Positions 1-64,000 are shown, counted from the first letter of the stretch. The stretch is DNA of 64,000 nt from Chthonomonadales bacterium (GCA_013360745.1 JABWBA010000007.1:2945-66944); one strand, 5' to 3'. Notes: generated from the sequence alone by a model not told the origin. Numbers and translations are program-made.

Positions 1-329
1 ATACGGGCGAGTTCGACGCGGCTCGTAAGGCGATCGAAGTGGTCGACGAGTGTCTGGGGCAGATCGTCGAGCGCGTCCTGAGCCTCGACGGCCACGTGTT
101 AATCACAGCGGATCATGGCAACTCCGAACAGATGATCTACTACGATACGGGTCGGGTCCGGACCAGCCATACCCTCTTTCCCGTCGAATGTATCTACGTC
201 GCGCGCGAGGCGCCCACGATGCGGCTGAAGGCCTCCGGCAAGCTCTCGGACATCGCGCCAACGGCGCTGTCGCTGATGGGGCTGTCCCCCTCGCCGCATA
301 TGACTGCCGACTGCCTCCTGGAGCCGTGA
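1..329 (+). CDS. gpmI: 2,3-bisphosphoglycerate-independent phosphoglycerate mutase, C-terminal fragment (gene begins upstream of window)
   Basis: Frame is open to the window edge. The tail contains HVLITADHGNSEQM and KLSDIAPTALSLMGL, blocks typical of the iPGM C-terminus. Confidence 0.85.
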   Translation, partial: TGEFDAARKAIEVVDECLGQIVERVLSLDGHVLITADHGNSEQMIYYDTGRVRTSHTLFPVECIYVAREAPTMRLKASGKLSDIAPTALSLMGLSPSPHMTADCLLEP

Positions 330-413
330 TCCGGACGAAAGCCCGGCCGATCAGCCCCGTTCGGACGTAAAGCGGGGCGGATATGCGTATAGGGACAGAG
401 GAGGACTGAGAGG

Positions 414-1703
414 ATGGAGCAGCACGAGCGCGGGTATACCCGCAGGGACCTTGTCGGACGCGCCGCAGGGCTGGCGCTGCCCGCCATCATCCCGGCGCAC
501 GTCATCGGGCGACGAGGACGGCCGGGGGCCAATGACCAGATTCGCATCGGCGTGATCGGGACCGGCGGGATGGGCCGCCATCATGTCGCGCCCGACACGG
601 CGGCCATCTGCGATGTGGACGACGGACACCTCGCGGACGCCCGCAAACGGATCACCCGGGGCGAACCGTTCGTAACAAAGGACTTTCGGCGGCTGCTCGA
701 TCGTGAGGATATCGACGCGGTGATCATCGCCGCGCCCGACCACTGGCACGCCCTCATGACGGTCATGGCCTGTCAGGCGGGCAAGCATGTGATGAGCGAG
801 AAACCGACCTCGAAGACCATCGCGGAAGGCCGAGCCATGGTCGAGGCCGCGCGCAAGTACCATCGGGTGGTGCAGATCCATGCGCAGGGCCGGTCCAATC
901 CGGTGGCCCACGCCGCCTGCACCTTCGTCCGCAACGGCGGCATCGGCAGGATCCAGCGGGTCGATGTCTGGCACCCCGTCAACTTCACAACGACCAGCTG
1001 GGGCGAAGAACAGCCGATCCCGGCCGGGCTCGATTGGGATCTGTGGCTGGGGCCGCTTCGGCGGATGCCCTATCATCCCGAACGGTGCCATTTCAACTTT
1101 CGCTGGCTCATGGACTCGGGCGGCGGCTTCATCCGGGACAGAGGGAACCACGCCCTGAGCATCGTGTCGTGGCTGACCAACAACGACGGCTATCGGGGCA
1201 GGGTTACCTGCGAGGCTAAGGGCACGCCCCACCTGAGCGGCTTTTTCGATACCCCCGCCACGCTGGACGTCGTCTGGACCTTCGAGAAACCCCGCTGGAC
1301 CCTCACATGGAGCCAGCCAGGCAAGCCCAACCCCCGCTTCCCGGGTGACTGGGGGGCCACCTATACCGGCGATCGCGACGACCTCGTCGTCCTGGGCGGC
1401 GACGGAGGCTGCGACACCGAGGACAAGGCGAAGCGGTTCACCGTCCCATCCGGCGGGATCGAGATCTATAAGAGCCCGGGGCATCGGGAGAACTGGCTGG
1501 ATTGCATCCGAACCGGCAAGCGGCCGGTCATGGATGTGGAGATCGGCCATCACGTCGTGACGCTATGCAACCTGGGCAACATCGCGTGGCGACTCGGGCG
1601 TGCCGTCACGTTCGATCTGCGGCGCGAGAGGTTCGTGGGAGATGAGGAGGCGGATCGCCTGATCGCCGAGCCCTACCGCGCGCCCTGGACGCTGAAGGTA
1701 TAG
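414..1703 (+). CDS. Gfo/Idh/MocA family oxidoreductase with twin-arginine signal
   Basis: N-terminus is YTRRDLVGRAAGLALPAIIP (Tat-like RR motif), followed by the Rossmann block IRIGVIGTGGMG. It is a paralogue of the ORF at 30477-31796, sharing the C-terminal block YKSPGH..W.DCIR...RP..DVEIG. Confidence 0.85.
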   Translation: MEQHERGYTRRDLVGRAAGLALPAIIPAHVIGRRGRPGANDQIRIGVIGTGGMGRHHVAPDTAAICDVDDGHLADARKRITRGEPFVTKDFRRLLDREDIDAVIIAAPDHWHALMTVMACQAGKHVMSEKPTSKTIAEGRAMVEAARKYHRVVQIHAQGRSNPVAHAACTFVRNGGIGRIQRVDVWHPVNFTTTSWGEEQPIPAGLDWDLWLGPLRRMPYHPERCHFNFRWLMDSGGGFIRDRGNHALSIVSWLTNNDGYRGRVTCEAKGTPHLSGFFDTPATLDVVWTFEKPRWTLTWSQPGKPNPRFPGDWGATYTGDRDDLVVLGGDGGCDTEDKAKRFTVPSGGIEIYKSPGHRENWLDCIRTGKRPVMDVEIGHHVVTLCNLGNIAWRLGRAVTFDLRRERFVGDEEADRLIAEPYRAPWTLKV

Positions 1704-1715
1704 GGGGAACCGAGG

Positions 1716-2243
1716 ATGAAGGGAACGATAACCGGTACGGGCCAGCAGATCGTCCGGAACCCGACGGCGGCTTCGCTCATGGCGGATATTCGGAGCGGCG
1801 ATCGGGCGTTACGCCATCGGGCCATCGTACAGTCCACGCTCATCGGAACGCCGCTGATCGCCGATCTGGGCCGCGCGCTCGGCGGCGACCCTGCCATTGT
1901 ACGGGCGGCGCAGGAGGCCCTCCGAAGGGTGGTCCATCACGCGGCGCGGCCTCTTGCGGCCTCCGAACGACGTACCGCGTGTCGGGAGCTCCTCAAACTC
2001 ACCGACCCCGCGCTGCCCCGCGCGGCGCGCGTCGAGGCGTTGAGCCTTCTCGGCTGTGTGGGCAACGCCGATGTCGTGCCCGGCCTTGCAGGGCTTCTGA
2101 AGGATCCCGATGTGGCCGAGGAAGCGAGGATGGCCCTGGCGCGGCTGCCGGGTTCTGCAGCGCGGAGGGCCCTGGCCGCGACGCGAACGGGTTTCGCGAA
2201 CGAGCCAGCCGGCCGCTATCCGGCAGCGAGCTCCCGTTCGTAG
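1716..2243 (+). CDS. HEAT-repeat-like protein
   Basis: Ala/Leu/Arg-rich helical repeats, for example LLGCVGNADVVPGLAGLLKDPDVAEEARMALARL. It starts 13 nt after the upstream oxidoreductase. Confidence 0.55.
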   Translation: MKGTITGTGQQIVRNPTAASLMADIRSGDRALRHRAIVQSTLIGTPLIADLGRALGGDPAIVRAAQEALRRVVHHAARPLAASERRTACRELLKLTDPALPRAARVEALSLLGCVGNADVVPGLAGLLKDPDVAEEARMALARLPGSAARRALAATRTGFANEPAGRYPAASSRS

Positions 2244-2878
2244 TCGGGCCCAGGATCGAGGAGGCCCCGCGCCACTGCATCGACGATCATCGCCCGCGCA
2301 TAGGCCCACAGCTCAGGGGCGCCGGCCCCGATGATCCGATTGCGCCGGAGCACCCGATCCGCCGTGACGCCGTGCTCCCGCCAGGCGCCGCCCGCGGTTG
2401 CGCAGTTGTGCAGCATGGGCTGCAGACGGTCCAGGGCGTTGGCAAAGCGCGATTCCGGCGTACGACGCTCCTCGAACTCGTCCCACAGCTCGCGCAGCGG
2501 GCCGCCGGAGTCCGCCGGCAGGAGACCGAAGATCCGATCGGCCGCCGCAGCCTCCCGTTCGTGTTTGCCGACCATCCCGGCCTCGTCATAGCAAAAGGTA
2601 TCGCCGCAGTCGATCTCGACCAGATCGTGGATCAGAAGCATCGTCACCGCCCGGTGGATGTCGAGGCCGGCGGGTGCGTACTCCTGCAAGGTGATCGCCA
2701 TCAGGGCAAGATGCCACGAATGCTCCGCGTCGTTCTCGCGGCGGGATTCGTCCGTGAGGAGAGTCTGGCGCAGGACGCTCTTGACCTTATCGATCTCGAG
2801 GATGAAGCCGAGCTGAGCCTCGAGTCGCGCGCTCGCCGGGAGGGGTGTCGGGCCAGGATGGGACGGTTCGCAGTTCAT
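2216..2878 (-). CDS. HD-domain phosphohydrolase (YfbR-like 5-prime-nucleotidase family)
   Basis: Metal-site motifs NDAEHSWHLA, LLIHDLVEIDCGD and ANALDRLQP. Start placed at the ATG at 2878 (MNCEPSH); the longer track ORF to 3199 overlaps the divergent methyltransferase. Confidence 0.8.
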   Translation of the reverse strand: MNCEPSHPGPTPLPASARLEAQLGFILEIDKVKSVLRQTLLTDESRRENDAEHSWHLALMAITLQEYAPAGLDIHRAVTMLLIHDLVEIDCGDTFCYDEAGMVGKHEREAAAADRIFGLLPADSGGPLRELWDEFEERRTPESRFANALDRLQPMLHNCATAGGAWREHGVTADRVLRRNRIIGAGAPELWAYARAMIVDAVARGLLDPGPDYERELAAG

Positions 2879-2924
2879 TCCGATACGATACCGTACGCAG
2901 CACGGATAAGAGGAACGGGCCACC

Positions 2925-3695
2925 GTGCGGCGAAGGAATCGAACGGCGCGCATGAATACCGAACCGTTGATGTACCACGCCCTGGCCGAGTGGTGGCCGC
3001 TCCTTTCGGCGCCCGACGAATACGCCGATGAGGCGCAGATGATCGCGAACGCCGCCCGATCCTGCGCCCGGCGGAACGTGGAGACGATGCTCGAGCTGGG
3101 CTCTGGAGGGGGCAACACAGCCTCGCATCTGAAGGGGCGCTTCGCGATTACCCTCGTCGACCGCTCAAGCGCCATGCTCGACGTGAGCCGCCGGCTCAAC
3201 CCGGAATGCGACCATTATGAAGGAGACATGCGCAGCGTCCGCCTGGGGCGAACCTACGACGCCGTGCTGATCCACGACGCCGTGGGTTATATGGTCTGCC
3301 TTGGCGACCTCCGCGCCGCGCTGGAGACCGCCCATGCCCATTGCGCGCCGGGCGGCTGCGGCATCTTCGTGCCCGATCATACGCGGGAAAACTTCCGTGA
3401 CGGGACCGAGCACGGCGGGCGCGACGACGCGGGTCGAGCGCTCCGGTACCTCGCCTGGACTCACCCTCCCGACGCAGCAGAGACGACCTACACCACCGAT
3501 TTCGCCCTCATGCTTCGTGACGCCTCCGGCCTGAGGACGGTTCAGGAAACGCATCGATTCGGGCTCTTCGGCGAGGGCGAATGGCTGACGCTGATGCAGG
3601 AGGTCGGCTTCGTCCCGCACGTGCGAACCGAGGCGGGAATGCCCTTCCACCATGGCCCGCGCCGCATCTTTATCGGCGTACGCCCCGAGGAGTAA
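2925..3695 (+). CDS. class I SAM-dependent methyltransferase
   Basis: Motif I MLELGSGGGN, followed by VLIHDAVGYM. Start is uncertain: GTG at 2925 or ATG at 2952 (MNTEPL). Confidence 0.8.
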   Translation: MRRRNRTARMNTEPLMYHALAEWWPLLSAPDEYADEAQMIANAARSCARRNVETMLELGSGGGNTASHLKGRFAITLVDRSSAMLDVSRRLNPECDHYEGDMRSVRLGRTYDAVLIHDAVGYMVCLGDLRAALETAHAHCAPGGCGIFVPDHTRENFRDGTEHGGRDDAGRALRYLAWTHPPDAAETTYTTDFALMLRDASGLRTVQETHRFGLFGEGEWLTLMQEVGFVPHVRTEAGMPFHHGPRRIFIGVRPEE

Positions 3696-3703
3696 CCCCC
3701 CCG

Positions 3704-4648
3704 ATGACAAACCCTTCGTCCACGACCATCCTTCGCCGCGCCTTCGAGCTCAAGACCGCGGCGCCGAGCTTCAACATCCCGTATCTGCCGATGATGGCGC
3801 CTGTGGTGCGCGCGCTCCAGGACACCGGGGCGTTCGGATTCATAGCGGTGGCCCGCCTCGAATGGGAGAAGTTCGAAGCCGGCAGCCTTGAGGCCGTCCG
3901 GGAGGAATATGAACGGGTCAAGGATGAGCGCTGCACCCGGCTGCACCTCGACCATACGCCGGTGGTGGACGAGGACGGGCTGCAGGTGGACTATCGGGCC
4001 ATCATCGAGCGCGCCCTGAAGCTCGGGTACGACTCGGTGATGGTCGACGGATCCCGCCTCCCCTTCGAAGCCAACGTTCAGGCCACCCGCGAGGTTGTCG
4101 AACTCGCCCATGCGGCTGGCGTGCCCGCCGAGGCCGAACTCGGAGCCGTCCTCGGCCATGAACCGGGGCCGCTGCCCGACTACGACGAGCTCTTCGCCAG
4201 CGGCAGGGGCTTCACGGACGTGGACGAAGCCCGCCGGTTCGTCGCGCAGACCGGTGCGGACTGGCTGTCGGTCGCCGTCGGCAACATCCATGGGGCCATT
4301 TCGGGCGCGGCCAAAAGCGCGCATAAGCCGGCGGCGCGACTGAGCATCGACCGCCTCGCGGCGCTCGCTTCGGCGACGGGCGTCCCGCTGGTGCTGCACG
4401 GAGGGAGCGGAATCCCCCGCGAGAGCCTGCTGGCGGGTGTGGGCGCCGGGATCGCCAAGGTGAACGTCGGGACGACCCTCCGGCAAGCGTACGAGGGCTC
4501 GGCCTCTCTCGGGATCGAAGCGGCGCAGCGGAAGGTGTATCTGGCGACGGTATCCGTCATAATGGACGAACTTCAGATCGAGGGGTCGGCGAACCGGCTC
4601 CTCGACAACGGTCACAGCGAAGGAGGATCGGCTCATGTCGGGGGATAA
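3704..4648 (+). CDS. class II (metal-dependent) ketose-bisphosphate aldolase family protein
   Basis: Motifs LHLDH, SVMVDGS, AELG, NIHG and VLHGGSG. The ATG at 3704 was verified in the sequence; the track ORF from 3581 is an upstream extension overlapping the methyltransferase. Confidence 0.85.
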   Translation: MTNPSSTTILRRAFELKTAAPSFNIPYLPMMAPVVRALQDTGAFGFIAVARLEWEKFEAGSLEAVREEYERVKDERCTRLHLDHTPVVDEDGLQVDYRAIIERALKLGYDSVMVDGSRLPFEANVQATREVVELAHAAGVPAEAELGAVLGHEPGPLPDYDELFASGRGFTDVDEARRFVAQTGADWLSVAVGNIHGAISGAAKSAHKPAARLSIDRLAALASATGVPLVLHGGSGIPRESLLAGVGAGIAKVNVGTTLRQAYEGSASLGIEAAQRKVYLATVSVIMDELQIEGSANRLLDNGHSEGGSAHVGG

Positions 4649-6041
4649 GACGACGTTCGCGCTATTCTTCGGGAATCGAGGGTTCTTCCCGGCGTCGCTC
4701 ATCGCGGGAGCGCGTCAGGAGCTAGCCGCCGCGTTGAAGTCGATGGGGCATGATGTCCTGATGCTCGATGCCGCAGCGACGCGCCACGGGGCCGTGGAGA
4801 CGCCGGCCGAAGGGGCGATCTACGCGGACTTCCTCCGCCAGAACCGGGGCAAGTTCGGCGGCGTCATCCTGTGTCTGCCGAACTTCGGCGATGAGACCGG
4901 AGCGGTCGCGGCGCTCAAGGATGCGGGGGTTCCGATCCTCATCCAGGCGTATCCCGATGAGCTCAACCGTATGGGACCCGCGGAACGGCGCGACGCCTTT
5001 TGCGGCAAGTTCAGCATCATGGATGTCTTCGTCCAGTACGGCGTGCCGTTCACCGCGCTCAAGCCCCACACCGCCCACCCTGCCGAACCGCCCTTTGCCG
5101 AGAACGTCGACTACTTCGACCGGCTCTGCAGGGTCGTCAACGGCGTACGGGGCATGACCGTCGGGGCGATCGGCGCGCGTACGACGCCGTTCAAGACGGT
5201 CCGGATCGACGAGCTGACCCTGCAGCGGCACGGCATCACGGTCGAGACGGTCGACATGGCCGACATCATCGCCCGCGTACACGCCCTCGCTGAGGACGAC
5301 CCGGACGTGACGCGCAAGGCGGCGACGCTCCGGGGCCACACGACCTGGGGCGAGACGCCGCCCAAAGCGTTCCAGACCATCGCGCGGCTCGGCGTCGTTC
5401 TGGATCGTGTCATCGACGAGTTCGGCCTGGATGCTATGGCGATCCGCTGCTGGCTCGAGCTTCAGCAGCAGCTCGGGATCTCGCCGTGCGTCCTCCTCAG
5501 CGAGCTGAACGACCGGCGCATCGCCGCCGCCTGTGAGGTGGACGTGGGCAGCGCCGTGGCCATGCATGCGCTGGGGCTGGCCTCGGGAGGAGCCGCCACC
5601 TGCCTCGACTGGAACAATAACTACGGCGATGATGTGGAGGAGTGCATCCTGTTCCATTGCGGGCCGGTGCCCCAAAGCCTGATGGTCGGGCCGGGCGTCG
5701 TCACCGACCACTCTATCTTGATGAACGCGACCGGCCCGGGGTGCGGCTGGGGCTGCAATCAGGGCCGCATCCGCCCGATGCCGGTCACGGTCGCGGGCTT
5801 GATCACGGAAGCCGGCCGCATTCGGATGTACGTCGGCGAGGGCAAGATGACCGACGACGAGATACCCTCCGAGTTCTTCGGGTGCGCCGGCGTGTTCGAA
5901 AAGACCAACCTTCAGGAGGCGCTGCTGACGATCGGGAAGCAGGGACACCGGCACCATGTCAGCCTGGCGGAGGGCCATGTCGCCGCGCCAATGACGGAGG
6001 CCCTGCAGGGGTACCTTGGCTTCGAGGTGACGACGATCTAG
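4635..6041 (+). CDS. L-fucose/L-arabinose isomerase family-like sugar isomerase
   Basis: 468 aa. The layout (FGNRGFFP N-terminus, RCW.E, ACE.D, LFHCGP blocks) resembles fucose-isomerase-fold proteins. It overlaps the aldolase stop by 14 nt. Confidence 0.7.
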   Translation: MSGDKTTFALFFGNRGFFPASLIAGARQELAAALKSMGHDVLMLDAAATRHGAVETPAEGAIYADFLRQNRGKFGGVILCLPNFGDETGAVAALKDAGVPILIQAYPDELNRMGPAERRDAFCGKFSIMDVFVQYGVPFTALKPHTAHPAEPPFAENVDYFDRLCRVVNGVRGMTVGAIGARTTPFKTVRIDELTLQRHGITVETVDMADIIARVHALAEDDPDVTRKAATLRGHTTWGETPPKAFQTIARLGVVLDRVIDEFGLDAMAIRCWLELQQQLGISPCVLLSELNDRRIAAACEVDVGSAVAMHALGLASGGAATCLDWNNNYGDDVEECILFHCGPVPQSLMVGPGVVTDHSILMNATGPGCGWGCNQGRIRPMPVTVAGLITEAGRIRMYVGEGKMTDDEIPSEFFGCAGVFEKTNLQEALLTIGKQGHRHHVSLAEGHVAAPMTEALQGYLGFEVTTI

Positions 6042-6045
6042 CGAC

Positions 6046-8718
6046 TCAGCCCGTGTTGCGCATCCCCGCGGCGATGCCGTTGATGCTCAACTGGAGGGCC
6101 GCGTCCGTCTCGTGACGATCGGGTGAGTCGGCTGGAGCGTTGCGATGACGTCGCAGCAGCTCCACCTGCAGGTAGTTCAGAGGATCGATATAGGGTGCGC
6201 GGAGCCGGAGTGAGCGCTGGAGATCGGGCTGCCGATCCAGCAGTTCGCGGCTGTCCGTGATGCTCAACACAGCCTCCACGGTTCTGTTGTACTCATCCGT
6301 CAGGAGCGGGAACACGGCCGCGCGGATCACCCTATCCCGCACGAGGCTCGCGTAGCGTCGGGCGATACCGATATCGCTCTTGGCGAGCGCGACCTCGGCG
6401 TTGTCGATCACCGAGGCGAAGAATGGCCATTCGGCGTAGAGCTGCCGGAGCTCGGCGAGGCGGGCCGACGACCCGGCGGCATAGGTCATGATGCCCGTGC
6501 CCAGCCCGAGCCAGCCGGGGATCAACATGCGGCACTGGGTCCAGGCGAAGACCCAGGGGATGGCCCGCAGGCCGCCGATGCCCCGAAGCTCGCCCCGCGA
6601 GGCAGGCCGCGACCCGATGTTGTGGCGGCTGAGTGCGTCGATGGGGGTCGCCTCTCGGAAGAAGGTCTCGAACGCCGGCAGATCGTAGACGACCGCCCTG
6701 TAGTGGTGAAAGGCGTAGTCCGCGATCTGGCCCATGGCCTCCCGCCCGATGGCGGGCGGTTCCGCGGTGCGCTGGCCGCTCCGGTCGGCCTCGACCATGA
6801 TGATCGCGTGTAGGACCTGTTCCAGATATCGGAGGGCGATGGCGGGCTCGGAGAACTTATAGTAGAGGACTTCGCCCTGCTCGGTGATCTTCATATCCCC
6901 GTTGACGGTTCCCGGCGGCTGGGCAAGGATCGCCTGATGGGTCGGCCCGCCGCCCCGCCCGATCGAACCGCCCCTGCCGTGGAAGAAGCGCAGGCGCACG
7001 CCCCGGCGACGCGCCACGGCGGCGAGATCCTCCTGAGCCCGATACAGCCACCAGCTGCTGGTCAAATAGCCGCCGTCCTTGTTGCTGTCGGAGTAGCCGA
7101 GCATGACCTCCTGCACCATACCACGGGCCTGAAGATGGCGCCGATAGTCCTCGGATGCGAAGAGACCGTCCAGCGTGTCGGGGGCCGATCGGAGGGCGTC
7201 GATGCTTTCGAAGAGAGGCACGAGGTCCATCGCGCCCTCCAGGCCGCCGGCCGCATCCATGAGCCGGAGGACGTCGAGCACGTCCTGGGGTCTCGAGGTC
7301 ATGCTGACGATATAGGTCGGGACGGCCCTGGGGCCATAGCGATGATGGGCCTCGCGCACCACGTTGAAGGTCTCCCGCACCTCGGCGAGGTCGGGGCAGT
7401 CGGCGACGGCGAGCGCCTCACGGGTCCCTGCGCTCGGCTCGCCGCCGGACGAATCGAGAACGGCGCGATGACAGGCCGCGTCCTGACGGATCTCCAGAGG
7501 CGCGAAGTAGAAGCCGAACAGTTCGGCCTGGCGCCGCAGGAGGCCGATCTCGCCATCGGCCGCGGAGATCGTCTGCGCTCCCGGCCCCGAACTGAGGCTG
7601 GACACGATATCGTCGAGATCGGCGATGAACTCCTCGGCGCGTTCGTAGGCGTCTTCGCCGGCCTCCTGGGTGTGGCGGAGCCGATGCGCCATGTACGTGA
7701 GTTTCTCCCGATAGGGTTCGGAGTCCCGCCGCCGTCCGTCGAAGGCTTTGCAGCGGATCCGATCGCGGGTCAGCGAGGCGCGCAGGCCCGGGGTGATCTC
7801 CGCGAAGGTGAGGGACTGGCTCATGAACGGGATGATGGCGCGGACCGCGGCTTCATAGCGAGCGAGGACCTTCTGCTGATGCAGCTGGAGTGTCCGGCGG
7901 GTGACGTCGGCCGTGACGAAGGGGTTGCCGTCCCGATCGCCCCCCCGCCAGGAGTGGAGGTGGACGAGCGGCAGGGTCGGTGTCGTATCTGGATAGTACC
8001 GCCTCAGCGCCCGGCGCGTGTTCTCGAGCAATACGGGGAGGGCATCGAACAGCACCGTCTCGAGGAAGTACAGGCCCTGCGACACCTCGTCCATCACCGT
8101 GGGCTGGATCGTCCGAACCATGTCGGTCTGACAGAGGATGGTCACCCGGCGGCGCAGGTCCTCGATGGTTGCCGCCCGCTCGCCGATGAGCAGATCGGGG
8201 CGTTCCAGGGTTTCGAGAGTGCGGGAGATGGCCGTCATCCCTTCCAGCACCGTGCGCCGGCGGGCTTCGGTGGGATGGGCGGTGAAGACGAGGGTGACGC
8301 GCAGCCGCTCCAGCAGGCGCGCCACCTCCTCACCGGTCCAGCCTCGCACCTTCAGCGAGCCGATGGCCGACGCGACCGTGTCGGGCAGCGGGTGGTCGCC
8401 GATCAGGCGCTGGTGCTCTCTCGTACTGCGGACGATCTCCCGCTGCTCGGCGCAGTTGACGAGCTGGAACCACAGCGTGAACGCCCGGAGGATGTCCCAG
8501 ATCTCCCGGGCGCCGAGGGAGGCGCTGCGGCGGGCGAGATCGTCGGCGGCTGCGGGATCGGTCCGGGCGGATCGAGCCTTCTGGCGGATGTCTTCGATGA
8601 GCTCAAACGCCTCTTCGCCGTGGAGCTCCGAGATGGCCTGTCCCAGCGTCTCGCCGAGCAGACGGACGTTCTGGCTGATGGGCGAGCGGTGCGAGATCGT
8701 GGGCAACAGCGCCGACAT
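6046..8718 (-). CDS. ppc: phosphoenolpyruvate carboxylase
   Basis: 890 aa with VFTAHPTE, GYSDSNKDGG, FHGRGGSIGRGGGP and the C-terminal MRNTG signature. Confidence 0.95.
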   Translation of the reverse strand: MSALLPTISHRSPISQNVRLLGETLGQAISELHGEEAFELIEDIRQKARSARTDPAAADDLARRSASLGAREIWDILRAFTLWFQLVNCAEQREIVRSTREHQRLIGDHPLPDTVASAIGSLKVRGWTGEEVARLLERLRVTLVFTAHPTEARRRTVLEGMTAISRTLETLERPDLLIGERAATIEDLRRRVTILCQTDMVRTIQPTVMDEVSQGLYFLETVLFDALPVLLENTRRALRRYYPDTTPTLPLVHLHSWRGGDRDGNPFVTADVTRRTLQLHQQKVLARYEAAVRAIIPFMSQSLTFAEITPGLRASLTRDRIRCKAFDGRRRDSEPYREKLTYMAHRLRHTQEAGEDAYERAEEFIADLDDIVSSLSSGPGAQTISAADGEIGLLRRQAELFGFYFAPLEIRQDAACHRAVLDSSGGEPSAGTREALAVADCPDLAEVRETFNVVREAHHRYGPRAVPTYIVSMTSRPQDVLDVLRLMDAAGGLEGAMDLVPLFESIDALRSAPDTLDGLFASEDYRRHLQARGMVQEVMLGYSDSNKDGGYLTSSWWLYRAQEDLAAVARRRGVRLRFFHGRGGSIGRGGGPTHQAILAQPPGTVNGDMKITEQGEVLYYKFSEPAIALRYLEQVLHAIIMVEADRSGQRTAEPPAIGREAMGQIADYAFHHYRAVVYDLPAFETFFREATPIDALSRHNIGSRPASRGELRGIGGLRAIPWVFAWTQCRMLIPGWLGLGTGIMTYAAGSSARLAELRQLYAEWPFFASVIDNAEVALAKSDIGIARRYASLVRDRVIRAAVFPLLTDEYNRTVEAVLSITDSRELLDRQPDLQRSLRLRAPYIDPLNYLQVELLRRHRNAPADSPDRHETDAALQLSINGIAAGMRNTG

Positions 8719-8762
8719 GGACTACCTCCCGGGCGGCCGCTTCGAGCGGACCGATTCCTATT

Positions 8763-10004
8763 CTAGACTGGTTCTACACGCTTGCCCGAGGCGGCCCGAC
8801 GCGCGGCGGGACGGTCGAGCAGATCGAGCACGACGGCGGCGATGGCGGCTCGGTCGCCGTCGATCCCCTTCCCCTCCTGACCTCCCGTTGCAGGGCTCGG
8901 GAAGACCCGGTTGGTGAGGAACAGGATATAGCCGCCGGTCGGCGGATCGAGCCACATCCACGTGCCCGTGTAGCCCGTATGACCGATGGTGCACCGGGCG
9001 GGGTCCGCGGTCGTCGGGCGGCCGTACGGGGGTCCCTGATAGACGGCCCATCCGATGCTGCGGAGAGGACGAACGCCTTCGGGCGTCTGGACCGAGGTCA
9101 TGAGCCGTACGCTGTCCTCCTGCAGCGTACGCCGACCCCGGCGCACCCCATCGCCCAGGATCATCTCGGCGTAGCGGGCCAGATCCCCCGCCGTGGAGAA
9201 CAGGCCGGCGTTGCCCGGGCAGAGCGTTTCGGAGCCGTGATAGGCGGCCAGCGGGTCGTGCACCTTGCCCCGCACCGGTGCGCCATCGGGGCCGCGGGCG
9301 GTGGGGGCGCATCGCCCGATCCGCTGCCCCCTGGGGCGATAGGTCGTGGCGGCCATCCCGAGCGGCTGCCAGAAGCGACGCTTCAGAAGCTCCTCCAGCG
9401 GCTCGCCGGACACCTTCTGAATGAGGGCTGCCGCCGATTGGAGGTTCAGGCAGCTGTAGACCATCTTCGTCCGGGATCGATAGGACAGCCGGAGGCCGGC
9501 GTAGTGACGGTAGAGCGCTTCGGCGTGGGTCTCCTCCGACCGACGCTTCTTCTCTACAACGGACCAGGTCTCGTAGGCCTTTAGGCCGGAGACATGGGTC
9601 AGAAGGTCCCGAAGCGTGACGTCTCCCTTCCCGTTGAGGGCGAACTCGGGCCAGTATCTGGCCACCGGTGCGTCGAGCGCGAGGACCCCGTCTTCCACGA
9701 GGGCCAGCGCAGCCGGCGTCCCCGCGACGACCTTGGTGCAGGAGGCGAGGTCGAAGAGGGTGTCCATCCGCATGGGCGGACTGTCCGGCTCGTAGGTATG
9801 TCGGCCGTAGGCCTTTGCGTGGAGCGCTCGCCCCTTGCGGCCGACGTATAGGACGGCTCCCGGGAAGCGCTGTTCGGCAATGCCCTTCTCTACGATCGTG
9901 TCCAGCACGCTTATCTCGTTCCTTTCCAGCGCGTCTGCGCCAAGGGCCGCCGCCGCCAATCCGCCGAGGATCACCTCGCGGCGGGTCCATCGGGGCCCGC
10001 TCAT
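8763..10004 (-). CDS. serine hydrolase (beta-lactamase / PBP4-like family), secreted
   Basis: SxxK nucleophile motif ASCTKV, and an N-terminal RR-containing signal WTRREVILGGLAAAALGA. Confidence 0.85.
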   Translation of the reverse strand: MSGPRWTRREVILGGLAAAALGADALERNEISVLDTIVEKGIAEQRFPGAVLYVGRKGRALHAKAYGRHTYEPDSPPMRMDTLFDLASCTKVVAGTPAALALVEDGVLALDAPVARYWPEFALNGKGDVTLRDLLTHVSGLKAYETWSVVEKKRRSEETHAEALYRHYAGLRLSYRSRTKMVYSCLNLQSAAALIQKVSGEPLEELLKRRFWQPLGMAATTYRPRGQRIGRCAPTARGPDGAPVRGKVHDPLAAYHGSETLCPGNAGLFSTAGDLARYAEMILGDGVRRGRRTLQEDSVRLMTSVQTPEGVRPLRSIGWAVYQGPPYGRPTTADPARCTIGHTGYTGTWMWLDPPTGGYILFLTNRVFPSPATGGQEGKGIDGDRAAIAAVVLDLLDRPAARRAASGKRVEPV

Positions 10005-10282
10005 CGCCGCTCCGCAGGCTGGTCGTCGTCGTCCGACTCCGGCGCCGTCGCGGGCCGAACCAGCCGTGAGCCCTCGTCATGCGGGGGGTTCAGCGGCTTG
10101 ACCAGTCGGACGGCCGAGATCGGTATCAGGAGCGCCTCCTCCCGGGGCTTATCCGGATTCTTGACGAGCTCCAGCCACTGGTCGACCACGTCCCGCAGGA
10201 TCCCCCTGTCGGGGTTCGAGTAGTACGAGGAGTAGTGCACCTCGACCATCCAGCCGATATGCCGCTCGATCGGATTCTGCAT
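10001..10282 (-). CDS. hypothetical small protein with acidic C-terminal tail
   Basis: 93 aa. Its stop overlaps the start of the downstream hydrolase gene (4-nt overlap, 10001-10004). No recognisable motif. Confidence 0.45.
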   Translation of the reverse strand: MQNPIERHIGWMVEVHYSSYYSNPDRGILRDVVDQWLELVKNPDKPREEALLIPISAVRLVKPLNPPHDEGSRLVRPATAPESDDDDQPAERR

Positions 10283-10398
10283 CGCGGAACTCCTTCCAGC
10301 CGCGCCCTGCCCCCGGGTGGGGCGCCGGACCTCGGGGCTTTTCGACCGTATCGCGCCCCCGGGCAGGGATTTCCATCCATGTCAGCGTACATCGTACC

Positions 10399-10920
10399 AT
10401 GGACGATCCGACGTATGGACGCCCGGGCGAGGAGGCGATGGAGAGAACGATGGAGCGGAACTTCGGCAGCGACACGCTGGCGCAGGTGGCGCTGGTGGTC
10501 CGGGATATCGAGGCCTCGGCGCGACGGTGGGCCGATGTCCTGGGCGTAGCCGTGCCCGAGATCATCACCACGGGCCCCGGGCTGGAGGCGGCTCAGACCT
10601 ATCGAGGTTTGCCATCCAACGCCCGGGCCAGGCTGGCGTTCTTCAGCCTGGGGCCTGTGCAGCTCGAGCTGCTGGAGCCCGTGGGCGACGAGAGCGTCTG
10701 GAAGGATGTGCTGGATCGTAACGGCGAGGGCTTCCACCATATCGGCTTCTGGGTGGAGGGGATGCAGCGCAGCGTCGACTTTCTCCGAGAGAAGGGGATC
10801 CCGATGGTGCAGCGGGGCGACATGGGCGAGGGGCAGTACGCCTATTTCGACGCCCAGGAGTCGCTGGGCGTGACGCTGGAGCTGCTGGAGAGGAGGCGCG
10901 AGGCGCGCGCCGAACCCTGA
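10399..10920 (+). CDS. VOC (glyoxalase/bleomycin-resistance/dioxygenase) family protein
   Basis: VALVVRDIE...W, LELLEP and GFHHIGFWV blocks. Start is uncertain; in-frame ATGs also occur at 10438 and 10450. Confidence 0.8.
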   Translation: MDDPTYGRPGEEAMERTMERNFGSDTLAQVALVVRDIEASARRWADVLGVAVPEIITTGPGLEAAQTYRGLPSNARARLAFFSLGPVQLELLEPVGDESVWKDVLDRNGEGFHHIGFWVEGMQRSVDFLREKGIPMVQRGDMGEGQYAYFDAQESLGVTLELLERRREARAEP

Positions 10921-10927
10921 GGATGTC

Positions 10928-11188
10928 ATGCCGATCCGATGCACAACGATCGAAGGCCCAGCTCTCGCCGCCGCCGGGAGGCCGTACGACCCGGCCGGGA
11001 GCATCCTGTGGAGCCTTCTCAAACGGCTGGCGATGGTAGCGCTGGTCGTCGGAGTCGTGGGGTTGGCGCCATGGGGCGGGATCCTGGGGCCGGTTCGGCT
11101 GAAACACGCCCTGATGACCCTGCTGACCGTCGCGGGCATCGGCAAAACGCTCTACGATACGCTCTACTACGACCGTTTTCGCCTGTGA
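10928..11188 (+). CDS. hypothetical small membrane protein
   Basis: 86 aa with two hydrophobic segments (LAMVALVVGVVGLAPWGGIL and ALMTLLTVAGIG). It begins 8 nt after the VOC gene. Confidence 0.4.
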   Translation: MPIRCTTIEGPALAAAGRPYDPAGSILWSLLKRLAMVALVVGVVGLAPWGGILGPVRLKHALMTLLTVAGIGKTLYDTLYYDRFRL

Positions 11189-11225
11189 TCTCCGCCCTGT
11201 CCGATCGGAAGAAAGGAGGGCCTGC

Positions 11226-13379
11226 TTGGCCCCAAACGCAGCTCGTCCCCTGACATTGCGCTCCCTCTTCACCTCGAAAGCCCTTGCCGATCAGACGATC
11301 CGCGACCCCAGATGGCTCGAAGACGGGCGCCGGCTGGCCTATCTGGACCATTACCCGGGGACGCGATCCACCACGGTCTGGGTCTACGATGCGCGCGACG
11401 CCTCACGGCAACCCCTGTTCGATCCCCGAACGATCCGACATACGGGCAAGCCCGTTGCGATCCACAGCGCCAACCTGACAGCGGACGGCTCTCGACTCGT
11501 GCTGACGACATCGGCCCCGGCGCGATTCACCCCCTGCGGCGACGTTCTGATCTACGATATCCCGAGCCGCCGCCTGAGCTGCGTCGCGGCGTCATCCGAC
11601 GAGCAGTACCACCCGGAGCTCTCGCCCGACGGATCGGAGCTGGGACTCGTGCGTGGGAACAATCTTGTCGTGATCAACACCGTCGACGGCCAGGAGCGGA
11701 CGTTGACCCACGACGGGTCCGCGACGCTCTATAACGGCCGGTGCGGGTGGGTCTATGAGGAGGAGCTGGGCCTCGCGAAGGCATGGGCATGGTCGCCGGA
11801 CGGCTCACGGATCGCCTTCCTTCAGCAGGACGAATCGGCGGTGCCGGAGGTCCTCCTGCCCCGGTACAGCGCTCCCCATGCGGACCCGAGAGTGACCCGC
11901 TACCCGAAGGCGGGCGACCCGAATCCGACCGTTCGGCCGGGCATCATCGATCTCGCCGACGGCCGGATCCAGTGGATCTCCCTGGACGGCATCCTGGAGC
12001 CCGGGACGGAGCGCTACATCGCTCATCTCCAGTGGACCCCATCGGGCGACGAGGTCCTGCTGCAGATCTTGCCGCGACTCCAGAACCGCCTGATCCTCGC
12101 GGCGGTTCGGCCGGAGGACGGAGCCCTCCGCACGATCCTCGAGGAGACCGACGAGGCATGGGTCGACCCACCGGGCCGCCTCCATTTCGCGGGCTCATCG
12201 GGCCGATTCCTCTGGCCGTCGGACCGGGACGGACGGACGCATCTCTACCTCTACGATCTGAGCGGAGCCTGCCTGCGACCGATCACCTCGGGACCGTGGG
12301 ACGTGGCCGGCATCGTCCGGGTTACCCCCGCGCCGGAACGCGTATGGTTCACCGCGGCCCGGCCATCTCCGGCGGATCGGAGCCTCTGGCGCGCGCCGCT
12401 GGAGAGCGGAGAGCCGGAGGCCGTGTGCTCCGGCAGCGGCGTTCACACGCCCCTCCTTTCGCCCGATGGAGCGCACGTGCTGGATACGCACTCCACTCTG
12501 AATCGACCGCCGAAGACGACGCTGCTGACCGGCGATGGTCGGCCCGTCGACACCCTTATCGAAACGCCGTCGGAACCGTTCCGGCGCTGCGGGGCGCCCA
12601 TCGGCGATGATGCCGGGGGATGGGAGCTCCTCACCTTCGCGACGCCGGACGGTGAGGAGCTCTGCGCGCGGATGCTCAAACCCCGCGACTTCGATCCGAC
12701 CCGCCGTTATCCGGCCTTGATGTACACCTACGGCGGCCCGGGATCCCAGGTCGTCCTGGACAGCTGGGGCGGCCGGGGCGGTCTCTGGCACCGGTGGCTG
12801 GCCGATCGGGGCTGCCTGATCTTCTGCTGCGACAACCGAGGCACGGGCTCACGCGGGCGCGCCTTCAAGAAGGCGACCTACCTGCGCCTGGGACAGCGGG
12901 AGATCGAGGATCAGATCGCGGGCGCACGCTACCTCGGCGCGCTCCCCTTCGTCGACCCGCGACGGATCGGGATCTGGGGCTGGAGCTACGGCGGCTACAT
13001 GGCCTCGCTGGCCATCCTGCTGGGGGCCGACGTCTTCCGGGCGGCCGTCGCGGTGGCGCCCGTCACCGACTGGCGACTCTACGATACGATCTACACCGAG
13101 CGTTTCATGCGTCGGCCGGACGATAACCCGGAGGGCTATCGGGAGGGCTCACCGGTCCATCACGCCGCGAAGCTTCGGGGCCGGTTCCTGCTGATCCATG
13201 GAACGATGGACGACAACGTCCATTTCCAGAACGGGGCCCGCCTGGCCTCGGCGCTGCAGGATGCGGGCAGGCAGTTCGAGACGATGTTCTACCCCGACCG
13301 GCATCATGGCATCGAGGGGCGGACGCTGCATCTCTATACGGCGATGACCCGCTTTCTACGTCGGTCCCTTCGCTTCTAG
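11226..13379 (+). CDS. S9 family peptidase (dipeptidyl-peptidase IV type: beta-propeller plus alpha/beta hydrolase)
   Basis: 717 aa with the nucleophile elbow GWSYGGY and the downstream HGTMDDNVH and H blocks. Start is a TTG per the ORF track. Confidence 0.9.
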   Translation: MAPNAARPLTLRSLFTSKALADQTIRDPRWLEDGRRLAYLDHYPGTRSTTVWVYDARDASRQPLFDPRTIRHTGKPVAIHSANLTADGSRLVLTTSAPARFTPCGDVLIYDIPSRRLSCVAASSDEQYHPELSPDGSELGLVRGNNLVVINTVDGQERTLTHDGSATLYNGRCGWVYEEELGLAKAWAWSPDGSRIAFLQQDESAVPEVLLPRYSAPHADPRVTRYPKAGDPNPTVRPGIIDLADGRIQWISLDGILEPGTERYIAHLQWTPSGDEVLLQILPRLQNRLILAAVRPEDGALRTILEETDEAWVDPPGRLHFAGSSGRFLWPSDRDGRTHLYLYDLSGACLRPITSGPWDVAGIVRVTPAPERVWFTAARPSPADRSLWRAPLESGEPEAVCSGSGVHTPLLSPDGAHVLDTHSTLNRPPKTTLLTGDGRPVDTLIETPSEPFRRCGAPIGDDAGGWELLTFATPDGEELCARMLKPRDFDPTRRYPALMYTYGGPGSQVVLDSWGGRGGLWHRWLADRGCLIFCCDNRGTGSRGRAFKKATYLRLGQREIEDQIAGARYLGALPFVDPRRIGIWGWSYGGYMASLAILLGADVFRAAVAVAPVTDWRLYDTIYTERFMRRPDDNPEGYREGSPVHHAAKLRGRFLLIHGTMDDNVHFQNGARLASALQDAGRQFETMFYPDRHHGIEGRTLHLYTAMTRFLRRSLRF

Positions 13380-13386
13380 GGCTCGA

Positions 13387-13569
13387 TCAGCGATTGAAGT
13401 GCTTGATCCAGTAGAGCCCCGTGCCGGGAATGCCGAAGGAGATGTAACGTCGTCCGTCGGGGGACACTCCGAAACGGAACAGCCTCCCGCCGAGCCGCCA
13501 GCCGAGCCCCTTCCGAGTGACGGTCATCCGGAAGGGGCCTCTGCCGAAGGTCTTGCGGAACCGGAGCAT
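13387..13569 (-). CDS. DUF4236-like small protein
   Basis: 60 aa, basic. The FRFRK..G.....L.....G...S.GIPGTGL pattern is characteristic of DUF4236. Confidence 0.5.
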   Translation of the reverse strand: MLRFRKTFGRGPFRMTVTRKGLGWRLGGRLFRFGVSPDGRRYISFGIPGTGLYWIKHFNR

Positions 13570-13584
13570 GAGCCTGCTCGCGCG

Positions 13585-14718
13585 CTACGCCATCGCCTGA
13601 GCGAGGTCGGCGATCAGGTCGTCGATATGCTCGATGCCGACGCTGATGCGGATCATCTCCTCGGTGATGCCGACGGCGCGACGAACCTCCTCGGGCATCG
13701 AGGCATGGGTCATCGCAAAGGGATGCTCGATGAGGGATTCGACCCCGCCGAGGGACTCCGCGAGGGTGTGCAGTCGGACCCGGTTGAGCAGTCGTACGGC
13801 CGCCTCCCCGCTCTTCATCCGGAACGAAAAGGTGCCGCCGACGCCCCGCATCTGCCGCTGGGCGAGCTGATGCTGCGGGTGTTCCGGGAGGCCGGGATGG
13901 AGGACCTGGGCTACCTGGGGCTGCTCTCGGAGCCAGTGGGCCATGGCGAGGGCGTTGGCGTTATGCGCCTCCACCCGCAGCGGGAGGGTCTTGATGCCCC
14001 GGAGGACGAGGAAGGAGTCGAACGGGGACAGCGCAGTGCCGGTGGCGTTCTGCAGGAACTTGAGCCGCTCCGCTATGGCGTCGTCGCGTACGATGAGGGC
14101 GCCCGCGATGACGTCGGAGTGGCCGTTGATGTACTTGGTCATCGAGTGGAGCGAGATATCGATGCCCAGATCCAGCGGACGCTGGTTGCAGGGAGAGGCG
14201 AAGGTGTTGTCGGTGATCGTCCGGACGCCGCGCGCGCGGGCGATGTCGGCGATGGCTTCGAGGTCCTGCAGGTTCATCAGCGGGTTCGTGGGCGTTTCGG
14301 TCCAGAGCAGGCGGGTGTTGGGCCGGATGGCGGCCTGGAGGGCGTCGAGATCGCGCATATTTACGAAATCGACGCCGACGCCGAGGTTGGCGGTAACGCC
14401 GGTCAGATAGCGATAGGTGCCCCCGTACAGATCGTCGTGCACCAGCACGTGATCGCCGCTCTCCAGAAGCGCCAGGGCGACGGACACCGCCGCCATGCCC
14501 GATGCGAAGCTGAAGGCATGAGCGCCGCCTTCGAGGGCCGCGAGGCACTCCTCGAGGGCCTTGCGAGTCGGGTTGCCGCTCCGGGTGTAATCGAACTCGC
14601 CCGGCTGGCCGACGGCCTTGAAGGCGAAGGTCGAGGTCTGGTAGATCGGCGGCATCACCGCGCCGTGGGCGGGATCCGGCGGCTGGCCGGCATGGATCGC
14701 TAGTGTCTCAAGATGCAT
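13585..14718 (-). CDS. PLP-dependent transsulfuration enzyme (cystathionine gamma-synthase / beta- or gamma-lyase family)
   Basis: PLP-lysine block HSMTKYINGHSDV, plus N-terminal TLAIHAG and YTRSGNPT. Confidence 0.9.
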   Translation of the reverse strand: MHLETLAIHAGQPPDPAHGAVMPPIYQTSTFAFKAVGQPGEFDYTRSGNPTRKALEECLAALEGGAHAFSFASGMAAVSVALALLESGDHVLVHDDLYGGTYRYLTGVTANLGVGVDFVNMRDLDALQAAIRPNTRLLWTETPTNPLMNLQDLEAIADIARARGVRTITDNTFASPCNQRPLDLGIDISLHSMTKYINGHSDVIAGALIVRDDAIAERLKFLQNATGTALSPFDSFLVLRGIKTLPLRVEAHNANALAMAHWLREQPQVAQVLHPGLPEHPQHQLAQRQMRGVGGTFSFRMKSGEAAVRLLNRVRLHTLAESLGGVESLIEHPFAMTHASMPEEVRRAVGITEEMIRISVGIEHIDDLIADLAQAMA

Positions 14719-14770
14719 CGCAAGCTCCCCCGTTGACGATGGGCGATTGTACCCTGTCTCGCGGGCGGGC

Positions 14771-16384
14771 CTATTGGGCGACGGTCGTCGTCACATGGGG
14801 CAGATGGCCCATGAGGCTATCCCTGAGTCCCCGCACGTAGGGCTTCTGGAGCTCGACGTCGCGGAGGTGGTACATGGGGATCCAGGGCGCGTCGTCGACC
14901 GCCAGCCGCTCGGCCTTCGCATAGAGCGCCAACCGCCGCTTCGGGTCGGACTCGACATCGGCGGCGTCGCATAGCCGATCGAACTCCGGATTGGAATAGC
15001 CGATGGTATTCTCGGGCGACACGGTGCGGAGCATGAGCGATAGGAAGTTCTGGGGATCGAGGTAGTCGGCGGCCCACCGGAGGTGATAGCAGGGCATCGT
15101 GCCGTTGGTGCGCTGGGTCAGGAACTGCGCCCACTCGACCTGCTGGATGTCGCATTCGATGCCGAGGTTGCGCTGGAGGTCGCTGCGGAGCGCTACCACC
15201 GCATCTTCGATGTATTTATAGCCCTGTCGGAAGCTGATCGTCAGCCGGGGGAAACCCTTGCCGTCCGGGTAGCCCGCTGCGGCGAGCAGGGCTCGTGCGC
15301 GCGCAGGATCGTAGGGGAGCCCGCGAAAGGCCGGATTGTAGCCCGGGACTCCGGGGGGCAGGATGCCGGCGGCGCGTGCCGCCGTCCCCTTGAGGGCGAG
15401 GCGCAGGATGGCGTCCTTGTCGATCGCGCACGCGAAGGCCTGCCGGACCCGTTTATCCTTGAACGGCGGGAAGGCGGCCTGGTTCAGAGCGAGGTACCAG
15501 ATGTTGGCGCGGGCGAACTCCCGAATCTGGCCCTTCAGAACCGGATCGGCCTGGATCCGGCTGAGATCGGCCCGCTGCAGGTCGGTGATGTCGGCGCCCC
15601 CGCTCTCGTAGCGGGTCTGGCGGCTGGTCGAGTCCGGGAGGATCGGGCGCTCCAGCCCGTCCAGGACCGGCCTGCCGCCGTGATAGTCGGGGTTCGCAGC
15701 CAGCAAAACGCTGTAGCCCGGCCGATATTGGGCGAGGGCGAAGGGACCGGAGCCGACGGTGTTCGTTTCGTCCAGCAAGCCTTTCTTCTTCTCGACGGCC
15801 TCGCGGCAGACCACATAGGCGGTGGGATAGGTCAGCTTGCCGAGAAAGTAGGGCTTCCGCCGGTCGATCGTGATCGTCAGGGTCCGAGCGTCGGGGGCTG
15901 CCAACCCCCGTACCGTCGTCGCCTTGCCGTCGGCGACGTCCCGCGCGCCGACGATATCGTTGAGGTAGTTCATGGCCGTGGCCGACCTGGTCGCGGGCAG
16001 AAGGGCGCGGGTCATGGAATAGACGAAGTCGGCGGCGGTGACCTCTCTGGGATAGGGCTTGTGGAAACGGACACCCCGTTTGAGATGGAAGGTATAGACC
16101 GTTCCGTCCGGGCTGACCTCCCAGCGCTCCGCGATGTTCGGCACGATCTCGTTCTCCACGCTCCACTGCACCAGCCCTTCGTACACCTGCATCAGTAGGT
16201 CGATCGTATCGCCGTCCTCGACCGTCGCGGGGTCCAGGGTGGTAGGCCGGGATTGGAGGGCGTATCGGAGGACGTTTTTGCCGGAGACTCGGTAGGGTCG
16301 GGAGGCTTCCTTCCGTCCGCAGCCGGCCAGGATCGGGGCCGCCATGGCCAGCACGGAGAGGGCAATCAACGGACGTATGTGCAC
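14771..16384 (-). CDS. ABC transporter substrate-binding lipoprotein, family 5 (peptide/nickel type)
   Basis: Lipobox PILAGC after a hydrophobic leader; 537 aa with SBP_bac_5-like architecture. No permease or ATPase genes are adjacent. Confidence 0.88.
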   Translation of the reverse strand: MHIRPLIALSVLAMAAPILAGCGRKEASRPYRVSGKNVLRYALQSRPTTLDPATVEDGDTIDLLMQVYEGLVQWSVENEIVPNIAERWEVSPDGTVYTFHLKRGVRFHKPYPREVTAADFVYSMTRALLPATRSATAMNYLNDIVGARDVADGKATTVRGLAAPDARTLTITIDRRKPYFLGKLTYPTAYVVCREAVEKKKGLLDETNTVGSGPFALAQYRPGYSVLLAANPDYHGGRPVLDGLERPILPDSTSRQTRYESGGADITDLQRADLSRIQADPVLKGQIREFARANIWYLALNQAAFPPFKDKRVRQAFACAIDKDAILRLALKGTAARAAGILPPGVPGYNPAFRGLPYDPARARALLAAAGYPDGKGFPRLTISFRQGYKYIEDAVVALRSDLQRNLGIECDIQQVEWAQFLTQRTNGTMPCYHLRWAADYLDPQNFLSLMLRTVSPENTIGYSNPEFDRLCDAADVESDPKRRLALYAKAERLAVDDAPWIPMYHLRDVELQKPYVRGLRDSLMGHLPHVTTTVAQ

Positions 16385-16494
16385 GACAGACCTCCTGAGG
16401 GCGCTTGAGTAGGTGGAGTCATACCCGAAACGGATGCTTGCAGGTGCGGCGGCGCCGTCGACGATCCGGCTCCATATATGAGACCGCTATGCCC

Positions 16495-16523
16495 TTGACA
16501 AATACGGATCCGTACGATATATT
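16495..16523 (+). promoter_or_regulatory. near-consensus sigma-70-type promoter
   Basis: TTGACA at 16495-16500, a 17-nt spacer, then TATATT at 16518-16523. It lies in a locally AT-richer intergenic tract upstream of the PEP-CTERM gene. Confidence 0.55.
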
Positions 16524-16589
16524 GCACAATGCTAAACAGTCGTTTGATGCTACATTGCTGACTAAGGGTATTTGGAGATCGTCATCATA

Positions 16590-17285
16590 ATGCGCAACAT
16601 CGCAGCAGTCGTTGGTCTGGCCGTTCTATCCATCTCTGTACAAGCACAGTACACGAGCGCGTTCAACAGCAATAACGAGAGCTGGCGTATGACCGGGCTG
16701 AGCCAGCCGTTTACAGCTCTCTCCGGCCCTGCGTATCCTGGATCGATCTATTCAGCGCCTTTCCTTGGCGGGATCGGCAATCCTCCAGGCTCCATTGGCG
16801 ATGATGAAGCCCCGGGAGCCCTCTATGAGTATTTCCTGACGCCTTCAGCCTGGAATGGCAATCGCAGCTCGCTCGCCGGCGGCACGATCCAGTGGGACTA
16901 TCTGTATACAGGAGTCTGGGATAACGCGTGGGGCGATATCGCCATCCGGGACACGCTCAACAACCGGTGGATCGTCGCCGATGTGACGGCGGTGTCTCCG
17001 ACTGCGGGTGTCTGGAATACCCTTTCGGTCAACATGGACACCTCTTCGCCGTGGAGGATCGGATCCATGGCCGGGGCTCTGGCCACGAACGGCGATATTA
17101 TGGCAGCGCTGACGAACATGGGCGGGGTATTCGTCCGAGCAGAAGTGCGATTCGGTTCCGAGACGCGCCGAATGGACAACTTCCAGTGGAGAGGACCGGT
17201 CATTCCAGAAGCCGGAACCATGGCGTCCTTCGGGAGCTTCCTCGCCACTGGCCTCTTCTGGCTCCGACGCAGGATCAAGGCGTAG
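16590..17285 (+). CDS. PEP-CTERM sorting-domain secreted protein (possible laminin-B-like domain)
   Basis: Signal peptide MRNIAAVVGLAVLSISVQA. The C-terminus VIPEAGTMASFGSFLATGLFWLRRR is PEP motif plus TM helix plus basic tail. The ATG at 16590 is preferred over the TTG at 16572. Confidence 0.8.
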   Translation: MRNIAAVVGLAVLSISVQAQYTSAFNSNNESWRMTGLSQPFTALSGPAYPGSIYSAPFLGGIGNPPGSIGDDEAPGALYEYFLTPSAWNGNRSSLAGGTIQWDYLYTGVWDNAWGDIAIRDTLNNRWIVADVTAVSPTAGVWNTLSVNMDTSSPWRIGSMAGALATNGDIMAALTNMGGVFVRAEVRFGSETRRMDNFQWRGPVIPEAGTMASFGSFLATGLFWLRRRIKA

Positions 17286-17317
17286 CGTCAGCCTCCATCG
17301 TCGCCATGATGTACGGA

Positions 17318-17350
17318 GGGCTCCCCGTTCCATCGGGGGGCCCTTCTTAC
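17318..17350 (+). terminator. candidate intrinsic terminator
   Basis: GGGCTCCCC-(8 nt loop)-GGGGGGCCC forms a 9-bp stem with one G-U pair, followed by TTCTTACGTT. It sits 32 nt after the PEP-CTERM gene stop. Confidence 0.4.
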
Positions 17351-17462
17351 GTTCGACGACGCGGCGTCCCGTCCGACCAGTACGGCGCCCATGCTGGCAT
17401 GGTCCGGAGAGCGTAGGGCTCGGGCCGTGTGTTATACTTCTGAATCAGGCGATAGCCCACGT

Positions 17463-18563
17463 ATGAGGAGGCGGACCTTGACACGATATGCCGGCGGCTT
17501 GTGCGCGTTGCTGGCGTTTGCCGCGATCACAGGCGGGTGCGGCGGTACGAAGACAGCGGCAAAGGTGAACCAGGATACGATCACCGAGGAGGCGTTCCTG
17601 GCGCGTCTGGCGGATGTCGACGCGATGGAGCTGACGAACTCGGCCCGCTCGAATGGACCGGCGAAGGCCGGTGAGTTCGCGATGCGCGCGCTGATCACCG
17701 AGAAGCTCATCCTGCAGCTGGCCGCATCGAAAGGCGCGAGTCCGACCAAAGAGCAGGTGAAGGACTTTCGCGCCTTCGCCCGACGATATCCGCAGGCCGT
17801 AGGCGCCAATCCCTACAGGACCGAAGAGGGAGCGATCCGCGACGCCGAACTGCAGGTGGCCATGCGCAACCTCATGGCCAAGCCCCTCAAGATCACCGAC
17901 GCCGAGATCAACGAGGAATACGATCGGTTGAAGTCCGAGCTCGTGGAACCCCGCCAGTACCGCCTCCGCATCGTCGAGACGGCCGATAAGGCCAAAGCTG
18001 AGGCGGCCGCGGACAAGCTCAAGAAGGGCATCTCCTTCGAGACCGTGGCCCTGACCGACTCCGACGACCCATCTCTCCGTGCGCGGAGCGGCGATACGGG
18101 TCTGCTGCCCGAGCCCGCCATGCCGGCCGCCATGAAGGCCGCCCTCGCAGGCCTCAAGCCCGGGGAATATACCAAGGCGCCGATCCGGGTCGATGCGCCC
18201 GTCGGCCAGGGACAGCCGGCAGGCGCTCCGGTTCACTGGTTCCTCGCTCAGCTAGTCGAGATCAAAGAGGCACGTAAGATCCCCCTGAAGGATGTTCGAT
18301 ATGATATCGAGGGCCGGGCGATCGCGCGCAAAGATCCGTCCGCGGGCCAGAGGGTGATGGCCCTTCTTCGCGACTATATCAAGAACGCGAAGATCGAAGT
18401 CAGCATGAAGGGCTACGAGGATGTCGCGAAGGCCGTCAAGGATAGCGCGGCCGCTCCCGTAGCCGCCGCGCCTCCGCAACCCGGCGGAACCGCGCCTGCC
18501 CCTCCGGGAGGTCAAGCGCCCCCGCCCGCTCCGGAGCCGGGCCACGAAGGGCACGACCATTAG
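17463..18563 (+). CDS. PrsA/SurA-like peptidyl-prolyl isomerase lipoprotein (parvulin domain)
   Basis: Leader MRRRTLTRYAGGLCALLAFAAITGGC. A PpiC-type rotamase-like segment (YRLRIVE...GISFETVA...GDTGLL) is followed by a Pro-rich tail ending HEGHDH. Confidence 0.75.
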   Translation: MRRRTLTRYAGGLCALLAFAAITGGCGGTKTAAKVNQDTITEEAFLARLADVDAMELTNSARSNGPAKAGEFAMRALITEKLILQLAASKGASPTKEQVKDFRAFARRYPQAVGANPYRTEEGAIRDAELQVAMRNLMAKPLKITDAEINEEYDRLKSELVEPRQYRLRIVETADKAKAEAAADKLKKGISFETVALTDSDDPSLRARSGDTGLLPEPAMPAAMKAALAGLKPGEYTKAPIRVDAPVGQGQPAGAPVHWFLAQLVEIKEARKIPLKDVRYDIEGRAIARKDPSAGQRVMALLRDYIKNAKIEVSMKGYEDVAKAVKDSAAAPVAAAPPQPGGTAPAPPGGQAPPPAPEPGHEGHDH

Positions 18564-18596
18564 ACCCTGCTTACGGGCGCGGATTCGGATAGCGGC

Positions 18597-20057
18597 ATGA
18601 TCAGCATCACAGGCCTGGGGCCCGGACGAGCCCCGGGCCTTTCCCTTGGAGCCCACGATCTGCTCCGGTCCGGACGGCGCGTCATCCTGCGGACCGAGCG
18701 CCATCCCGTCGTGCAGGACCTGCGAGGCTGGGGCGTGCGCTTCGAGACCTGCGACGATCTCTACGAATCGGGCGATTCGTTCGACGAGGTTTACGACCGA
18801 ATCGCGGGCCGCGTCCTCGAGGCCGCAGTCGGCGGCGACGTCGTGTTCGGAGTGCCCGGCCACCCTTCGATCGGCGAGGCGGTGGTTCGGCTGATCCTGG
18901 AGCGCGCGGCAGCCGCCTTGATCGACGCCGAGCTCGTCGGCTCGGCCAGTTTCATGGAAGACGCGCTCGGCGCCGCCGGCGGTTCCCTGGAGAGCGCCCT
19001 GCTGATCGTCGATGCGCTGAGCATCGAGACGGTCCCTCTGCCGGGCGATCTCCCTCTCCTCGTCTTTCAGGTCTACGATCGGGCCGCCGCTGCAAGGGTC
19101 AAGCTGGCGCTCATCGATGCCCGTTCCCCGGACCTCGAATGCGTCGTCGTCCGGAGCGGGGGCATTCGTCAGGCCGAGCAGGTCGAGCGGATACCCTTGC
19201 AGCGGCTCGATCGGATCGACGCCGATCACCTGACGACGGTCTATGTGCCCCCGCGAACGGCCGACGCGCCGCGGCGGGAACTGGGCGATCTGGTCGAGGT
19301 GATGCGACGCCTCCGGGCTGAGGACGGATGTCCGTGGGATCGGGAACAGACCCATCGGAGCCTTCGCAAATGGCTCGTCGAAGAGTGCTACGAGGCGATC
19401 GACGCGATCGATCAGGACGACCCCGACGCCCTCTGCGAGGAGCTCGGCGATGTGCTCCTGCAGATCGTCTTCCACGCCCAGATCGGCGCCGAGACGGGCG
19501 CGTTCGGCATCGACGACGTGATCGGTCGGATCGTCGCCAAGCTCATCCGCCGTCATCCGCACGTCTTCGGCGACGGCGTCGCCGATACGCCGGAGGAGGT
19601 GGAACGGCGCTGGGACGCGATCAAGAAGGCCGAGAAGGCGGATCGCCGATCGGCGCTCGACGGCGTACCGGCCTCCCTGCCGGCGCTTCATCGGGCTCAG
19701 GAGCTGGGCAAACGGGCGGCAGCGACGGGTTTCGACTGGGAGCGGGACGCCGATGTGGTCGCCAAGATCCGGGAGGAGACCCGCGAGGTCGAAGCCGCGA
19801 TGGCCTCGGGCGACGGCGACGCAGTCGGTCGCGAGATCGGCGATCTGCTGTTTACGGTCACGAACCTTGCCCGGCGTCTGGGCGTCGATTCCGAAGAGGC
19901 GCTTCGGTCGATGCTCGCCCGCTTCACGGCTCGCTTTCATCGGATCGAGGCGGAGGCGGCGGCCCGCGGCGTGACCCTATCCGAGATGACGCTGGCGGAA
20001 ATGAACGCCGTCTGGGATCGGGCAAAACGGGAGGGGACGACGTTCGACGTGGCGTAG
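18597..20057 (+). CDS. YabN-type fusion: tetrapyrrole-methylase-fold domain plus MazG nucleoside triphosphate pyrophosphohydrolase
   Basis: The C-terminal half carries tandem MazG blocks (CPWDREQTH, EEC.E..DAI, LCEELGDVLLQ, then a second EE..EV...GDLLF). The N-terminal roughly 220 aa resemble the TP_methylase fold. Confidence 0.85.
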   Translation: MISITGLGPGRAPGLSLGAHDLLRSGRRVILRTERHPVVQDLRGWGVRFETCDDLYESGDSFDEVYDRIAGRVLEAAVGGDVVFGVPGHPSIGEAVVRLILERAAAALIDAELVGSASFMEDALGAAGGSLESALLIVDALSIETVPLPGDLPLLVFQVYDRAAAARVKLALIDARSPDLECVVVRSGGIRQAEQVERIPLQRLDRIDADHLTTVYVPPRTADAPRRELGDLVEVMRRLRAEDGCPWDREQTHRSLRKWLVEECYEAIDAIDQDDPDALCEELGDVLLQIVFHAQIGAETGAFGIDDVIGRIVAKLIRRHPHVFGDGVADTPEEVERRWDAIKKAEKADRRSALDGVPASLPALHRAQELGKRAAATGFDWERDADVVAKIREETREVEAAMASGDGDAVGREIGDLLFTVTNLARRLGVDSEEALRSMLARFTARFHRIEAEAAARGVTLSEMTLAEMNAVWDRAKREGTTFDVA

Positions 20058-20109
20058 TCCCCGATCTCCGGGGTAGCATAGTTCGATTCACCTGCGGAGG
20101 TTGCGCAGC

Positions 20110-21186
20110 ATGCCTGTACGCTGGACGAAACGGCTGATCGCCGACGAGCGGTACGAAGCCGCCGATGTCTTTGACGTGAACGGGGACGGGATCCCGGACA
20201 TCGTCTCCGGCGCGTTCTGGTACGAGGGACCGGACTTCAAGGTCCGTCACTCGATCGGCGAGGTGCAGGCCGTGGGCGAGTACTACGATAGTTTCTGCGC
20301 CATCCCCATGGATGTGGACGGTGACGGCCGGCCCGATATCATTACCGGCAGCTGGTGGGGACCTCTGCGATGGCGACGCAATCCGGGAGAGGCCGGGGCC
20401 GAATGGACCGAGCGCGTCATCGCGGAGTGCGGCAACATCGAGGCCGTGATCACGGCCGATCTCGACGGGGATGGCATGCCGGAGATCCTGCCCAACACCC
20501 CCGGCGGCCCGCTCGTGGCGTATAGGCTTCGTCGGCCGTACCGCCCGGACAGCCCTCCGTTCGAGGCGTTCACGCTCTGGTCAGCGGCGCAGGGCCACGG
20601 CCTCGGCTGCGGCGATATCACCGGCGACGGACGCCTCGACGTAGTCCTCACGGGCGGGTGGTTGGAGAGCCCGGTCGACCCTCTTCGGGGCGAATGGCGG
20701 TTCCATCCGGACTTCAACTTCGGCGCCGCCAGCGTCCCGATCCTCGTCGCGGATGTGAACGGGGACGGCCTGTCCGACATCATCGTCGGCAACGGCCACG
20801 GCTACGGGCTCGATTGGTGGGAGCAAGCCATGGATGGCGCCGGCGCACGATCCTGGCGGCGGCATCCCATCGACCCGTTCTGTTCGCAGTACCACGCAAT
20901 GGAGTGGGTCGACATCGACGGTGACGGTGCGCCCGAGCTCGTGACGGGCAGCCGCTACCGCGCCCATTGCGGGAACGACCCGGGCGAATGGGACGACATC
21001 GGATCATACTATTTCAAATGGAACGGCGAGAGTTTCAGCAAACAGGTCATCGATCACGGCGAGGTCCGGGCCGCCACCGGCCTCGGGATCCGCTTTGCGG
21101 TCGCCGATCTTCGGGGTTCCGGTCGGCTCGACATCGTCGCGCCGGGCAAGGATGGCCTCAATATCTTCTACAATGAAGGTCTCTGA
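20110..21186 (+). CDS. FG-GAP/VCBS repeat protein
   Basis: Repeated D.(N/D)GDG.PD(I/L) calcium-loop motifs: DVNGDGIPDIV, DVDGDGRPDII, DLDGDGMPEIL, DITGDGRLDVV, DVNGDGLSDII, DIDGDGAPELV. Confidence 0.78.
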   Translation: MPVRWTKRLIADERYEAADVFDVNGDGIPDIVSGAFWYEGPDFKVRHSIGEVQAVGEYYDSFCAIPMDVDGDGRPDIITGSWWGPLRWRRNPGEAGAEWTERVIAECGNIEAVITADLDGDGMPEILPNTPGGPLVAYRLRRPYRPDSPPFEAFTLWSAAQGHGLGCGDITGDGRLDVVLTGGWLESPVDPLRGEWRFHPDFNFGAASVPILVADVNGDGLSDIIVGNGHGYGLDWWEQAMDGAGARSWRRHPIDPFCSQYHAMEWVDIDGDGAPELVTGSRYRAHCGNDPGEWDDIGSYYFKWNGESFSKQVIDHGEVRAATGLGIRFAVADLRGSGRLDIVAPGKDGLNIFYNEGL

Positions 21187-21241
21187 GGACCGCCAGGCCT
21201 GCCGCAAAGGCCTGATCCCATACCATTGGAGGCGTTTGCCT

Positions 21242-21826
21242 GTGCCACGATTTCAGGCTCTTTCGTACGTGCTCGTCCTCTTCGGCGCCCTGCTCGGCGC
21301 GGGGGGCTGTTCTCGTAGCGGACCGGCCTCTTCGACGGCTCCTCCGCCTGAAGGCAAGGGTTTCCAGCTCGTCAGCGCCGCCTTCAAGGATGGCGATTCG
21401 GTCCCCTCACGCTATATCAACGACGGCGATGATCGATCGCCCCCGTTGACGTGGTACAACGCCCCGAAGGGAACGCGGGCGTTCGCCCTGATCTGCTTCG
21501 ATCCGGACGCTCCCGGCAAGGGGTTTACCCACTGGGTGTTGTACGACATTCCCGGGACGACGAGCTCATTGCCCGAAGGGATCTCGCGGGACGAGGCCGA
21601 GACGAAGTACGGAATCCAGGGGTCCAACGACTTCGGCAGGTTGGGGTACATCGGCCCATCGCCTCCGGCAGGCTCCCGGCATGCCTATCACTTCACACTG
21701 TACGCCCTTGATACGCCCACCGGCCTGAAGTCCGGGGCCACGCGAGGCGATGTGGACGCGGCCATGGCAGGTCACATTCTGGCTCAGGCCGTGCTCAAAG
21801 GGACCTGCCTTCGGCCAAAGCCATAG
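21242..21826 (+). CDS. YbhB/YbcL (PEBP, Raf-kinase-inhibitor-like) family protein, probable lipoprotein
   Basis: PPLTW, CFDPDAP, THWVLYDIP, GYIGPSPP and HAYHFTLYAL blocks. The GTG at 21242 lies 9 nt after a GGAGG. Leader is PRFQALSYVLVLFGALLGAGGC. Confidence 0.85.
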   Translation: MPRFQALSYVLVLFGALLGAGGCSRSGPASSTAPPPEGKGFQLVSAAFKDGDSVPSRYINDGDDRSPPLTWYNAPKGTRAFALICFDPDAPGKGFTHWVLYDIPGTTSSLPEGISRDEAETKYGIQGSNDFGRLGYIGPSPPAGSRHAYHFTLYALDTPTGLKSGATRGDVDAAMAGHILAQAVLKGTCLRPKP

Positions 21827-21975
21827 CATTGGATGCCTCCGGCCCGCTGCGATGCCTGACCAGAGAACGGACGTAAGGGCGTCGGCGTCCTGATGATCGG
21901 AGAGGAGCGGCGGAGGCAGTTTCGGCCGATGGCGCACCATCGAGGTGGGTCGCAGGATAGGAGGAGAGAGAGGGG

Positions 21976-23274
21976 ATGCTGGACATACGCCTGATACGGG
22001 AGCAGCCCGAGACGGTCAGAGAAGGATTGACACGGGTTGGAGCGGATCCCAGCATGGTGGATCAAGCGCTCGCCCTGGACGGGCGTCGGCGGGAGCTCGA
22101 TACCGAGGCGGCCTCGCTGCGCGCCGAGCGCAACGCCGGCTCGAAGCGAATCGGGGGGATCAAGGATCCGGCGGAACGGGACGCGTACAGGGCCGAGATG
22201 CGGGCGCTGGGCGATCGGATCGGGGAGATCGAGAAGGCCCTGACCGGCGTGGAGGAGGATCAGCGACAGCTGCTCCTGACGATCCCCAATCTGCCCCTGC
22301 CCGAAGTCCCGTACGGCGTCGATGATCGGGAGAACGTCGTCGTACGGACCGTCGGCGAGCCTCGCACCTTCGACTTCGAGCCGAAGCCGCACTGGGAGAT
22401 CGGCGCCCAGCTCGACATCCTCGATATCGAGCGGGGGGTCAAGCTCAGCGGCTCCCGCTTCTACGTCCTCAAAGGCGCGGGCGCCGCGCTGCAGCGGGCC
22501 CTGATCGCCCTGATGCTCGACCTGCACACCGGTCAACACGGCTATACGGAGATCTATCCCCCGGCCGTGGTGCGGGAGGAGTGCCTGGTGGGAACGGGCA
22601 ACCTCCCCAAGTTCGGCGACAACCTCTATCGGGACATCGAGGACGATCTCTGGCTGGCGCCGACCGCAGAGGTGCCGGTGACCAACCTCCATCGGGAGGA
22701 GATACTGGACGGGGCGCAGCTGCCGATCCGCTATGTGGCCTACTCGCCCTGCTTTCGCCGCGAGCGGATGTCCGCCGGACGCGACGTACGGGGGATCAAG
22801 CGGGGCCACCAGTTCGATAAGGTCGAGATGGTGAAGCTCTGCACGCCCGAGACCTCCCGGGAGGAGCTCGACAGCCTGGTGAACGATGCCGAGGACGTCT
22901 GTCGGGCGCTGGCGATCCCGTACCGCGTGGTGCAGATGTGCACGGGGGACCTCTCCTTCGTGGCGGCCATCAAGTTCGATCTCGAACTCTGGGCTCCGGC
23001 CTGCGGGCCCGAGGGCGGCGAATGGCTGGAGGTCTCCTCCTGCGCCTGCTTTACCGACTTTCAAGCGCGACGCGCATCGATCCGGTACCGGCCCGAACCG
23101 GGAGCGAAACCGGCCTTCGTCCACACCCTCAACGGCTCCGGCCTGGCCCTGCCCCGGACGCTCATCGCGGTTCTGGAGAACTACCAGAACGAAGATGGGA
23201 GCGTGACCATACCCGGGGCGCTCCGTCCCTATATGGGAGGCCGCGAGCGGATCACCCGGGCGGAGGCCCTCTAG
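21976..23274 (+). CDS. serS: serine--tRNA ligase
   Basis: 432 aa. An N-terminal coiled-coil arm (MLDIRLIRE...) is followed by a class II core (FYVLKG, TAEVP, CFRRE, HQFDKVE, GSGLA.PR). Confidence 0.97.
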
Positions 23275-23307
23275 GACGCACCAAACACCGATAGGGAGGA
23301 AACACAC

Positions 23308-24131
<824 letters not shown>

Positions 24132-24147
<16 letters not shown>

Positions 24148-25082
24148 TCCCGGGCCGGCGCAGCCCCTTTCGACGCCTTTGCGCCGGCAACACGTGCCGT
24201 CTTCTCGGCGGCCAGAAGGGCTGCCAGCCCGCTCCCGCCGGACGGGATCAGCGTGAGATCCGGTGAGGAACGGAGCAGGTTCTCGGCCTCCAGGACTTCG
24301 AAGAGGGCCGTTGCGATCTCCGGATCCTTCGCGATCTCGTTGAGCGCTTCGCCGACGATCTGAGGACGCATGGCTGCGGCCCGGGCAAACTCCACCGCAG
24401 CCTGGCTCTCGGCCGTGCTCCGGATGATGCTCACCTGATTGGCCCCGTCCTGGCGAATCGCCGACGTCACCTGACGAAGGCGGTTGACGACCTTCTCCTC
24501 GATCTGTCGAATCATCCCCTCGTCCCGGAAATGGACCTTGCGGATATAGACCGACCCCAGCAGATAGCCCCATTCGGAGGACTTGGGCGAGACTTCGCCC
24601 CGGACGGCCCGGCTCATGACATGCCGGGTTTCGAGCATCTCGGCCAGCGGCATGTTGCTGAGGCATCGAACCGTCGAGTTGCTCACATTCGCCCGGAGCG
24701 ATCCCCGGGGATCGTTGTTGCGGAAGAGATAGGCCACGGGATCGCTGATGTACATCTCATACCAGACCCCGATCCCCATGGGTGCGCCCTCCTCCGAGTT
24801 CACCGGTGCGCTTCGGAGGTATTCCTGATCCATCCGCATATCCAGGACATGGCGTTGACCGAACCAGTTCACCAGAATCGCCCTCCACCCCATCTCGAGC
24901 CAGAGGAGGTGCAGGCCGGGCTCCTCGAGAACGCCCACCACGCTGCCGAAGAGGACGTAGACGTGCCGCGTCCCCTCCTTGACGATGGCGTACATGCCGA
25001 AGCTCCGAACGAACCATCCGAGGATGGGGACGATGACGAACAGAAGTCCGAAGGTGATGATGGCCGCTTGAACCGTGCTCAT
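24132..25082 (-). CDS. SPFH/band-7 domain membrane protein (second of a pair)
   Basis: N-terminal TM segment IITFGLLFVIVPILGW, then an SPFH-like core. Its start overlaps the stop of the upstream SPFH gene (ATGA, 25079-25082). Confidence 0.75.
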
Positions 25083-26062
25083 CGATCCGCCTCCATGATG
25101 ACCCGATTGGCCCGGGTGAAGAGCTTCAGCCGCACGTTGCGCACATAGGCGGCGAGCGCATCGGGACCGACCTGCTTCAGCGTCCGGAGCTGCTCAGCAA
25201 GGGCCTTCAACGGCTCGACCTCGGCGCGGGCATCGAGCGTTTCGATCTCAACGGCCCGCTTCGATTGGACGATGCGCTGATCCGCGGCCGCCTGAGCAAG
25301 GCTGATCTCCGACGAGACCTGATTATGGGCGGTATTGATGGCCGCCAGGGCCGATTCGACCTCTTCCGGAGGGTCGATGCCGGTGATCAGCGAGGCGTCG
25401 AACGCGATACCGTATCGCGCCTCGGCGCTGCGGCACTCCGACTCCATATGCTCGTTGATATCACGCAGGTTCTTGCGCAGGTCGTTGATCGAGATGCCCG
25501 CGTTGGCCGCGACCGCCTGTTCGATTCCCTCCGCAGCGCTGCGTGGCGCTTCGTAGTTGGCGATCCGCTCCCGAAGGAGGGAAACGAAGTAGCCCATAAC
25601 GTGGACGATGGGGTTCTTGACGCCGAAGAGGTACGCGTACAGGTTCCGCTCTGAGACCCGAAAACGGATCTGGCCGGTCAGGCGCACGTTCAGCTGGTCC
25701 TTGGTGACCGCCTCGAGCTCCGTACCGTTGTTGTTGGCGGTCGGCACCTCGAGGTCCTGAGCCATGTTGAGGGTCTGAACGGCGATGGACACCTTGTGCA
25801 CCTTCTCCCACGGCCATCGCCAGTAGGGCCCGCCCGGCTTGATCACCCGGACGAGAGGGTATGCATAGCGGGGCTTCTCATCACCTTCGAGGACCTCCGA
25901 GATCGGATCGTCCATCGTCGTGCTGTTCTTGATCCGGTCGGCCCGGCCAAAACGGGTCTTCACCGCGCGCTCATTCGGTCCGACGGTATAGAGCCCGGCA
26001 AGGCCGTAGCGCACGAAAAACCAGACAATAAACCCGATCAACGCTCCGGAGAACGTCTCCAT
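25079..26062 (-). CDS. SPFH/band-7 domain membrane protein (first of a pair, HflK/C-like arrangement)
   Basis: N-terminal TM segment ALIGFIVWFFVRYGLAGLY, then V.PNERAV..RFG and a coiled-coil-rich C-terminus. Confidence 0.75.
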   Translation of the reverse strand: METFSGALIGFIVWFFVRYGLAGLYTVGPNERAVKTRFGRADRIKNSTTMDDPISEVLEGDEKPRYAYPLVRVIKPGGPYWRWPWEKVHKVSIAVQTLNMAQDLEVPTANNNGTELEAVTKDQLNVRLTGQIRFRVSERNLYAYLFGVKNPIVHVMGYFVSLLRERIANYEAPRSAAEGIEQAVAANAGISINDLRKNLRDINEHMESECRSAEARYGIAFDASLITGIDPPEEVESALAAINTAHNQVSSEISLAQAAADQRIVQSKRAVEIETLDARAEVEPLKALAEQLRTLKQVGPDALAAYVRNVRLKLFTRANRVIMEADR

Positions 26063-26294
26063 AAGCTGCTCCTTCCAAAGGATTCGGGCAATACGCCCGG
26101 AGGGCGGCCGGAGATTCGGCTCGAACCCGTATCATGGACGTAAACCGGGGCTGCTGCGCTTCACCGACCCCGAAGGCTCCACCGATCGGCTTGGCGGGGC
26201 GGGGGCGGCGAAGATATCGGTCCGACCGATCGCCGAAGTATAATGACTCGACGACAGGCGATCCTGTCCTCAGATCCCGCTCTGGAGATTCTGA

Positions 26295-27404
26295 TTGACC
26301 GTTCCGCTGGCGGACCTCATCGCTCAGTATGAGAGCATTCGGGATGAGATCGACGCCGCTATACGCGAGGTGTTGCTCTCGGGCCACTTTATCCTCGGAC
26401 CCTTTGTGGAGGAGCTCGAAGGAGGGATCGCCGCCTTTACCGGCTCCGACCATGCCATCGGCGTGAACTCCGGCACCGATGCCCTGATCCTTGCCCTTGC
26501 GGCCTGCGGCATCGGCCCGGGCGACGAGGTGATCACTCCCCCCTTTACGTTCGTGGCCACCATCGAAGCCGTCGCCCACCTCGGCGCCACCCCGGTGTTC
26601 GCCGATATCGACCCGAGGACGTTCCTCATGGACCCCGCGGCTGCCGCGGCTCGGATAACGTCAAAGACGCGCGCGCTGCTCCCGGTCGACCTCTTCGGCC
26701 AGACGGCCGACCGGCAAGCCTATGCCGAACTCGCGGCTCGACACGGCCTGAAACTCATCTATGACGGCGCTCAGGCCATCGGCGCGACGTACTCGGGAGC
26801 TCCGATCGGAGCGTTCGGCGACGCGACGACGCTCTCGTTCTTCCCGACAAAGAACCTGGGAGCCTACGGCGACGGCGGCATGACGCTGACCAACGACGAA
26901 ACGCTGCGGGATCGAGTGCGGAGCCTCCGCTTCCACGGCAGCGGCGGCGCCTACGAGTATTCGCACGTCGGGTATTGCAGCCGGCTCGACGCCGTACAGG
27001 CGGCCGTCCTCCGGGTGAAGCTCCGGTATCTGCCCGAATGGAATCGGGCGCGGCGCCGGCACGCCGAGCTCTACGCGACAGGCCTGGCGAAGACACGATG
27101 CGTCCTCCCAGCTGAGGCTCCGGCCGCCCATCACGTGTACCATCAGTACACGGTACGCCATCCGGAACGGGACCGATTGAGAACGCATCTTGCGGAGGCC
27201 GATGTGCAGTCCGGCATCTACTACCCGTCGCCGCTCCACATCCAGAAGGCATACGCCCACCTCGGCTACCAACCCGGGGACTTCCCCGAAGCCGAACGCG
27301 CATGCCGCGAGGTGCTCTCGCTGCCGGTTCATCCGGGCCTGACCGACGAACAGATCCATCACGTCTGCCGCACGATCGAGGAGTTCGACCATGACCGCGC
27401 ATGA
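26295..27404 (+). CDS. DegT/DnrJ/EryC1/StrS family sugar aminotransferase
   Basis: FILGP..EE.E, ITPPFTF.AT and the PLP-lysine block SFFPTKNLGAYGDGG. TTG start per the ORF track. Confidence 0.9.
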   Translation: MTVPLADLIAQYESIRDEIDAAIREVLLSGHFILGPFVEELEGGIAAFTGSDHAIGVNSGTDALILALAACGIGPGDEVITPPFTFVATIEAVAHLGATPVFADIDPRTFLMDPAAAAARITSKTRALLPVDLFGQTADRQAYAELAARHGLKLIYDGAQAIGATYSGAPIGAFGDATTLSFFPTKNLGAYGDGGMTLTNDETLRDRVRSLRFHGSGGAYEYSHVGYCSRLDAVQAAVLRVKLRYLPEWNRARRRHAELYATGLAKTRCVLPAEAPAAHHVYHQYTVRHPERDRLRTHLAEADVQSGIYYPSPLHIQKAYAHLGYQPGDFPEAERACREVLSLPVHPGLTDEQIHHVCRTIEEFDHDRA

Positions 27405-27458
27405 TCGGAAGCCCGCGCTCCGAAACGCACGACATCGTTCCGAGAACGGACTCGGGCG

Positions 27459-28511
27459 ATGAAAGCCATGATCCTGGCGGCCGGAGTCGGATCCCGGCTC
27501 CACCCGCTGACCAAGACGCTGCCCAAGCCCCTCGTGCCCATCGTCAATCGCCCGGTCATGGAGCATATCGTCGCCCTGCTCCGCAAACACGGCTTCACGG
27601 ACATCATCGTCAACCTCCACTACCTCGGCGACCAGATCCAGGAGTATTTCGGCGACGGCAGCCGATTCGGCGTGAAGATCCAATATTCGGTCGAGGATCA
27701 GCTCTGGGGCGATGCGGGCAGCGTGAAGCGGTGTGAGGATTTCTTCGAGAACGAGACCTTCCTGGTCATCGGCGGCGACGACCTGACGGACCTCGATCTG
27801 ACGCGGTTCCTCGAGAACCACCGACAAAAGCGGGCGCTTGCCTCGATCGCGCTCTCGCTGGTGGATGACCCTGCGGAGTACGGGATCGTGCTCACCACCG
27901 ATGACGACCGGATCACCCGATTCGTCGAGAAGCCCCGGGGCGCGGTGTTCATCTCCAACACGGCCAATACGGGCGTCTACATCTTCGAGCCGGAAGCCCT
28001 GGAACTCATCCCGCGAGGCGTTCCCTATCTGTTCGGCAAGACGTTCTTTCCGATGATGCTGGAACAGAAGCGGCCCATCTACGGTTATCTGACGGCGAAC
28101 TACTGGATGGATGTGGGCAATCTCGCCATGTACCAGAAGGCGCACCTCGACGCGATGTCGGATCGGGTCGCGCTCGAAGTCGGGGCGCCGGAGAGGCGGA
28201 AGTTCCAGTGGATCGCCGACAGTGCGATCATCGAGCCGGGCGCCGATATCCGCTATCCCGTCGTGATCGGCGAGGACTGCCATGTCCATGCGGGGGCCAC
28301 GGTGCATGAGAACACCGTCCTCGGCCCGCGCTGCATCATCCAGCCGGGGGCCATCGTCCGCGAATCGATCCTGTGGGCGGACGCCCACGTACAGGAAGAC
28401 ACGCGGTTATCCGGCTGCGTTGTGGGCCGCGGCTGCCGCGTGAAGTCCAACGCCGCCATCTTCGATGGCGTCATCGTCGACCTCAGCAGCGCCACCGATA
28501 ACGGGTTGTAG
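27459..28511 (+). CDS. NDP-sugar pyrophosphorylase (nucleotidyltransferase plus left-handed beta-helix C-terminus)
   Basis: MKAMILAAGVGSRLHPLTKTLPKPLVPI (G-x-G-x-R-L signature), GGDDLTD, and a hexapeptide-repeat-like C-terminus. Confidence 0.85.
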   Translation: MKAMILAAGVGSRLHPLTKTLPKPLVPIVNRPVMEHIVALLRKHGFTDIIVNLHYLGDQIQEYFGDGSRFGVKIQYSVEDQLWGDAGSVKRCEDFFENETFLVIGGDDLTDLDLTRFLENHRQKRALASIALSLVDDPAEYGIVLTTDDDRITRFVEKPRGAVFISNTANTGVYIFEPEALELIPRGVPYLFGKTFFPMMLEQKRPIYGYLTANYWMDVGNLAMYQKAHLDAMSDRVALEVGAPERRKFQWIADSAIIEPGADIRYPVVIGEDCHVHAGATVHENTVLGPRCIIQPGAIVRESILWADAHVQEDTRLSGCVVGRGCRVKSNAAIFDGVIVDLSSATDNGL

Positions 28512-28516
28512 CGGCG

Positions 28517-29575
28517 ATGGCGCTCTTCGACAAAGGGACGTATACGCGCGAGGAGCTTCTGCAGCGCGTCGGAAGCATGGAGCAGCTGGCGCGGGTGAAA
28601 CTCCATCGTCTGGCCGAAGGGCACGAGGACGGAGCGCTCGCGGCGGATGTCACCAACAGCTCCGGGTTCGCGTTCACAGCGGTCGCCTCCCGAGGCCTCG
28701 ACATCTCGACCGCCACCTACAAGGGGCACGCCCTTGCCTGGCGATCCGCGCAGACCGATCGGCATCCCGCCCACTATGAACCCTCCGGGCTGGGGTGGCT
28801 TCGAAGCTTCCCCGGCGGGCTGCTGACCACCTGCGGCCTGACCTGGATGGGCGCTCCGGATATCGACGACGGCGTGGAACTCGGGCTGCACGGACGCTAC
28901 AGCAACACGCCGGCGACGAGTGTATGCAGCCGGGCGCAATGGGTGAACGATGACTACGTTCTCAGCCTGGAGGGGGAGGTTCGGGAGGCCGTCGTGTTCG
29001 GGTCCAACGTCGTCCTCCGCCGACGGATCGAGACCACGCTCGGCAGGCCGGGCTTCACCCTGCGGGATACGGTGACCAACGAGGGTTTCGAGACTGCGCC
29101 TCACATGCTCCTGTACCACATCAACCTCGGCTACCCTCTGGTGGACGTCGGGGCGCGGGTGATCCTTCCGGCGGCCCGTACAACGCCCCGCGACGCCGAC
29201 GCGGAGGAGGGCGCCGAGCGATGGCCCGAGATCGAGCCTCCCGTTGCGGGCTGCAGGGAGAAGGTCTACTTCCATACGCTGGATGAGGATAGCGACGGAT
29301 GGGCGCGCGCGGCGCTGGTCAACCCGGGTCTCGCCGACGGTGTGGCCCTCTCGATCCGATACAGGCCCGAGGAGCTGCCCTGCTTCGTGCAGTGGAAGAT
29401 GATGGGCGCCGGGACGTATGTCGTGGGCCTCGAACCGGCCAATGCGCTGGTCCTCGGGCGTTCGGCCGAGCGGTCGGCGGGCAGGCTCCAGAGTCTCGAG
29501 CCGGACGAGACGCGGCGCTACCACCTCGAGATCGACGTCCTCGAAGGTCCGGATGCCCTCGCACTGATGCCCTGA
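28517..29575 (+). CDS. aldose-1-epimerase-fold protein (DUF4432-like)
   Basis: YTREELLQRVG...Q.A.V....L..G...G......N..G..F....SRGLDIS...YKG..LAW, the typical N-terminal pattern of this family. It begins 6 nt after the upstream gene. Confidence 0.65.
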   Translation: MALFDKGTYTREELLQRVGSMEQLARVKLHRLAEGHEDGALAADVTNSSGFAFTAVASRGLDISTATYKGHALAWRSAQTDRHPAHYEPSGLGWLRSFPGGLLTTCGLTWMGAPDIDDGVELGLHGRYSNTPATSVCSRAQWVNDDYVLSLEGEVREAVVFGSNVVLRRRIETTLGRPGFTLRDTVTNEGFETAPHMLLYHINLGYPLVDVGARVILPAARTTPRDADAEEGAERWPEIEPPVAGCREKVYFHTLDEDSDGWARAALVNPGLADGVALSIRYRPEELPCFVQWKMMGAGTYVVGLEPANALVLGRSAERSAGRLQSLEPDETRRYHLEIDVLEGPDALALMP

Positions 29576-29605
29576 TGCGTCGCGAGGACGGGCGCGTGAG
29601 CTTCT

Positions 29606-30367
29606 ATGGCCGATAGCGGCGATCCTCGCGCCAGCATCCCGCGGCACGACCTCCTTGGGGTTTGCGTGGACGCCGTCACGATGGACGCGGCGCTCGATAC
29701 GATCGAGGCGTCCGCCCGTAACGGCGTTGGCTGTCATGTCATCACCCTCGATGCCTCGATGGTCGTGTTGGCCAGTCGCGATCCGGAGCTCCGACGGATC
29801 ATCCAGGAAGCGGGCCTCATCACCCCGGACAGTTCCGGTGTGCTCTGGGCCGCCCGCCGCCAGGGCATCCGGCTGCCCGAGCGGGTCTCGGGAGTGGAGA
29901 TCGTCGCACGCCTGGCCGAGCGGTCCGCGAGGTCCGGAGTCGGCCTCTACTTCCTCGGCGCCGCTCCCGGAGTGGCCGAGGAGGCGGCCGATCGTCTGGT
30001 CCGCCAGTGGCCGGGGTGCAGGATCGTCGGTTTCCGGGACGGATATTTCGCCCCCGAGGACGAGCCCCGGGTCGTCGACGCCGTCCGACGCGCGGCTCCG
30101 GGTGTCCTCTGCGTCGGCATGGGCATCCCGCGACAGGAGAAGTGGATTGCGCGATGGGGCGGGGAGCTGGGGGCGCCGGTGATGATCGGCGTGGGGGGTA
30201 CCTTCGACGTCCTCTCCGGCCGGGTCCAGCGTGCGCCCGCCTGGATGCAGCGGCAGGGCCTCGAATGGATCCATCGCCTGGTCCGCAACCCGAGGAAGAT
30301 CACCAAGGTGATGACCCTGCCCCGTTTCGTCCTGATGGCCCTGAGCGCCCGACGGCCGGAGCCTTGA
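29606..30367 (+). CDS. WecB/TagA/CpsF family glycosyltransferase
   Basis: 253 aa with GV.VDAVTMD.A...IE, PDSSGV.WA, YFLGA.PGV and G.P.QE.W blocks. Confidence 0.85.
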   Translation: MADSGDPRASIPRHDLLGVCVDAVTMDAALDTIEASARNGVGCHVITLDASMVVLASRDPELRRIIQEAGLITPDSSGVLWAARRQGIRLPERVSGVEIVARLAERSARSGVGLYFLGAAPGVAEEAADRLVRQWPGCRIVGFRDGYFAPEDEPRVVDAVRRAAPGVLCVGMGIPRQEKWIARWGGELGAPVMIGVGGTFDVLSGRVQRAPAWMQRQGLEWIHRLVRNPRKITKVMTLPRFVLMALSARRPEP

Positions 30368-30476
30368 ACGGCGATGCCGCCAAACGGCCCGAACACGCAG
30401 GAGAACGACGCGCTGGTCTCGAACCGGCATCTCAATCCGGGTTCGTAGAACGAACCCACGGACAGGAGCGAACAAC

Positions 30477-31796
30477 ATGGCCCGTCGGCTAACCCGTCGT
30501 GATTTCGTCAAGGCCGCTGGCGCAGCCGCGGCTATGCCCGCCATCATCCCCGCATCGGCGCTCGGTCGGCAGGGGAAGACCCCGCCCAGCGAGCGGATCA
30601 CCATCGGCGTCATCGGCACCGGCTACCAGGCGCGAGGCCACATCGACCTGCTCATCCGACACCCCGACGTCAAGGTCCTCGCGGTTTGCGACGTCGATCG
30701 GACGCGGCGCGAGCACGCGAAAAAGATGGTGGAGGATTGGTACTCCGAGGACTCCTCCATCGGCGCGCACAAAGGCTGCGACGCCTATGTGGACTTTCGG
30801 GACATCACCAACCGGGCCGACATCGACGCCGTCCTCATCGCGACGCCCGACCACTGGCACTGCATCCCCGCAGTCGAAGCCATGAAGCATGGCAAGGACG
30901 TCTACTGCGAGAAACCGCTGACTCTGACCATCGCCGAAGGCAAGACCCTCATCGACGTCGCCCGGCGGCATCGACGCGTCTTCCAGGTCGGCAGCCAGCA
31001 GCGGTCGGGTTCGGAGTTTCGAGTGGCCTGCGAGGCCGTGCGGAACGGGCGGATCGGCAAAGTCCGACAGGTGTACGTCTCGGTCGGAGGCCCGAGCCGA
31101 CCGTGCGATCTCGGCGAGGAGCCGATGGAGCCCGGGCTCGATTGGGATCGATGGCTCGGCCCTGCGCCGATGCGCCCCTACAACTCCGTCCTGAGCCCGC
31201 GGGGCGTCCACAGCCATTTCCCCGATTGGCGCAGCTATCAGGAGTATTCGGGCGGGGGGATGACCGACTGGGGCGCGCACCATTTCGATATCGCCCAGTG
31301 GGGCCTGGGGATGGACCAGAGCGGACCCGTCGAGATCATCCCGCCCGACGACAAAGCGGCGGGCATCGGCGTCCGATACCTCTATGCCAACGGCGTCGAA
31401 GTGATCCATGGCGACTGGACCACGCCGGACGGGAATCGCATTGGGGGCGTCAACTTCGTCGGCGAGAACGGCTCCGTGCACGTCAATCGGGGCGAGCTTC
31501 AGAGCTGGCCCAACCGTATCGTCAAGGATCCGCTGGGCGCGGGCGAGAAGCCGCTCTACAAGTCGCCCGGCCACCATCAGGACTGGTTCGACTGCATCCG
31601 GAACCGGCAACGGCCGATCTGCGACGTTGAGATCGGAGCTCGATCCGTGACGGTGTGTCACCTGGGCAATCTCGCGTACTGGCACGACCGCAAACTCCGC
31701 TGGGACCCGGCGCGCTGGCGCTTCGTCGGCGACAGGGAAGCCGACAGCTGGCGATCGCGAGATCGTCGCGCGCCGTGGGACCGATGGCGAGCCTGA
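30477..31796 (+). CDS. Gfo/Idh/MocA family oxidoreductase with twin-arginine signal
   Basis: MARRLTRRDFVKAAGAAAAMPAIIP, then ITIGVIGTGYQ. It is a paralogue of the ORF at 414-1703. Confidence 0.85.
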   Translation: MARRLTRRDFVKAAGAAAAMPAIIPASALGRQGKTPPSERITIGVIGTGYQARGHIDLLIRHPDVKVLAVCDVDRTRREHAKKMVEDWYSEDSSIGAHKGCDAYVDFRDITNRADIDAVLIATPDHWHCIPAVEAMKHGKDVYCEKPLTLTIAEGKTLIDVARRHRRVFQVGSQQRSGSEFRVACEAVRNGRIGKVRQVYVSVGGPSRPCDLGEEPMEPGLDWDRWLGPAPMRPYNSVLSPRGVHSHFPDWRSYQEYSGGGMTDWGAHHFDIAQWGLGMDQSGPVEIIPPDDKAAGIGVRYLYANGVEVIHGDWTTPDGNRIGGVNFVGENGSVHVNRGELQSWPNRIVKDPLGAGEKPLYKSPGHHQDWFDCIRNRQRPICDVEIGARSVTVCHLGNLAYWHDRKLRWDPARWRFVGDREADSWRSRDRRAPWDRWRA

Positions 31797-33853
31797 CGTC
31801 GCGCCTTCTGGGCCTGCTCGTGATCGTGGCGCTGGGCGGCGCCGAGATCAGGGCCGCGGCGCAGGCCGCGCAGGAGCCGTGGACGCACCTCCTCGGCGCG
31901 GTGGGGCTCTCGCGCGAGCGCTGCCGTTTCGACCTGCTGGACATGGCGCAATACGGCGGCGGAGCCTACCGGCTGCCCGCGTTCGTTGCCGTCCATCAGG
32001 ACCCGCTCCGGATCCCAGCCTACGCGCGAATCGCCCGAAACGCCATCAAGGCCAGCTCCCAGCGCCTCGGAGGTCTCGCATCCTACGCCGCAGGCCGCAC
32101 CGACGACGGGACTCGGCTGGACCTCCTCGGCGATCCGCTCGCCGACGATAAAGCGGCCTCGGAGAAGCCAGGGGCCCTCCTCGCTGCCCTCAAGGCCGTC
32201 TGGACCGCCCGGGGAACGGCCCTGCCGAAAGCCGGAGCCGCACGGATCGCCGCCCAGCTGAAGACGGCGCCCGCGCCAATCGCTCGCCTCGCCGCGTTGC
32301 TGATCCGGGTCGAACTCCGCGCCCTGAGGTGGAGAACGCGCGCTCTCCAGCCAATCCCCCATCCGGATGCGGAACGCGTTCTCAAGAGCCTGATGGCGCC
32401 GCCATCCGACAGGGACGACTTCACCGCTGAGATCGAACGGGTCCAGGCAGGCATCGATCAGAAGAGAATGCTGGTTGGCGGCGAGCTCCTCGCCTTCGCG
32501 CTCGATGCCGCCGCCGCCGCGGCGGCGAACTGCGTCCGTGCGGCGCCGTTTCGGGTCGATATCGAGACGCCGATCGGCTGGGTGGCCATACGAGGCGGGG
32601 CGAACGACACCTATCCCGCCGACCGCCCGTACCTCCTCATCCTCGACACCGGCGGCTCCGACACCTACCGGGCCGGCGGGGCCACTCGCGACCTGGACAA
32701 CCCGGTCTCCCTTCTCATCGACCTGGCCGGGAACGATCGGTACATAGCTCCCGGCCTCGACAAAGGCGTCGCCGCCTGTGCCGACCGAAAGAAGGCCGAG
32801 CGAACGCCGGCCTTCGGCGCGGGCTTGCTGGGCTACGGCATGGTCCTCGATGTCGGCGGCAACGACGTCTACCGCGCGATGGGGCGCTGCCAGGGCTCCG
32901 GCTCCTTCGGCGTCGGGATTCTCGCGGATCTCGGCGGCGACGACCTCTACGACTGCCATACGTCGGGCCAGGGAGCCGCCTACTACGGGGTGGGCATCCT
33001 GTCGGACAGGGCCGGAACGGACGAGTACCGCTGCTTCACCACCTCGCAGGGCTACGCCTTCACCCGCGGTTGCGGCCTCCTCGCCGACTACGGCGACGGC
33101 GCCGACCTCTACGACGCGAACGATACCGTCATCGACTTCCCGTCACCCCAATCGGCCGACCACAACGCCAGCCTATCCCAGGGCTTCGGTTTCGGACGGC
33201 GGGCCGACTACACCGACGGTCACTCGCAGGCGGGAGGGATCGGCATCCTCTTCGATCAGGCCGGCGCAAACCGCTTCGTCTGCGGCGTGTTCGGACAGGG
33301 GGCCGGATACTGGTACGGCCTGGGGATGCTGCTGTCCGGCCCAGGCGACGACACCTACACGGGCCAATGGTATGTGCAGGGAAGCGCGGCGCATTTCGCG
33401 GTCGGCATCCTGGACGATCCGGGAGGCAGCGACTCGTACCGCGCCCCGATGAACATGGCGCAGGGCGCAGGCCACGACTTCAGCGTCGGATTTCTCATCG
33501 ATCGGGCCGGCAACGATCGCTACGAAGCCCCGAACCTGTCGCTGGGCGGCGGCAACGCCAACGGCATGGGCTTCTTCTGGGATATGCGCGGGGACGATGT
33601 CTACATCGCGGGCGGCGGGGCGACGATGGGTCGGGCGACCGTCGACGCGAGCGCCGCAGGCAGCCTGCGCGGGCGCAACCTGACCCTGGGCGTGTTCCTC
33701 GACACGGGCGGGAGGGATACCTACCCCGAAACCCTGACCGGAACCGGCGAGAACCGCCTGTGGACGATGGACGGGATGCGCGATGCGCCGCGCCCGATGA
33801 GCCGCGGCGTCGGACTCGATACGGAGGCCGACGTCACGGATGAGATCGCATGA
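31784..33853 (+). CDS. secreted repeat protein of unknown function (13 copies of a G-hydrophobic-L-x-D-x-G-G-x-D-x-Y unit)
   Basis: Start chosen at the ATG at 31784 (MASLTSRLLGLLVIVALGGAEIRAAAQA signal-like leader), overlapping the upstream stop by 13 nt. Its stop overlaps the next gene start (ATGA, 33850-33853). Confidence 0.7.
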   Translation: MASLTSRLLGLLVIVALGGAEIRAAAQAAQEPWTHLLGAVGLSRERCRFDLLDMAQYGGGAYRLPAFVAVHQDPLRIPAYARIARNAIKASSQRLGGLASYAAGRTDDGTRLDLLGDPLADDKAASEKPGALLAALKAVWTARGTALPKAGAARIAAQLKTAPAPIARLAALLIRVELRALRWRTRALQPIPHPDAERVLKSLMAPPSDRDDFTAEIERVQAGIDQKRMLVGGELLAFALDAAAAAAANCVRAAPFRVDIETPIGWVAIRGGANDTYPADRPYLLILDTGGSDTYRAGGATRDLDNPVSLLIDLAGNDRYIAPGLDKGVAACADRKKAERTPAFGAGLLGYGMVLDVGGNDVYRAMGRCQGSGSFGVGILADLGGDDLYDCHTSGQGAAYYGVGILSDRAGTDEYRCFTTSQGYAFTRGCGLLADYGDGADLYDANDTVIDFPSPQSADHNASLSQGFGFGRRADYTDGHSQAGGIGILFDQAGANRFVCGVFGQGAGYWYGLGMLLSGPGDDTYTGQWYVQGSAAHFAVGILDDPGGSDSYRAPMNMAQGAGHDFSVGFLIDRAGNDRYEAPNLSLGGGNANGMGFFWDMRGDDVYIAGGGATMGRATVDASAAGSLRGRNLTLGVFLDTGGRDTYPETLTGTGENRLWTMDGMRDAPRPMSRGVGLDTEADVTDEIA
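32591..33724 (+). repeat. intragenic tandem protein-level repeats (about 25-30 aa period)
   Basis: Motif copies read in the translation: GGANDTY, GGSDTY, AGNDRY, GGNDVY, GGDDLY, AGTDEY, DGADLY, AGANRF, PGDDTY, GGSDSY, AGNDRY, RGDDVY, GGRDTY. Most are preceded by G(I/M/F)L.D. Confidence 0.75.
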
Positions 33854-36800
33854 CCCCCCCGGTGGCGGAACGTACCGCCCTCCGGCGGCCGTCCTGCCGT
33901 CTGCTTACTGCCGCGGCCGTCCTCCTCGGCCTGCTCAGCTCGATGGAGATCACCTTCGGTCAGACGGTGGCGAGGCTCCGGCCTGCGGTCCCGTTGATCC
34001 GAAACGGCGGCTTCGAGACCGATACCGCCTGGAGCCTCTCGCAGTACTCCGAGATCGTGACGGGATCGGCCCGGACCGGCAGGCGCTGCCTGAAGGCGTT
34101 TGGCGATCGGGGCGCATCGGCCGAACAGACTGTCTGGAGCGTCGGGGCGGACCGGACCTATACGGCGTCGGGATGGATCCGAACCGAGGGCGTTCCGTCG
34201 GACCCTCAGGGCTACGCCTTCCTCGCGGTCTATGAGTACGACCGGGGCGGACGATTGGTCCGCTTTCAGGATTACGCCAGAATCACCGGCGATACGCCCT
34301 GGACCCGCTATCACTACACGGTTCGATTGACGGCGGCGACCGATTATCTGACGCTCCGCGCCGGCCTGCACGCGGCCTCCGGGACGGTATGGTTCGACGA
34401 TATTAACCTGACCGCGGGAGGCGAGCCCGCGCCGTGGCAGGAGCCTGCGCCGCAGGCGGACCGCACCCGTACCTATCGCGCGGCGATATTCCATGAGCCG
34501 GGACTGCCCGTCGACGGGTACGCGACACCGGTCGCAACGCTCCGGAAGGGCCTCGCGGCGGAAGGCATCCCCGCCTCCCTACTCACGGCTGCGGACCTTG
34601 CCGCCGGCAAGCTCAACCCCGATGCCTTCGACCTCCTGATCGTCCCAACCGGCGCCTCCTTCCCCATCGCGGCGCGCCGGGGTCTGCTGGGGTTTCTCAT
34701 GGCCGGCGGCGACCTCCTCTGCACGGGGGGATATGCCTTCGACAACCTCCTGGCTCGCGATGACGGCGGCTGGATCTCGTATCGGGAGCGCCTCAAGGAG
34801 GCGCGAACAACCGCCGCGGGCCGGCAGATACCCAACGGGGGTTTTGAGGACGCGACCGGGACCGGATGGGAAGCGGATGGCCCCGCCTGCGCCATCGACG
34901 ACGAGACGGCGGTCTCGGGCAAGCGGAGCGGGCGCGTCCGGATCGATGATCTCGGCTCCGGAGCCCGATGGACGGCGACTCTCGAGGTGGAGCCGGGCAA
35001 AACCTATCTCGTCGGCGCGCACGCCCGGGCGACGAACATCCGGGGCTCCCACTTCGGCTTTCTGGCGGTCTATCAGTATGACGGGGATAACAAGCTGCTG
35101 GAGTTCAAGGACTTCGCCCATCTGACCGGCTCGTCGGATTGGAGGCGGTACGAGACGCCCGTGGCGATCCATCCTGCCGCACGGCGCGTGCTCTTCCACG
35201 CGGGCCTGTACCTCGCGGCGGGCACGCTGAACGTCGATGACGTCACCCTGGGCGCGCTCCCATCCGAGGAGCGGATCAACGCCCATTACGGCACGCCCAT
35301 GGACGGCCTGGTAGTCAGCCCGGTCCAGCTCACCCTTTTCAGCCCGGATCAGCCCCTGACGGGCGTACGGGCGGTGGGCGCCTGGCCGGGCATGGAGGGT
35401 GTCCGGATCGAGGGCGATCTGCGGGGCTTCGACGCAACCGCACAGCTCCGGGAGAGCGGACGCTGGCAGTCGATCCTGACGGCGCAGGACCGCTACGGGC
35501 GGATCTCGGGGTCGGCCGGCGCGCTGGTCACGCATACCACCGGCCCCTTCGGCGGATCCCGCTGGGCGCTGTTCGGCATCACCAACCGGGACATCTTCGC
35601 CGGTCCGGCCGGCCTGACGCTCCTCCGGCGAACGCTCCGGGTCCTTGCCCAGCCGGTCGCAGCCCGATCGCTCACCTCCGACTACGCGCTGTACGAACCG
35701 GGCGAGACCGCCCTGCTGACGCTGGGGCTGCATGCGCCCTCCCGTACCGCGCGCGCCGCTCCGATCACGATCACGCTCACGCTGGACGCCCCGGGCCGCT
35801 CCAGCAAACCGATCGTCCGATTCACGAAGCGCCTGACGCCCGCCTCAGCGATGCCCGCTCGGCTGAGTTTCTCGTGGAAGACGCCGCCATCGGCGCCCGA
35901 CTTCGTCCGGGCCCGTGCGGTTCTCGCCCTCCCGAGCGGCGAGGTGATGGACACGATCGAAACCGGCTTCTGTGTCCGGAGCGGGGCCGTGATCGCCGCC
36001 GGCACACGGATCCGCTTCTCGGATAATGCGTTCGAGCTGCATCGCCCGGGCACGCCTCCGACGCGCACGACCCTGTTCGGCACGGACACCTACGCCAACA
36101 TGTTCCTCTCGCCGTCCTGCAGTCCGCTGACGTGGTACCGGGACCTTCAGGCGATGCGGGCCTACGGGCTGCATATGTACGAGAACCTCCAGTATCCTCC
36201 GGCCGGCTGGACCTACAGCAAGGCGGAATGGAGGCGGATGGACGCGCTGATCCAGCTGTCCCAGCGCTTTGGCCTGCCCTACATGGCAGGCCTCCTGATC
36301 GGCGTGAACGTAGCGGTGGACGATGCGACGCTCGAGGCCCAGGCTCGCATGTGCCGCACGTTCGCCGCGCGATACCGGCATGTCCCCGGTCTGATCTATT
36401 ACCTGAACGGCGACTTCAAGCTGGACCTGGCCGATCTGCCGGATCTCCGCCGACTGTGGAACGAGATGCTGCGCGAGCGCTACGGCACAGATGAGGCGCT
36501 CCGAGCGGCGTGGGGAGGGGAGGCGGCGCCCGAGCGGCTCGGCGAGATCCCTGTCCAGAACCATCGCTCGGACGCGCCGTTCAGCGTCCGGCGACAGGAT
36601 GTGCGGCGCTTCCAGGCGGCTCTCGTCCGGCGCTGGGTCGGGGCGTTGACGGCAGCCATCCGCTCGGAGGATACCGAACACCCGATCACCAGCGAGTTCT
36701 ATCAACGCCCGTACGACGGGATCGACCTCCGGCTGAGTATGGACGGGATGGACGTCGCCAATATCGGCTACTTCGGGCCGCCGCAGGAGGACCTCGCTCA

Positions 36801-38142
36801 GCTCCTGGCGACGATCAAATGGAACGATAGGCGCAGGGACGGCAAGAGCGTCAACATCGGCGAGTTCGGTGTCAAGACCCATGACGCCTGGAAACAGGAG
36901 GGGAACGCGGAAGGCTACCACGTGGGCAGGTCGGAGGAGGAGCAGCGACGCCAGCTCTGGTGGATCGTCCATGCCGCCCTTGCGTTCGATGTCACCAAGA
37001 TCCAGAACTGGTGCTGGTCCGACGATCCGGACCGGGTCTTTCCCTGGGGCGTCGCCTACGTCAACCCGCTCCGCCCCAAGCCGGCGCTCAAGCTCTGGAG
37101 AAACCTGCGGCTCCTCTCCGAGCTCATGCCGCACGCCTATGAGCCGGCTCGAACGGTCTTCGTCATGCCCGATAGCTGGAGGCTGGGCGCCCCGGATGCC
37201 GCGTCATGGCGCTGGGTTGCCAACGCGCTGGAATGGCTCCTCGCCACGAACCTGCGGTTCGACGTCGTCAACGAAGCGGACGTGGGCAACCTCCATCCGA
37301 TCCCGAGGCTCGTCATCGCGCCGCTGACCTCCCGCGCGCCGCAACGCGTCCTGGACCAGCTCGGCGAGCTGGCCCGGTCCGGTGCGACGGTCTACCTATC
37401 GGATCCTCCCGACGCGCTCCTCCACGGCCCCGAACCCGTTCGTCAGGGCTATCACGATCTCCTCGTTCGGGAGCTCGGAACGGGGAGGCTGATCCTGTGC
37501 CCCGGCGCGCCGGAAGCGATGCCGGAAGCCGACCTCTTCGTTCAGCAGCCGGAGCTGGCCTCTGATCCCGAGGTGAACCGCTACCTGGCGCTGCCCGGCC
37601 TCGCGGGCATGGAGCCGGAGATCATCGTGCGCTCCGATCGGGGGCTATGGCGGGCCGCTGCCCGGAGCGCCGAGGGGCGCACCCTGGTCGCCCTCTTCCC
37701 TCGGGGCGCCTATGATGGGAAAGGGCAGGTGGAGGCGGTGTGCCGGGGCCGGCGCATCGTATGGGAGGTGGAGGCAGGATGGCCCTGTCTCGTGGCGCTC
37801 GATCGGGCGGGCGCCGTCATCGGCGCATCCGGAGGCGGGCGGCTCACAGTCGACGGAGTCGAGATCGCCCGGGGCGATGGCCCGTGGATGGCGGCCTCCG
37901 CCGATGGATTGCCGCTGAACCGCTCGAACCGGGTGGTCGGCGCCATGGTGCGGGACGGAGTCCTGACCATCCCGAGCGTCCATGCGCGTCGGGCCGCACA
38001 GGCCGCCGAACTCCGAGACGGCGCCCCCGTGCCGCTCGCCCGGGCCCCGGCCGCAGCCATGGCCCCACGACAGGGAACGGCCATGACGGCGAATGAGCTG
38101 TACCTGATCCGACCTGAGCCTCCGGTCCCATCAGGGCGATGA
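33850..38142 (+). CDS. 1430-aa secreted multidomain glycoside-hydrolase-like protein (two CBM4/9-like modules, GH42-like TIM barrel, GATase1-like modules)
   Basis: Signal-like N-terminus. There are two NGGFE(T/D)...W...G......R.......FDD(I/V)(N/T)L modules. The central region and the VFVMPDSW...RFDVVNEADV...RLVIAPL segment resemble the beta-galactosidase GH42 catalytic and trimerisation domains. Confidence 0.7.
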   Translation: MTPPVAERTALRRPSCRLLTAAAVLLGLLSSMEITFGQTVARLRPAVPLIRNGGFETDTAWSLSQYSEIVTGSARTGRRCLKAFGDRGASAEQTVWSVGADRTYTASGWIRTEGVPSDPQGYAFLAVYEYDRGGRLVRFQDYARITGDTPWTRYHYTVRLTAATDYLTLRAGLHAASGTVWFDDINLTAGGEPAPWQEPAPQADRTRTYRAAIFHEPGLPVDGYATPVATLRKGLAAEGIPASLLTAADLAAGKLNPDAFDLLIVPTGASFPIAARRGLLGFLMAGGDLLCTGGYAFDNLLARDDGGWISYRERLKEARTTAAGRQIPNGGFEDATGTGWEADGPACAIDDETAVSGKRSGRVRIDDLGSGARWTATLEVEPGKTYLVGAHARATNIRGSHFGFLAVYQYDGDNKLLEFKDFAHLTGSSDWRRYETPVAIHPAARRVLFHAGLYLAAGTLNVDDVTLGALPSEERINAHYGTPMDGLVVSPVQLTLFSPDQPLTGVRAVGAWPGMEGVRIEGDLRGFDATAQLRESGRWQSILTAQDRYGRISGSAGALVTHTTGPFGGSRWALFGITNRDIFAGPAGLTLLRRTLRVLAQPVAARSLTSDYALYEPGETALLTLGLHAPSRTARAAPITITLTLDAPGRSSKPIVRFTKRLTPASAMPARLSFSWKTPPSAPDFVRARAVLALPSGEVMDTIETGFCVRSGAVIAAGTRIRFSDNAFELHRPGTPPTRTTLFGTDTYANMFLSPSCSPLTWYRDLQAMRAYGLHMYENLQYPPAGWTYSKAEWRRMDALIQLSQRFGLPYMAGLLIGVNVAVDDATLEAQARMCRTFAARYRHVPGLIYYLNGDFKLDLADLPDLRRLWNEMLRERYGTDEALRAAWGGEAAPERLGEIPVQNHRSDAPFSVRRQDVRRFQAALVRRWVGALTAAIRSEDTEHPITSEFYQRPYDGIDLRLSMDGMDVANIGYFGPPQEDLAQLLATIKWNDRRRDGKSVNIGEFGVKTHDAWKQEGNAEGYHVGRSEEEQRRQLWWIVHAALAFDVTKIQNWCWSDDPDRVFPWGVAYVNPLRPKPALKLWRNLRLLSELMPHAYEPARTVFVMPDSWRLGAPDAASWRWVANALEWLLATNLRFDVVNEADVGNLHPIPRLVIAPLTSRAPQRVLDQLGELARSGATVYLSDPPDALLHGPEPVRQGYHDLLVRELGTGRLILCPGAPEAMPEADLFVQQPELASDPEVNRYLALPGLAGMEPEIIVRSDRGLWRAAARSAEGRTLVALFPRGAYDGKGQVEAVCRGRRIVWEVEAGWPCLVALDRAGAVIGASGGGRLTVDGVEIARGDGPWMAASADGLPLNRSNRVVGAMVRDGVLTIPSVHARRAAQAAELRDGAPVPLARAPAAAMAPRQGTAMTANELYLIRPEPPVPSGR

Positions 38143-38243
38143 GCGGCCCTGAGGCCGGAAGCCTCGGACCGACCGCTGTCGGCGCCCCCGGCAGCGCCGT
38201 TGGTCCGGGCGTCGACATGGTGTGCGCATCGCGGGTCGGGCGT

Positions 38244-38573
38244 TCATAGCCTCGTACACTGAGCGATCAGCGTGAAGGGTTCGGTCCTGTGCCGGTCGGC
38301 GTCGGTCACGCTGTAGACTTCGGAGCCCACGGTCAGGCGGTCCCCGGGCTCGACATCCGAATCGTAGGGTAGGAGGATGTTCCAGAGGGTAATCCCTTCG
38401 AGGCCGCCGCCGCCGTCGCTCGTGATCGCCCGCTTGGGGATCACCCGGCAGGGCTCCGATCCGATCGTCACCCACTGGAACGACTGCTGATTGAACCGCT
38501 GGACGGAGGCGGTGTCGGGCATGAGCCGCACAAACGCACGACGGATGGCTTCGATCTCCGCAGGCCTCAACAT
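38244..38573 (-). CDS. head-completion (head-tail adaptor / head-closure-like) small protein
   Basis: 109 aa. The ATG at 38573 (MLRPAEIEAIRR) overlaps the upstream stop by 7 nt. Size, position and the C.VIP...pattern resemble small phage head-closure proteins. The assignment is tentative. Confidence 0.45.
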   Translation of the reverse strand: MLRPAEIEAIRRAFVRLMPDTASVQRFNQQSFQWVTIGSEPCRVIPKRAITSDGGGGLEGITLWNILLPYDSDVEPGDRLTVGSEVYSVTDADRHRTEPFTLIAQCTRL

Positions 38574-39154
38574 GCGTCGCTCCGGATGGCGCGCACGGTG
38601 TCGACCATCTGCCGCGCTCGGAGGGCTGCCGCGAGCTCGAGCAACCTGCCCGCCTGCATACCCCGGGCCAGGGTCTGATCGCCCGATTTGACATCGTATT
38701 CCGTCTTCAGCCCGGCCGCCCAGGCCTCCAGCGCATCCGCGCCCGCACCCGGGAGGTCGTACCGCCGGCCGACGATCGTTACCGGCGGCGGCTGATGGGC
38801 GCTGAAGGTCCAGGCGCCCCGGCGCCAATCGCTGCTCGACGGGCTCAACGCCCCGTAGTCGGCGCCGAACAGGGTCCCGCCCTCTTCCCAGTCGCCTAGC
38901 CAGCTTGCCCAGCCGGTCCGAAGCACGCTCTGGAACAGGTCGGGACGGGCGGCCCTGTACTCCAGGTACGTCACCACACCGCCCTGGCCGATGGTCTCCA
39001 GCGGGATGAGCGAGAGGTACCGATACTCGGTCCGTCGTTGATCGAGGCGCTCCTGAAGCTGCTCATCCGTATAATAGGCGTCATTGCCAGCGGGATCACC
39101 GATCAACAACCGCATCCGATCGATCAGATCCTGCATTGTCGCGCGCACCGCCAT
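38567..39154 (-). CDS. phage structural protein of unknown role (head-tail connector-like N-terminus)
   Basis: 195 aa. The ATG at 39154 lies 9 nt after an AAGGAGG. The N-terminus ATMQDLIDRMRLLIGDPAG..YTDEQLQ..LD resembles connector or minor structural proteins. Confidence 0.45.
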   Translation of the reverse strand: MAVRATMQDLIDRMRLLIGDPAGNDAYYTDEQLQERLDQRRTEYRYLSLIPLETIGQGGVVTYLEYRAARPDLFQSVLRTGWASWLGDWEEGGTLFGADYGALSPSSSDWRRGAWTFSAHQPPPVTIVGRRYDLPGAGADALEAWAAGLKTEYDVKSGDQTLARGMQAGRLLELAAALRARQMVDTVRAIRSDAC

Positions 39155-39191
39155 GCCCAACCTCCTCCTTTCGGAACCCCGGTTCCGCCCT

Positions 39192-40679
39192 CTACCACCA
39201 ACCGCCGACCTTCTGAACGCGGTCCGCCCCCGGCTCGCTGAAGGCGAGGTTCAGCGCGTCCATGTCGTCCGGCGACCGTCCCAATCGCCGTTTCGTCTCA
39301 TGCTTGGGTTCGACCACCCGCCGCCCCTCGCTGTCGAGCCTCCAGCGGGGCGCCATGGCCTGGCGACGCAGGAGTTTGCGCACGTCCTCGGAGAGGTGGC
39401 TCAGGTCGAGATCGCCCCTCGCGGCCCTATCGGCCACAGCGAACCAGAGCTCACTCCTCCTGTTGGGATAGTCGGAGTCCTGTCGCGCACGCGTCCCCGC
39501 CCCACAGCCAACGAAGGCGTGATCGCCCCGCTGATCGACGACTCCGCCCCCGACGCCGTCATCGTCGACCACAACGGTAATGGCTTCGGGCCGCTCTCCC
39601 GTCGCCGCCATCTCGCGACACAGATGCTTGAGCCTGCCGGCCACCTGCGCGGTGTTCCAGCCGTTGTGGGTCTCGTGGTGCAGCGCCCGATCGTCGCGCC
39701 GAACCACGATGCTCGTATAATCATCTCCGTACCGCGCCACGTCGCACCCGATCACCGTCGGCCCCGAGGGGGGGATCGCGGCCAACCGGGGCGCGACGGA
39801 CCGCTCCCAAGCGGCATCGGACCATACCGACGACATGGCCTGGCTCGGCCATCGGCCCAGGACGCGGCTTTCAAAGACCGGTCCCGGCCTCCAGAATCGG
39901 CCCGACCCCGGCGGAAACTCGATGTCGCCGGAACCGAGATCCACGGCGTCGACCGGGCTGCAGTTACGACGGATCTGCTCGTCGATCCAGGACAGCCGGA
40001 CCGCCGACGGGAACGGCGGCGGCTCACCGGCCAGTTCGGCCCTGATGTTCGGGTGGTCCAGGGCGGAGATGCTGATCACGTGGAACCGGCCCGAGATGTC
40101 CTCGTCGTAGGCGCTGCTGGAGGTCTCGGTAGGGTTGCAGATGGCCAGCCAGAGGCACTCATCGCCGGTCATCATCCCTTCCGCCTCTTCCCAGAGCGAT
40201 GGATGGATGCCCACGCACTCGTCGAAGACGATCAGGACCCGCTGCGAATGCCGTCCCTGAAAGGCGGCCTCCCCGCTGGTCGTGAACCCGACGGCGAACC
40301 GCTCGGGCGAGGTCTCCATACGGGGCGACCTTGGCAGCAGCCCGGGCCGCCCCTTTCGCTGGGAGCGCACCTCTTTCCAGAGCACGTCGATCACCTGGCG
40401 CTGGGTGGGCGCCGTGGCGATGGCGATCCCGGGGTCGAAACAGTCGAAATGCCAGTTGATCAGGCCTGCCGCGACGTGGGTCTTCCCGACGGCATGGGAG
40501 GCTTTGACGAGCACCCGGCGATGTCGGAGAAGGGCATCCGCAACCTGACATTGCCGATCCCACCATGTGACTCCGAGCGCTTCGCGGGCATAGAGGACAG
40601 GGTCGGCGCGATAGGCGGCGATACGGGACGTCCTCAAGCCCAGTTCGGACATCTCCTCGATCGCTCCGTCCGTTACCAT
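39192..40679 (-). CDS. phage terminase large subunit
   Basis: Walker A ASHAVGKT, Walker B VLIVFDEC, and the nuclease-domain block VIGCDVARYGDDYTSIVV. 495 aa, with a GGGAGG 10 nt upstream of the ATG. Confidence 0.85.
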   Translation of the reverse strand: MVTDGAIEEMSELGLRTSRIAAYRADPVLYAREALGVTWWDRQCQVADALLRHRRVLVKASHAVGKTHVAAGLINWHFDCFDPGIAIATAPTQRQVIDVLWKEVRSQRKGRPGLLPRSPRMETSPERFAVGFTTSGEAAFQGRHSQRVLIVFDECVGIHPSLWEEAEGMMTGDECLWLAICNPTETSSSAYDEDISGRFHVISISALDHPNIRAELAGEPPPFPSAVRLSWIDEQIRRNCSPVDAVDLGSGDIEFPPGSGRFWRPGPVFESRVLGRWPSQAMSSVWSDAAWERSVAPRLAAIPPSGPTVIGCDVARYGDDYTSIVVRRDDRALHHETHNGWNTAQVAGRLKHLCREMAATGERPEAITVVVDDDGVGGGVVDQRGDHAFVGCGAGTRARQDSDYPNRRSELWFAVADRAARGDLDLSHLSEDVRKLLRRQAMAPRWRLDSEGRRVVEPKHETKRRLGRSPDDMDALNLAFSEPGADRVQKVGGWW

Positions 40680-40803
40680 CCGCCAGCGCCTCCCGCCCCA
40701 TCACTCCATGCCCCATCACATCGCCGTGCAACCACTCGACGCCGCAGCGAGGCCCAAACGCTGGTATCGCGTCGGCGACGGCATGGGCCGAACCGTTCGC
40801 CCC

Positions 40804-41172
40804 TTACACGCCGTCGGGCAGTTGAAACGCCATCACCTTGCCGGTCATCCCGGTCTCAAAGTCCAGCCAGATCGCGCCGTCCGCCTGCACGAACCGGGCC
40901 GACTCGAGGGTCAAGTACCGAACCCCCGAGGTGGCCGGCACCGTAATCGACAGGTCTCCCAACCCCTGGCGGAAGGCGGGAGGATTCGCTCCGGCCTTCA
41001 CGACCACGGCATGGTCCGCGCCGTGGGTGTTGGTCACTCGGATGATCAGCCTGCGCGTGCTCCCTCCTGCCGGGATCGTCGCTCCGTTCGCGGGAGCGAT
41101 AGTCGTCCCCGCCGGTTCCGCCACTCCTCCTGATGCCGCGAGGGCCGTCACCGTCACGCTATCTCTTGCCAT
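40804..41172 (-). CDS. phage hypothetical protein downstream of the capsid gene (possible capsid accessory or decoration protein)
   Basis: 122 aa with a GAGGAG site upstream. The pattern RRLIIRVTNTHGADHAVVVKAGANPPAFRQGLGDL recurs in proteins encoded next to capsid genes. This is from recollection, not a search. Confidence 0.45.
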   Translation of the reverse strand: MARDSVTVTALAASGGVAEPAGTTIAPANGATIPAGGSTRRLIIRVTNTHGADHAVVVKAGANPPAFRQGLGDLSITVPATSGVRYLTLESARFVQADGAIWLDFETGMTGKVMAFQLPDGV

Positions 41173-41243
41173 ACCTTCTCCTCTCTTTCAAGCATCGGGA
41201 GTGCCCGCTCGCGATCTGCGATGGGGCGCTCCCCTCATCGATC

Positions 41244-42095
41244 TCAGCTCTTGCTCGCCACGAGACAGGCCAGGGCCGTCGGGCGCAGGACTCTCGCGCC
41301 GTAGAGATGCAGCGCCTTGACCGCGTCGGCGAATCGGAGCGGAGGCCGATAGGCCTCCACTTCCCGGATCTGATGGGCGTAGGTCCACGCGGCCGGAACG
41401 CCAGCGATCACCTTGAACTTGGCCCCGTCCGTGTTGGCGACGTTGTTGGAGACGTAGATCGTCATACCGGCGGCCATCCCCACTTCGCCGTTGCGAAGGG
41501 TCTGATCGCCCATCGGGGTGCCCGATTTGACGAATCGGTCGTCCTTGAGCAGCAGGCCGTAGCACCACGGCGGAAGCACGCAGAACCGCCCGTGTCGGGG
41601 CGCGTTCGCCTCATCCAGCTTGACGCCGAGTTCGACGATGTACTCATAGAGCGCTGCCGCCGTGGGCGTTTTCGGCGATGCATCGCTGCCGATGAAGTTG
41701 GCGGGGGCGATCTGCGTATGGAGCCCTGCAAGGAACCGGTCCGCCTCATCGGCCAGCGCATAGGCCGTTTCGCGCATGGCGGCATCCATCACATGCGGCA
41801 TCTGCTGGGCGCGATCCACATCGTCGATCTGGAAGTTGACGTAGCGGGCGCGGTCGATGGTCAACACCGTTTCCGCGTCGGTCAACGTCTCGGGCGGCGT
41901 GATGTCGGCATTGACGGCATAGTCGGCCACGGTCACCGCTCCGATGGCGTGGATCCGCACAGCATCGCCCCAGGCACGGATATCCCCTTCGTAGTCATGG
42001 TTCATCACTCCGCGCTGGCCGAAGACGAGCGCCTTGTGGAGGTTGTGGAGCAGTCGGGCTGCCCATACCTCCGGGATGAAGTTGTTCAAGCTCAT
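41244..42095 (-). CDS. major capsid protein (P22-coat / HK97-fold family)
   Basis: 283 aa. The N-terminus MSLNNFIPEVWAARLL...N.DYEGDI...GD.V.I is the hallmark of the P22 coat-protein-like family. An AAGGAGG lies 5 nt upstream of the ATG. Confidence 0.85.
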   Translation of the reverse strand: MSLNNFIPEVWAARLLHNLHKALVFGQRGVMNHDYEGDIRAWGDAVRIHAIGAVTVADYAVNADITPPETLTDAETVLTIDRARYVNFQIDDVDRAQQMPHVMDAAMRETAYALADEADRFLAGLHTQIAPANFIGSDASPKTPTAAALYEYIVELGVKLDEANAPRHGRFCVLPPWCYGLLLKDDRFVKSGTPMGDQTLRNGEVGMAAGMTIYVSNNVANTDGAKFKVIAGVPAAWTYAHQIREVEAYRPPLRFADAVKALHLYGARVLRPTALACLVASKS

Positions 42096-42155
42096 CGTAT
42101 CCTCCTTATCTCACGCCCCGAGGCCCGAAGGCCGGGAGTTCGCCGCGGATCGGTC

Positions 42156-42566
42156 TCAGATGCCCGTGCGGAGGGCCGCAACCACGGCGTCCCACTGGGC
42201 GTTGATCTCGTCACTCGTCATGCGTCGGATGGCCTCCCGGGTGAGCCGCCGGCCGCCGCCCCCTGAAGGGTTCGTCGGGCTGACCGCAGCCTCGGAGGCC
42301 GTAGCGCCCTCCATACGGAGCCAGGGACGCTCGGCAATGAGATCCCGCAGCAGGGCCTCGACGTTCCGAGGTCGGCCCGCGTCATCCCATTGGAGTCGGT
42401 CGGTATCCAGCAGCCGGTAGGCCGCATCCTCATCGACGATGCCCATACGCCGGGCGGTACGCTCGATCTCCAGCCTGCCTTCAAGCGCTCGGGCCCGTTC
42501 CTCAGCGGCACGGGCCCGATCCTCGACGGTTGGCTCAGCGGCTTTCGCCGCTCCCTGCTCATCCAT
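42156..42566 (-). CDS. phage scaffolding protein
   Basis: 136 aa, immediately upstream of the capsid gene. It has a charged coiled-coil N-terminus (EDRARAAEERARALEGRLEIERTARRMGI) and a DUF4355-like layout. Confidence 0.6.
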   Translation of the reverse strand: MDEQGAAKAAEPTVEDRARAAEERARALEGRLEIERTARRMGIVDEDAAYRLLDTDRLQWDDAGRPRNVEALLRDLIAERPWLRMEGATASEAAVSPTNPSGGGGRRLTREAIRRMTSDEINAQWDAVVAALRTGI

Positions 42567-42936
42567 CTCTCACCTCCACTGCCGCCTCCATGGACAGGGT
42601 CGCCTCCCAGGACCAGGCGCCCGATCCGAGCTCGACGCCTCGTGAGGAGGCCACGACAGTCCCATCATCCGCCCTCATCTGCACCCATCGGGCTCCCACA
42701 CCGGCGCTGGCAAAACGGGCGATCAACGCCGTCCTCTGGGCCTCCGTCAGGAGCGTGCTGCAGCCGTACCAGTCCGGCGCATCGGCCACCGCCGTCTGAT
42801 CCCTGAGCGGGACGCCGAACATCCGCGATTCGTCATTGCCGCCGGGCAGGACCTCCGCCGCCGCCCGACCTGCACGGTCCAGCGCCCCGGACGGGATCAG
42901 GCAATGGACGCGCCAGATATACTCCGTCTCAGCCAT
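42559..42936 (-). CDS. phage hypothetical protein
   Basis: 125 aa from the ATG at 42936 (MAETEYIW). A GGGAGGG lies 7 nt upstream, directly after the LamG gene stop. Its stop overlaps the scaffold start by 8 nt. Confidence 0.5.
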   Translation of the reverse strand: MAETEYIWRVHCLIPSGALDRAGRAAAEVLPGGNDESRMFGVPLRDQTAVADAPDWYGCSTLLTEAQRTALIARFASAGVGARWVQMRADDGTVVASSRGVELGSGAWSWEATLSMEAAVEVRDG

Positions 42937-42950
42937 CCGTCGTCCCTCCC

Positions 42951-43742
42951 TTAGCCGTCCATCCATCGCCTGAGATAGGCAGCCAGAGCCCGCCGTTCCG
43001 CGGCGCCGATGACTCTGGCGACCACTACCCAGGCCCCGATGATCCCTTTGAACGGATAGAGGACCGATCCGGCGCGTTCGACGCCGCCCATCACGAACCG
43101 ATCCAACGTCGTTGCGCCGACGTCCAGGGCGCCGGACGCCTCCGAAACCCCGTCGATCGCGGTGCGCGCGATCACGCCCGGCATCTCGCCGAAGGTAACC
43201 ACGACCGCCTGCGCCTGATTCACCGCCGACGCGGGGCCGGCCACCGAGGAGGAGCTCGACGCGTCATCCCTCCGATAATGGGACAGGGAGGTCCCTGTCG
43301 CCGTGGAATAGAGCATCGCATAGGGCGTGCCCGTGGCCGAGTTGCCCAGTCCGAAGACGGTGCGGTAGGCCGTATCGGTCACCTTGAAGGCGATGCCGAC
43401 CGTAAACGGGACATCGTTGCCGCTGAAAACCGCCCCGAGCGAGGCTAGCACGAGCCGATCGTCCACGCCGTCGAAGGAGAGGCCTCCACGGCCCGATGGA
43501 AACGCGGAGGCGACGCGCGTCGGCTTCATCGCCAGCGTCGCCTGGGCGCCGGTATGTCCCTGACCCGATCGATCGGGCACGCCGCCGACCGGATCCCCGA
43601 CCGAGGCGGGCGCGGTCAGCCCCGGATCCTGATAGAGATCGCCATCGCACTCCGACCATGCCTGAAGTCCGGCCAGCGCCGCCGGGGTCCACCCCGAGCC
43701 GACGCCGCCCAGGGTCATACCGAGACCGATGCCCCGACCCAT
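42951..43742 (-). CDS. LamG / concanavalin-A-like lectin domain protein (candidate spike fibre or receptor-binding protein)
   Basis: LSFDGVDDRLVL...FTVGIAFKV...RFVMGG...FKGIIGAWVVVARVIGAAERRAL is the Laminin_G_3 pattern, with a Gly-rich N-terminus. It starts 1 nt after the upstream stop. Confidence 0.6.
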   Translation of the reverse strand: MGRGIGLGMTLGGVGSGWTPAALAGLQAWSECDGDLYQDPGLTAPASVGDPVGGVPDRSGQGHTGAQATLAMKPTRVASAFPSGRGGLSFDGVDDRLVLASLGAVFSGNDVPFTVGIAFKVTDTAYRTVFGLGNSATGTPYAMLYSTATGTSLSHYRRDDASSSSSVAGPASAVNQAQAVVVTFGEMPGVIARTAIDGVSEASGALDVGATTLDRFVMGGVERAGSVLYPFKGIIGAWVVVARVIGAAERRALAAYLRRWMDG

Positions 43743-43743
43743 C

Positions 43744-44001
43744 TCAGTAGAGACCCACGATGTTGGATGCGGTCGTACCGGCAGCGTACACTCGACGGGC
43801 TCGAACCGGCAGCACGCCCACCGGCACGTTCGCGAACGTAACGGTCTCGCCTCCCCAGGTGTCCATCTTCACATCGCCGCCCGTGCCGACGTACAGGGCG
43901 AGCGCCCACGAGCTCAGATCAGCGGCGTCGTTGGGCGTAATGGCGAACGCGTGCTCGGCAGGGTCCGCCATCTGGCTCTGTCGTCCCGCATAGGCGCCCA
44001 T
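43744..44001 (-). CDS. small spike-base-like protein (resembles the RcGTA Rcc01079 head-spike-base family)
   Basis: 85 aa with the pattern ITPNDAADL....ALYVGTGGDV......G..VTFANVP.G.LP.R..RV.A.GTTA.NIVGL, recalled from that family. Not verified by a search. Confidence 0.5.
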   Translation of the reverse strand: MGAYAGRQSQMADPAEHAFAITPNDAADLSSWALALYVGTGGDVKMDTWGGETVTFANVPVGVLPVRARRVYAAGTTASNIVGLY

Positions 44002-44210
44002 CAGCGCAGTTCCCGAAGGTCGCGCTCAACCGGAGCCCAGAGTGCGCGCAACATTGCCGCATGGGCCGCCAGCAGCGGATCGGATACGCACACAGCCTCA
44101 AGGCGCCGGCGGACGCCCTCATCTCCCATCGCATCGTCAAAGGCGTGTTTGAAGATGTCCCAGTCCACCAGCAGCCTGGTGACCGTTCGCAACCGTCTCA
44201 ACCAGATCAT
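44001..44210 (-). CDS. phage hypothetical small protein
   Basis: 69 aa from the ATG at 44210 (MIWLRRL). There is an ATGA overlap with the upstream ORF and a TGATG overlap with the downstream ORF. Confidence 0.45.
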   Translation of the reverse strand: MIWLRRLRTVTRLLVDWDIFKHAFDDAMGDEGVRRRLEAVCVSDPLLAAHAAMLRALWAPVERDLRELR

Positions 44211-44425
44211 TCCGTTCTCCCTTCCTCCGCTATCCGTACAGCCGTCCTCTCCTCCGATGGCGGCGGCCCGGGCTCTCGTCGGGCGTAGCCGTTGGAGAAC
44301 TTCCCAACAACGAAACCGATCAGCGTCATCACCGCCCCTCCGAGGACCGCGCTCCGATCCTCCGGGGCAAAGACGTAGAGAACCGCCAGCAGCGCCGTCA
44401 GACACGCCGCCACATAGACCTGCAT
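44207..44425 (-). CDS. small two-TM membrane protein (holin-like topology)
   Basis: 72 aa from the ATG at 44425 (MQVYVAACLTALLAVLYVF...VMTLIGFVVG), sharing one base with the portal stop (TGATG). A longer form could start at 44446. Confidence 0.5.
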   Translation of the reverse strand: MQVYVAACLTALLAVLYVFAPEDRSAVLGGAVMTLIGFVVGKFSNGYARREPGPPPSEERTAVRIAEEGRTE

Positions 44426-45699
44426 CAAGTGGAATCGTCCGGGCACCCGCCTTCGCTCCTTTCCGCCAATCCGAGCCGCCGCAGGGCGGCCTCAGAGCTC
44501 ATGCCGAGATCCCGGTAGAGCAGAGCCGTTCGTGCCTCTTCCAGGGGATCGGTCGGGGCCACCGACGGCCATTCGATCTCGATGCCGGCAGGCTCGTAGC
44601 CGCCCATCTCCAGAAGTCGACGGCTGGCCTCGACGAGCAGCTCACCGTAGAGCATCCTCTTCGTCATGGTCTTTTCCATGAGCGGTTGATAGAGCAGCCT
44701 CAGCGCCACCCCCGAGAGCCGCCCCAGACCCTGGAGCGAGCTGGCGGCGTGAGCCGGCACCCTCGCGGTCTCATGCAGCGCTTCCAGGAGGCGCGCATAC
44801 AGGTCCATCGAGGATCCGAGGTCTCCCTGCATCTCGAGCAAATGGAGGGCCGCGTCCCGCTGCGGCAGGATCGTCACCTCATCGGGCCCGAGCGAGAGGC
44901 CTTCCGCCGAAAAGCCGTGGCCCCACATCTTCGGATGGGCATGAAAGCGGAGGATGCGGGCCGCATTGGACAGGACGAAATCGATGGAACGGCAGAGCGC
45001 CAGCACATCCGGCTCCAGATCGCTCCGGCCCCAGTACTCATTTGCCGCTGGCAAGTTCTGACAACCCAGCACGGGTGACCACGGGAACGGCCAGATCTCC
45101 GCCGCCGTGGTATGCCATCGGACGTCGTCCCCATCCGAGCGTTGATCGAGGATCGTCCAGCCCTGTGCGTCGCGCCGACGGTCGATCAGCTGCCGGAAGG
45201 CCGCCGCCCTTCCCGACACCGGGTCGATCCCGTCCCAGAGGATCTCATAGCGGACGATGCGTTCCCAATCGTCGGGCTCCCATCGGACCTGAACCGTCAT
45301 CGGATCCAGGATGATCAAGCGGGGCATGCCGCCGTGGATCGCCGGCCGTGCCATCTTCAGGAAGGCTTGCCCGCATACCGCGCCGTTGGTCACGAGGCGA
45401 TGGAGCAGTGTCGCCTTGCGATTGGCCGTCCATGCCGATTGCAGCCATCGGGACGCCGCTGCTGGCAGAGCCTCGTCCGGCCGAATCGATACGCCGCCGC
45501 CCACGAGGAAACTCACGCCGCTATCAACAATATAACGGGCGTAGTTGACCCGTACATTGTCGTCCGGGGCGCCCGGCCGGATGCGCAGCGGCCCGGGCGT
45601 ATCGCCATGATACGCGGCCCAGGCGGCGCGCATCCGCTCGCGTCGGGCGGCTTCCTCCATGGCGGCTTGATGGATGACCCTGTCGCTAACCGAAACCAC
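44425..45699 (-). CDS. phage portal protein
   Basis: 424 aa, first gene of the cluster, with SPP1-Gp6-like N-terminal blocks (NYARYIVDSGVSFLVG, LHRLV.NG.VCGQAFLK). GTG start with an AAGGAGG 9 nt upstream. Confidence 0.8.
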   Translation of the reverse strand: MVSVSDRVIHQAAMEEAARRERMRAAWAAYHGDTPGPLRIRPGAPDDNVRVNYARYIVDSGVSFLVGGGVSIRPDEALPAAASRWLQSAWTANRKATLLHRLVTNGAVCGQAFLKMARPAIHGGMPRLIILDPMTVQVRWEPDDWERIVRYEILWDGIDPVSGRAAAFRQLIDRRRDAQGWTILDQRSDGDDVRWHTTAAEIWPFPWSPVLGCQNLPAANEYWGRSDLEPDVLALCRSIDFVLSNAARILRFHAHPKMWGHGFSAEGLSLGPDEVTILPQRDAALHLLEMQGDLGSSMDLYARLLEALHETARVPAHAASSLQGLGRLSGVALRLLYQPLMEKTMTKRMLYGELLVEASRRLLEMGGYEPAGIEIEWPSVAPTDPLEEARTALLYRDLGMSSEAALRRLGLAERSEGGCPDDST

Positions 45700-45757
45700 G
45701 CTTGTCTGCCTCCTTCACGATCTGCAGCGGTCGCAGCTGCGCCCGTCGTCCATGGTA

Positions 45758-45799
45758 AGAAAACGGTAAAAAGGAAAGGACCGCCCGAAGGCGGTCCTT
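45758..45799 (-). terminator. intrinsic terminator of the DUF3467 gene, insulating the phage-like cluster
   Basis: Perfect 10-bp stem AAGGACCGCC / GGCGGTCCTT (45776-45785 and 45790-45799) with a CGAA loop. On the minus strand it is followed by TCCTTTTTACCGTTTTC. Confidence 0.65.
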
Positions 45800-45852
45800 G
45801 AAGTTCGTATCCCGCGACGTCACCGCGGTCGATCGGTCCGGACGCCCGACGG

Positions 45853-46134
45853 CTAGTCCTCGGCCATATCGTCCTCGATGCCGAGGTCCTTATAGAGCCC
45901 TTCGGGCAGGATCACGGTGCCGATTCTCTTCTCATATTCCTGCACGTTTTTCCTGAGCAGCAAGCTCATGATCTTCGCGTGCTGCGGGCTCATCCGAACG
46001 CGCACCTGCGTCTTCGGCGGCTGATCCTGGACCATCATCACGCCGAAGTCCAGCGCGAAGCCGTAAATATTCGTCATAAAGTTGACGGAATCGCAGTAGT
46101 ATTCCGGTACGTCGTCGAAGTCGTCAAGGTCCAT
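45853..46134 (-). CDS. DUF3467 domain protein
   Basis: ATG at 46134 (MDLDDFDDVPEYYCDSVNF...FALDFG...VRVRMSPQHAKIMSLLLRKNVQEYEKRIG) and an acidic C-terminus. Confidence 0.65.
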   Translation of the reverse strand: MDLDDFDDVPEYYCDSVNFMTNIYGFALDFGVMMVQDQPPKTQVRVRMSPQHAKIMSLLLRKNVQEYEKRIGTVILPEGLYKDLGIEDDMAED

Positions 46135-46371
46135 GGGAAGCCTCCCGCAGGGTATAGTCAGCGCCAAGCAAGGCATTCTACCCGATTGCGGCCTCGAGGC
46201 CTAGTGCGGCTCCATAGTATACATGCGTCTACATCATCGTTTGTCTCATCGCCGGTGTGCAGCGGCTCCAACGCATGGGAGGCGCCGTGCTGGGGAGGTC
46301 ACGAGTGCGCCGTTCGGCGACGACGGATGCGGCAGATCATCCTCGATGAGCGATCCCGGCGCGGCCATGAT

Positions 46372-47163
46372 ATGATCTACACCATTGTCAATCAAAAGGG
46401 CGGCGTCGGCAAGACCACCACGGCGGTCAACCTAGCGGCCTATCTTGCGCTCGCAGGACGACCGACACTTCTACTGGACCTCGATCCTCAGGCGAACGCA
46501 ACCAGCGGCCTCGGCATCGATAAGAACAGCTTCGGGCGAGGGTCTCCGGGCCACGGACGCAGCGCCTACGATGTCCTCGTGGAGGATTATCCGGTCGCAG
46601 ATGCGGCCATGGCCACGACGATCGACCATCTATCGCTCCTCCCCTCCAATCTCGACCTTGCTGGAGCCGAAGTTGAGCTGATACCCAGGGTTGCGCGTGA
46701 GACCGTCCTGAAGCGGGCGCTGGAGCCGATCCGAGACGCCTACGAGTTCATCCTCATCGACACGCCGCCGTCGCTGGGTATCCTGACCCTGAACGGCCTC
46801 ACTGCGGCGGACGCGATCATTGTGCCGATCCAGTGCGAGTACTATGCGCTGGAGGGCGTGAGCCAGCTGATGCAGACGATTGAGATCGTACAGGATTGCC
46901 TGAACCCCAGGCTGGAGGTTGCGCTCGTGATCCTGACGATGTACGATAATCGCGTGCGGTTATCTCAGCAGGTGGTGGCGGAGGTCCGGAGCGCGTTCGG
47001 GGACAGGGTATCGCCGACCGTGGTGCCCCGTAATGTCCGACTGTCCGAAGCGCCGAGTCATGGTGAACCGATCGCTCTCTATGATCCCCGCTCGCGGGGC
47101 GCCGAGGCCTATCGATCGCTCGCAGAGGAGGTAATCCGGCTTGGACAAACGAGGTCTGGGTAA
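46372..47163 (+). CDS. parA: chromosome partitioning ATPase ParA (Soj)
   Basis: Deviant Walker A NQKGGVGKTTT, then LLLDLDPQANAT and IDTPPSLG. The ATG at 46372 was verified; the track ORF from 45979 is an upstream extension. Confidence 0.95.
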   Translation: MIYTIVNQKGGVGKTTTAVNLAAYLALAGRPTLLLDLDPQANATSGLGIDKNSFGRGSPGHGRSAYDVLVEDYPVADAAMATTIDHLSLLPSNLDLAGAEVELIPRVARETVLKRALEPIRDAYEFILIDTPPSLGILTLNGLTAADAIIVPIQCEYYALEGVSQLMQTIEIVQDCLNPRLEVALVILTMYDNRVRLSQQVVAEVRSAFGDRVSPTVVPRNVRLSEAPSHGEPIALYDPRSRGAEAYRSLAEEVIRLGQTRSG

Positions 47164-48004
47164 GGGGCTCAACGCCCTGCTGGCCGACCAACGGAGCGGG
47201 GATGATGCCAGAAGCGTCCGCGAGATTCCCATCGATCTGATCGCGCCCAATCCCTATCAGCCCCGAACGATCTTCGATGAGGGTCCCCTTCAGGAACTTG
47301 CCGACTCGATCAAGGAGCACGGTGTGCTTCAACCGGTCCTGGTGCGGCGTCAGGGAGCGGACCGCTATGAGTTGATCGTCGGCGAGCGGCGACTTCGTGC
47401 CGCCAGGATGGTCGGCCTTACGAGCCTTCCAGCGGTCCTGCGCGAATGCTCCGATCGGGACATGATCCTCGTCGCCCTGATCGAGAACGTACAGCGTACC
47501 GATGTCAGCCCTCTGGAACAGGCCAGGGCCTATCGGCGGATGGTGACGGAGTTCAGCCTGACTCAGGAAGAGGTCGCGCGTCGCGTGGGCAAATCCCGGG
47601 CTGCGGTGGGCAATACGATGCGGCTTCTATCGTTGCAGGGGCCTGCGATGCGGGCCCTGGAAGAGGGCCGGATTACCGAAGGCCATGCGCGCCTGCTGGT
47701 GCCGCTGACGGGACCGATCCACGATGATGTTCTGGACGCCTTTCTGCAACGCGATATGAGCGTCCGCGAGGCGGAAGCGATGGTACGCGGGCTTCTTCGA
47801 GGTTTTCCGCGACCGGACCCTTCTGACAGCCGGATCGGCGAGGAGCGCGATTCGAATCATCTCGCGATCGAGGAGGCGCTGTCCCTCGCGCTTGGCACCC
47901 GGGTTCGCCTCCGCCAGACCGGCGAGGATCGGGGATATCTGCTGGTCGAGTTTTACACCCAGGAGCAGCTCGAGGGCCTGATCGACCGTTTTGCAGGGTT
48001 GTGA
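47141..48004 (+). CDS. parB: chromosome partitioning protein ParB (Spo0J)
   Basis: GLGKGLNALL, PNPYQPR, GERRLRAA and ALIENVQRTDVSPLEQA. It overlaps the parA stop by 23 nt. Confidence 0.95.
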   Translation: MDKRGLGKGLNALLADQRSGDDARSVREIPIDLIAPNPYQPRTIFDEGPLQELADSIKEHGVLQPVLVRRQGADRYELIVGERRLRAARMVGLTSLPAVLRECSDRDMILVALIENVQRTDVSPLEQARAYRRMVTEFSLTQEEVARRVGKSRAAVGNTMRLLSLQGPAMRALEEGRITEGHARLLVPLTGPIHDDVLDAFLQRDMSVREAEAMVRGLLRGFPRPDPSDSRIGEERDSNHLAIEEALSLALGTRVRLRQTGEDRGYLLVEFYTQEQLEGLIDRFAGL

Positions 48005-48007
48005 GCG

Positions 48008-48023
48008 CGCTTCACGTGAAGCG
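48008..48023. promoter_or_regulatory. parS-like centromere site
   Basis: Perfect 16-bp palindrome CGCTTCACGTGAAGCG, 4 nt after the parB stop. Its central TTCACGTGAA is identical to the core of the canonical parS TGTTTCACGTGAAACA. Confidence 0.65.
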
Positions 48024-48063
48024 TTACCCACCGCATCACGAATAAAGGGAGGAACTTCGATCG

Positions 48064-48639
48064 TTGGGGCAGAGCGGCGGGCGGATGGGCGACACACTCA
48101 AGACCCTCCTGGGCATGATGGAACACGGGGGACAGCTCCGCGCCAACATGGCCGCCGCGTACTGGCCTACCGTCGTCGGACCCATCGTCGCGCGCTCCGC
48201 AAAGCCGCTGCATGTTAAGGACGGCATCCTCATCGTTCGAACCAGAGGGTCCGTCTGGTCCCAGGAAATCAGCTTCCTCAAGCATCGTATCATCACCGAC
48301 CTCAATCGACTGTGCGGCGCAGCCGTGATTCGCGACATCCAGTTTCGAGTCGGCGAACCGTTCGAGAGCGCTGATGATCCGATACTCCTTGCGCCCACGC
48401 CGCAGCAGCTCCAGCAGGCCGATCTCAACGCCGAGGAACGGACAACCCTGGACGCCTGCGTCGACGCCGCGTCTGCCATCACGGATCCGGCTATTCGAGC
48501 CGCAACGGTTCGGCTTCTAGACCATAGTTACCGCCTGCGGCGCTGGCGCCTTCAGAATGGGTGGCGACTCTGCAGCCAGTGCGGAAGGCTCTACCACAGT
48601 GCCGAAGAACTCTGCTACTCCTGCAGCGCCGAGCGCTGA
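48064..48639 (+). CDS. DUF721 (DciA-like) protein with C-terminal zinc-ribbon-like CxxC pairs
   Basis: W..VVGP.VA..A.PLHVKDGILIVR....VW.QE.SF.K..II..LN is the DUF721 pattern. The C-terminus is CSQCGRLYHSAEELCYSC. The TTG start lies 11 nt after a GGGAGG. Confidence 0.7.
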   Translation: MGQSGGRMGDTLKTLLGMMEHGGQLRANMAAAYWPTVVGPIVARSAKPLHVKDGILIVRTRGSVWSQEISFLKHRIITDLNRLCGAAVIRDIQFRVGEPFESADDPILLAPTPQQLQQADLNAEERTTLDACVDAASAITDPAIRAATVRLLDHSYRLRRWRLQNGWRLCSQCGRLYHSAEELCYSCSAER

Positions 48640-48732
48640 CGACGGCGGTGCGCCGTACACCATAGATCCAGGGCATCCGTACGAATACCCATGCGACCCG
48701 GCCCGGACGGTCGAGCCGCCTCGGAGGACACA

Positions 48733-49959
48733 ATGGTCCCCAACGCCGATCGCCTTATCCTGAGAGATCTCGCGCACCGCGTCGCGGAAATCGGCCAGTC
48801 CGACACCATGGCAGATCGACGCCGCGAATGGAAACGCCACAACGCGCTCGTACCAGGACGCCCGATGATGCTCATCTTCCCCGAAGGAGCATGGTGCGAA
48901 CTCCTGCCCGAGAGCGCTCTCAACTGCCAGGACCAGCGCGCGCGGCGCATGGAGTGGGAGCTCCGACACCGGATCTATACGTTCGAGCATTTCCGCAGCG
49001 ATAACGTCATCGAACCCGATTGGATCGTCCAACGAGCGATCCACGACACCGGCTGGGGTCTCGATCATCGGCACCGACCAAGCACCACAACCCGCGGCTC
49101 CTGGGCCTTCGATCCCGTCATCAACGATCCGTCCGATATGGCCAGGCTCCACTATCCCGAGGTTATCGTCGATCATGCTGCGACCGATCGCGCCCTTGCG
49201 GAAGCCCACGATCTCTTCGGCGACATCCTGGAGATCCGCCTCAAGGGCATCGCCCATGTCAGCTTCCATCTCCTGAACCTCTGGACCGGTTGGCGCGGAC
49301 TCGAGGAGACCCTGGTCGATATGGCTCGGGATCCCGGCTTCGTGCACCACGCCATGGCATTCCTCGAAGAAGGTCATCGCCGCCTCATCCAGCAATACGC
49401 CGAACAGGGACTGCTAAGCCTGAACAACGACAACACCTACCACTCCTCAGGAGGCAACGGCTGGATCGATGCCCTGCCGGCTCCCGGATACGATCCCGAA
49501 CGCGTTCGTCCGTGCGACATGTGGGCGAGCGCGGAATCGCAGGAGCTCGCTCAGGTCAGCCCCCGCATGCATGCCGAAATGGCGCTCCCCTACGAAAAGC
49601 GCCTCCTCGAACCCTTCGCCCTGACCGGCTACGGCTGTTGCGAGGACCTCACCGACAAGCTCCAGGATATCCTCACCATCCCGCATATCCGCAGAATATC
49701 CATCGCGCCAACCGCCGACGTCGATACCTGCGCCCAGAGGCTCGGCCGCCGCGCGATTCTATCCTGGAAGCCCGATCCCAGCATGCTCGTCGGCGACCTG
49801 AACGAGCCGCGCCTGCGCGCCTACATCCTGCACGCCGTTGCCGCAACAAAGAACTGCACCATGGAGATGATCCTGAAGGACACCCATACCTGCGAACACC
49901 GACCGGAACGATTCGACCGCTGGACCCAGATCGCCCGCGCGATGATCGAAGCAGCATAG
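48733..49959 (+). CDS. uroporphyrinogen-decarboxylase-fold (URO-D-like) family protein, function unknown
   Basis: About 408 aa from the ATG at 48733 (MVPNADR). The overall pattern resembles URO-D/MtaA-like TIM-barrel proteins. This is a weak motif-level call. Confidence 0.5.
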   Translation: MVPNADRLILRDLAHRVAEIGQSDTMADRRREWKRHNALVPGRPMMLIFPEGAWCELLPESALNCQDQRARRMEWELRHRIYTFEHFRSDNVIEPDWIVQRAIHDTGWGLDHRHRPSTTTRGSWAFDPVINDPSDMARLHYPEVIVDHAATDRALAEAHDLFGDILEIRLKGIAHVSFHLLNLWTGWRGLEETLVDMARDPGFVHHAMAFLEEGHRRLIQQYAEQGLLSLNNDNTYHSSGGNGWIDALPAPGYDPERVRPCDMWASAESQELAQVSPRMHAEMALPYEKRLLEPFALTGYGCCEDLTDKLQDILTIPHIRRISIAPTADVDTCAQRLGRRAILSWKPDPSMLVGDLNEPRLRAYILHAVAATKNCTMEMILKDTHTCEHRPERFDRWTQIARAMIEAA

Positions 49960-49987
49960 CCTCACCATCCGTCACACGCGCCGCAAG

Positions 49988-50986
49988 ATGCGACCGCTGC
50001 TAGAGGCGTTCCGAATCCTCCGCTCCCGCTGCGTCCGACGGGCGCCGAGCCGCGCCGAGCCGATGCCGCCGAGGTATTCCGCCCTCCACCGTCCGACGCC
50101 CCCGCAACGACTGCGCGAGCTCCGTCATGAAGATCCGCTGAGGCAGGCCGCCGAGGCCATCATGGCCCGAACGCCTCCCGATCCGGAGGCCTTGGATCAA
50201 GCCATAGCCGCCATGTCGAAAGCCGAGTCTGGACGCTGGAAGCGGCGCCTCATCGGTGCATGGCTCCTTGGTCATCTCCCGATCCCCGAAGGGCGCCGCG
50301 CCGACGTCGAGAAGGCGCTCACGGCCGCCCTGAAGAACCGCGCCTATGCGTTTAATGGCTGCACCGGCATCCTCGCCGTCCTGTGCACCTTCGGCAACCT
50401 GATCGGGGCGCCGTGGCTCATCTGGATGCTGATCCACGATGGACGCGTCAATGCCGTCCGTACCGAAGCCGCCGAGGCCATCGGACGAATCGGCTGCATC
50501 GCCGCCCTACCCGAACTCGTCGCCGCCGCCACAAACGCAGGCCGCCCGGGATCATCGAAGCTCCGAAGCGCAACGCTGTCCGCCCTCAAGCAGCTCCTCC
50601 GCCAGATCGCAGAGAATCCATCCGGAGATCATCCATCCGAGATCGAGACGAGCATCGCCCGGCTGCTGAGCGGCAAGGATCCCGATATGCCTATGCTCGC
50701 CCTCGACGCGCTCGAACGCATCGGCGGAGCCGGATGCCATCCTGCCGTGCTCCGTCTCGCGCGCCGCCCTGATTCCGACCCGCTCCAACACCGGGCCGCC
50801 CAGATCCTGCCCATCATCGTCGAACGGGCAGCACGGGCCCGGGCCTCCAGCCGACTATTACGTCCCGCAGAGCGCCCCGCCGAGGACGTGTCGCTCCTCC
50901 TTCGCCCGGGAACATCGCCCCCCGACCAATCCACCGAACTCCTGTTACGCCCATCGGAAAGCGACGAGGCCGAGAACGCCTCCTGA
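49988..50986 (+). CDS. HEAT-repeat-like protein
   Basis: VRTEAAEAIGRIGCIAALPELV and MLALDALERIGGAGCHPAVLRLA repeats. The C-terminus carries three LLRP units. Confidence 0.5.
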   Translation: MRPLLEAFRILRSRCVRRAPSRAEPMPPRYSALHRPTPPQRLRELRHEDPLRQAAEAIMARTPPDPEALDQAIAAMSKAESGRWKRRLIGAWLLGHLPIPEGRRADVEKALTAALKNRAYAFNGCTGILAVLCTFGNLIGAPWLIWMLIHDGRVNAVRTEAAEAIGRIGCIAALPELVAAATNAGRPGSSKLRSATLSALKQLLRQIAENPSGDHPSEIETSIARLLSGKDPDMPMLALDALERIGGAGCHPAVLRLARRPDSDPLQHRAAQILPIIVERAARARASSRLLRPAERPAEDVSLLLRPGTSPPDQSTELLLRPSESDEAENAS

Positions 50987-51035
50987 GCCGATCATCCCTT
51001 CGAATACGATTCCCCAGGATATCCCGACTCACTCG

Positions 51036-51064
51036 TTGACTTTCCGCGCCGCGCTCGACATAAT
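51036..51064 (+). promoter_or_regulatory. sigma-70-type promoter candidate
   Basis: TTGACT at 51036-51041, a 17-nt spacer, then CATAAT at 51059-51064. This places the transcript start after the 51068 ATG and so favours the 51113 ATG for the downstream gene. Confidence 0.5.
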
Positions 51065-51112
51065 CGTATGGGAGCGCAACGACTGGCTCCCAGCAGTGAA
51101 AGGACCAGCGCC

Positions 51113-53899
51113 ATGCAGGCCGACGCCGACAACGAGGCATCCCTCGCCACCACCGCCCAGGCTCCTTCGTCCGACGTATCGTCCGAAACCGCCAGCGATA
51201 TCCTTCGACAGAGCAAACGGGGTCTGAAGCCCTTCTTCGAGCCCGGCGCCGTGGCCGTTATCGGTACTTCCGACGACTCCGACAGCTCCGCCAACACCAT
51301 CATCCGCAACCTCATTGCCAGCCCCTTCGGCGGTATGGTCTTCCCCGTAAGCGATACATCGACACACGTCCAGGGCATTCGCGCATATCGATCCATCGGA
51401 GACGTCCCGGATCAAATCGACCTCGCCGTCATCGCCAGTCCCGTCGAGCGGCTGCCGCACCTCATCGCCGAATGCGCCGCCGCAGGGGTCGATGCCGCGA
51501 TCATCGCCTCGGCCGGGTTCCGCGAACAGGGCCTCGAGGGCGAGGAACAGGGCTCCCGTATCCTCGAAGCCGCCAGGAAGGGCCGCATCCGCATCCTTGG
51601 ACCGGCAAGCCTCGGCGTGATGAACACCGCCAACGGCCTCAACGCAACCTGCGCGCCCGCCATGGCATTGAGGGGCAGTGTCGGCTTCATCAGCCAGTCC
51701 AACGCCCTGTCGACCGCCGTGCTCGATTGGAGCCTCGGCGACCTTGTCGGGTTCAGCGCGTTCATCTCCGTGGGCAACATGCTCGACGTCGGCTGGGGCG
51801 ACCTGATCGATCATCTGGGGAACGACGTCAATACAAGAAGCATCGTCATCTATATGGAGTCGATCGGCGATGCCCGGTCCTTCCTCTCCGCCGCGCGTGA
51901 AGTCGCCCTCTCCAAACCCATCATCGTCATCAAAGCCGGCCGCTCGTCCGAAGGCGCCGAGGCTTCTCGAAGCCATACCGGCGCATGGTCCGGCAGCGAT
52001 CAGGTCCTCAACGCCGCCTTCCGACGCTGCGGCGTCCTCCGGGTCGAAAAGGTCGCCGACCTCTTCTATATGGCGGAGGTGCTCGCCCGACAGCCTCGCC
52101 CACGCGGGCCCCGACTCGCCATCATCTCCAACGCCGGCGGGCCAGGCGTCATCGCCACAGACGCCGCCGTACAGTTCGGCAGCAAGATCGCCCAGCTCTC
52201 CGAGACAACCGTCGCCGCACTGGACGAAGTGATGCCCGCGCCCTGGTCCCGCTCCAATCCCGTCGATATCCTCGGCGACGCCGACCCAGAGCGCTACGCC
52301 CGGTCCGTCGAAGCCGTCGCAGCCGACGACAACACCGACGGAATCGTCGTCATCCTGACCAATCAAGCCGTGACCAATCCTACCCAGACCGCGGAACGGC
52401 TTCGCCCCCTGGCCAAACTCCGGGGCAAACCGATCCTCGCAACGTGGATGGGCGGCGCAGGGGTCGCCGCCGGCATCAGCATCCTCAACCGCGCCGGCAT
52501 ACCCACCTATCCCTATGCCGACAGCGCCGCCCGGGCCTTCAGCTACATGTGGCAATACACCTACAACCTTCAAGGCCTGTATGAAACGGCGTCCGTCGCC
52601 ACGGATATGGCCTCAGCCGCCGACCGGGAGATGGCCACCGAAGTCATCCGAGTCGCCCGGAACATGAACCGAACCCTCCTGACATGGAACGAAGCCGAAC
52701 GACTCCTCTCCGCCTACGGCATCCCGACCGTCGAGAACCTCGTTGCAACCGACGAAGATCAGGCTGTCCGGTACGCCCGCGCGGTCGGCTATCCCGTCGT
52801 CATGAAGGCCATACGACAGGCCGTCACTCAGGAGACCGGCATCGGAGGAACCCAGCTGAACCTGTTGAACAGCGACGCCGTTCGCAAGGCGTTCCGTACC
52901 GTGCGGAGCGCAGTCGTGGCCACCGTCGGCGAGACCGGCTTTCTCGGCGTCAGCATCCAGCAGATGATCCGCAAACCGGGCTATGAAGCCGTCCTGCGCA
53001 CCAGAGTCGACCCGCAGTTCGGACCGGTCATCCTCTTCGGAGCCAGCGGACGGCTCGGCGCAGCGCTGAAGGACTACGCCCTTGCGATGCCCCCGCTCAC
53101 AACCACCCTGGCACGACGCATGCTCGAACAGACCCGGATCTTCGCCGCCTTTCAGGGAGAGCACGGCGACGCCCCCGTCGACCTAGCCGCCCTCGAGGAC
53201 CTCATCGTCCGCTTCAGCTACCTCGTCATGGAACAGCGATGGATCGAACAAGTCAGCATCGATCCCGTTCATATCTCCGCCGACGGCTCCGTCGCGCTCG
53301 GCGCGCGAGTCAACCTCTTCGGGCCGGAGATCACCGAGGATGCCCTGCCCCGATTCGCCATCCGTCCCTATCCCCGGCAGTATATTGACGATTGGACCAT
53401 GCGCGACGGCACTCCGGTCCTGCTGCGCCCCATCCGCCCCGAGGACGAGCCCCTGATCGTCGACTTCCACCAGACCCTGTCCGATCAGAGCATCTACATG
53501 CGCTTCTTCCACGCCATGAAGCTCAGTCAGCGAGTCGCGCACGAGCGCATGGTCCGGATATGCTTCAACGACTACGACCGCGAAATCGCCCTCGTCGCCG
53601 AACACCGAGAACCCGAGACCGGCAACGTCCGAATCCTCGGCGTGTCGCGGCTCAGCAAGCTTCACGGAACCAACGAGTCGGAGTTCTCGCTGCTCGTCAA
53701 CGACGCCTACCATGGCCGCGGCCTCGGCACGGAACTCCTCGCCAGGCTCATCGATATCGCCCGCGACGAACACCTCAGCGCCATCCTCGCCGATATCCTC
53801 CCCGAAAACTACCCGATGCAGCACGTCTGCGAAAAGCTGGGCTTCGTCCTGCATCGTGAAATCGGCGCCGATATGGTCAAAGCCCGCCTGGATCTCTAG
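51113..53899 (+). CDS. Pat-type protein acetyltransferase (ADP-forming acyl-CoA synthetase-like domains fused to a GNAT domain)
   Basis: CoA-binding start ([11 protein letters not shown]), a succinyl-CoA-synthetase-like flavodoxin domain, an ATP-grasp region, and a C-terminal GNAT with [11 protein letters not shown]. Confidence 0.88.
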
Positions 53900-53987
53900 C
53901 CGCCCGGACCGTCCGATTTCCGGTTATGCGCCAGCCGCCGCGAGTTCTTCTCGGTGGAAGCGCCGGGTCAACATTGAGGAGGGCAAC

Positions 53988-54620
53988 GTGGAACAAGCCT
54001 GTACCCATATCACCGTGATCCTGGACCGGACCGGATCGATGGAGAGCATCAAAGACGACGTCATCGGAGGGTTCAACTCGTTCCTCGAAACCCAGAGGGC
54101 GACGCCCGGTCGAGCCACACTGACCCTGGTTCAGTTCGACTCCCAGGACCCGTTCGAAGTCGTCTATTCCCGTAAAGACATCAACGATGCGCCCCCATTG
54201 ACCGCAGCAAGCTACATCCCGCGCGCCAGCACCCCGCTTCTGGACGCGCTCGGGAGGGGGATGGCCGATCTCGACGCCGCCATCGCGGCTTCGAGCGCAG
54301 ATACGCGCCCCGACAAGGTCATCTTCGCCGTCGTCACCGACGGAATGGAGAACGCCAGCCGGGAGTTCTCCCGCGCTGCGATCCAACAGATGATCGACGA
54401 ACGGAAGGCCCGGGGCTGGCAGTTCGTCTTCCTCTCCGCCGATCTCGACGCCGTAGAAGAAGCCCGCCACCTCGGCTTCTCCGAGAAACAGAGACGCCTG
54501 TACGAGAAGGAGACCCCGGGCGTCCAGCGGATGTTCCGGGATATGAGCGTCGCAGTCAACGACTATCGGTCCGGACGGCGCCGCGAGGTCGAACTGCCCG
54601 ATGAGGAAGAAAACGCATAG
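53988..54620 (+). CDS. small cytoplasmic von Willebrand factor A (vWA) domain protein
   Basis: MIDAS-type start ITVILDRTGSM, then T.L.DA.G and VTDGMENAS. The GTG at 53988 lies 5 nt after a GAGGAGG. The track ORF from 53712 overlaps the Pat gene. Confidence 0.75.
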   Translation: MEQACTHITVILDRTGSMESIKDDVIGGFNSFLETQRATPGRATLTLVQFDSQDPFEVVYSRKDINDAPPLTAASYIPRASTPLLDALGRGMADLDAAIAASSADTRPDKVIFAVVTDGMENASREFSRAAIQQMIDERKARGWQFVFLSADLDAVEEARHLGFSEKQRRLYEKETPGVQRMFRDMSVAVNDYRSGRRREVELPDEEENA

Positions 54621-54788
54621 CCACTCCCCTTCCGGTCGAAGCGCCGATACGGCCTGCAGTACGACAACACCATAGAGGTCCGCGTTCCATCGGCGGCTGA
54701 TGTGCCATTATAAAAGGCGGACGCGTGCGCCGCAAGGTACGCAGCCGCCATCCAAGCCGCCAAATCGTCGCCCTAAGGACCCGACCCG

Positions 54789-56762
54789 ATGACCTCCAGG
54801 AAGACCTACTACATCACGACGCCGATCTACTACGTGAACGGCCGTCCCCACATCGGGTCCGCCCTGACGACCCTGTGCTGTGACTTCCTGAAGCGCTTCC
54901 GCATGATGCGGGGCGAGGATACTTGGTTCCTCACCGGGACCGACGAAAACGCCACCAAAAATCAGGAGGCCGCGCAAGAGGCCGGAGTGGACCCTCTGGA
55001 CTTCGTCACGCGGCTCGCCGACGACTTCCGACAGGCCTGGGACGGCATGGCCTACGCCTACGATGATTTCATCCGGACCACCGAACCCCGTCACGTGCGC
55101 ACCGTGCAGGAGGTCTTTCGCCGCCTGCGGGATACCGGCGATCTCTACCGAGGCACCTACGAAGGCTGGTACTGCGTCTCCGACGAAACCTTCTTCCGCG
55201 AGACCGACGTCCGGGACGATCACCTGTGCCCCAACGAGGAATGCCGCAAGCCCCTACGGCGCGTGCAGGAGGAGAACTGGTTCTTCCGCCTCGCCGCCTA
55301 CGGCGACCGGCTGCTCGAGCATATCGAGGCGAACCCGGAGTTCCTCCAGCCCGCCTCGCGCCGCAACGAAGTGATCGGCTTCATCAAACAGGGCCTCCGC
55401 GATGCCAGCGTGACCCGTTCCAACAACGGCTGGGGAATCCCCGTCCCCGACGAACCCGATAAGGTCATCTACGTCTGGTTCGACGCCCTCATCAACTACC
55501 TATCGGCCACCGGTTGGCCCGATGATCCGGAAACCTACGCCCGACTCTGGCCGGCCAGCGTCCACATGATGGCCAAGGAGATCTTCGTCCGCTTCCATGC
55601 CACACTCTGGCCCGCCATGATCATCGCCCTCGGCCTGCCCCTGCCGCAAACCGTCTACGCGCACGGCTGGTGGGTAGGATCCGGCGGCAAAAAGGAAGGC
55701 AAGCGGACGGGCGGCCTGCCCCATCCGCTGGAGCTTGTCCGCGACATCGAGTCCCGAAGCGGGGCCTCGCACGAACTGGCCGTCGATGCCCTCCGATACC
55801 TCTTGCTCCGTGAAATGGTCTTCCACGGCGACAGCGAGTTCTCCGAGGAGAACTTCCTCCGCCGCTACAACGCCGATCTGGCCAACGACCTCGGGAACCT
55901 CTGCAACCGCACCGTCTCCATGGTCGGCCGCTATTGCGACGGCGTCGGCCCCGCAGCCCAGCCCGATCCCGAGATCGGGGCCGTTGTCGCCGAATGCGTC
56001 CGCGAATACGAAACGGTCGTCGACGAGTTCCGCTTCCATGCCGCCCTCGAAGCCGCCTGGAAGATCGTCTCACGGGTCAATCGCTACATCGTCGATCAAG
56101 CGCCCTGGAACCTGGCCAAAGCCGATCGCCGCGATGAGCTCGACGTCACCCTGACCACCTGCATCGAAGCCATCCGCGTCCTCTCCATCCTCGTCGCTCC
56201 CGCGATGCCCCACGCCTCAGCCGCCCTTCGCCAGCAGCTCGGCCTCGCCGAAGGCCAGCCGCAATGGGCCGATGCGAGCCGTTGGGGAGCCTCGTCCGGC
56301 CTGCGGGTCGCGACACCCCGGCCGCTCTATCCCAGGATCCAGGACCTGACCGCCGAACCTCTTCCAACGCCACCCGAAAAGGAGCGGGCCATGGAGCCGC
56401 AGCCCACGGATACCGTCGCCGCCGCGCCGACGGCCAAGCCGACCATCACCTACGACGACTTCGCCAAAATCGATCTCCGAATCGCCGACATCATCGAAGC
56501 CGAACCGGTGCCGAACGCCGATAAGCTCCTGAAGCTCACCGTGCAGGTTGGCGACGAAACACGCACCATCCTCGCAGGCATCGCCGAGATGTACGAACCG
56601 GCCGAGCTCAAAAGCAAACAGATCGTCATCGTCGCAAACCTGGCCCCCCGCAAGCTCCGTGGCATCGAATCGCAGGGGATGCTCCTCGCCGCGGACGTCG
56701 ACGGTCAAGCGGTAATCCTGCAGCCCGAAACCGAGGTCCCGGCAGGTGCGCCGGTCCGCTAG
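54789..56762 (+). CDS. metG: methionine--tRNA ligase with C-terminal Trbp111/EMAP-like tRNA-binding domain
   Basis: YYITTPIYYVNGRPHIGSA (HIGH region), zinc-knuckle CxxC residues, and the C-terminal ITYDDFAKIDLRIADIIEAEPVPNADKLLKLTVQVGDE. Confidence 0.96.
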   Translation: MTSRKTYYITTPIYYVNGRPHIGSALTTLCCDFLKRFRMMRGEDTWFLTGTDENATKNQEAAQEAGVDPLDFVTRLADDFRQAWDGMAYAYDDFIRTTEPRHVRTVQEVFRRLRDTGDLYRGTYEGWYCVSDETFFRETDVRDDHLCPNEECRKPLRRVQEENWFFRLAAYGDRLLEHIEANPEFLQPASRRNEVIGFIKQGLRDASVTRSNNGWGIPVPDEPDKVIYVWFDALINYLSATGWPDDPETYARLWPASVHMMAKEIFVRFHATLWPAMIIALGLPLPQTVYAHGWWVGSGGKKEGKRTGGLPHPLELVRDIESRSGASHELAVDALRYLLLREMVFHGDSEFSEENFLRRYNADLANDLGNLCNRTVSMVGRYCDGVGPAAQPDPEIGAVVAECVREYETVVDEFRFHAALEAAWKIVSRVNRYIVDQAPWNLAKADRRDELDVTLTTCIEAIRVLSILVAPAMPHASAALRQQLGLAEGQPQWADASRWGASSGLRVATPRPLYPRIQDLTAEPLPTPPEKERAMEPQPTDTVAAAPTAKPTITYDDFAKIDLRIADIIEAEPVPNADKLLKLTVQVGDETRTILAGIAEMYEPAELKSKQIVIVANLAPRKLRGIESQGMLLAADVDGQAVILQPETEVPAGAPVR

Positions 56763-57558
56763 ATCCTCGCCCCCCCGGCGTCGGCCCAACGTACGTCGAC
56801 GCCCCCAGACCCGAGCTTCAGGCGGGGGGTTCCTCGTCTCCGCGTTCAAGGCGATCGCACTCGCCGCGGCCGCCTTCGTGTTCGGCGCCGGCGCCCTCGC
56901 CATCTACATGTTCGTCACACGCGAGCCCGATAAGCCGAATAGGGCCGATGCCCCTCCTCCGGCCGTCCGACAGCAGGCGCCCGTCCGGGATGCGCCCGTA
57001 CGTCGGCGCCGGCCCCGACGCCCGGAGCCGGATGACGCCGGCGGAACGATCGTCAAACCGCTCCGCCGAAGCGCCCCTCGCTCCCAGGTCGAGCGCACGG
57101 CGCCGAGCGCCCCTCGCCCCGAACAGACAGCCGACAGCCTATCGGAATCGGGCAACCAACCGGATCGCCGGGTTGCGTCGGATCCTGCCGACGCGCGCGC
57201 CGAATCGCCTCCCCCGAGGCGAAACGAATCCCGATCCGACGAGACCGCCGACCGCCGATCCCAACGACGGTCGCCCGAAGCCGATTCCTCGGCCCCGCCG
57301 CCCCCATCCAAGCGAAGACGGGACGTGCGGGTTGCCGCGCCCCCACGCCGCTCCGACGATCGATCTGCATCGGCGTCCGCTGCGACTACGCCTCCCAAAC
57401 GTCGCGACACCGGCAGGGCATCGAGCTCCGAGGCCGCTCCCGAGCGAAGGACAACGCGAGCCGCGCCCGCATCCCCATCGCCCAACGAGCGACGCAAGGC
57501 GAAACCTCCGACCCGCCCGAAGGACCGGATACAGCGGGGCGAAAGCCTGCCCGATTAA
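56746..57558 (+). CDS. membrane-anchored, Arg/Pro/Ser/Asp-rich low-complexity protein
   Basis: A basic N-terminus and one TM helix (FKAIALAAAAFVFGAGALAIYMF) are followed by about 200 aa of low-complexity sequence. The GTG start overlaps the metG end by 17 nt. Confidence 0.45.
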   Translation: MRRSARSSPPRRRPNVRRRPQTRASGGGFLVSAFKAIALAAAAFVFGAGALAIYMFVTREPDKPNRADAPPPAVRQQAPVRDAPVRRRRPRRPEPDDAGGTIVKPLRRSAPRSQVERTAPSAPRPEQTADSLSESGNQPDRRVASDPADARAESPPPRRNESRSDETADRRSQRRSPEADSSAPPPPSKRRRDVRVAAPPRRSDDRSASASAATTPPKRRDTGRASSSEAAPERRTTRAAPASPSPNERRKAKPPTRPKDRIQRGESLPD

Positions 57559-57560
57559 CG

Positions 57561-58175
57561 GTGCAACCGATGCGAATCGGACTCCTCGGCGGCACCTTTG
57601 ATCCCATCCACAACGCCCACCTCTTCATCGCCGAGGACGTCGCCGCCCGGTTTCGTCTCGATCACCTCCGGATCATCCCCAACGGCTCCCCGCCCCACAA
57701 GCAGGACAGCCCCACCACGCCAGCCCATCATCGCCTCAGGATGGCGCGGCTCGCCGCCGCCGAGGCGTCCAACGTGGACGCGGACGGCATCGAGGTAGAA
57801 CGCCCAGGCCCCTCCTACACCGTCGATACCCTGCGCGAGCTAAGGTCCGCCCATCCGAACGCCGAGCTCGTCTTCATCACCGGCATCGACGCCATCGCCG
57901 AGATCCAGACGTGGAAGGAGCCGTACGAGGTTCTGAACCTGTGCACCATGGTCGCCGTCCATCGGCCCGGTTTTCCCGTCGACATCCTCGATGCAGCGCT
58001 CCCAGAGCCCCTGAGACGACGGATCATCATCCATGACATCCCCGAGATCGGGATTTCCTCAACGATGATCCGGAATCGGGTCGCGTCCGGCCTGCCCATC
58101 CGCCACCTGACGCCCGACTCCGTGGTGGAGTACATCCTCCGTCATGGCCTCTACACCGACCGCAGAACTCCATAG
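57561..58175 (+). CDS. nadD: nicotinate-nucleotide adenylyltransferase
   Basis: GLLGGTFDPIHNAHL signature and the ISST(M/L)IR block (ISSTMIRNR). Confidence 0.93.
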   Translation: MQPMRIGLLGGTFDPIHNAHLFIAEDVAARFRLDHLRIIPNGSPPHKQDSPTTPAHHRLRMARLAAAEASNVDADGIEVERPGPSYTVDTLRELRSAHPNAELVFITGIDAIAEIQTWKEPYEVLNLCTMVAVHRPGFPVDILDAALPEPLRRRIIIHDIPEIGISSTMIRNRVASGLPIRHLTPDSVVEYILRHGLYTDRRTP

Positions 58176-58295
58176 ATCGAGTCCGTTCGGATCTGCGCCG
58201 AAGGGTGGAACCAACGACCGGCGACATGCGTCCTGTTTATTGCGCCGTAACACCTGGGTGTATTCCCCGCGCCTCTGCGCATCGGAGATCAACCT

Positions 58296-58688
58296 ATGAC
58301 GCTGCTCAACCTCGGCAAACCGCTGAACGCCGATGTCACCTCCTCCATCGCCGCCCTTTGCGGCAGCAAACTGAGGCGAGTGATCGATCTCGATCCCAAG
58401 ATGAACGACTCCACGCCCCTTCCACCGCAGGTCCGGGCTCTTCTCGACTCCGTAGGATTCACGGCCAGAGCGTGGAGCGAGACCCAGGTGGTCCTGAGTC
58501 TGCCCGAAGACCCGGTACTCGCCACCGTCCTCGTCGCGGAGATCGCCGGGCTGCGAGGCAGAGCCCCGAGGATCGTTCGCTACCGATGGAATGAAAGCGG
58601 CGCCCGCGAACCCATCGAAGTGATCAGCCTCCACGAAGTCCGCAAAGCCTCTCGAGAACAGCGAAAGAGCGCCATCCGGCCCGCATAA
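58296..58688 (+). CDS. hypothetical 130-aa protein (possible Csx15-like fold family)
   Basis: The pattern MTLLNLGKPL.......I..L.G....RVID.......D......QV..LLD..G.....W......L.LP......VLVAEI.GL.G..P.IVR.R resembles my recollection of the small CRISPR-associated Csx15 family. Unverified. Confidence 0.5.
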   Translation: MTLLNLGKPLNADVTSSIAALCGSKLRRVIDLDPKMNDSTPLPPQVRALLDSVGFTARAWSETQVVLSLPEDPVLATVLVAEIAGLRGRAPRIVRYRWNESGAREPIEVISLHEVRKASREQRKSAIRPA

Positions 58689-58779
58689 TCCGACGGAAGC
58701 CTTCCACCTCCATTCCGCTCTGCCGAACCCGTCCACCGGCAGGCAGGAGGCGGCGCCATGCGACGGCGAAGATAGGAGC

Positions 58780-60120
58780 GTGAGCCGAAGGGACGCCCTG
58801 CAGATCGGAGCCGACGCGCGCAACAAGGCCGCCCGTGATGCCCTGAGCATCTATCGAGCTGGCGTCGAAGCCGTCCGCGCAGACGCCGTTCTGGGACGGA
58901 CGATCTCCATCCAGGGCCCGAACCTCCGCCTCGGCGCCCTGACGTTCCGGCGGGAAGCGTACCGCCGCATCGTCCTGCTCGGCGCCGGCAAGGCCTCCGC
59001 AGCGATGGCCGGAGCCGCCGAGGACATCCTGGGCGATTGGGTCACAGACGGCCTTGTGGTGACCAGAGAAGGCCACGGTGAGGATCTCCGCCGTGTCCGG
59101 ACCCTCTTTGCCGGCCATCCGGTGCCCGATGAAGGCTCCCTGGCCGCGGGCAGGGCCATGGCGGAGCTCGCCGGCGGCATGACCTCCGACGACCTCGCGA
59201 TTGTCCTGCTGTCCGGAGGCGCCTCGGCGCTCCTCGAACTGCCCGTGGCCGGCATCGATCTCGACCACCTCCGCGCGACCAACACGGCGCTCCTGCGGTG
59301 CGGGGCGACGATCGACGAGGTCAACGCCGTGCGCCGATGCCTGTCCAGGATCAAGGCCGGCGGCCTGACCCGACTCCTTGCGCCCGCCCGAATCGTCTGT
59401 CTCGTCCTCTCCGACGTCCTCGGCGACCCCCTGTCGGTCATCGGCTCGGGCCCCTGCTGGACGGAATCCTCCTCGGCCCCGTCCGGCCTCGCGACCATGG
59501 AGCGCTACGGCCTCGAACAAGAGCTGCCCCAGCCGGTGGTGAGCCGTCTCCGTCAGGCCCAACCGCCGAGCGACAGCGGCCCTCCCGTGGATCACATCAT
59601 TGTCGGGAACATCCGAACGGCAGTAGACGCCGCGCGCGCCCGGGCGGCGGAACTGGGGTATACGCCCGCGGTCCTCACGGCCGCCATGGAGGGAGAAGCT
59701 CGGGTCATCGGGGCCCTGGCGGGCGCCATGGTGCGGGATCGCCCATGGACCCTGGAGTCCAGTCCCGTCAACTGCCTGATCATGGGCGGCGAGACGACAG
59801 TCACCGTGCGGGGCAGCGGCATCGGCGGGCGATGTCAGGAGTTCGCCTGCGCCGCCATGCGGTCCCTATCGGGCGTGGAGGACGCAGCCCTTCTCGTCGC
59901 CGGCACCGACGGGACGGACGGTCCCACCGACGCGGCCGGCGCCCTGATCGACGGACGGAGCCTCGACCTCGCGCTGGGGCAGGGGCTTACGCCAGAGCAA
60001 GCCCTCGCCGCAAACGACACCTACACCTTCCTAAACGCCGCCGACTCGCTGATCCGCACCGGCCCCACCGGCACCAACGTCGGCGATCTCGTCATCGGGC
60101 TCCTGGCCCCCAGCGCCTAG
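58780..60120 (+). CDS. glycerate 2-kinase / hydroxypyruvate-reductase-like protein (DUF4147 plus MOFRL domains)
   Basis: LLGAGKASAAMA, LLSGGASAL, GGETTVTVRGSGIGGRCQEFA, AGTDGTDGPTDAAGA. Confidence 0.85.
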   Translation: MSRRDALQIGADARNKAARDALSIYRAGVEAVRADAVLGRTISIQGPNLRLGALTFRREAYRRIVLLGAGKASAAMAGAAEDILGDWVTDGLVVTREGHGEDLRRVRTLFAGHPVPDEGSLAAGRAMAELAGGMTSDDLAIVLLSGGASALLELPVAGIDLDHLRATNTALLRCGATIDEVNAVRRCLSRIKAGGLTRLLAPARIVCLVLSDVLGDPLSVIGSGPCWTESSSAPSGLATMERYGLEQELPQPVVSRLRQAQPPSDSGPPVDHIIVGNIRTAVDAARARAAELGYTPAVLTAAMEGEARVIGALAGAMVRDRPWTLESSPVNCLIMGGETTVTVRGSGIGGRCQEFACAAMRSLSGVEDAALLVAGTDGTDGPTDAAGALIDGRSLDLALGQGLTPEQALAANDTYTFLNAADSLIRTGPTGTNVGDLVIGLLAPSA

Positions 60121-61466
60121 GCCCGCGCGAGCGCTCCCATCGGATCCCACGGCGGCAGCGCCACCGGCTCCATCGCCAGGATCTCCAGCAGCTCCGGCGA
60201 CAGGTACCGCTTCTCCACCGCCACCTCGTAGTTGTACTCGTCGAACCACGGGTCGGTCATGACCATGAAGCCCTTGTTGCCCGGCTTGTCGCCCCAGCTG
60301 TTCTCCACCCGCCACTTCGTCGGACGATCCGCCTCATCGAGATCCACGCCCGTAAACACCATCGCGTGGTTCATGGCGCTCTGGCCGTAATCGAGCCGCT
60401 CCGCTTTGTCCAGACCGAACTCCAGACCGTATACCGGCTCATACTCGAACAGGTCCAGATCCAGCAGCCCCAGATCCCGATCGAACATCTTGCCCACATC
60501 GCACCCAAACCAGACCGGCTTGCCGTCTTTGAGCATGGCCACCGCCGCCTGTTTCATCACCTCAAGGCCGACGTTCAGGTACCGGATGATCTCCCCCTCA
60601 ACCACGTTGCCCAGGTAGCTGATGGTGTACACCGTATCGAAGCGTTTCGACGCCTGCGGACAGTGGATCAGACAGACCATGTCGTCCAGGTTCGGTTGAA
60701 CGTAGCGATCCGTGAACGCTCGGGGCGTCAGTTCGCCGTCCCGATGAAAGGCCTTCTCCGAATCGCGCCATTGCCACGGAAAGGAGGCAGGCGGCACGCC
60801 CAGGTGGATGCACAGCATCCTGTAGACCTCCGACAGCATGCGCTCCTTATGGCCCCGGAGCTCAACCTCCCCATGGCCCTGCCGATGCAATCGCCGAAGG
60901 AGCGCCGCGTACTCCCGAAGCTTCAGCGTGATCCGCTCGTTCATCACGCCGGTGGAACTGCTGCTCTCCGTCTCCGGCATGACCGACTTGGGCACGACCC
61001 CGTACTTGCGGACCAGGTTGGCGAACATGTCCCATTGCCCGCCGTCCTGAATCGGGGCCTGCACCAGCCACTGGATCAGTCGGCCGTCGGTATCCTCGTC
61101 CAGAGTCGATAGGATGCTCTCGAGGAAGTAGTTGGCCTTCTCCAGCTTGTCCCAGAACATCAGGTAGTTCTGCGAGAACTCGAAGTTCTCGAGGCCCATC
61201 CGCTCCGCCGTCTCCATGCGCCACGTGTTCAGCCCCGCGAAAAGCCAGCAGCGGCCGCTGGCGTTCTGGCTCGTCGCCTCGCCGGCCTTCACCATGTGGG
61301 AAAACGTATGGTTGCAGCGAACGACCGCCTCGCGGTTCATGCTGATTGCGCGGACAGACGTCTTCGTCACGGCGTTCATCGCCGCGCGATGGACGGGGTC
61401 CGCAGTAAAACGTTGTCGATATATGTCGAGTTGCTTCTCGGTAATGGCTGCGCCGGTTTCAGGCAA
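60117..61466 (-). CDS. pepC: aminopeptidase C / bleomycin hydrolase (C1-like cysteine peptidase)
   Basis: Catalytic Cys block QNASGRCWLFAGLN, the His block MNHAMVFTG and ENSWG. Confidence 0.9.
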   Translation of the reverse strand: MPETGAAITEKQLDIYRQRFTADPVHRAAMNAVTKTSVRAISMNREAVVRCNHTFSHMVKAGEATSQNASGRCWLFAGLNTWRMETAERMGLENFEFSQNYLMFWDKLEKANYFLESILSTLDEDTDGRLIQWLVQAPIQDGGQWDMFANLVRKYGVVPKSVMPETESSSSTGVMNERITLKLREYAALLRRLHRQGHGEVELRGHKERMLSEVYRMLCIHLGVPPASFPWQWRDSEKAFHRDGELTPRAFTDRYVQPNLDDMVCLIHCPQASKRFDTVYTISYLGNVVEGEIIRYLNVGLEVMKQAAVAMLKDGKPVWFGCDVGKMFDRDLGLLDLDLFEYEPVYGLEFGLDKAERLDYGQSAMNHAMVFTGVDLDEADRPTKWRVENSWGDKPGNKGFMVMTDPWFDEYNYEVAVEKRYLSPELLEILAMEPVALPPWDPMGALARA

Positions 61467-61632
61467 GGCTTTACTCCTGTTGGTTCCGGCCAGAGAGCCT
61501 CACCACGGTCCTTCAGGCTCACTCCGGTCGATCACGAGATGCCCATAGAGTACCGCGTTCCGGCGGGTTCCCGGGTCACGCTGGCCGCAATGCTCCAGAT
61601 CGCCGGCGGTCGGCTACGCAGCGATCGACAGT

Positions 61633-62757
61633 TCACAGGCAGAACCGTTCGATCCTTCCTGCCTCGACTCGGAACAGGCCCGCCTGCGACAGGATCTCAT
61701 CGGGAAAACCGCGCAGGTTGGTGCAGGTGATGAACGTCTGACAACGCCCGCTCAGCCGACGAAGCAGCCTGCGGCGACGCTGATCGTCCAGATCCGACAT
61801 CACATCGTCCAGCAGCAGAACCGGTTCTTCGCCGCTGACCGCCTCGATATAGTCCAGTTCCGCCAGTTTTATACTCAGGACGACGGTCCGCTGCTGCCCC
61901 TGCGAGCCGTAGACCCGAGCTTCAAGGCCATTGATCGCGAACCTCAGGTCGTCTCTCTGAGGACCGGCCAGCGTGGTGCCGCGCCGTAGTTCCTCCTCCG
62001 CAACCCGCTGCAGGGCCTCTTCGTACCGCTCCTTTGCGAGCTCCGGCCCGTCGTCCGCCTGCAGCGATGGATTCGGATGGTAATGAACGCTGAGATCCTC
62101 CGCGCCGTCGCTGAGCTCCCGATGCGATTGACCGGCCAGTTCCGACATCTCCTGCACAAAGTCCCGCCGATGCAGGAGCAATCCGATCCCGTACCGGACG
62201 AGCTGGGACGTCCATGCATCGAGACCGCTGTTGGCCGACCATCGTTCACGGAGAGACTTCAGGAGCTTATTGCGCTGCAGCAGGATCCGTTTGTATGCGC
62301 CGAGGTCCTGCAGGTAGGGCAGGGATGTCTGGGCTAGGGCAAGGTCCATATGCCGGCGTCGACAGGAAGGTTCTCCGGTGATCAGCCTGAGATCCTGCGC
62401 GGCAAACACGACCGCGCGCAGAACACCCAGAAGATCGACGGCGCGCTCGGTGGACGCGGCGTTGATGGAGGCGTGTTTCTGTTCACTTCGGCCTAGAGTA
62501 AGCGCGATCCTGGCGGAGCTGCCGTCGCTCTGTCGGACCGTCGCTGAGGCCCTGGACTGGCTCTGACCGCTCTGGATGACTTCCGTGTCGCGGACGGTGC
62601 GGAAGCTCTTCGTCGTCGCAAGCATGTAGATCGCTTCGAGCAGGTTGCTTTTTCCCTGGGCGTTGTCGCCGACGAGGATATTGACCCCGGGGACGGGCTC
62701 AACATGCAGGCTCGGATAGTTCCGAAATCGGTCTAGGGAGATCTCTTCGATGAGCAT
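61633..62757 (-). CDS. recF: DNA replication and repair protein RecF
   Basis: L..FRNY, Walker A GDNAQGKSNLLEA, the signature GSQGQQRT and Walker B LLLDDV.SDLD. Confidence 0.95.
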   Translation of the reverse strand: MLIEEISLDRFRNYPSLHVEPVPGVNILVGDNAQGKSNLLEAIYMLATTKSFRTVRDTEVIQSGQSQSRASATVRQSDGSSARIALTLGRSEQKHASINAASTERAVDLLGVLRAVVFAAQDLRLITGEPSCRRRHMDLALAQTSLPYLQDLGAYKRILLQRNKLLKSLRERWSANSGLDAWTSQLVRYGIGLLLHRRDFVQEMSELAGQSHRELSDGAEDLSVHYHPNPSLQADDGPELAKERYEEALQRVAEEELRRGTTLAGPQRDDLRFAINGLEARVYGSQGQQRTVVLSIKLAELDYIEAVSGEEPVLLLDDVMSDLDDQRRRRLLRRLSGRCQTFITCTNLRGFPDEILSQAGLFRVEAGRIERFCL

Positions 62758-62997
62758 CCGGTCCGATTCTCAGTGTGGATTCATTATCAAAGAGTTATGG
62801 CTTATAGATAGAACCGACGATGTTGATGTCGGTGTGCGCAGTGTGCGTAACGTGCAGCTGCTGAAGGATTGAGCGTGGGAACTATACACCGCGCGAGGGG
62901 CTGACACGCAGCGCTCCAACAGAATCGCTTGCGCACGGACCGGGATGATCGCCGATAGGAGAGGTTGAGCGATGGGTACCGCGTAACTGGTGCGTAA

Positions 62998-64000
62998 TCA
63001 CCGACTGAGCCGGGATCGAAGGCTGAGGACCATATTTCGCAGCTCGGAATCCCGCGTGAGAGAACTCTCGATCTTTTGCGCGGCTCTCTGTATCGTCGTG
63101 TGATCGCGGCCGCCAAAGGCCTCCCCGATCGCGCGGCAGGAGTCACCGCAGAGCTCCCGGGCCAGGTAGACCGCGATCTGCCGGGCCCGGGTTGTAGGCG
63201 TATCGCGACGATGGCTCCGAATCGCTTCAGCCGTCGTGGCGAAGGCCTCGGCGACCGCTTCGATGACGGTGTCGATCTCGAGCCGGGGTTTGGCCGTCAC
63301 CGGCCGTTTGTCGATGTAGAAATGGGTGAGCACGGACCGCGCGAGATCGATGCTGACCGGCTCGCCCAGGACGGAGCTGTGGACGGCGAGGCGTGTCAGC
63401 GCGCCCTCCAGCGCGCGTACGTTGGATTGGATGGCCTCCGCGATGAAGTAGAGGACGTCCTCGGGGATGGCCCATCCTTCCGTCTGGCAGATGCGCAGGA
63501 GGATCGCCACGCGGGTTTCGACGGCAGGCGGAGAGACATCGGCGATCAGGCCCTGCTCGAATCGGGTCCGCAGCCGGTTGTCCATCGTTCTGAGCTCGCG
63601 AGGCGTCGTATCGCTCGTAACGACGATCTGCCGGCGCGTTTGATGCAGAGCGTTGAACGTGTGGAAGAACTCCTCCTTGGTGTGTTCCTTGCCGGCGATG
63701 GACTGGATGTCGTCGACCAGCCACACATCGACGCTCCGGAAATAGCGCCGGAAGAGATCGAAGCTCTTCTCACGAAGCGATCGGACGTAGTAATGCGTGA
63801 AGGTCTCGCCGTCGATGAGCGCGATGCGGAGCCCGTTATTGATCTCGTGCAGCCGTCGGGCGATCGAGTGGAGCAGGTGGGTTTTGCCCAGGCCCGAGGG
63901 GCCATAGACGAAGAGCGGGTTGAAGTGCCGGCCCGGCTCCGAGGCCACCTGTTCCGCCGCGGTATAGGCCAGCCGGTTGCTCTGATCAACGATAAACGTA
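62998..64000 (-). CDS. dnaA: chromosomal replication initiator DnaA, C-terminal two-thirds (N-terminus lies beyond the window)
   Basis: The frame stays open to the window edge (TFIVDQSNRLAYTAAEQV precedes the track start). AAA+ Walker A GPSGLGKTHLL, Walker B WLVDDIQ, and the C-terminal DnaA-box-binding helix DHTTIQRA. Confidence 0.97.
   Translation of the reverse strand, partial: TFIVDQSNRLAYTAAEQVASEPGRHFNPLFVYGPSGLGKTHLLHSIARRLHEINNGLRIALIDGETFTHYYVRSLREKSFDLFRRYFRSVDVWLVDDIQSIAGKEHTKEEFFHTFNALHQTRRQIVVTSDTTPRELRTMDNRLRTRFEQGLIADVSPPAVETRVAILLRICQTEGWAIPEDVLYFIAEAIQSNVRALEGALTRLAVHSSVLGEPVSIDLARSVLTHFYIDKRPVTAKPRLEIDTVIEAVAEAFATTAEAIRSHRRDTPTTRARQIAVYLARELCGDSCRAIGEAFGGRDHTTIQRAAQKIESSLTRDSELRNMVLSLRSRLSR

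Follow-up and report, generated by a model that had tools for sequence, protein, structure and literature searches.

How can a compact set of phage head and DNA-packaging genes, with no recognizable tail, come to lie intact among the genes of a bacterium, and what could it be for? The question arises in a 64-kb window (the whole stretch of Chthonomonadales DNA that was analyzed), where an initial annotation made from the sequence described 12 intact ORFs on the minus strand at 38244–45699 and regarded them as a maintained module.

Content and limits of the cassette

The 12 ORFs were recovered at exactly these coordinates, and gene calls made independently for identical public contigs agree (Table 1). 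Profile scans with Pfam, PHROGs, and NCBIfam covered all 13 proteins, that is, the 12 ORFs and DUF3467; all the genomes compared are MAGs or metagenome contigs. The roles first assigned to the portal, spike base, LamG protein, capsid, and large terminase each correspond to a matching family, and the Shine-Dalgarno sites reported before the portal, capsid, terminase, 125-aa, and 195-aa genes are as described. Third codon positions, said to be as G/C-rich as in the surrounding genes, are indeed so (GC3 of 0.73–0.84 in the cassette and 0.72–0.87 in host genes). One element of the initial annotation has to be revised: DUF3467 had been grouped with parAB as an ordinary host flank, and it is a constant part of the unit. 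As a whole, the unit begins at the promoter-like region of DUF3467 (~46232) and ends with the 109-aa gene, at its stop codon (38244).

Table 1. Features of the cassette, from the upstream end to the last gene (window coordinates)
Feature	Position	Strand	Evidence
Conserved promoter-like region and 5′ leader, upstream of DUF3467	46141..46232	-	Upstream-region alignment, 10 loci
DUF3467 protein, 93 aa	45853..46134	-	PF11950 3e-11
Intrinsic-terminator-like hairpin, DUF3467–portal gap	45768..45799	-	10-bp GC-rich stem, TTCG loop, T-run
Portal protein, 424 aa, SPP1 gp6-like	44425..45699	-	PF05133 1.5e-16; phrog_64 9e-21
79-aa protein, two hydrophobic segments, charged C-terminal tail	44207..44446	-	Hydropathy
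69-aa conserved helical protein	44001..44210	-	No family match
Putative head-spike base protein, 85 aa	43744..44001	-	NF048002 1.2e-30; phrog_12296 1.3e-24
Putative head-spike fiber, 263 aa, LamG/ConA-like domain	42951..43742	-	phrog_10356 (virion structural protein) 1e-12
125-aa protein	42559..42936	-	No family match
Scaffolding protein, 136 aa	42156..42566	-	PF06810 3e-4 (weak); phrog_194 weak
Major capsid protein, 283 aa, P22-coat/N4-gp56 type HK97 fold	41244..42095	-	phrog_267 8e-71; PF25209
Accessory head protein, 122 aa, beta-rich	40804..41172	-	phrog_24894 1.7e-30
Large terminase (TerL), 495 aa	39192..40679	-	phrog_2 1.4e-31
195-aa neck protein	38567..39154	-	Phage neck-position family, by synteny; phrog_1732, function unknown
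Head-closure (stopper, Hc1-type) protein, 109 aa, last cassette gene	38244..38573	-	PF05354 weak

Portal, scaffold, coat protein, large terminase, neck protein, and head-closure protein are all encoded, so that the cassette holds every component needed for a scaffold-dependent, protease-free head of SPP1/P22 type. The portal is 59%–62% identical among orthologs, and the capsid protein is 55% identical to its counterpart in Aeribacillus phage AP45. The scaffold call for the 136-aa ORF stands in part: its own PF06810 match is weak, an ortholog passes, and scaffold homologs are found 5′ of the capsid gene in 51 of the 77 related phage loci of IMG/VR. In phages L012 and L008, and in 23/77 IMG/VR loci, a homolog of the 122-aa protein is encoded 3′ of the capsid gene; the 122-aa gene is missing from the cassette of L011 and is thus dispensable in one relative. 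The 125-aa protein is the fastest-evolving member of the set (40%–46% ortholog identity, dN/dS 0.17–0.50).

In TerL, the Walker A and Walker B motifs and three nuclease Asp motifs are invariant, and the enzyme is, judging by these motifs, probably catalytically intact; alone, it has no sequence match in the PDB. A profile search of the PDB also gave nothing meaningful for the 122-aa, 195-aa, and DUF3467 families. Rfam returns only a subthreshold CRISPR-DR20 match, in the intergenic stretch that separates TerL from the 122-aa gene. Both final genes had been called head-completion-like. For the 109-aa protein the call is borne out by family matches, as three of nine family members match PHROGs annotated as head closure Hc1 (phrog_501, phrog_25) and the phage homologs carry PF05521 (Phage_HCP); the Kelch matches of this family in the PDB are repeat artifacts. 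For the 195-aa protein the call stands by synteny only. Its homologs, present in 79 IMG/VR loci, lie in complete phages between the 122-aa gene and the head-closure gene, and by this position it is probably a head-to-tail adaptor. Its AF2 model, built from a five-sequence alignment (pLDDT 79), has no significant Foldseek match to tail or other proteins.

Between the portal and the 125-aa gene is a block that points to head spikes. The 85-aa protein scores above the 28-bit cut-off of NF048002, the "spike base protein, RCAP_Rcc01079 family," and an ortholog of the adjoining fiber, 62% identical to it, carries PF13385 (Laminin_G_3). The fiber begins with GIGLGMTLGGV, an alternating hydrophobic/Gly motif of the docking type that is kept in nine orthologs and, together with their variants, resembles the docking residues of Rcc01080 in the gene transfer agent of Rhodobacter capsulatus (RcGTA). 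In that particle, fiber residues 2–10 (IALGLGLGL) dock into the pentameric base (PMC7296036). An Rcc01079-family base next to a fiber with such an N-terminal motif is the signature of RcGTA-type head spikes, and the cassette has both; it would thus encode penton spikes of this type, made of base and LamG fiber, their placement on the pentons being predicted. No LamG fiber of this kind was found in cultured phages. The topology of the 79-aa protein is presumably holin-like; its N-terminal 58 aa are 76%–83% conserved, and it has no match in Pfam, PHROGs, or NCBIfam. The 69-aa protein shows 69%–75% ortholog identity (dN/dS 0.08–0.35). It was considered as a small-terminase equivalent and rejected, having no homology to the small helical protein found 5′ of TerL in a second type of cassette (type B, see following; the present one is called type A).

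DUF3467 is a widespread domain of unknown function, on which a literature search returned nothing relevant. The protein is 85%–92% identical across type-A loci (dN/dS 0.00–0.11). In type-A and type-B loci alike its gene is the immediate 5′ neighbor of the portal gene; only L009 (an HTH protein and a TerL) and L031 (two small genes) have anything in between. It was not found in cultured phages. Its AF2 model (pLDDT 84) has no significant Foldseek match in the PDB or BFVD; the best nonsignificant ones are PC4/Sub1-like ssDNA binders (TM ~0.45, E 0.46), along with uncharacterized phage proteins (E 0.02).

Upstream of DUF3467, an alignment of 10 loci reveals a region of the form TTGACGG-N17-GGTACACT in the relatives, with a −10-like TAGAAT at 46174–46179 in the window, followed by a conserved 5′ leader, GCTGACTATACCCTGCGGGAGG. 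This region, a putative promoter, is kept in L014 despite a different upstream host flank. The hairpin occurs at the equivalent position, with differing sequences, in 13 of the 14 folded loci of both cassette types, L038 alone having no clear one. No conserved promoter is found between hairpin and portal gene, and in L014 the gap is only ~20 nt. Because there is no room for a promoter after the hairpin, control of the head operon by read-through is inferred. Every cassette found, type B included, has the same three elements ahead of it (promoter-like region, DUF3467, and strong terminator hairpin).

The initial annotation gave weight to what is absent, and the scans agree: there is no profile match in the cassette for an integrase, repressor, replication protein, protease, tape measure, tube, sheath, baseplate, or endolysin, nor any in Pfam, PHROGs, or NCBIfam for a small terminase (TerS), HNH, or prohead protease. 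Gene calls over 10 kb on either side show none of the integrase, repressor, replication, protease, tail, or endolysin genes. Tail-protein homologs of related phages are found nowhere in the 64-kb window, and tail homologs are lacking within 10 kb of any cassette examined. A match in the window to phrog_382, a "minor tail protein with lysin activity," is probably a β-lactamase-like host enzyme (8763–10001).

Conservation among Chthonomonadales

At least six other Chthonomonadales lineages have this cassette with its gene order unchanged and no ORF broken (whole and intact in L013–L016, L018–L025, and L047), and ORF lengths are near-identical across six or more of them. The dN/dS ratio is 0.04–0.25 for the closest pair and 0.0–0.5 over all pairs (<0.5 in each), values that are approximate because dS, at 0.5–2, is partly saturated. 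ParB-ParA-DUF3467 is the common upstream flank in at least eight loci, and the pairwise identities of ParA and ParB closely follow those of the portal (rho of 0.89 and 0.93) and of the LamG fiber (rho of 0.82). At the other end, the head-closure gene is the last one of the cassette in the window as well as in L015 and L011, with different host genes downstream in each. Its boundaries are identical across species with dS >1. The upstream flank differs in L014, L009, and the P0139 contig, hence some relocation has occurred.

Conserved order, low dN/dS, host-like GC3, and codivergence with parA and parB together indicate a vertically inherited and selectively maintained module. This is what the initial annotation had proposed, against a fresh prophage or debris, and signs of the contrary were looked for and not found: no frameshifted ortholog was seen in any lineage, and no relative has a complete prophage at this position, the complete phage relatives sitting elsewhere. 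Frameshifts, truncations, dN/dS near 1, and lineage-specific loss, the marks of a degraded prophage, do not characterize these loci. On these comparisons, the cassette appears to be neither debris nor a mobile satellite.

Mosaic origin and a second type of cassette

The closest relatives of the head genes are found in SPP1-like siphoviruses with a capsid of P22-coat type, namely Aeribacillus phage AP45, phage D6E, and the uncultured L012 and L070–L077. Portal, scaffold, capsid, 122-aa, 195-aa, and head-closure proteins are homologous (30%–65% identity) and in the same relative order. Unlike the cassette, these phages have TerS-TerL 5′ of the portal, a minor head protein of MuF type, lysis and replication genes, and a complete tail module that includes a tape measure. 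At the tape-measure position, 3′ of the 195-aa homolog, 29 of 31 related IMG/VR phages have an ORF of at least 600 aa. Conversely, these siphoviruses lack DUF3467, the 2-TM (79-aa) and 69-aa proteins, the spike base, the fiber, the 125-aa protein, and the TerL lineage of the cassette; among the 77 related IMG/VR loci, none carries DUF3467, the spike block, this TerL, or the 79-aa or 69-aa protein. TerL is 54%–61% identical to that of long IMG/VR phage contigs and belongs to another lineage than the TerL of the phages sharing the head backbone. The cassette is thus best described as a rebuilt mosaic, and not simply a truncated prophage, its parts being a head backbone of siphovirus origin, a spike block peculiar to the cassette, and a TerL from another phage lineage. 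One variant cassette has no TerL within 10 kb upstream or ~2 kb downstream, from which it follows that parts of the cassette can be encoded in trans.

Type-B cassettes occur in other Chthonomonadales (L045, L046, L069, L026, and L029–L032). They resemble type A in the succession of DUF3467, terminator hairpin, and portal gene, in having a TerL of the same family (33% identity) and a LamG protein, and in having host genes on both sides and no gene of tape-measure size. Their head lineage is unrelated, with a portal of Mu type, a capsid protein of 339 aa (phrog_1005), and a 138-aa protein resembling cement proteins, and TerL and a small helical protein lie upstream of DUF3467. Some copies are interrupted by host genes (Pol IV, an epimerase, HigBA).

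Comparison with known elements and possible functions

The cassette shares with RcGTA a chromosomal location, vertical inheritance under purifying selection, the lack of integrase, replication, and immunity genes, a single operon with TerL, portal, capsid, and neck genes, and a homologous spike base (NF048002) with an N-terminal hydrophobic/Gly docking peptide on the fiber. Two of the features by which GTAs are recognized are therefore present, namely a chromosomal structural cluster without integration, replication, or lysogeny genes (13 proteins and 10-kb flanks) and vertical inheritance with purifying selection; a third, a complete set of genes for a tailed, DNA-delivering particle, is found neither in the cassette, nor in the window, nor beside the relatives. 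GTA particles also carry random host DNA from cell to cell, in fragments too short to hold the genes that encode them. By contrast, the main cluster of RcGTA includes a whole tail (tube, tape measure, distal tail, hub, and megatron), and its capsid is of HK97 type with a protease, whereas the cassette has a P22-type coat (PF25209) with a scaffold and no protease. Unlike RcGTA, it has no recognizable TerS, and DUF3467 and a terminator stand in place of GafA/CtrA control. The bacteria are also distant, Armatimonadota as opposed to Alphaproteobacteria. Apart from the spike base, the only protein matching an RcGTA model, there is no detectable homology, and homologs of g2–g15 in order, which define the RcGTA-like family, are absent.

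The likeness to cf-PICIs such as EcCIEDL933 is of another kind: in both, the capsid, portal, TerL, and head-tail connectors are self-encoded and tail genes are lacking, the adaptor of the cassette being assigned by synteny only. cf-PICIs release tail-less DNA-filled capsids that later gain phage tails, a "tail piracy" shown experimentally (10.1101/2025.02.11.637232). They are mobile islands of 10–15 kb, and their integrase, AlpA-type regulator, primase-replicase, TerS, HNH, and protease (PMC10085698) have no counterpart in the cassette. The latter also differs in its capsid lineage, its head spikes, and its fixed position near oriC, codiverging with the host.

The cassette is probably a GTA-like viriform, a "head-only" phage module that the host has domesticated and passes on vertically. 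To our knowledge, phage elements domesticated by a host come either as whole particles (GTAs) or as bare tails (tailocins, eCIS), and elements with a capsid only have been described solely among selfish, mobile satellites (cf-PICIs). The cassette looks like a head-only relative of GTAs and capsid-forming satellites that appears to be new. A literature search for a GTA in Chthonomonas or Armatimonadetes gave nothing relevant and no comparable element, in line with the earlier remark that no described architecture matches. A minimal GTA, a capsid former borrowing tails, and a tail-less particle remain the live candidate mechanisms.

In the mechanism that we propose, transcription would start at the DUF3467 promoter and mostly stop at the conserved terminator, read-through or antitermination letting the head operon, whose genes are translationally coupled, be expressed weakly or under certain conditions. 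Procapsids would assemble on the portal and be filled by TerL, with no recognizable small terminase, through headful packaging of largely nonspecific cellular DNA; the 195-aa and 109-aa proteins would then seal the portal, the spikes would bind cell-surface glycans, and the 2-TM protein may aid release. Delivery of DNA would need a tail in trans, from an unlinked chromosomal locus or, by tail piracy, from an infecting or resident siphovirus, unless the particles act tail-less. In its full form this reading is tentative: a "capsid-only" viriform, which would be to the head what a tailocin is to the tail, and whose sealed, lectin-spiked, DNA-filled heads capture siphovirus tails or deliver or present DNA without one, gated by DUF3467 and a read-through terminator kept while head genes were swapped between two unrelated phage lineages.

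A multilocus GTA, in which the cassette is the head locus and a conserved tail locus, along with lysis genes and regulators, is located elsewhere on the chromosome, complete tailed particles moving random host DNA, is a serious but doubtful alternative. RcGTA itself is multilocus, its spike genes being apart from the main cluster, with the locus tags rcc01079 and rcc01080 far from those of main-cluster genes (cf. rcc01685) (PMC7296036). The Rcc01079-family spike base fits this scheme, as do the gene dispersal seen in the cassette without nearby TerL and the retention under selection of the neck and head-closure proteins, to which a tail normally attaches. Against it stand the missing tail homologs, in the window and within 10 kb of every cassette examined, and the fact that we know of no GTA in which all tail genes are separated from the head genes.

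An antiphage decoy, by which host-made heads, portal, and terminase would compete with a siphovirus for tails or packaging substrates, is unlikely. Backbone proteins are 45%–65% identical to those of real phages from the same environments, which makes cross-interaction between neck and phage tail plausible, and cf-PICIs illustrate how foreign heads hijack tails (10.1101/2025.02.11.637232). Yet the effects of EcCIEDL933 on helper-phage fitness are negligible (PMC10085698), no PADLOC defense family matches, no sensor or regulator is evident, and lectin-type spikes better fit particles that seek cells.

A mobile capsid-forming satellite, which would excise, replicate, and package itself, is very improbable and largely refuted. 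The packaging half of its content does match that of cf-PICIs (TerL, portal, capsid, adaptor, and connector without tails), and IMG/VR lists the cassette as a viral contig (L047). However, the combination of integrase, AlpA/MerR-type regulator, and primase-replicase used by SatelliteFinder (PMC10085698) is absent, as are TerS, HNH, and prohead protease; there are no att-like flanking direct repeats; the position beside parAB is conserved, and the cassette codiverges with these genes; and host genes are inserted within type-B cassettes. Least probable of all is an inert prophage remnant that lost its tail and lysogeny modules, since, clear as the SPP1-like siphovirus origin of the backbone is, no lineage has a disrupted ORF, dN/dS stays far below 1, the boundaries are shared by distant species, and a foreign TerL and spike block were acquired; this is refuted unless all loci are recent transfers, against which the codivergence with parAB argues.

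The IMG/VR listing implies that such loci inflate provirus counts. Chthonomonadales are bacteria of soils and hot springs, and the cassette has been kept over a long, order-level evolutionary span. If the head-only reading is true, GTA-like biology would extend to Armatimonadota and DUF3467 would gain its first consistent genomic context; it also suggests that tail piracy or tail-less capsids could be a host trait, and not a parasite's trick.

Gene content and genomic position of the cassette

The window spans the replication origin region, as it contains dnaA and recF and, near 62 kb, the minimum at which the cumulative GC skew changes direction; dciA, parB, and parA are also present. By the same placement, the cassette lies about 16–24 kb from oriC and is transcribed along the direction of the replication fork, adjoining parAB and dciA. 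The 12 co-oriented ORFs of the initial annotation (38244-45699, minus strand) are confirmed by ORF calling and by independent gene calls of identical public contigs, one of them from the MAG GCA_013328875.1 (Chthonomonadales bacterium, Armatimonadota). They are tightly packed, with overlaps of 1 to 22 nt at five junctions, and most are preceded by AGGAGG-type ribosome-binding sites.

Features of the window and of related loci. Positions refer to the window, except for loci with L-numbers; cassette genes are in order of transcription
Feature	Position	Strand	Length	Evidence or remark
dnaA	62998-63945	-		
recF	61633-62754	-		
DUF3467	45853-46134			
Portal		-	424 aa	PF05133 1.5e-16; phrog_64 9e-21
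79-aa protein		-	79 aa	2-TM protein
69-aa protein		-	69 aa	
Spike base		-	85 aa	NCBIfam "spike base protein, RCAP_Rcc01079 family" 1.2e-30, exceeds curated cut-off
LamG fibre		-	263 aa	Virion structural PHROG; Laminin_G_3 on orthologue
125-aa protein		-	125 aa	
Scaffold		-	136 aa	Match weak for window copy, clear for orthologue
Major capsid protein		-	283 aa	phrog_267 8e-71; Pfam Phage_capsid_4
122-aa protein		-	122 aa	
Large terminase (TerL)		-	495 aa	phrog_2 1.4e-31
195-aa protein		-	195 aa	Widespread in phages, always between capsid-accessory and head-closure genes
Head closure		-	109 aa	Phage members of family are PF05521 / "head closure Hc1"
Convergent neighbour	33850-38142	+	1430 aa	CBM_4_9-like repeats, GH42-like region
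Type-B locus L045	8096-20009			
Type-B locus L046	7741-20294			
Type-B locus L069	7900-17619			
Variant L048	1-5665			
Third arrangement L009	3676-11799			

The major capsid protein and the capsid of Aeribacillus phage AP45 share 55% identity. TerL retains its Walker A and Walker B motifs and its three acidic nuclease motifs without variation in all cassettes and in the phage relatives. The 122-aa protein is accessory, since its gene is missing from the otherwise intact cassette L011, where TerL starts 6 nt past the capsid gene (975-981). The 122-aa gene and TerL are separated by 124 nt that contain a sub-threshold Rfam match to CRISPR-DR20 (40741-40781, minus strand; 24.9 bits, E 0.12). This spacer, which folds as one long, imperfect hairpin (-52.6 kcal/mol), has no CRISPR array and is probably a structured junction left by the insertion of TerL.

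The absences initially noted for the cassette are confirmed: profile scans and gene calls of the cassette and of 10 kb on each side reveal no integrase, repressor, replication protein, small terminase, protease, tail protein, or lysin, and there is no tail module within the 64-kb window. The phrog_382 match ("minor tail protein with lysin activity") was rejected as a tail gene: it probably stems from a beta-lactamase or SxxK serine-hydrolase-like ORF (8763-10001, minus strand) located 28 kb from the cassette, which matches 112 Mycobacterium phage records and has the look of a host enzyme. The convergent neighbour has a weak "minor tail protein" PHROG match through its CBM part (5e-6) and, by eye, an N-terminal hydrophobic, signal-peptide-like segment. 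It is treated as a host gene because it is not conserved beside the cassette in other species.

The spike base and the LamG protein may be read together as a penton spike. In the gene transfer agent of Rhodobacter capsulatus (RcGTA), the capsid pentons bear pentamers of Rcc01079, each of which holds one Rcc01080 fibre through the N-terminal peptide IALGLGLGL, and the fibres bind capsular polysaccharide (PMC7296036). The LamG fibre gene of the cassette starts 1 nt beyond the spike-base gene, and the RcGTA-like N-terminal alternation is conserved in the fibres, as indicated by the N-termini in the window (GIGLGMTLGGV) and in orthologues (AIGIGIRAG, ALGLGVRLG, SIGLTLGLT, and VGLGIGLTG). The tail-fibre reading of the 85-aa protein (the annotation of phrog_12296) was set aside in favour of the penton spike. 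In L009, a cassette relative from GCA_020849275.1, an esterase-type protein apparently takes the place of the spike fibre.

DUF3467, conservation, and inheritance of the unit

DUF3467, initially assigned to the host flank, is instead part of the unit. It lies 5′ of the cassette in every locus of type A (the window type), including L014, which has other upstream neighbours, and it also precedes the cassette variants of L009, L048, and the P0139 contig; in type B (a second DUF3467-bearing family with another head lineage) it stands between TerL and the portal gene. Type-A loci share 85–92% identity in this protein, and the type-B locus L026 is still 86% identical to the window; with a dN/dS of 0.00–0.11, DUF3467 is far more conserved than any other member of the cassette. 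A strong GC-rich hairpin followed by a U-run (45768-45799 in the window) is found 3′ of the gene in 13 of the 14 loci folded, in both types, its position being constant and its stem sequences different. The promoter-like region and leader upstream of DUF3467 are conserved. The divergent intergenic region between parA and DUF3467 contains a second conserved motif, GTAGACG-N4-TATACTAT (46214-46232), which is kept in nine of ten aligned loci (the exception is L009), even in L014 despite the loss of parA. This motif may act as a promoter element or bind a regulator. Because the interval from the hairpin to the portal start has no conserved promoter and is reduced to about 20 nt in L014, the head operon would depend on transcripts that start at the DUF3467 promoter and pass the hairpin by read-through or antitermination. 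A confident model of the DUF3467 protein (pLDDT 84) has three strands followed by one long and one short helix, with no significant match in PDB or BFVD, and no cultured phage encodes the protein.

The scan of species-representative genomes yielded the cassette in four further species of Chthonomonadales, of which one bears the label Chthonomonas calidirosea, and the metagenome scan and IMG/VR provide more lineages. Assemblies with a cassette include GCA_013328875.1, GCA_037443035.1, GCA_020849275.1, GCA_053498035.1, and the MAGs JAAYVH01, JBBIQU01, and DYKI01, as well as the 1.4-Mb contig Ga0587145_00004. Among loci of sufficient length the gene order is constant, from DUF3467 and the portal through to the 109-aa gene as tabulated, and the ORFs of relatives have near-identical lengths, none being disrupted. 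Identity to the window proteins is 76–82% for the capsid, 72–74% for TerL, 58–62% for the portal, and 40–46% for the 125-aa protein. The dN/dS (Nei-Gojobori) is below 0.5 for all genes in all pairs and 0.04–0.25 in the closest one (L015 versus L016, dS 0.35–1.2); because dS is partly saturated, these values are rough and err toward over- rather than underestimation of omega. The cassette genes have a GC3 of 0.73–0.84, no different from the 0.72–0.87 of the genes around them.

The upstream flank of parB, parA, and DUF3467 is common to the window and at least eight loci. Across species pairs, which are not independent so that p-values are not meaningful, portal identity tracks ParA and ParB identity (Spearman 0.89 and 0.93), as does fibre identity (0.82). 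This is the pattern that co-divergence would predict. No direct repeats were found beside the cassette. Downstream, the host neighbours are the 1430-aa protein in the window, a HEAT-repeat protein and a GH4 enzyme in L015, and an ECF sigma factor and a VWA protein in L011, yet the cassette ends with the 109-aa gene in all three. The neighbourhood has been reshuffled by rearrangements that spared the cassette. Thus the proposal of a maintained domesticated module is supported by synteny, dN/dS, GC3, and co-divergence with ParA and ParB, and the cassette is very probably a maintained, vertically inherited head-only module.

Mosaic origin and alternative arrangements

The complete phage relatives of the cassette, the phage contig L012 and the Armatimonadota prophage L008, have in common with it the portal, scaffold, capsid, 122-aa, 195-aa, and head-closure genes (28–66% identity), and beyond the head genes they carry tail completion, tube, tape measure, and Dit. 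Among 77 IMG/VR loci with a homologue of the 195-aa protein, none has DUF3467, the 2-TM protein, the 69-aa protein, the spike base, the LamG fibre, the 125-aa protein, or the TerL lineage of the window. Of the 31 IMG/VR loci whose sequence continues for 6 kb or more downstream, 29 have an ORF of at least 600 aa, mostly 2.5–4.3 kb downstream, which is the position of the tape-measure gene. The window TerL is 54–61% identical to those of other long viral contigs and unrelated at the BLAST level to those of L012 and L009. On the basis of this phage comparison, the cassette is a three-part mosaic: a siphovirus head backbone, a cassette-specific block occupying the portal-to-scaffold interval in place of the MuF-type region of phages, and a terminase from another lineage placed 3′ of the 122-aa gene. 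A truncated prophage was therefore rejected in favour of a rebuilt mosaic. The initial interpretation of a maintained module stands with two amendments, the inclusion of DUF3467 and an origin by mosaicism rather than truncation.

Type-B cassettes (L026, L029-L033, L042, L045, L046, and L069) were found by a DUF3467-seeded metagenome scan. Their order is small helical protein, TerL, DUF3467, Mu-type portal, 330-aa protein, cement-like 138-aa protein, 339-aa capsid, small ORFs, LamG protein, and host genes, with no gene of tape-measure size. The portal and capsid lineage is unrelated to that of the window, the capsid being assigned to another PHROG; DUF3467, the terminator, and the TerL family (33% identity) are common to both, as is a LamG protein. 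A contig of 1.4 Mb carries one of the type-B loci, and L069 comes from a MAG labelled Chthonomonadales. Two loci contain inserted host genes (Pol IV, epimerase, HigBA), their phage-derived ORFs being intact.

Two type-A-like variants, the P0139/P0041 contig (ERZ1426680) and L048, lack an internal TerL and have the order DUF3467, portal, small ORFs, scaffold, capsid, neck protein, head closure, and unrelated genes. Since the P0139 contig has no TerL in the 10 kb upstream or the roughly 2 kb downstream of its cassette, the terminase is elsewhere in the genome or lost, which suggests that some cassette functions may be supplied in trans. L009, from a Chthonomonadales MAG, represents a third arrangement: DUF3467, a 141-aa HTH protein (a candidate TerS), a TerL of a different family, portal, 72-aa protein, 612-aa GDSL-lipase-domain protein, spike base, scaffold, capsid, neck protein, head closure, and a host ferritin-like gene.

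Relation to gene transfer agents and capsid-forming satellites

The genes of the cassette cover the whole head pathway of a siphovirus that relies on a scaffold and has no protease, portal closure included. It stops where the tail-side neck proteins of phages start (HK97-gp10-like and gp17-like proteins in L012). Capsid-forming phage satellites (cf-PICIs) make and release tail-less DNA-filled capsids that are later docked onto phage tails (10.1101/2025.02.11.637232). The cassette follows the same gene-content logic of heads without tails but lacks the cf-PICI integrase, regulator, primase-replicase, TerS, HNH, and protease (PMC10085698). It resembles GTAs in its mode of inheritance and RcGTA in its type of spike, being otherwise not homologous to the latter, and, unlike a GTA, it does not encode a complete tailed particle, at least locally. 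In the literature searched, neither an element of this kind nor a GTA in Armatimonadota is described, and no role for DUF3467 is given. The full mechanistic account of the cassette is somewhat more likely than not. The cassette may be described as a head-only domesticated variant that belongs to neither the GTA nor the cf-PICI family and would work like a cross of both. One such cassette, filling the whole 8.6-kb contig L047 (IMGVR_UViG_3300045117_000484), is catalogued by IMG/VR as an uncultivated viral genome; cassette loci are thus likely counted as proviruses in surveys.
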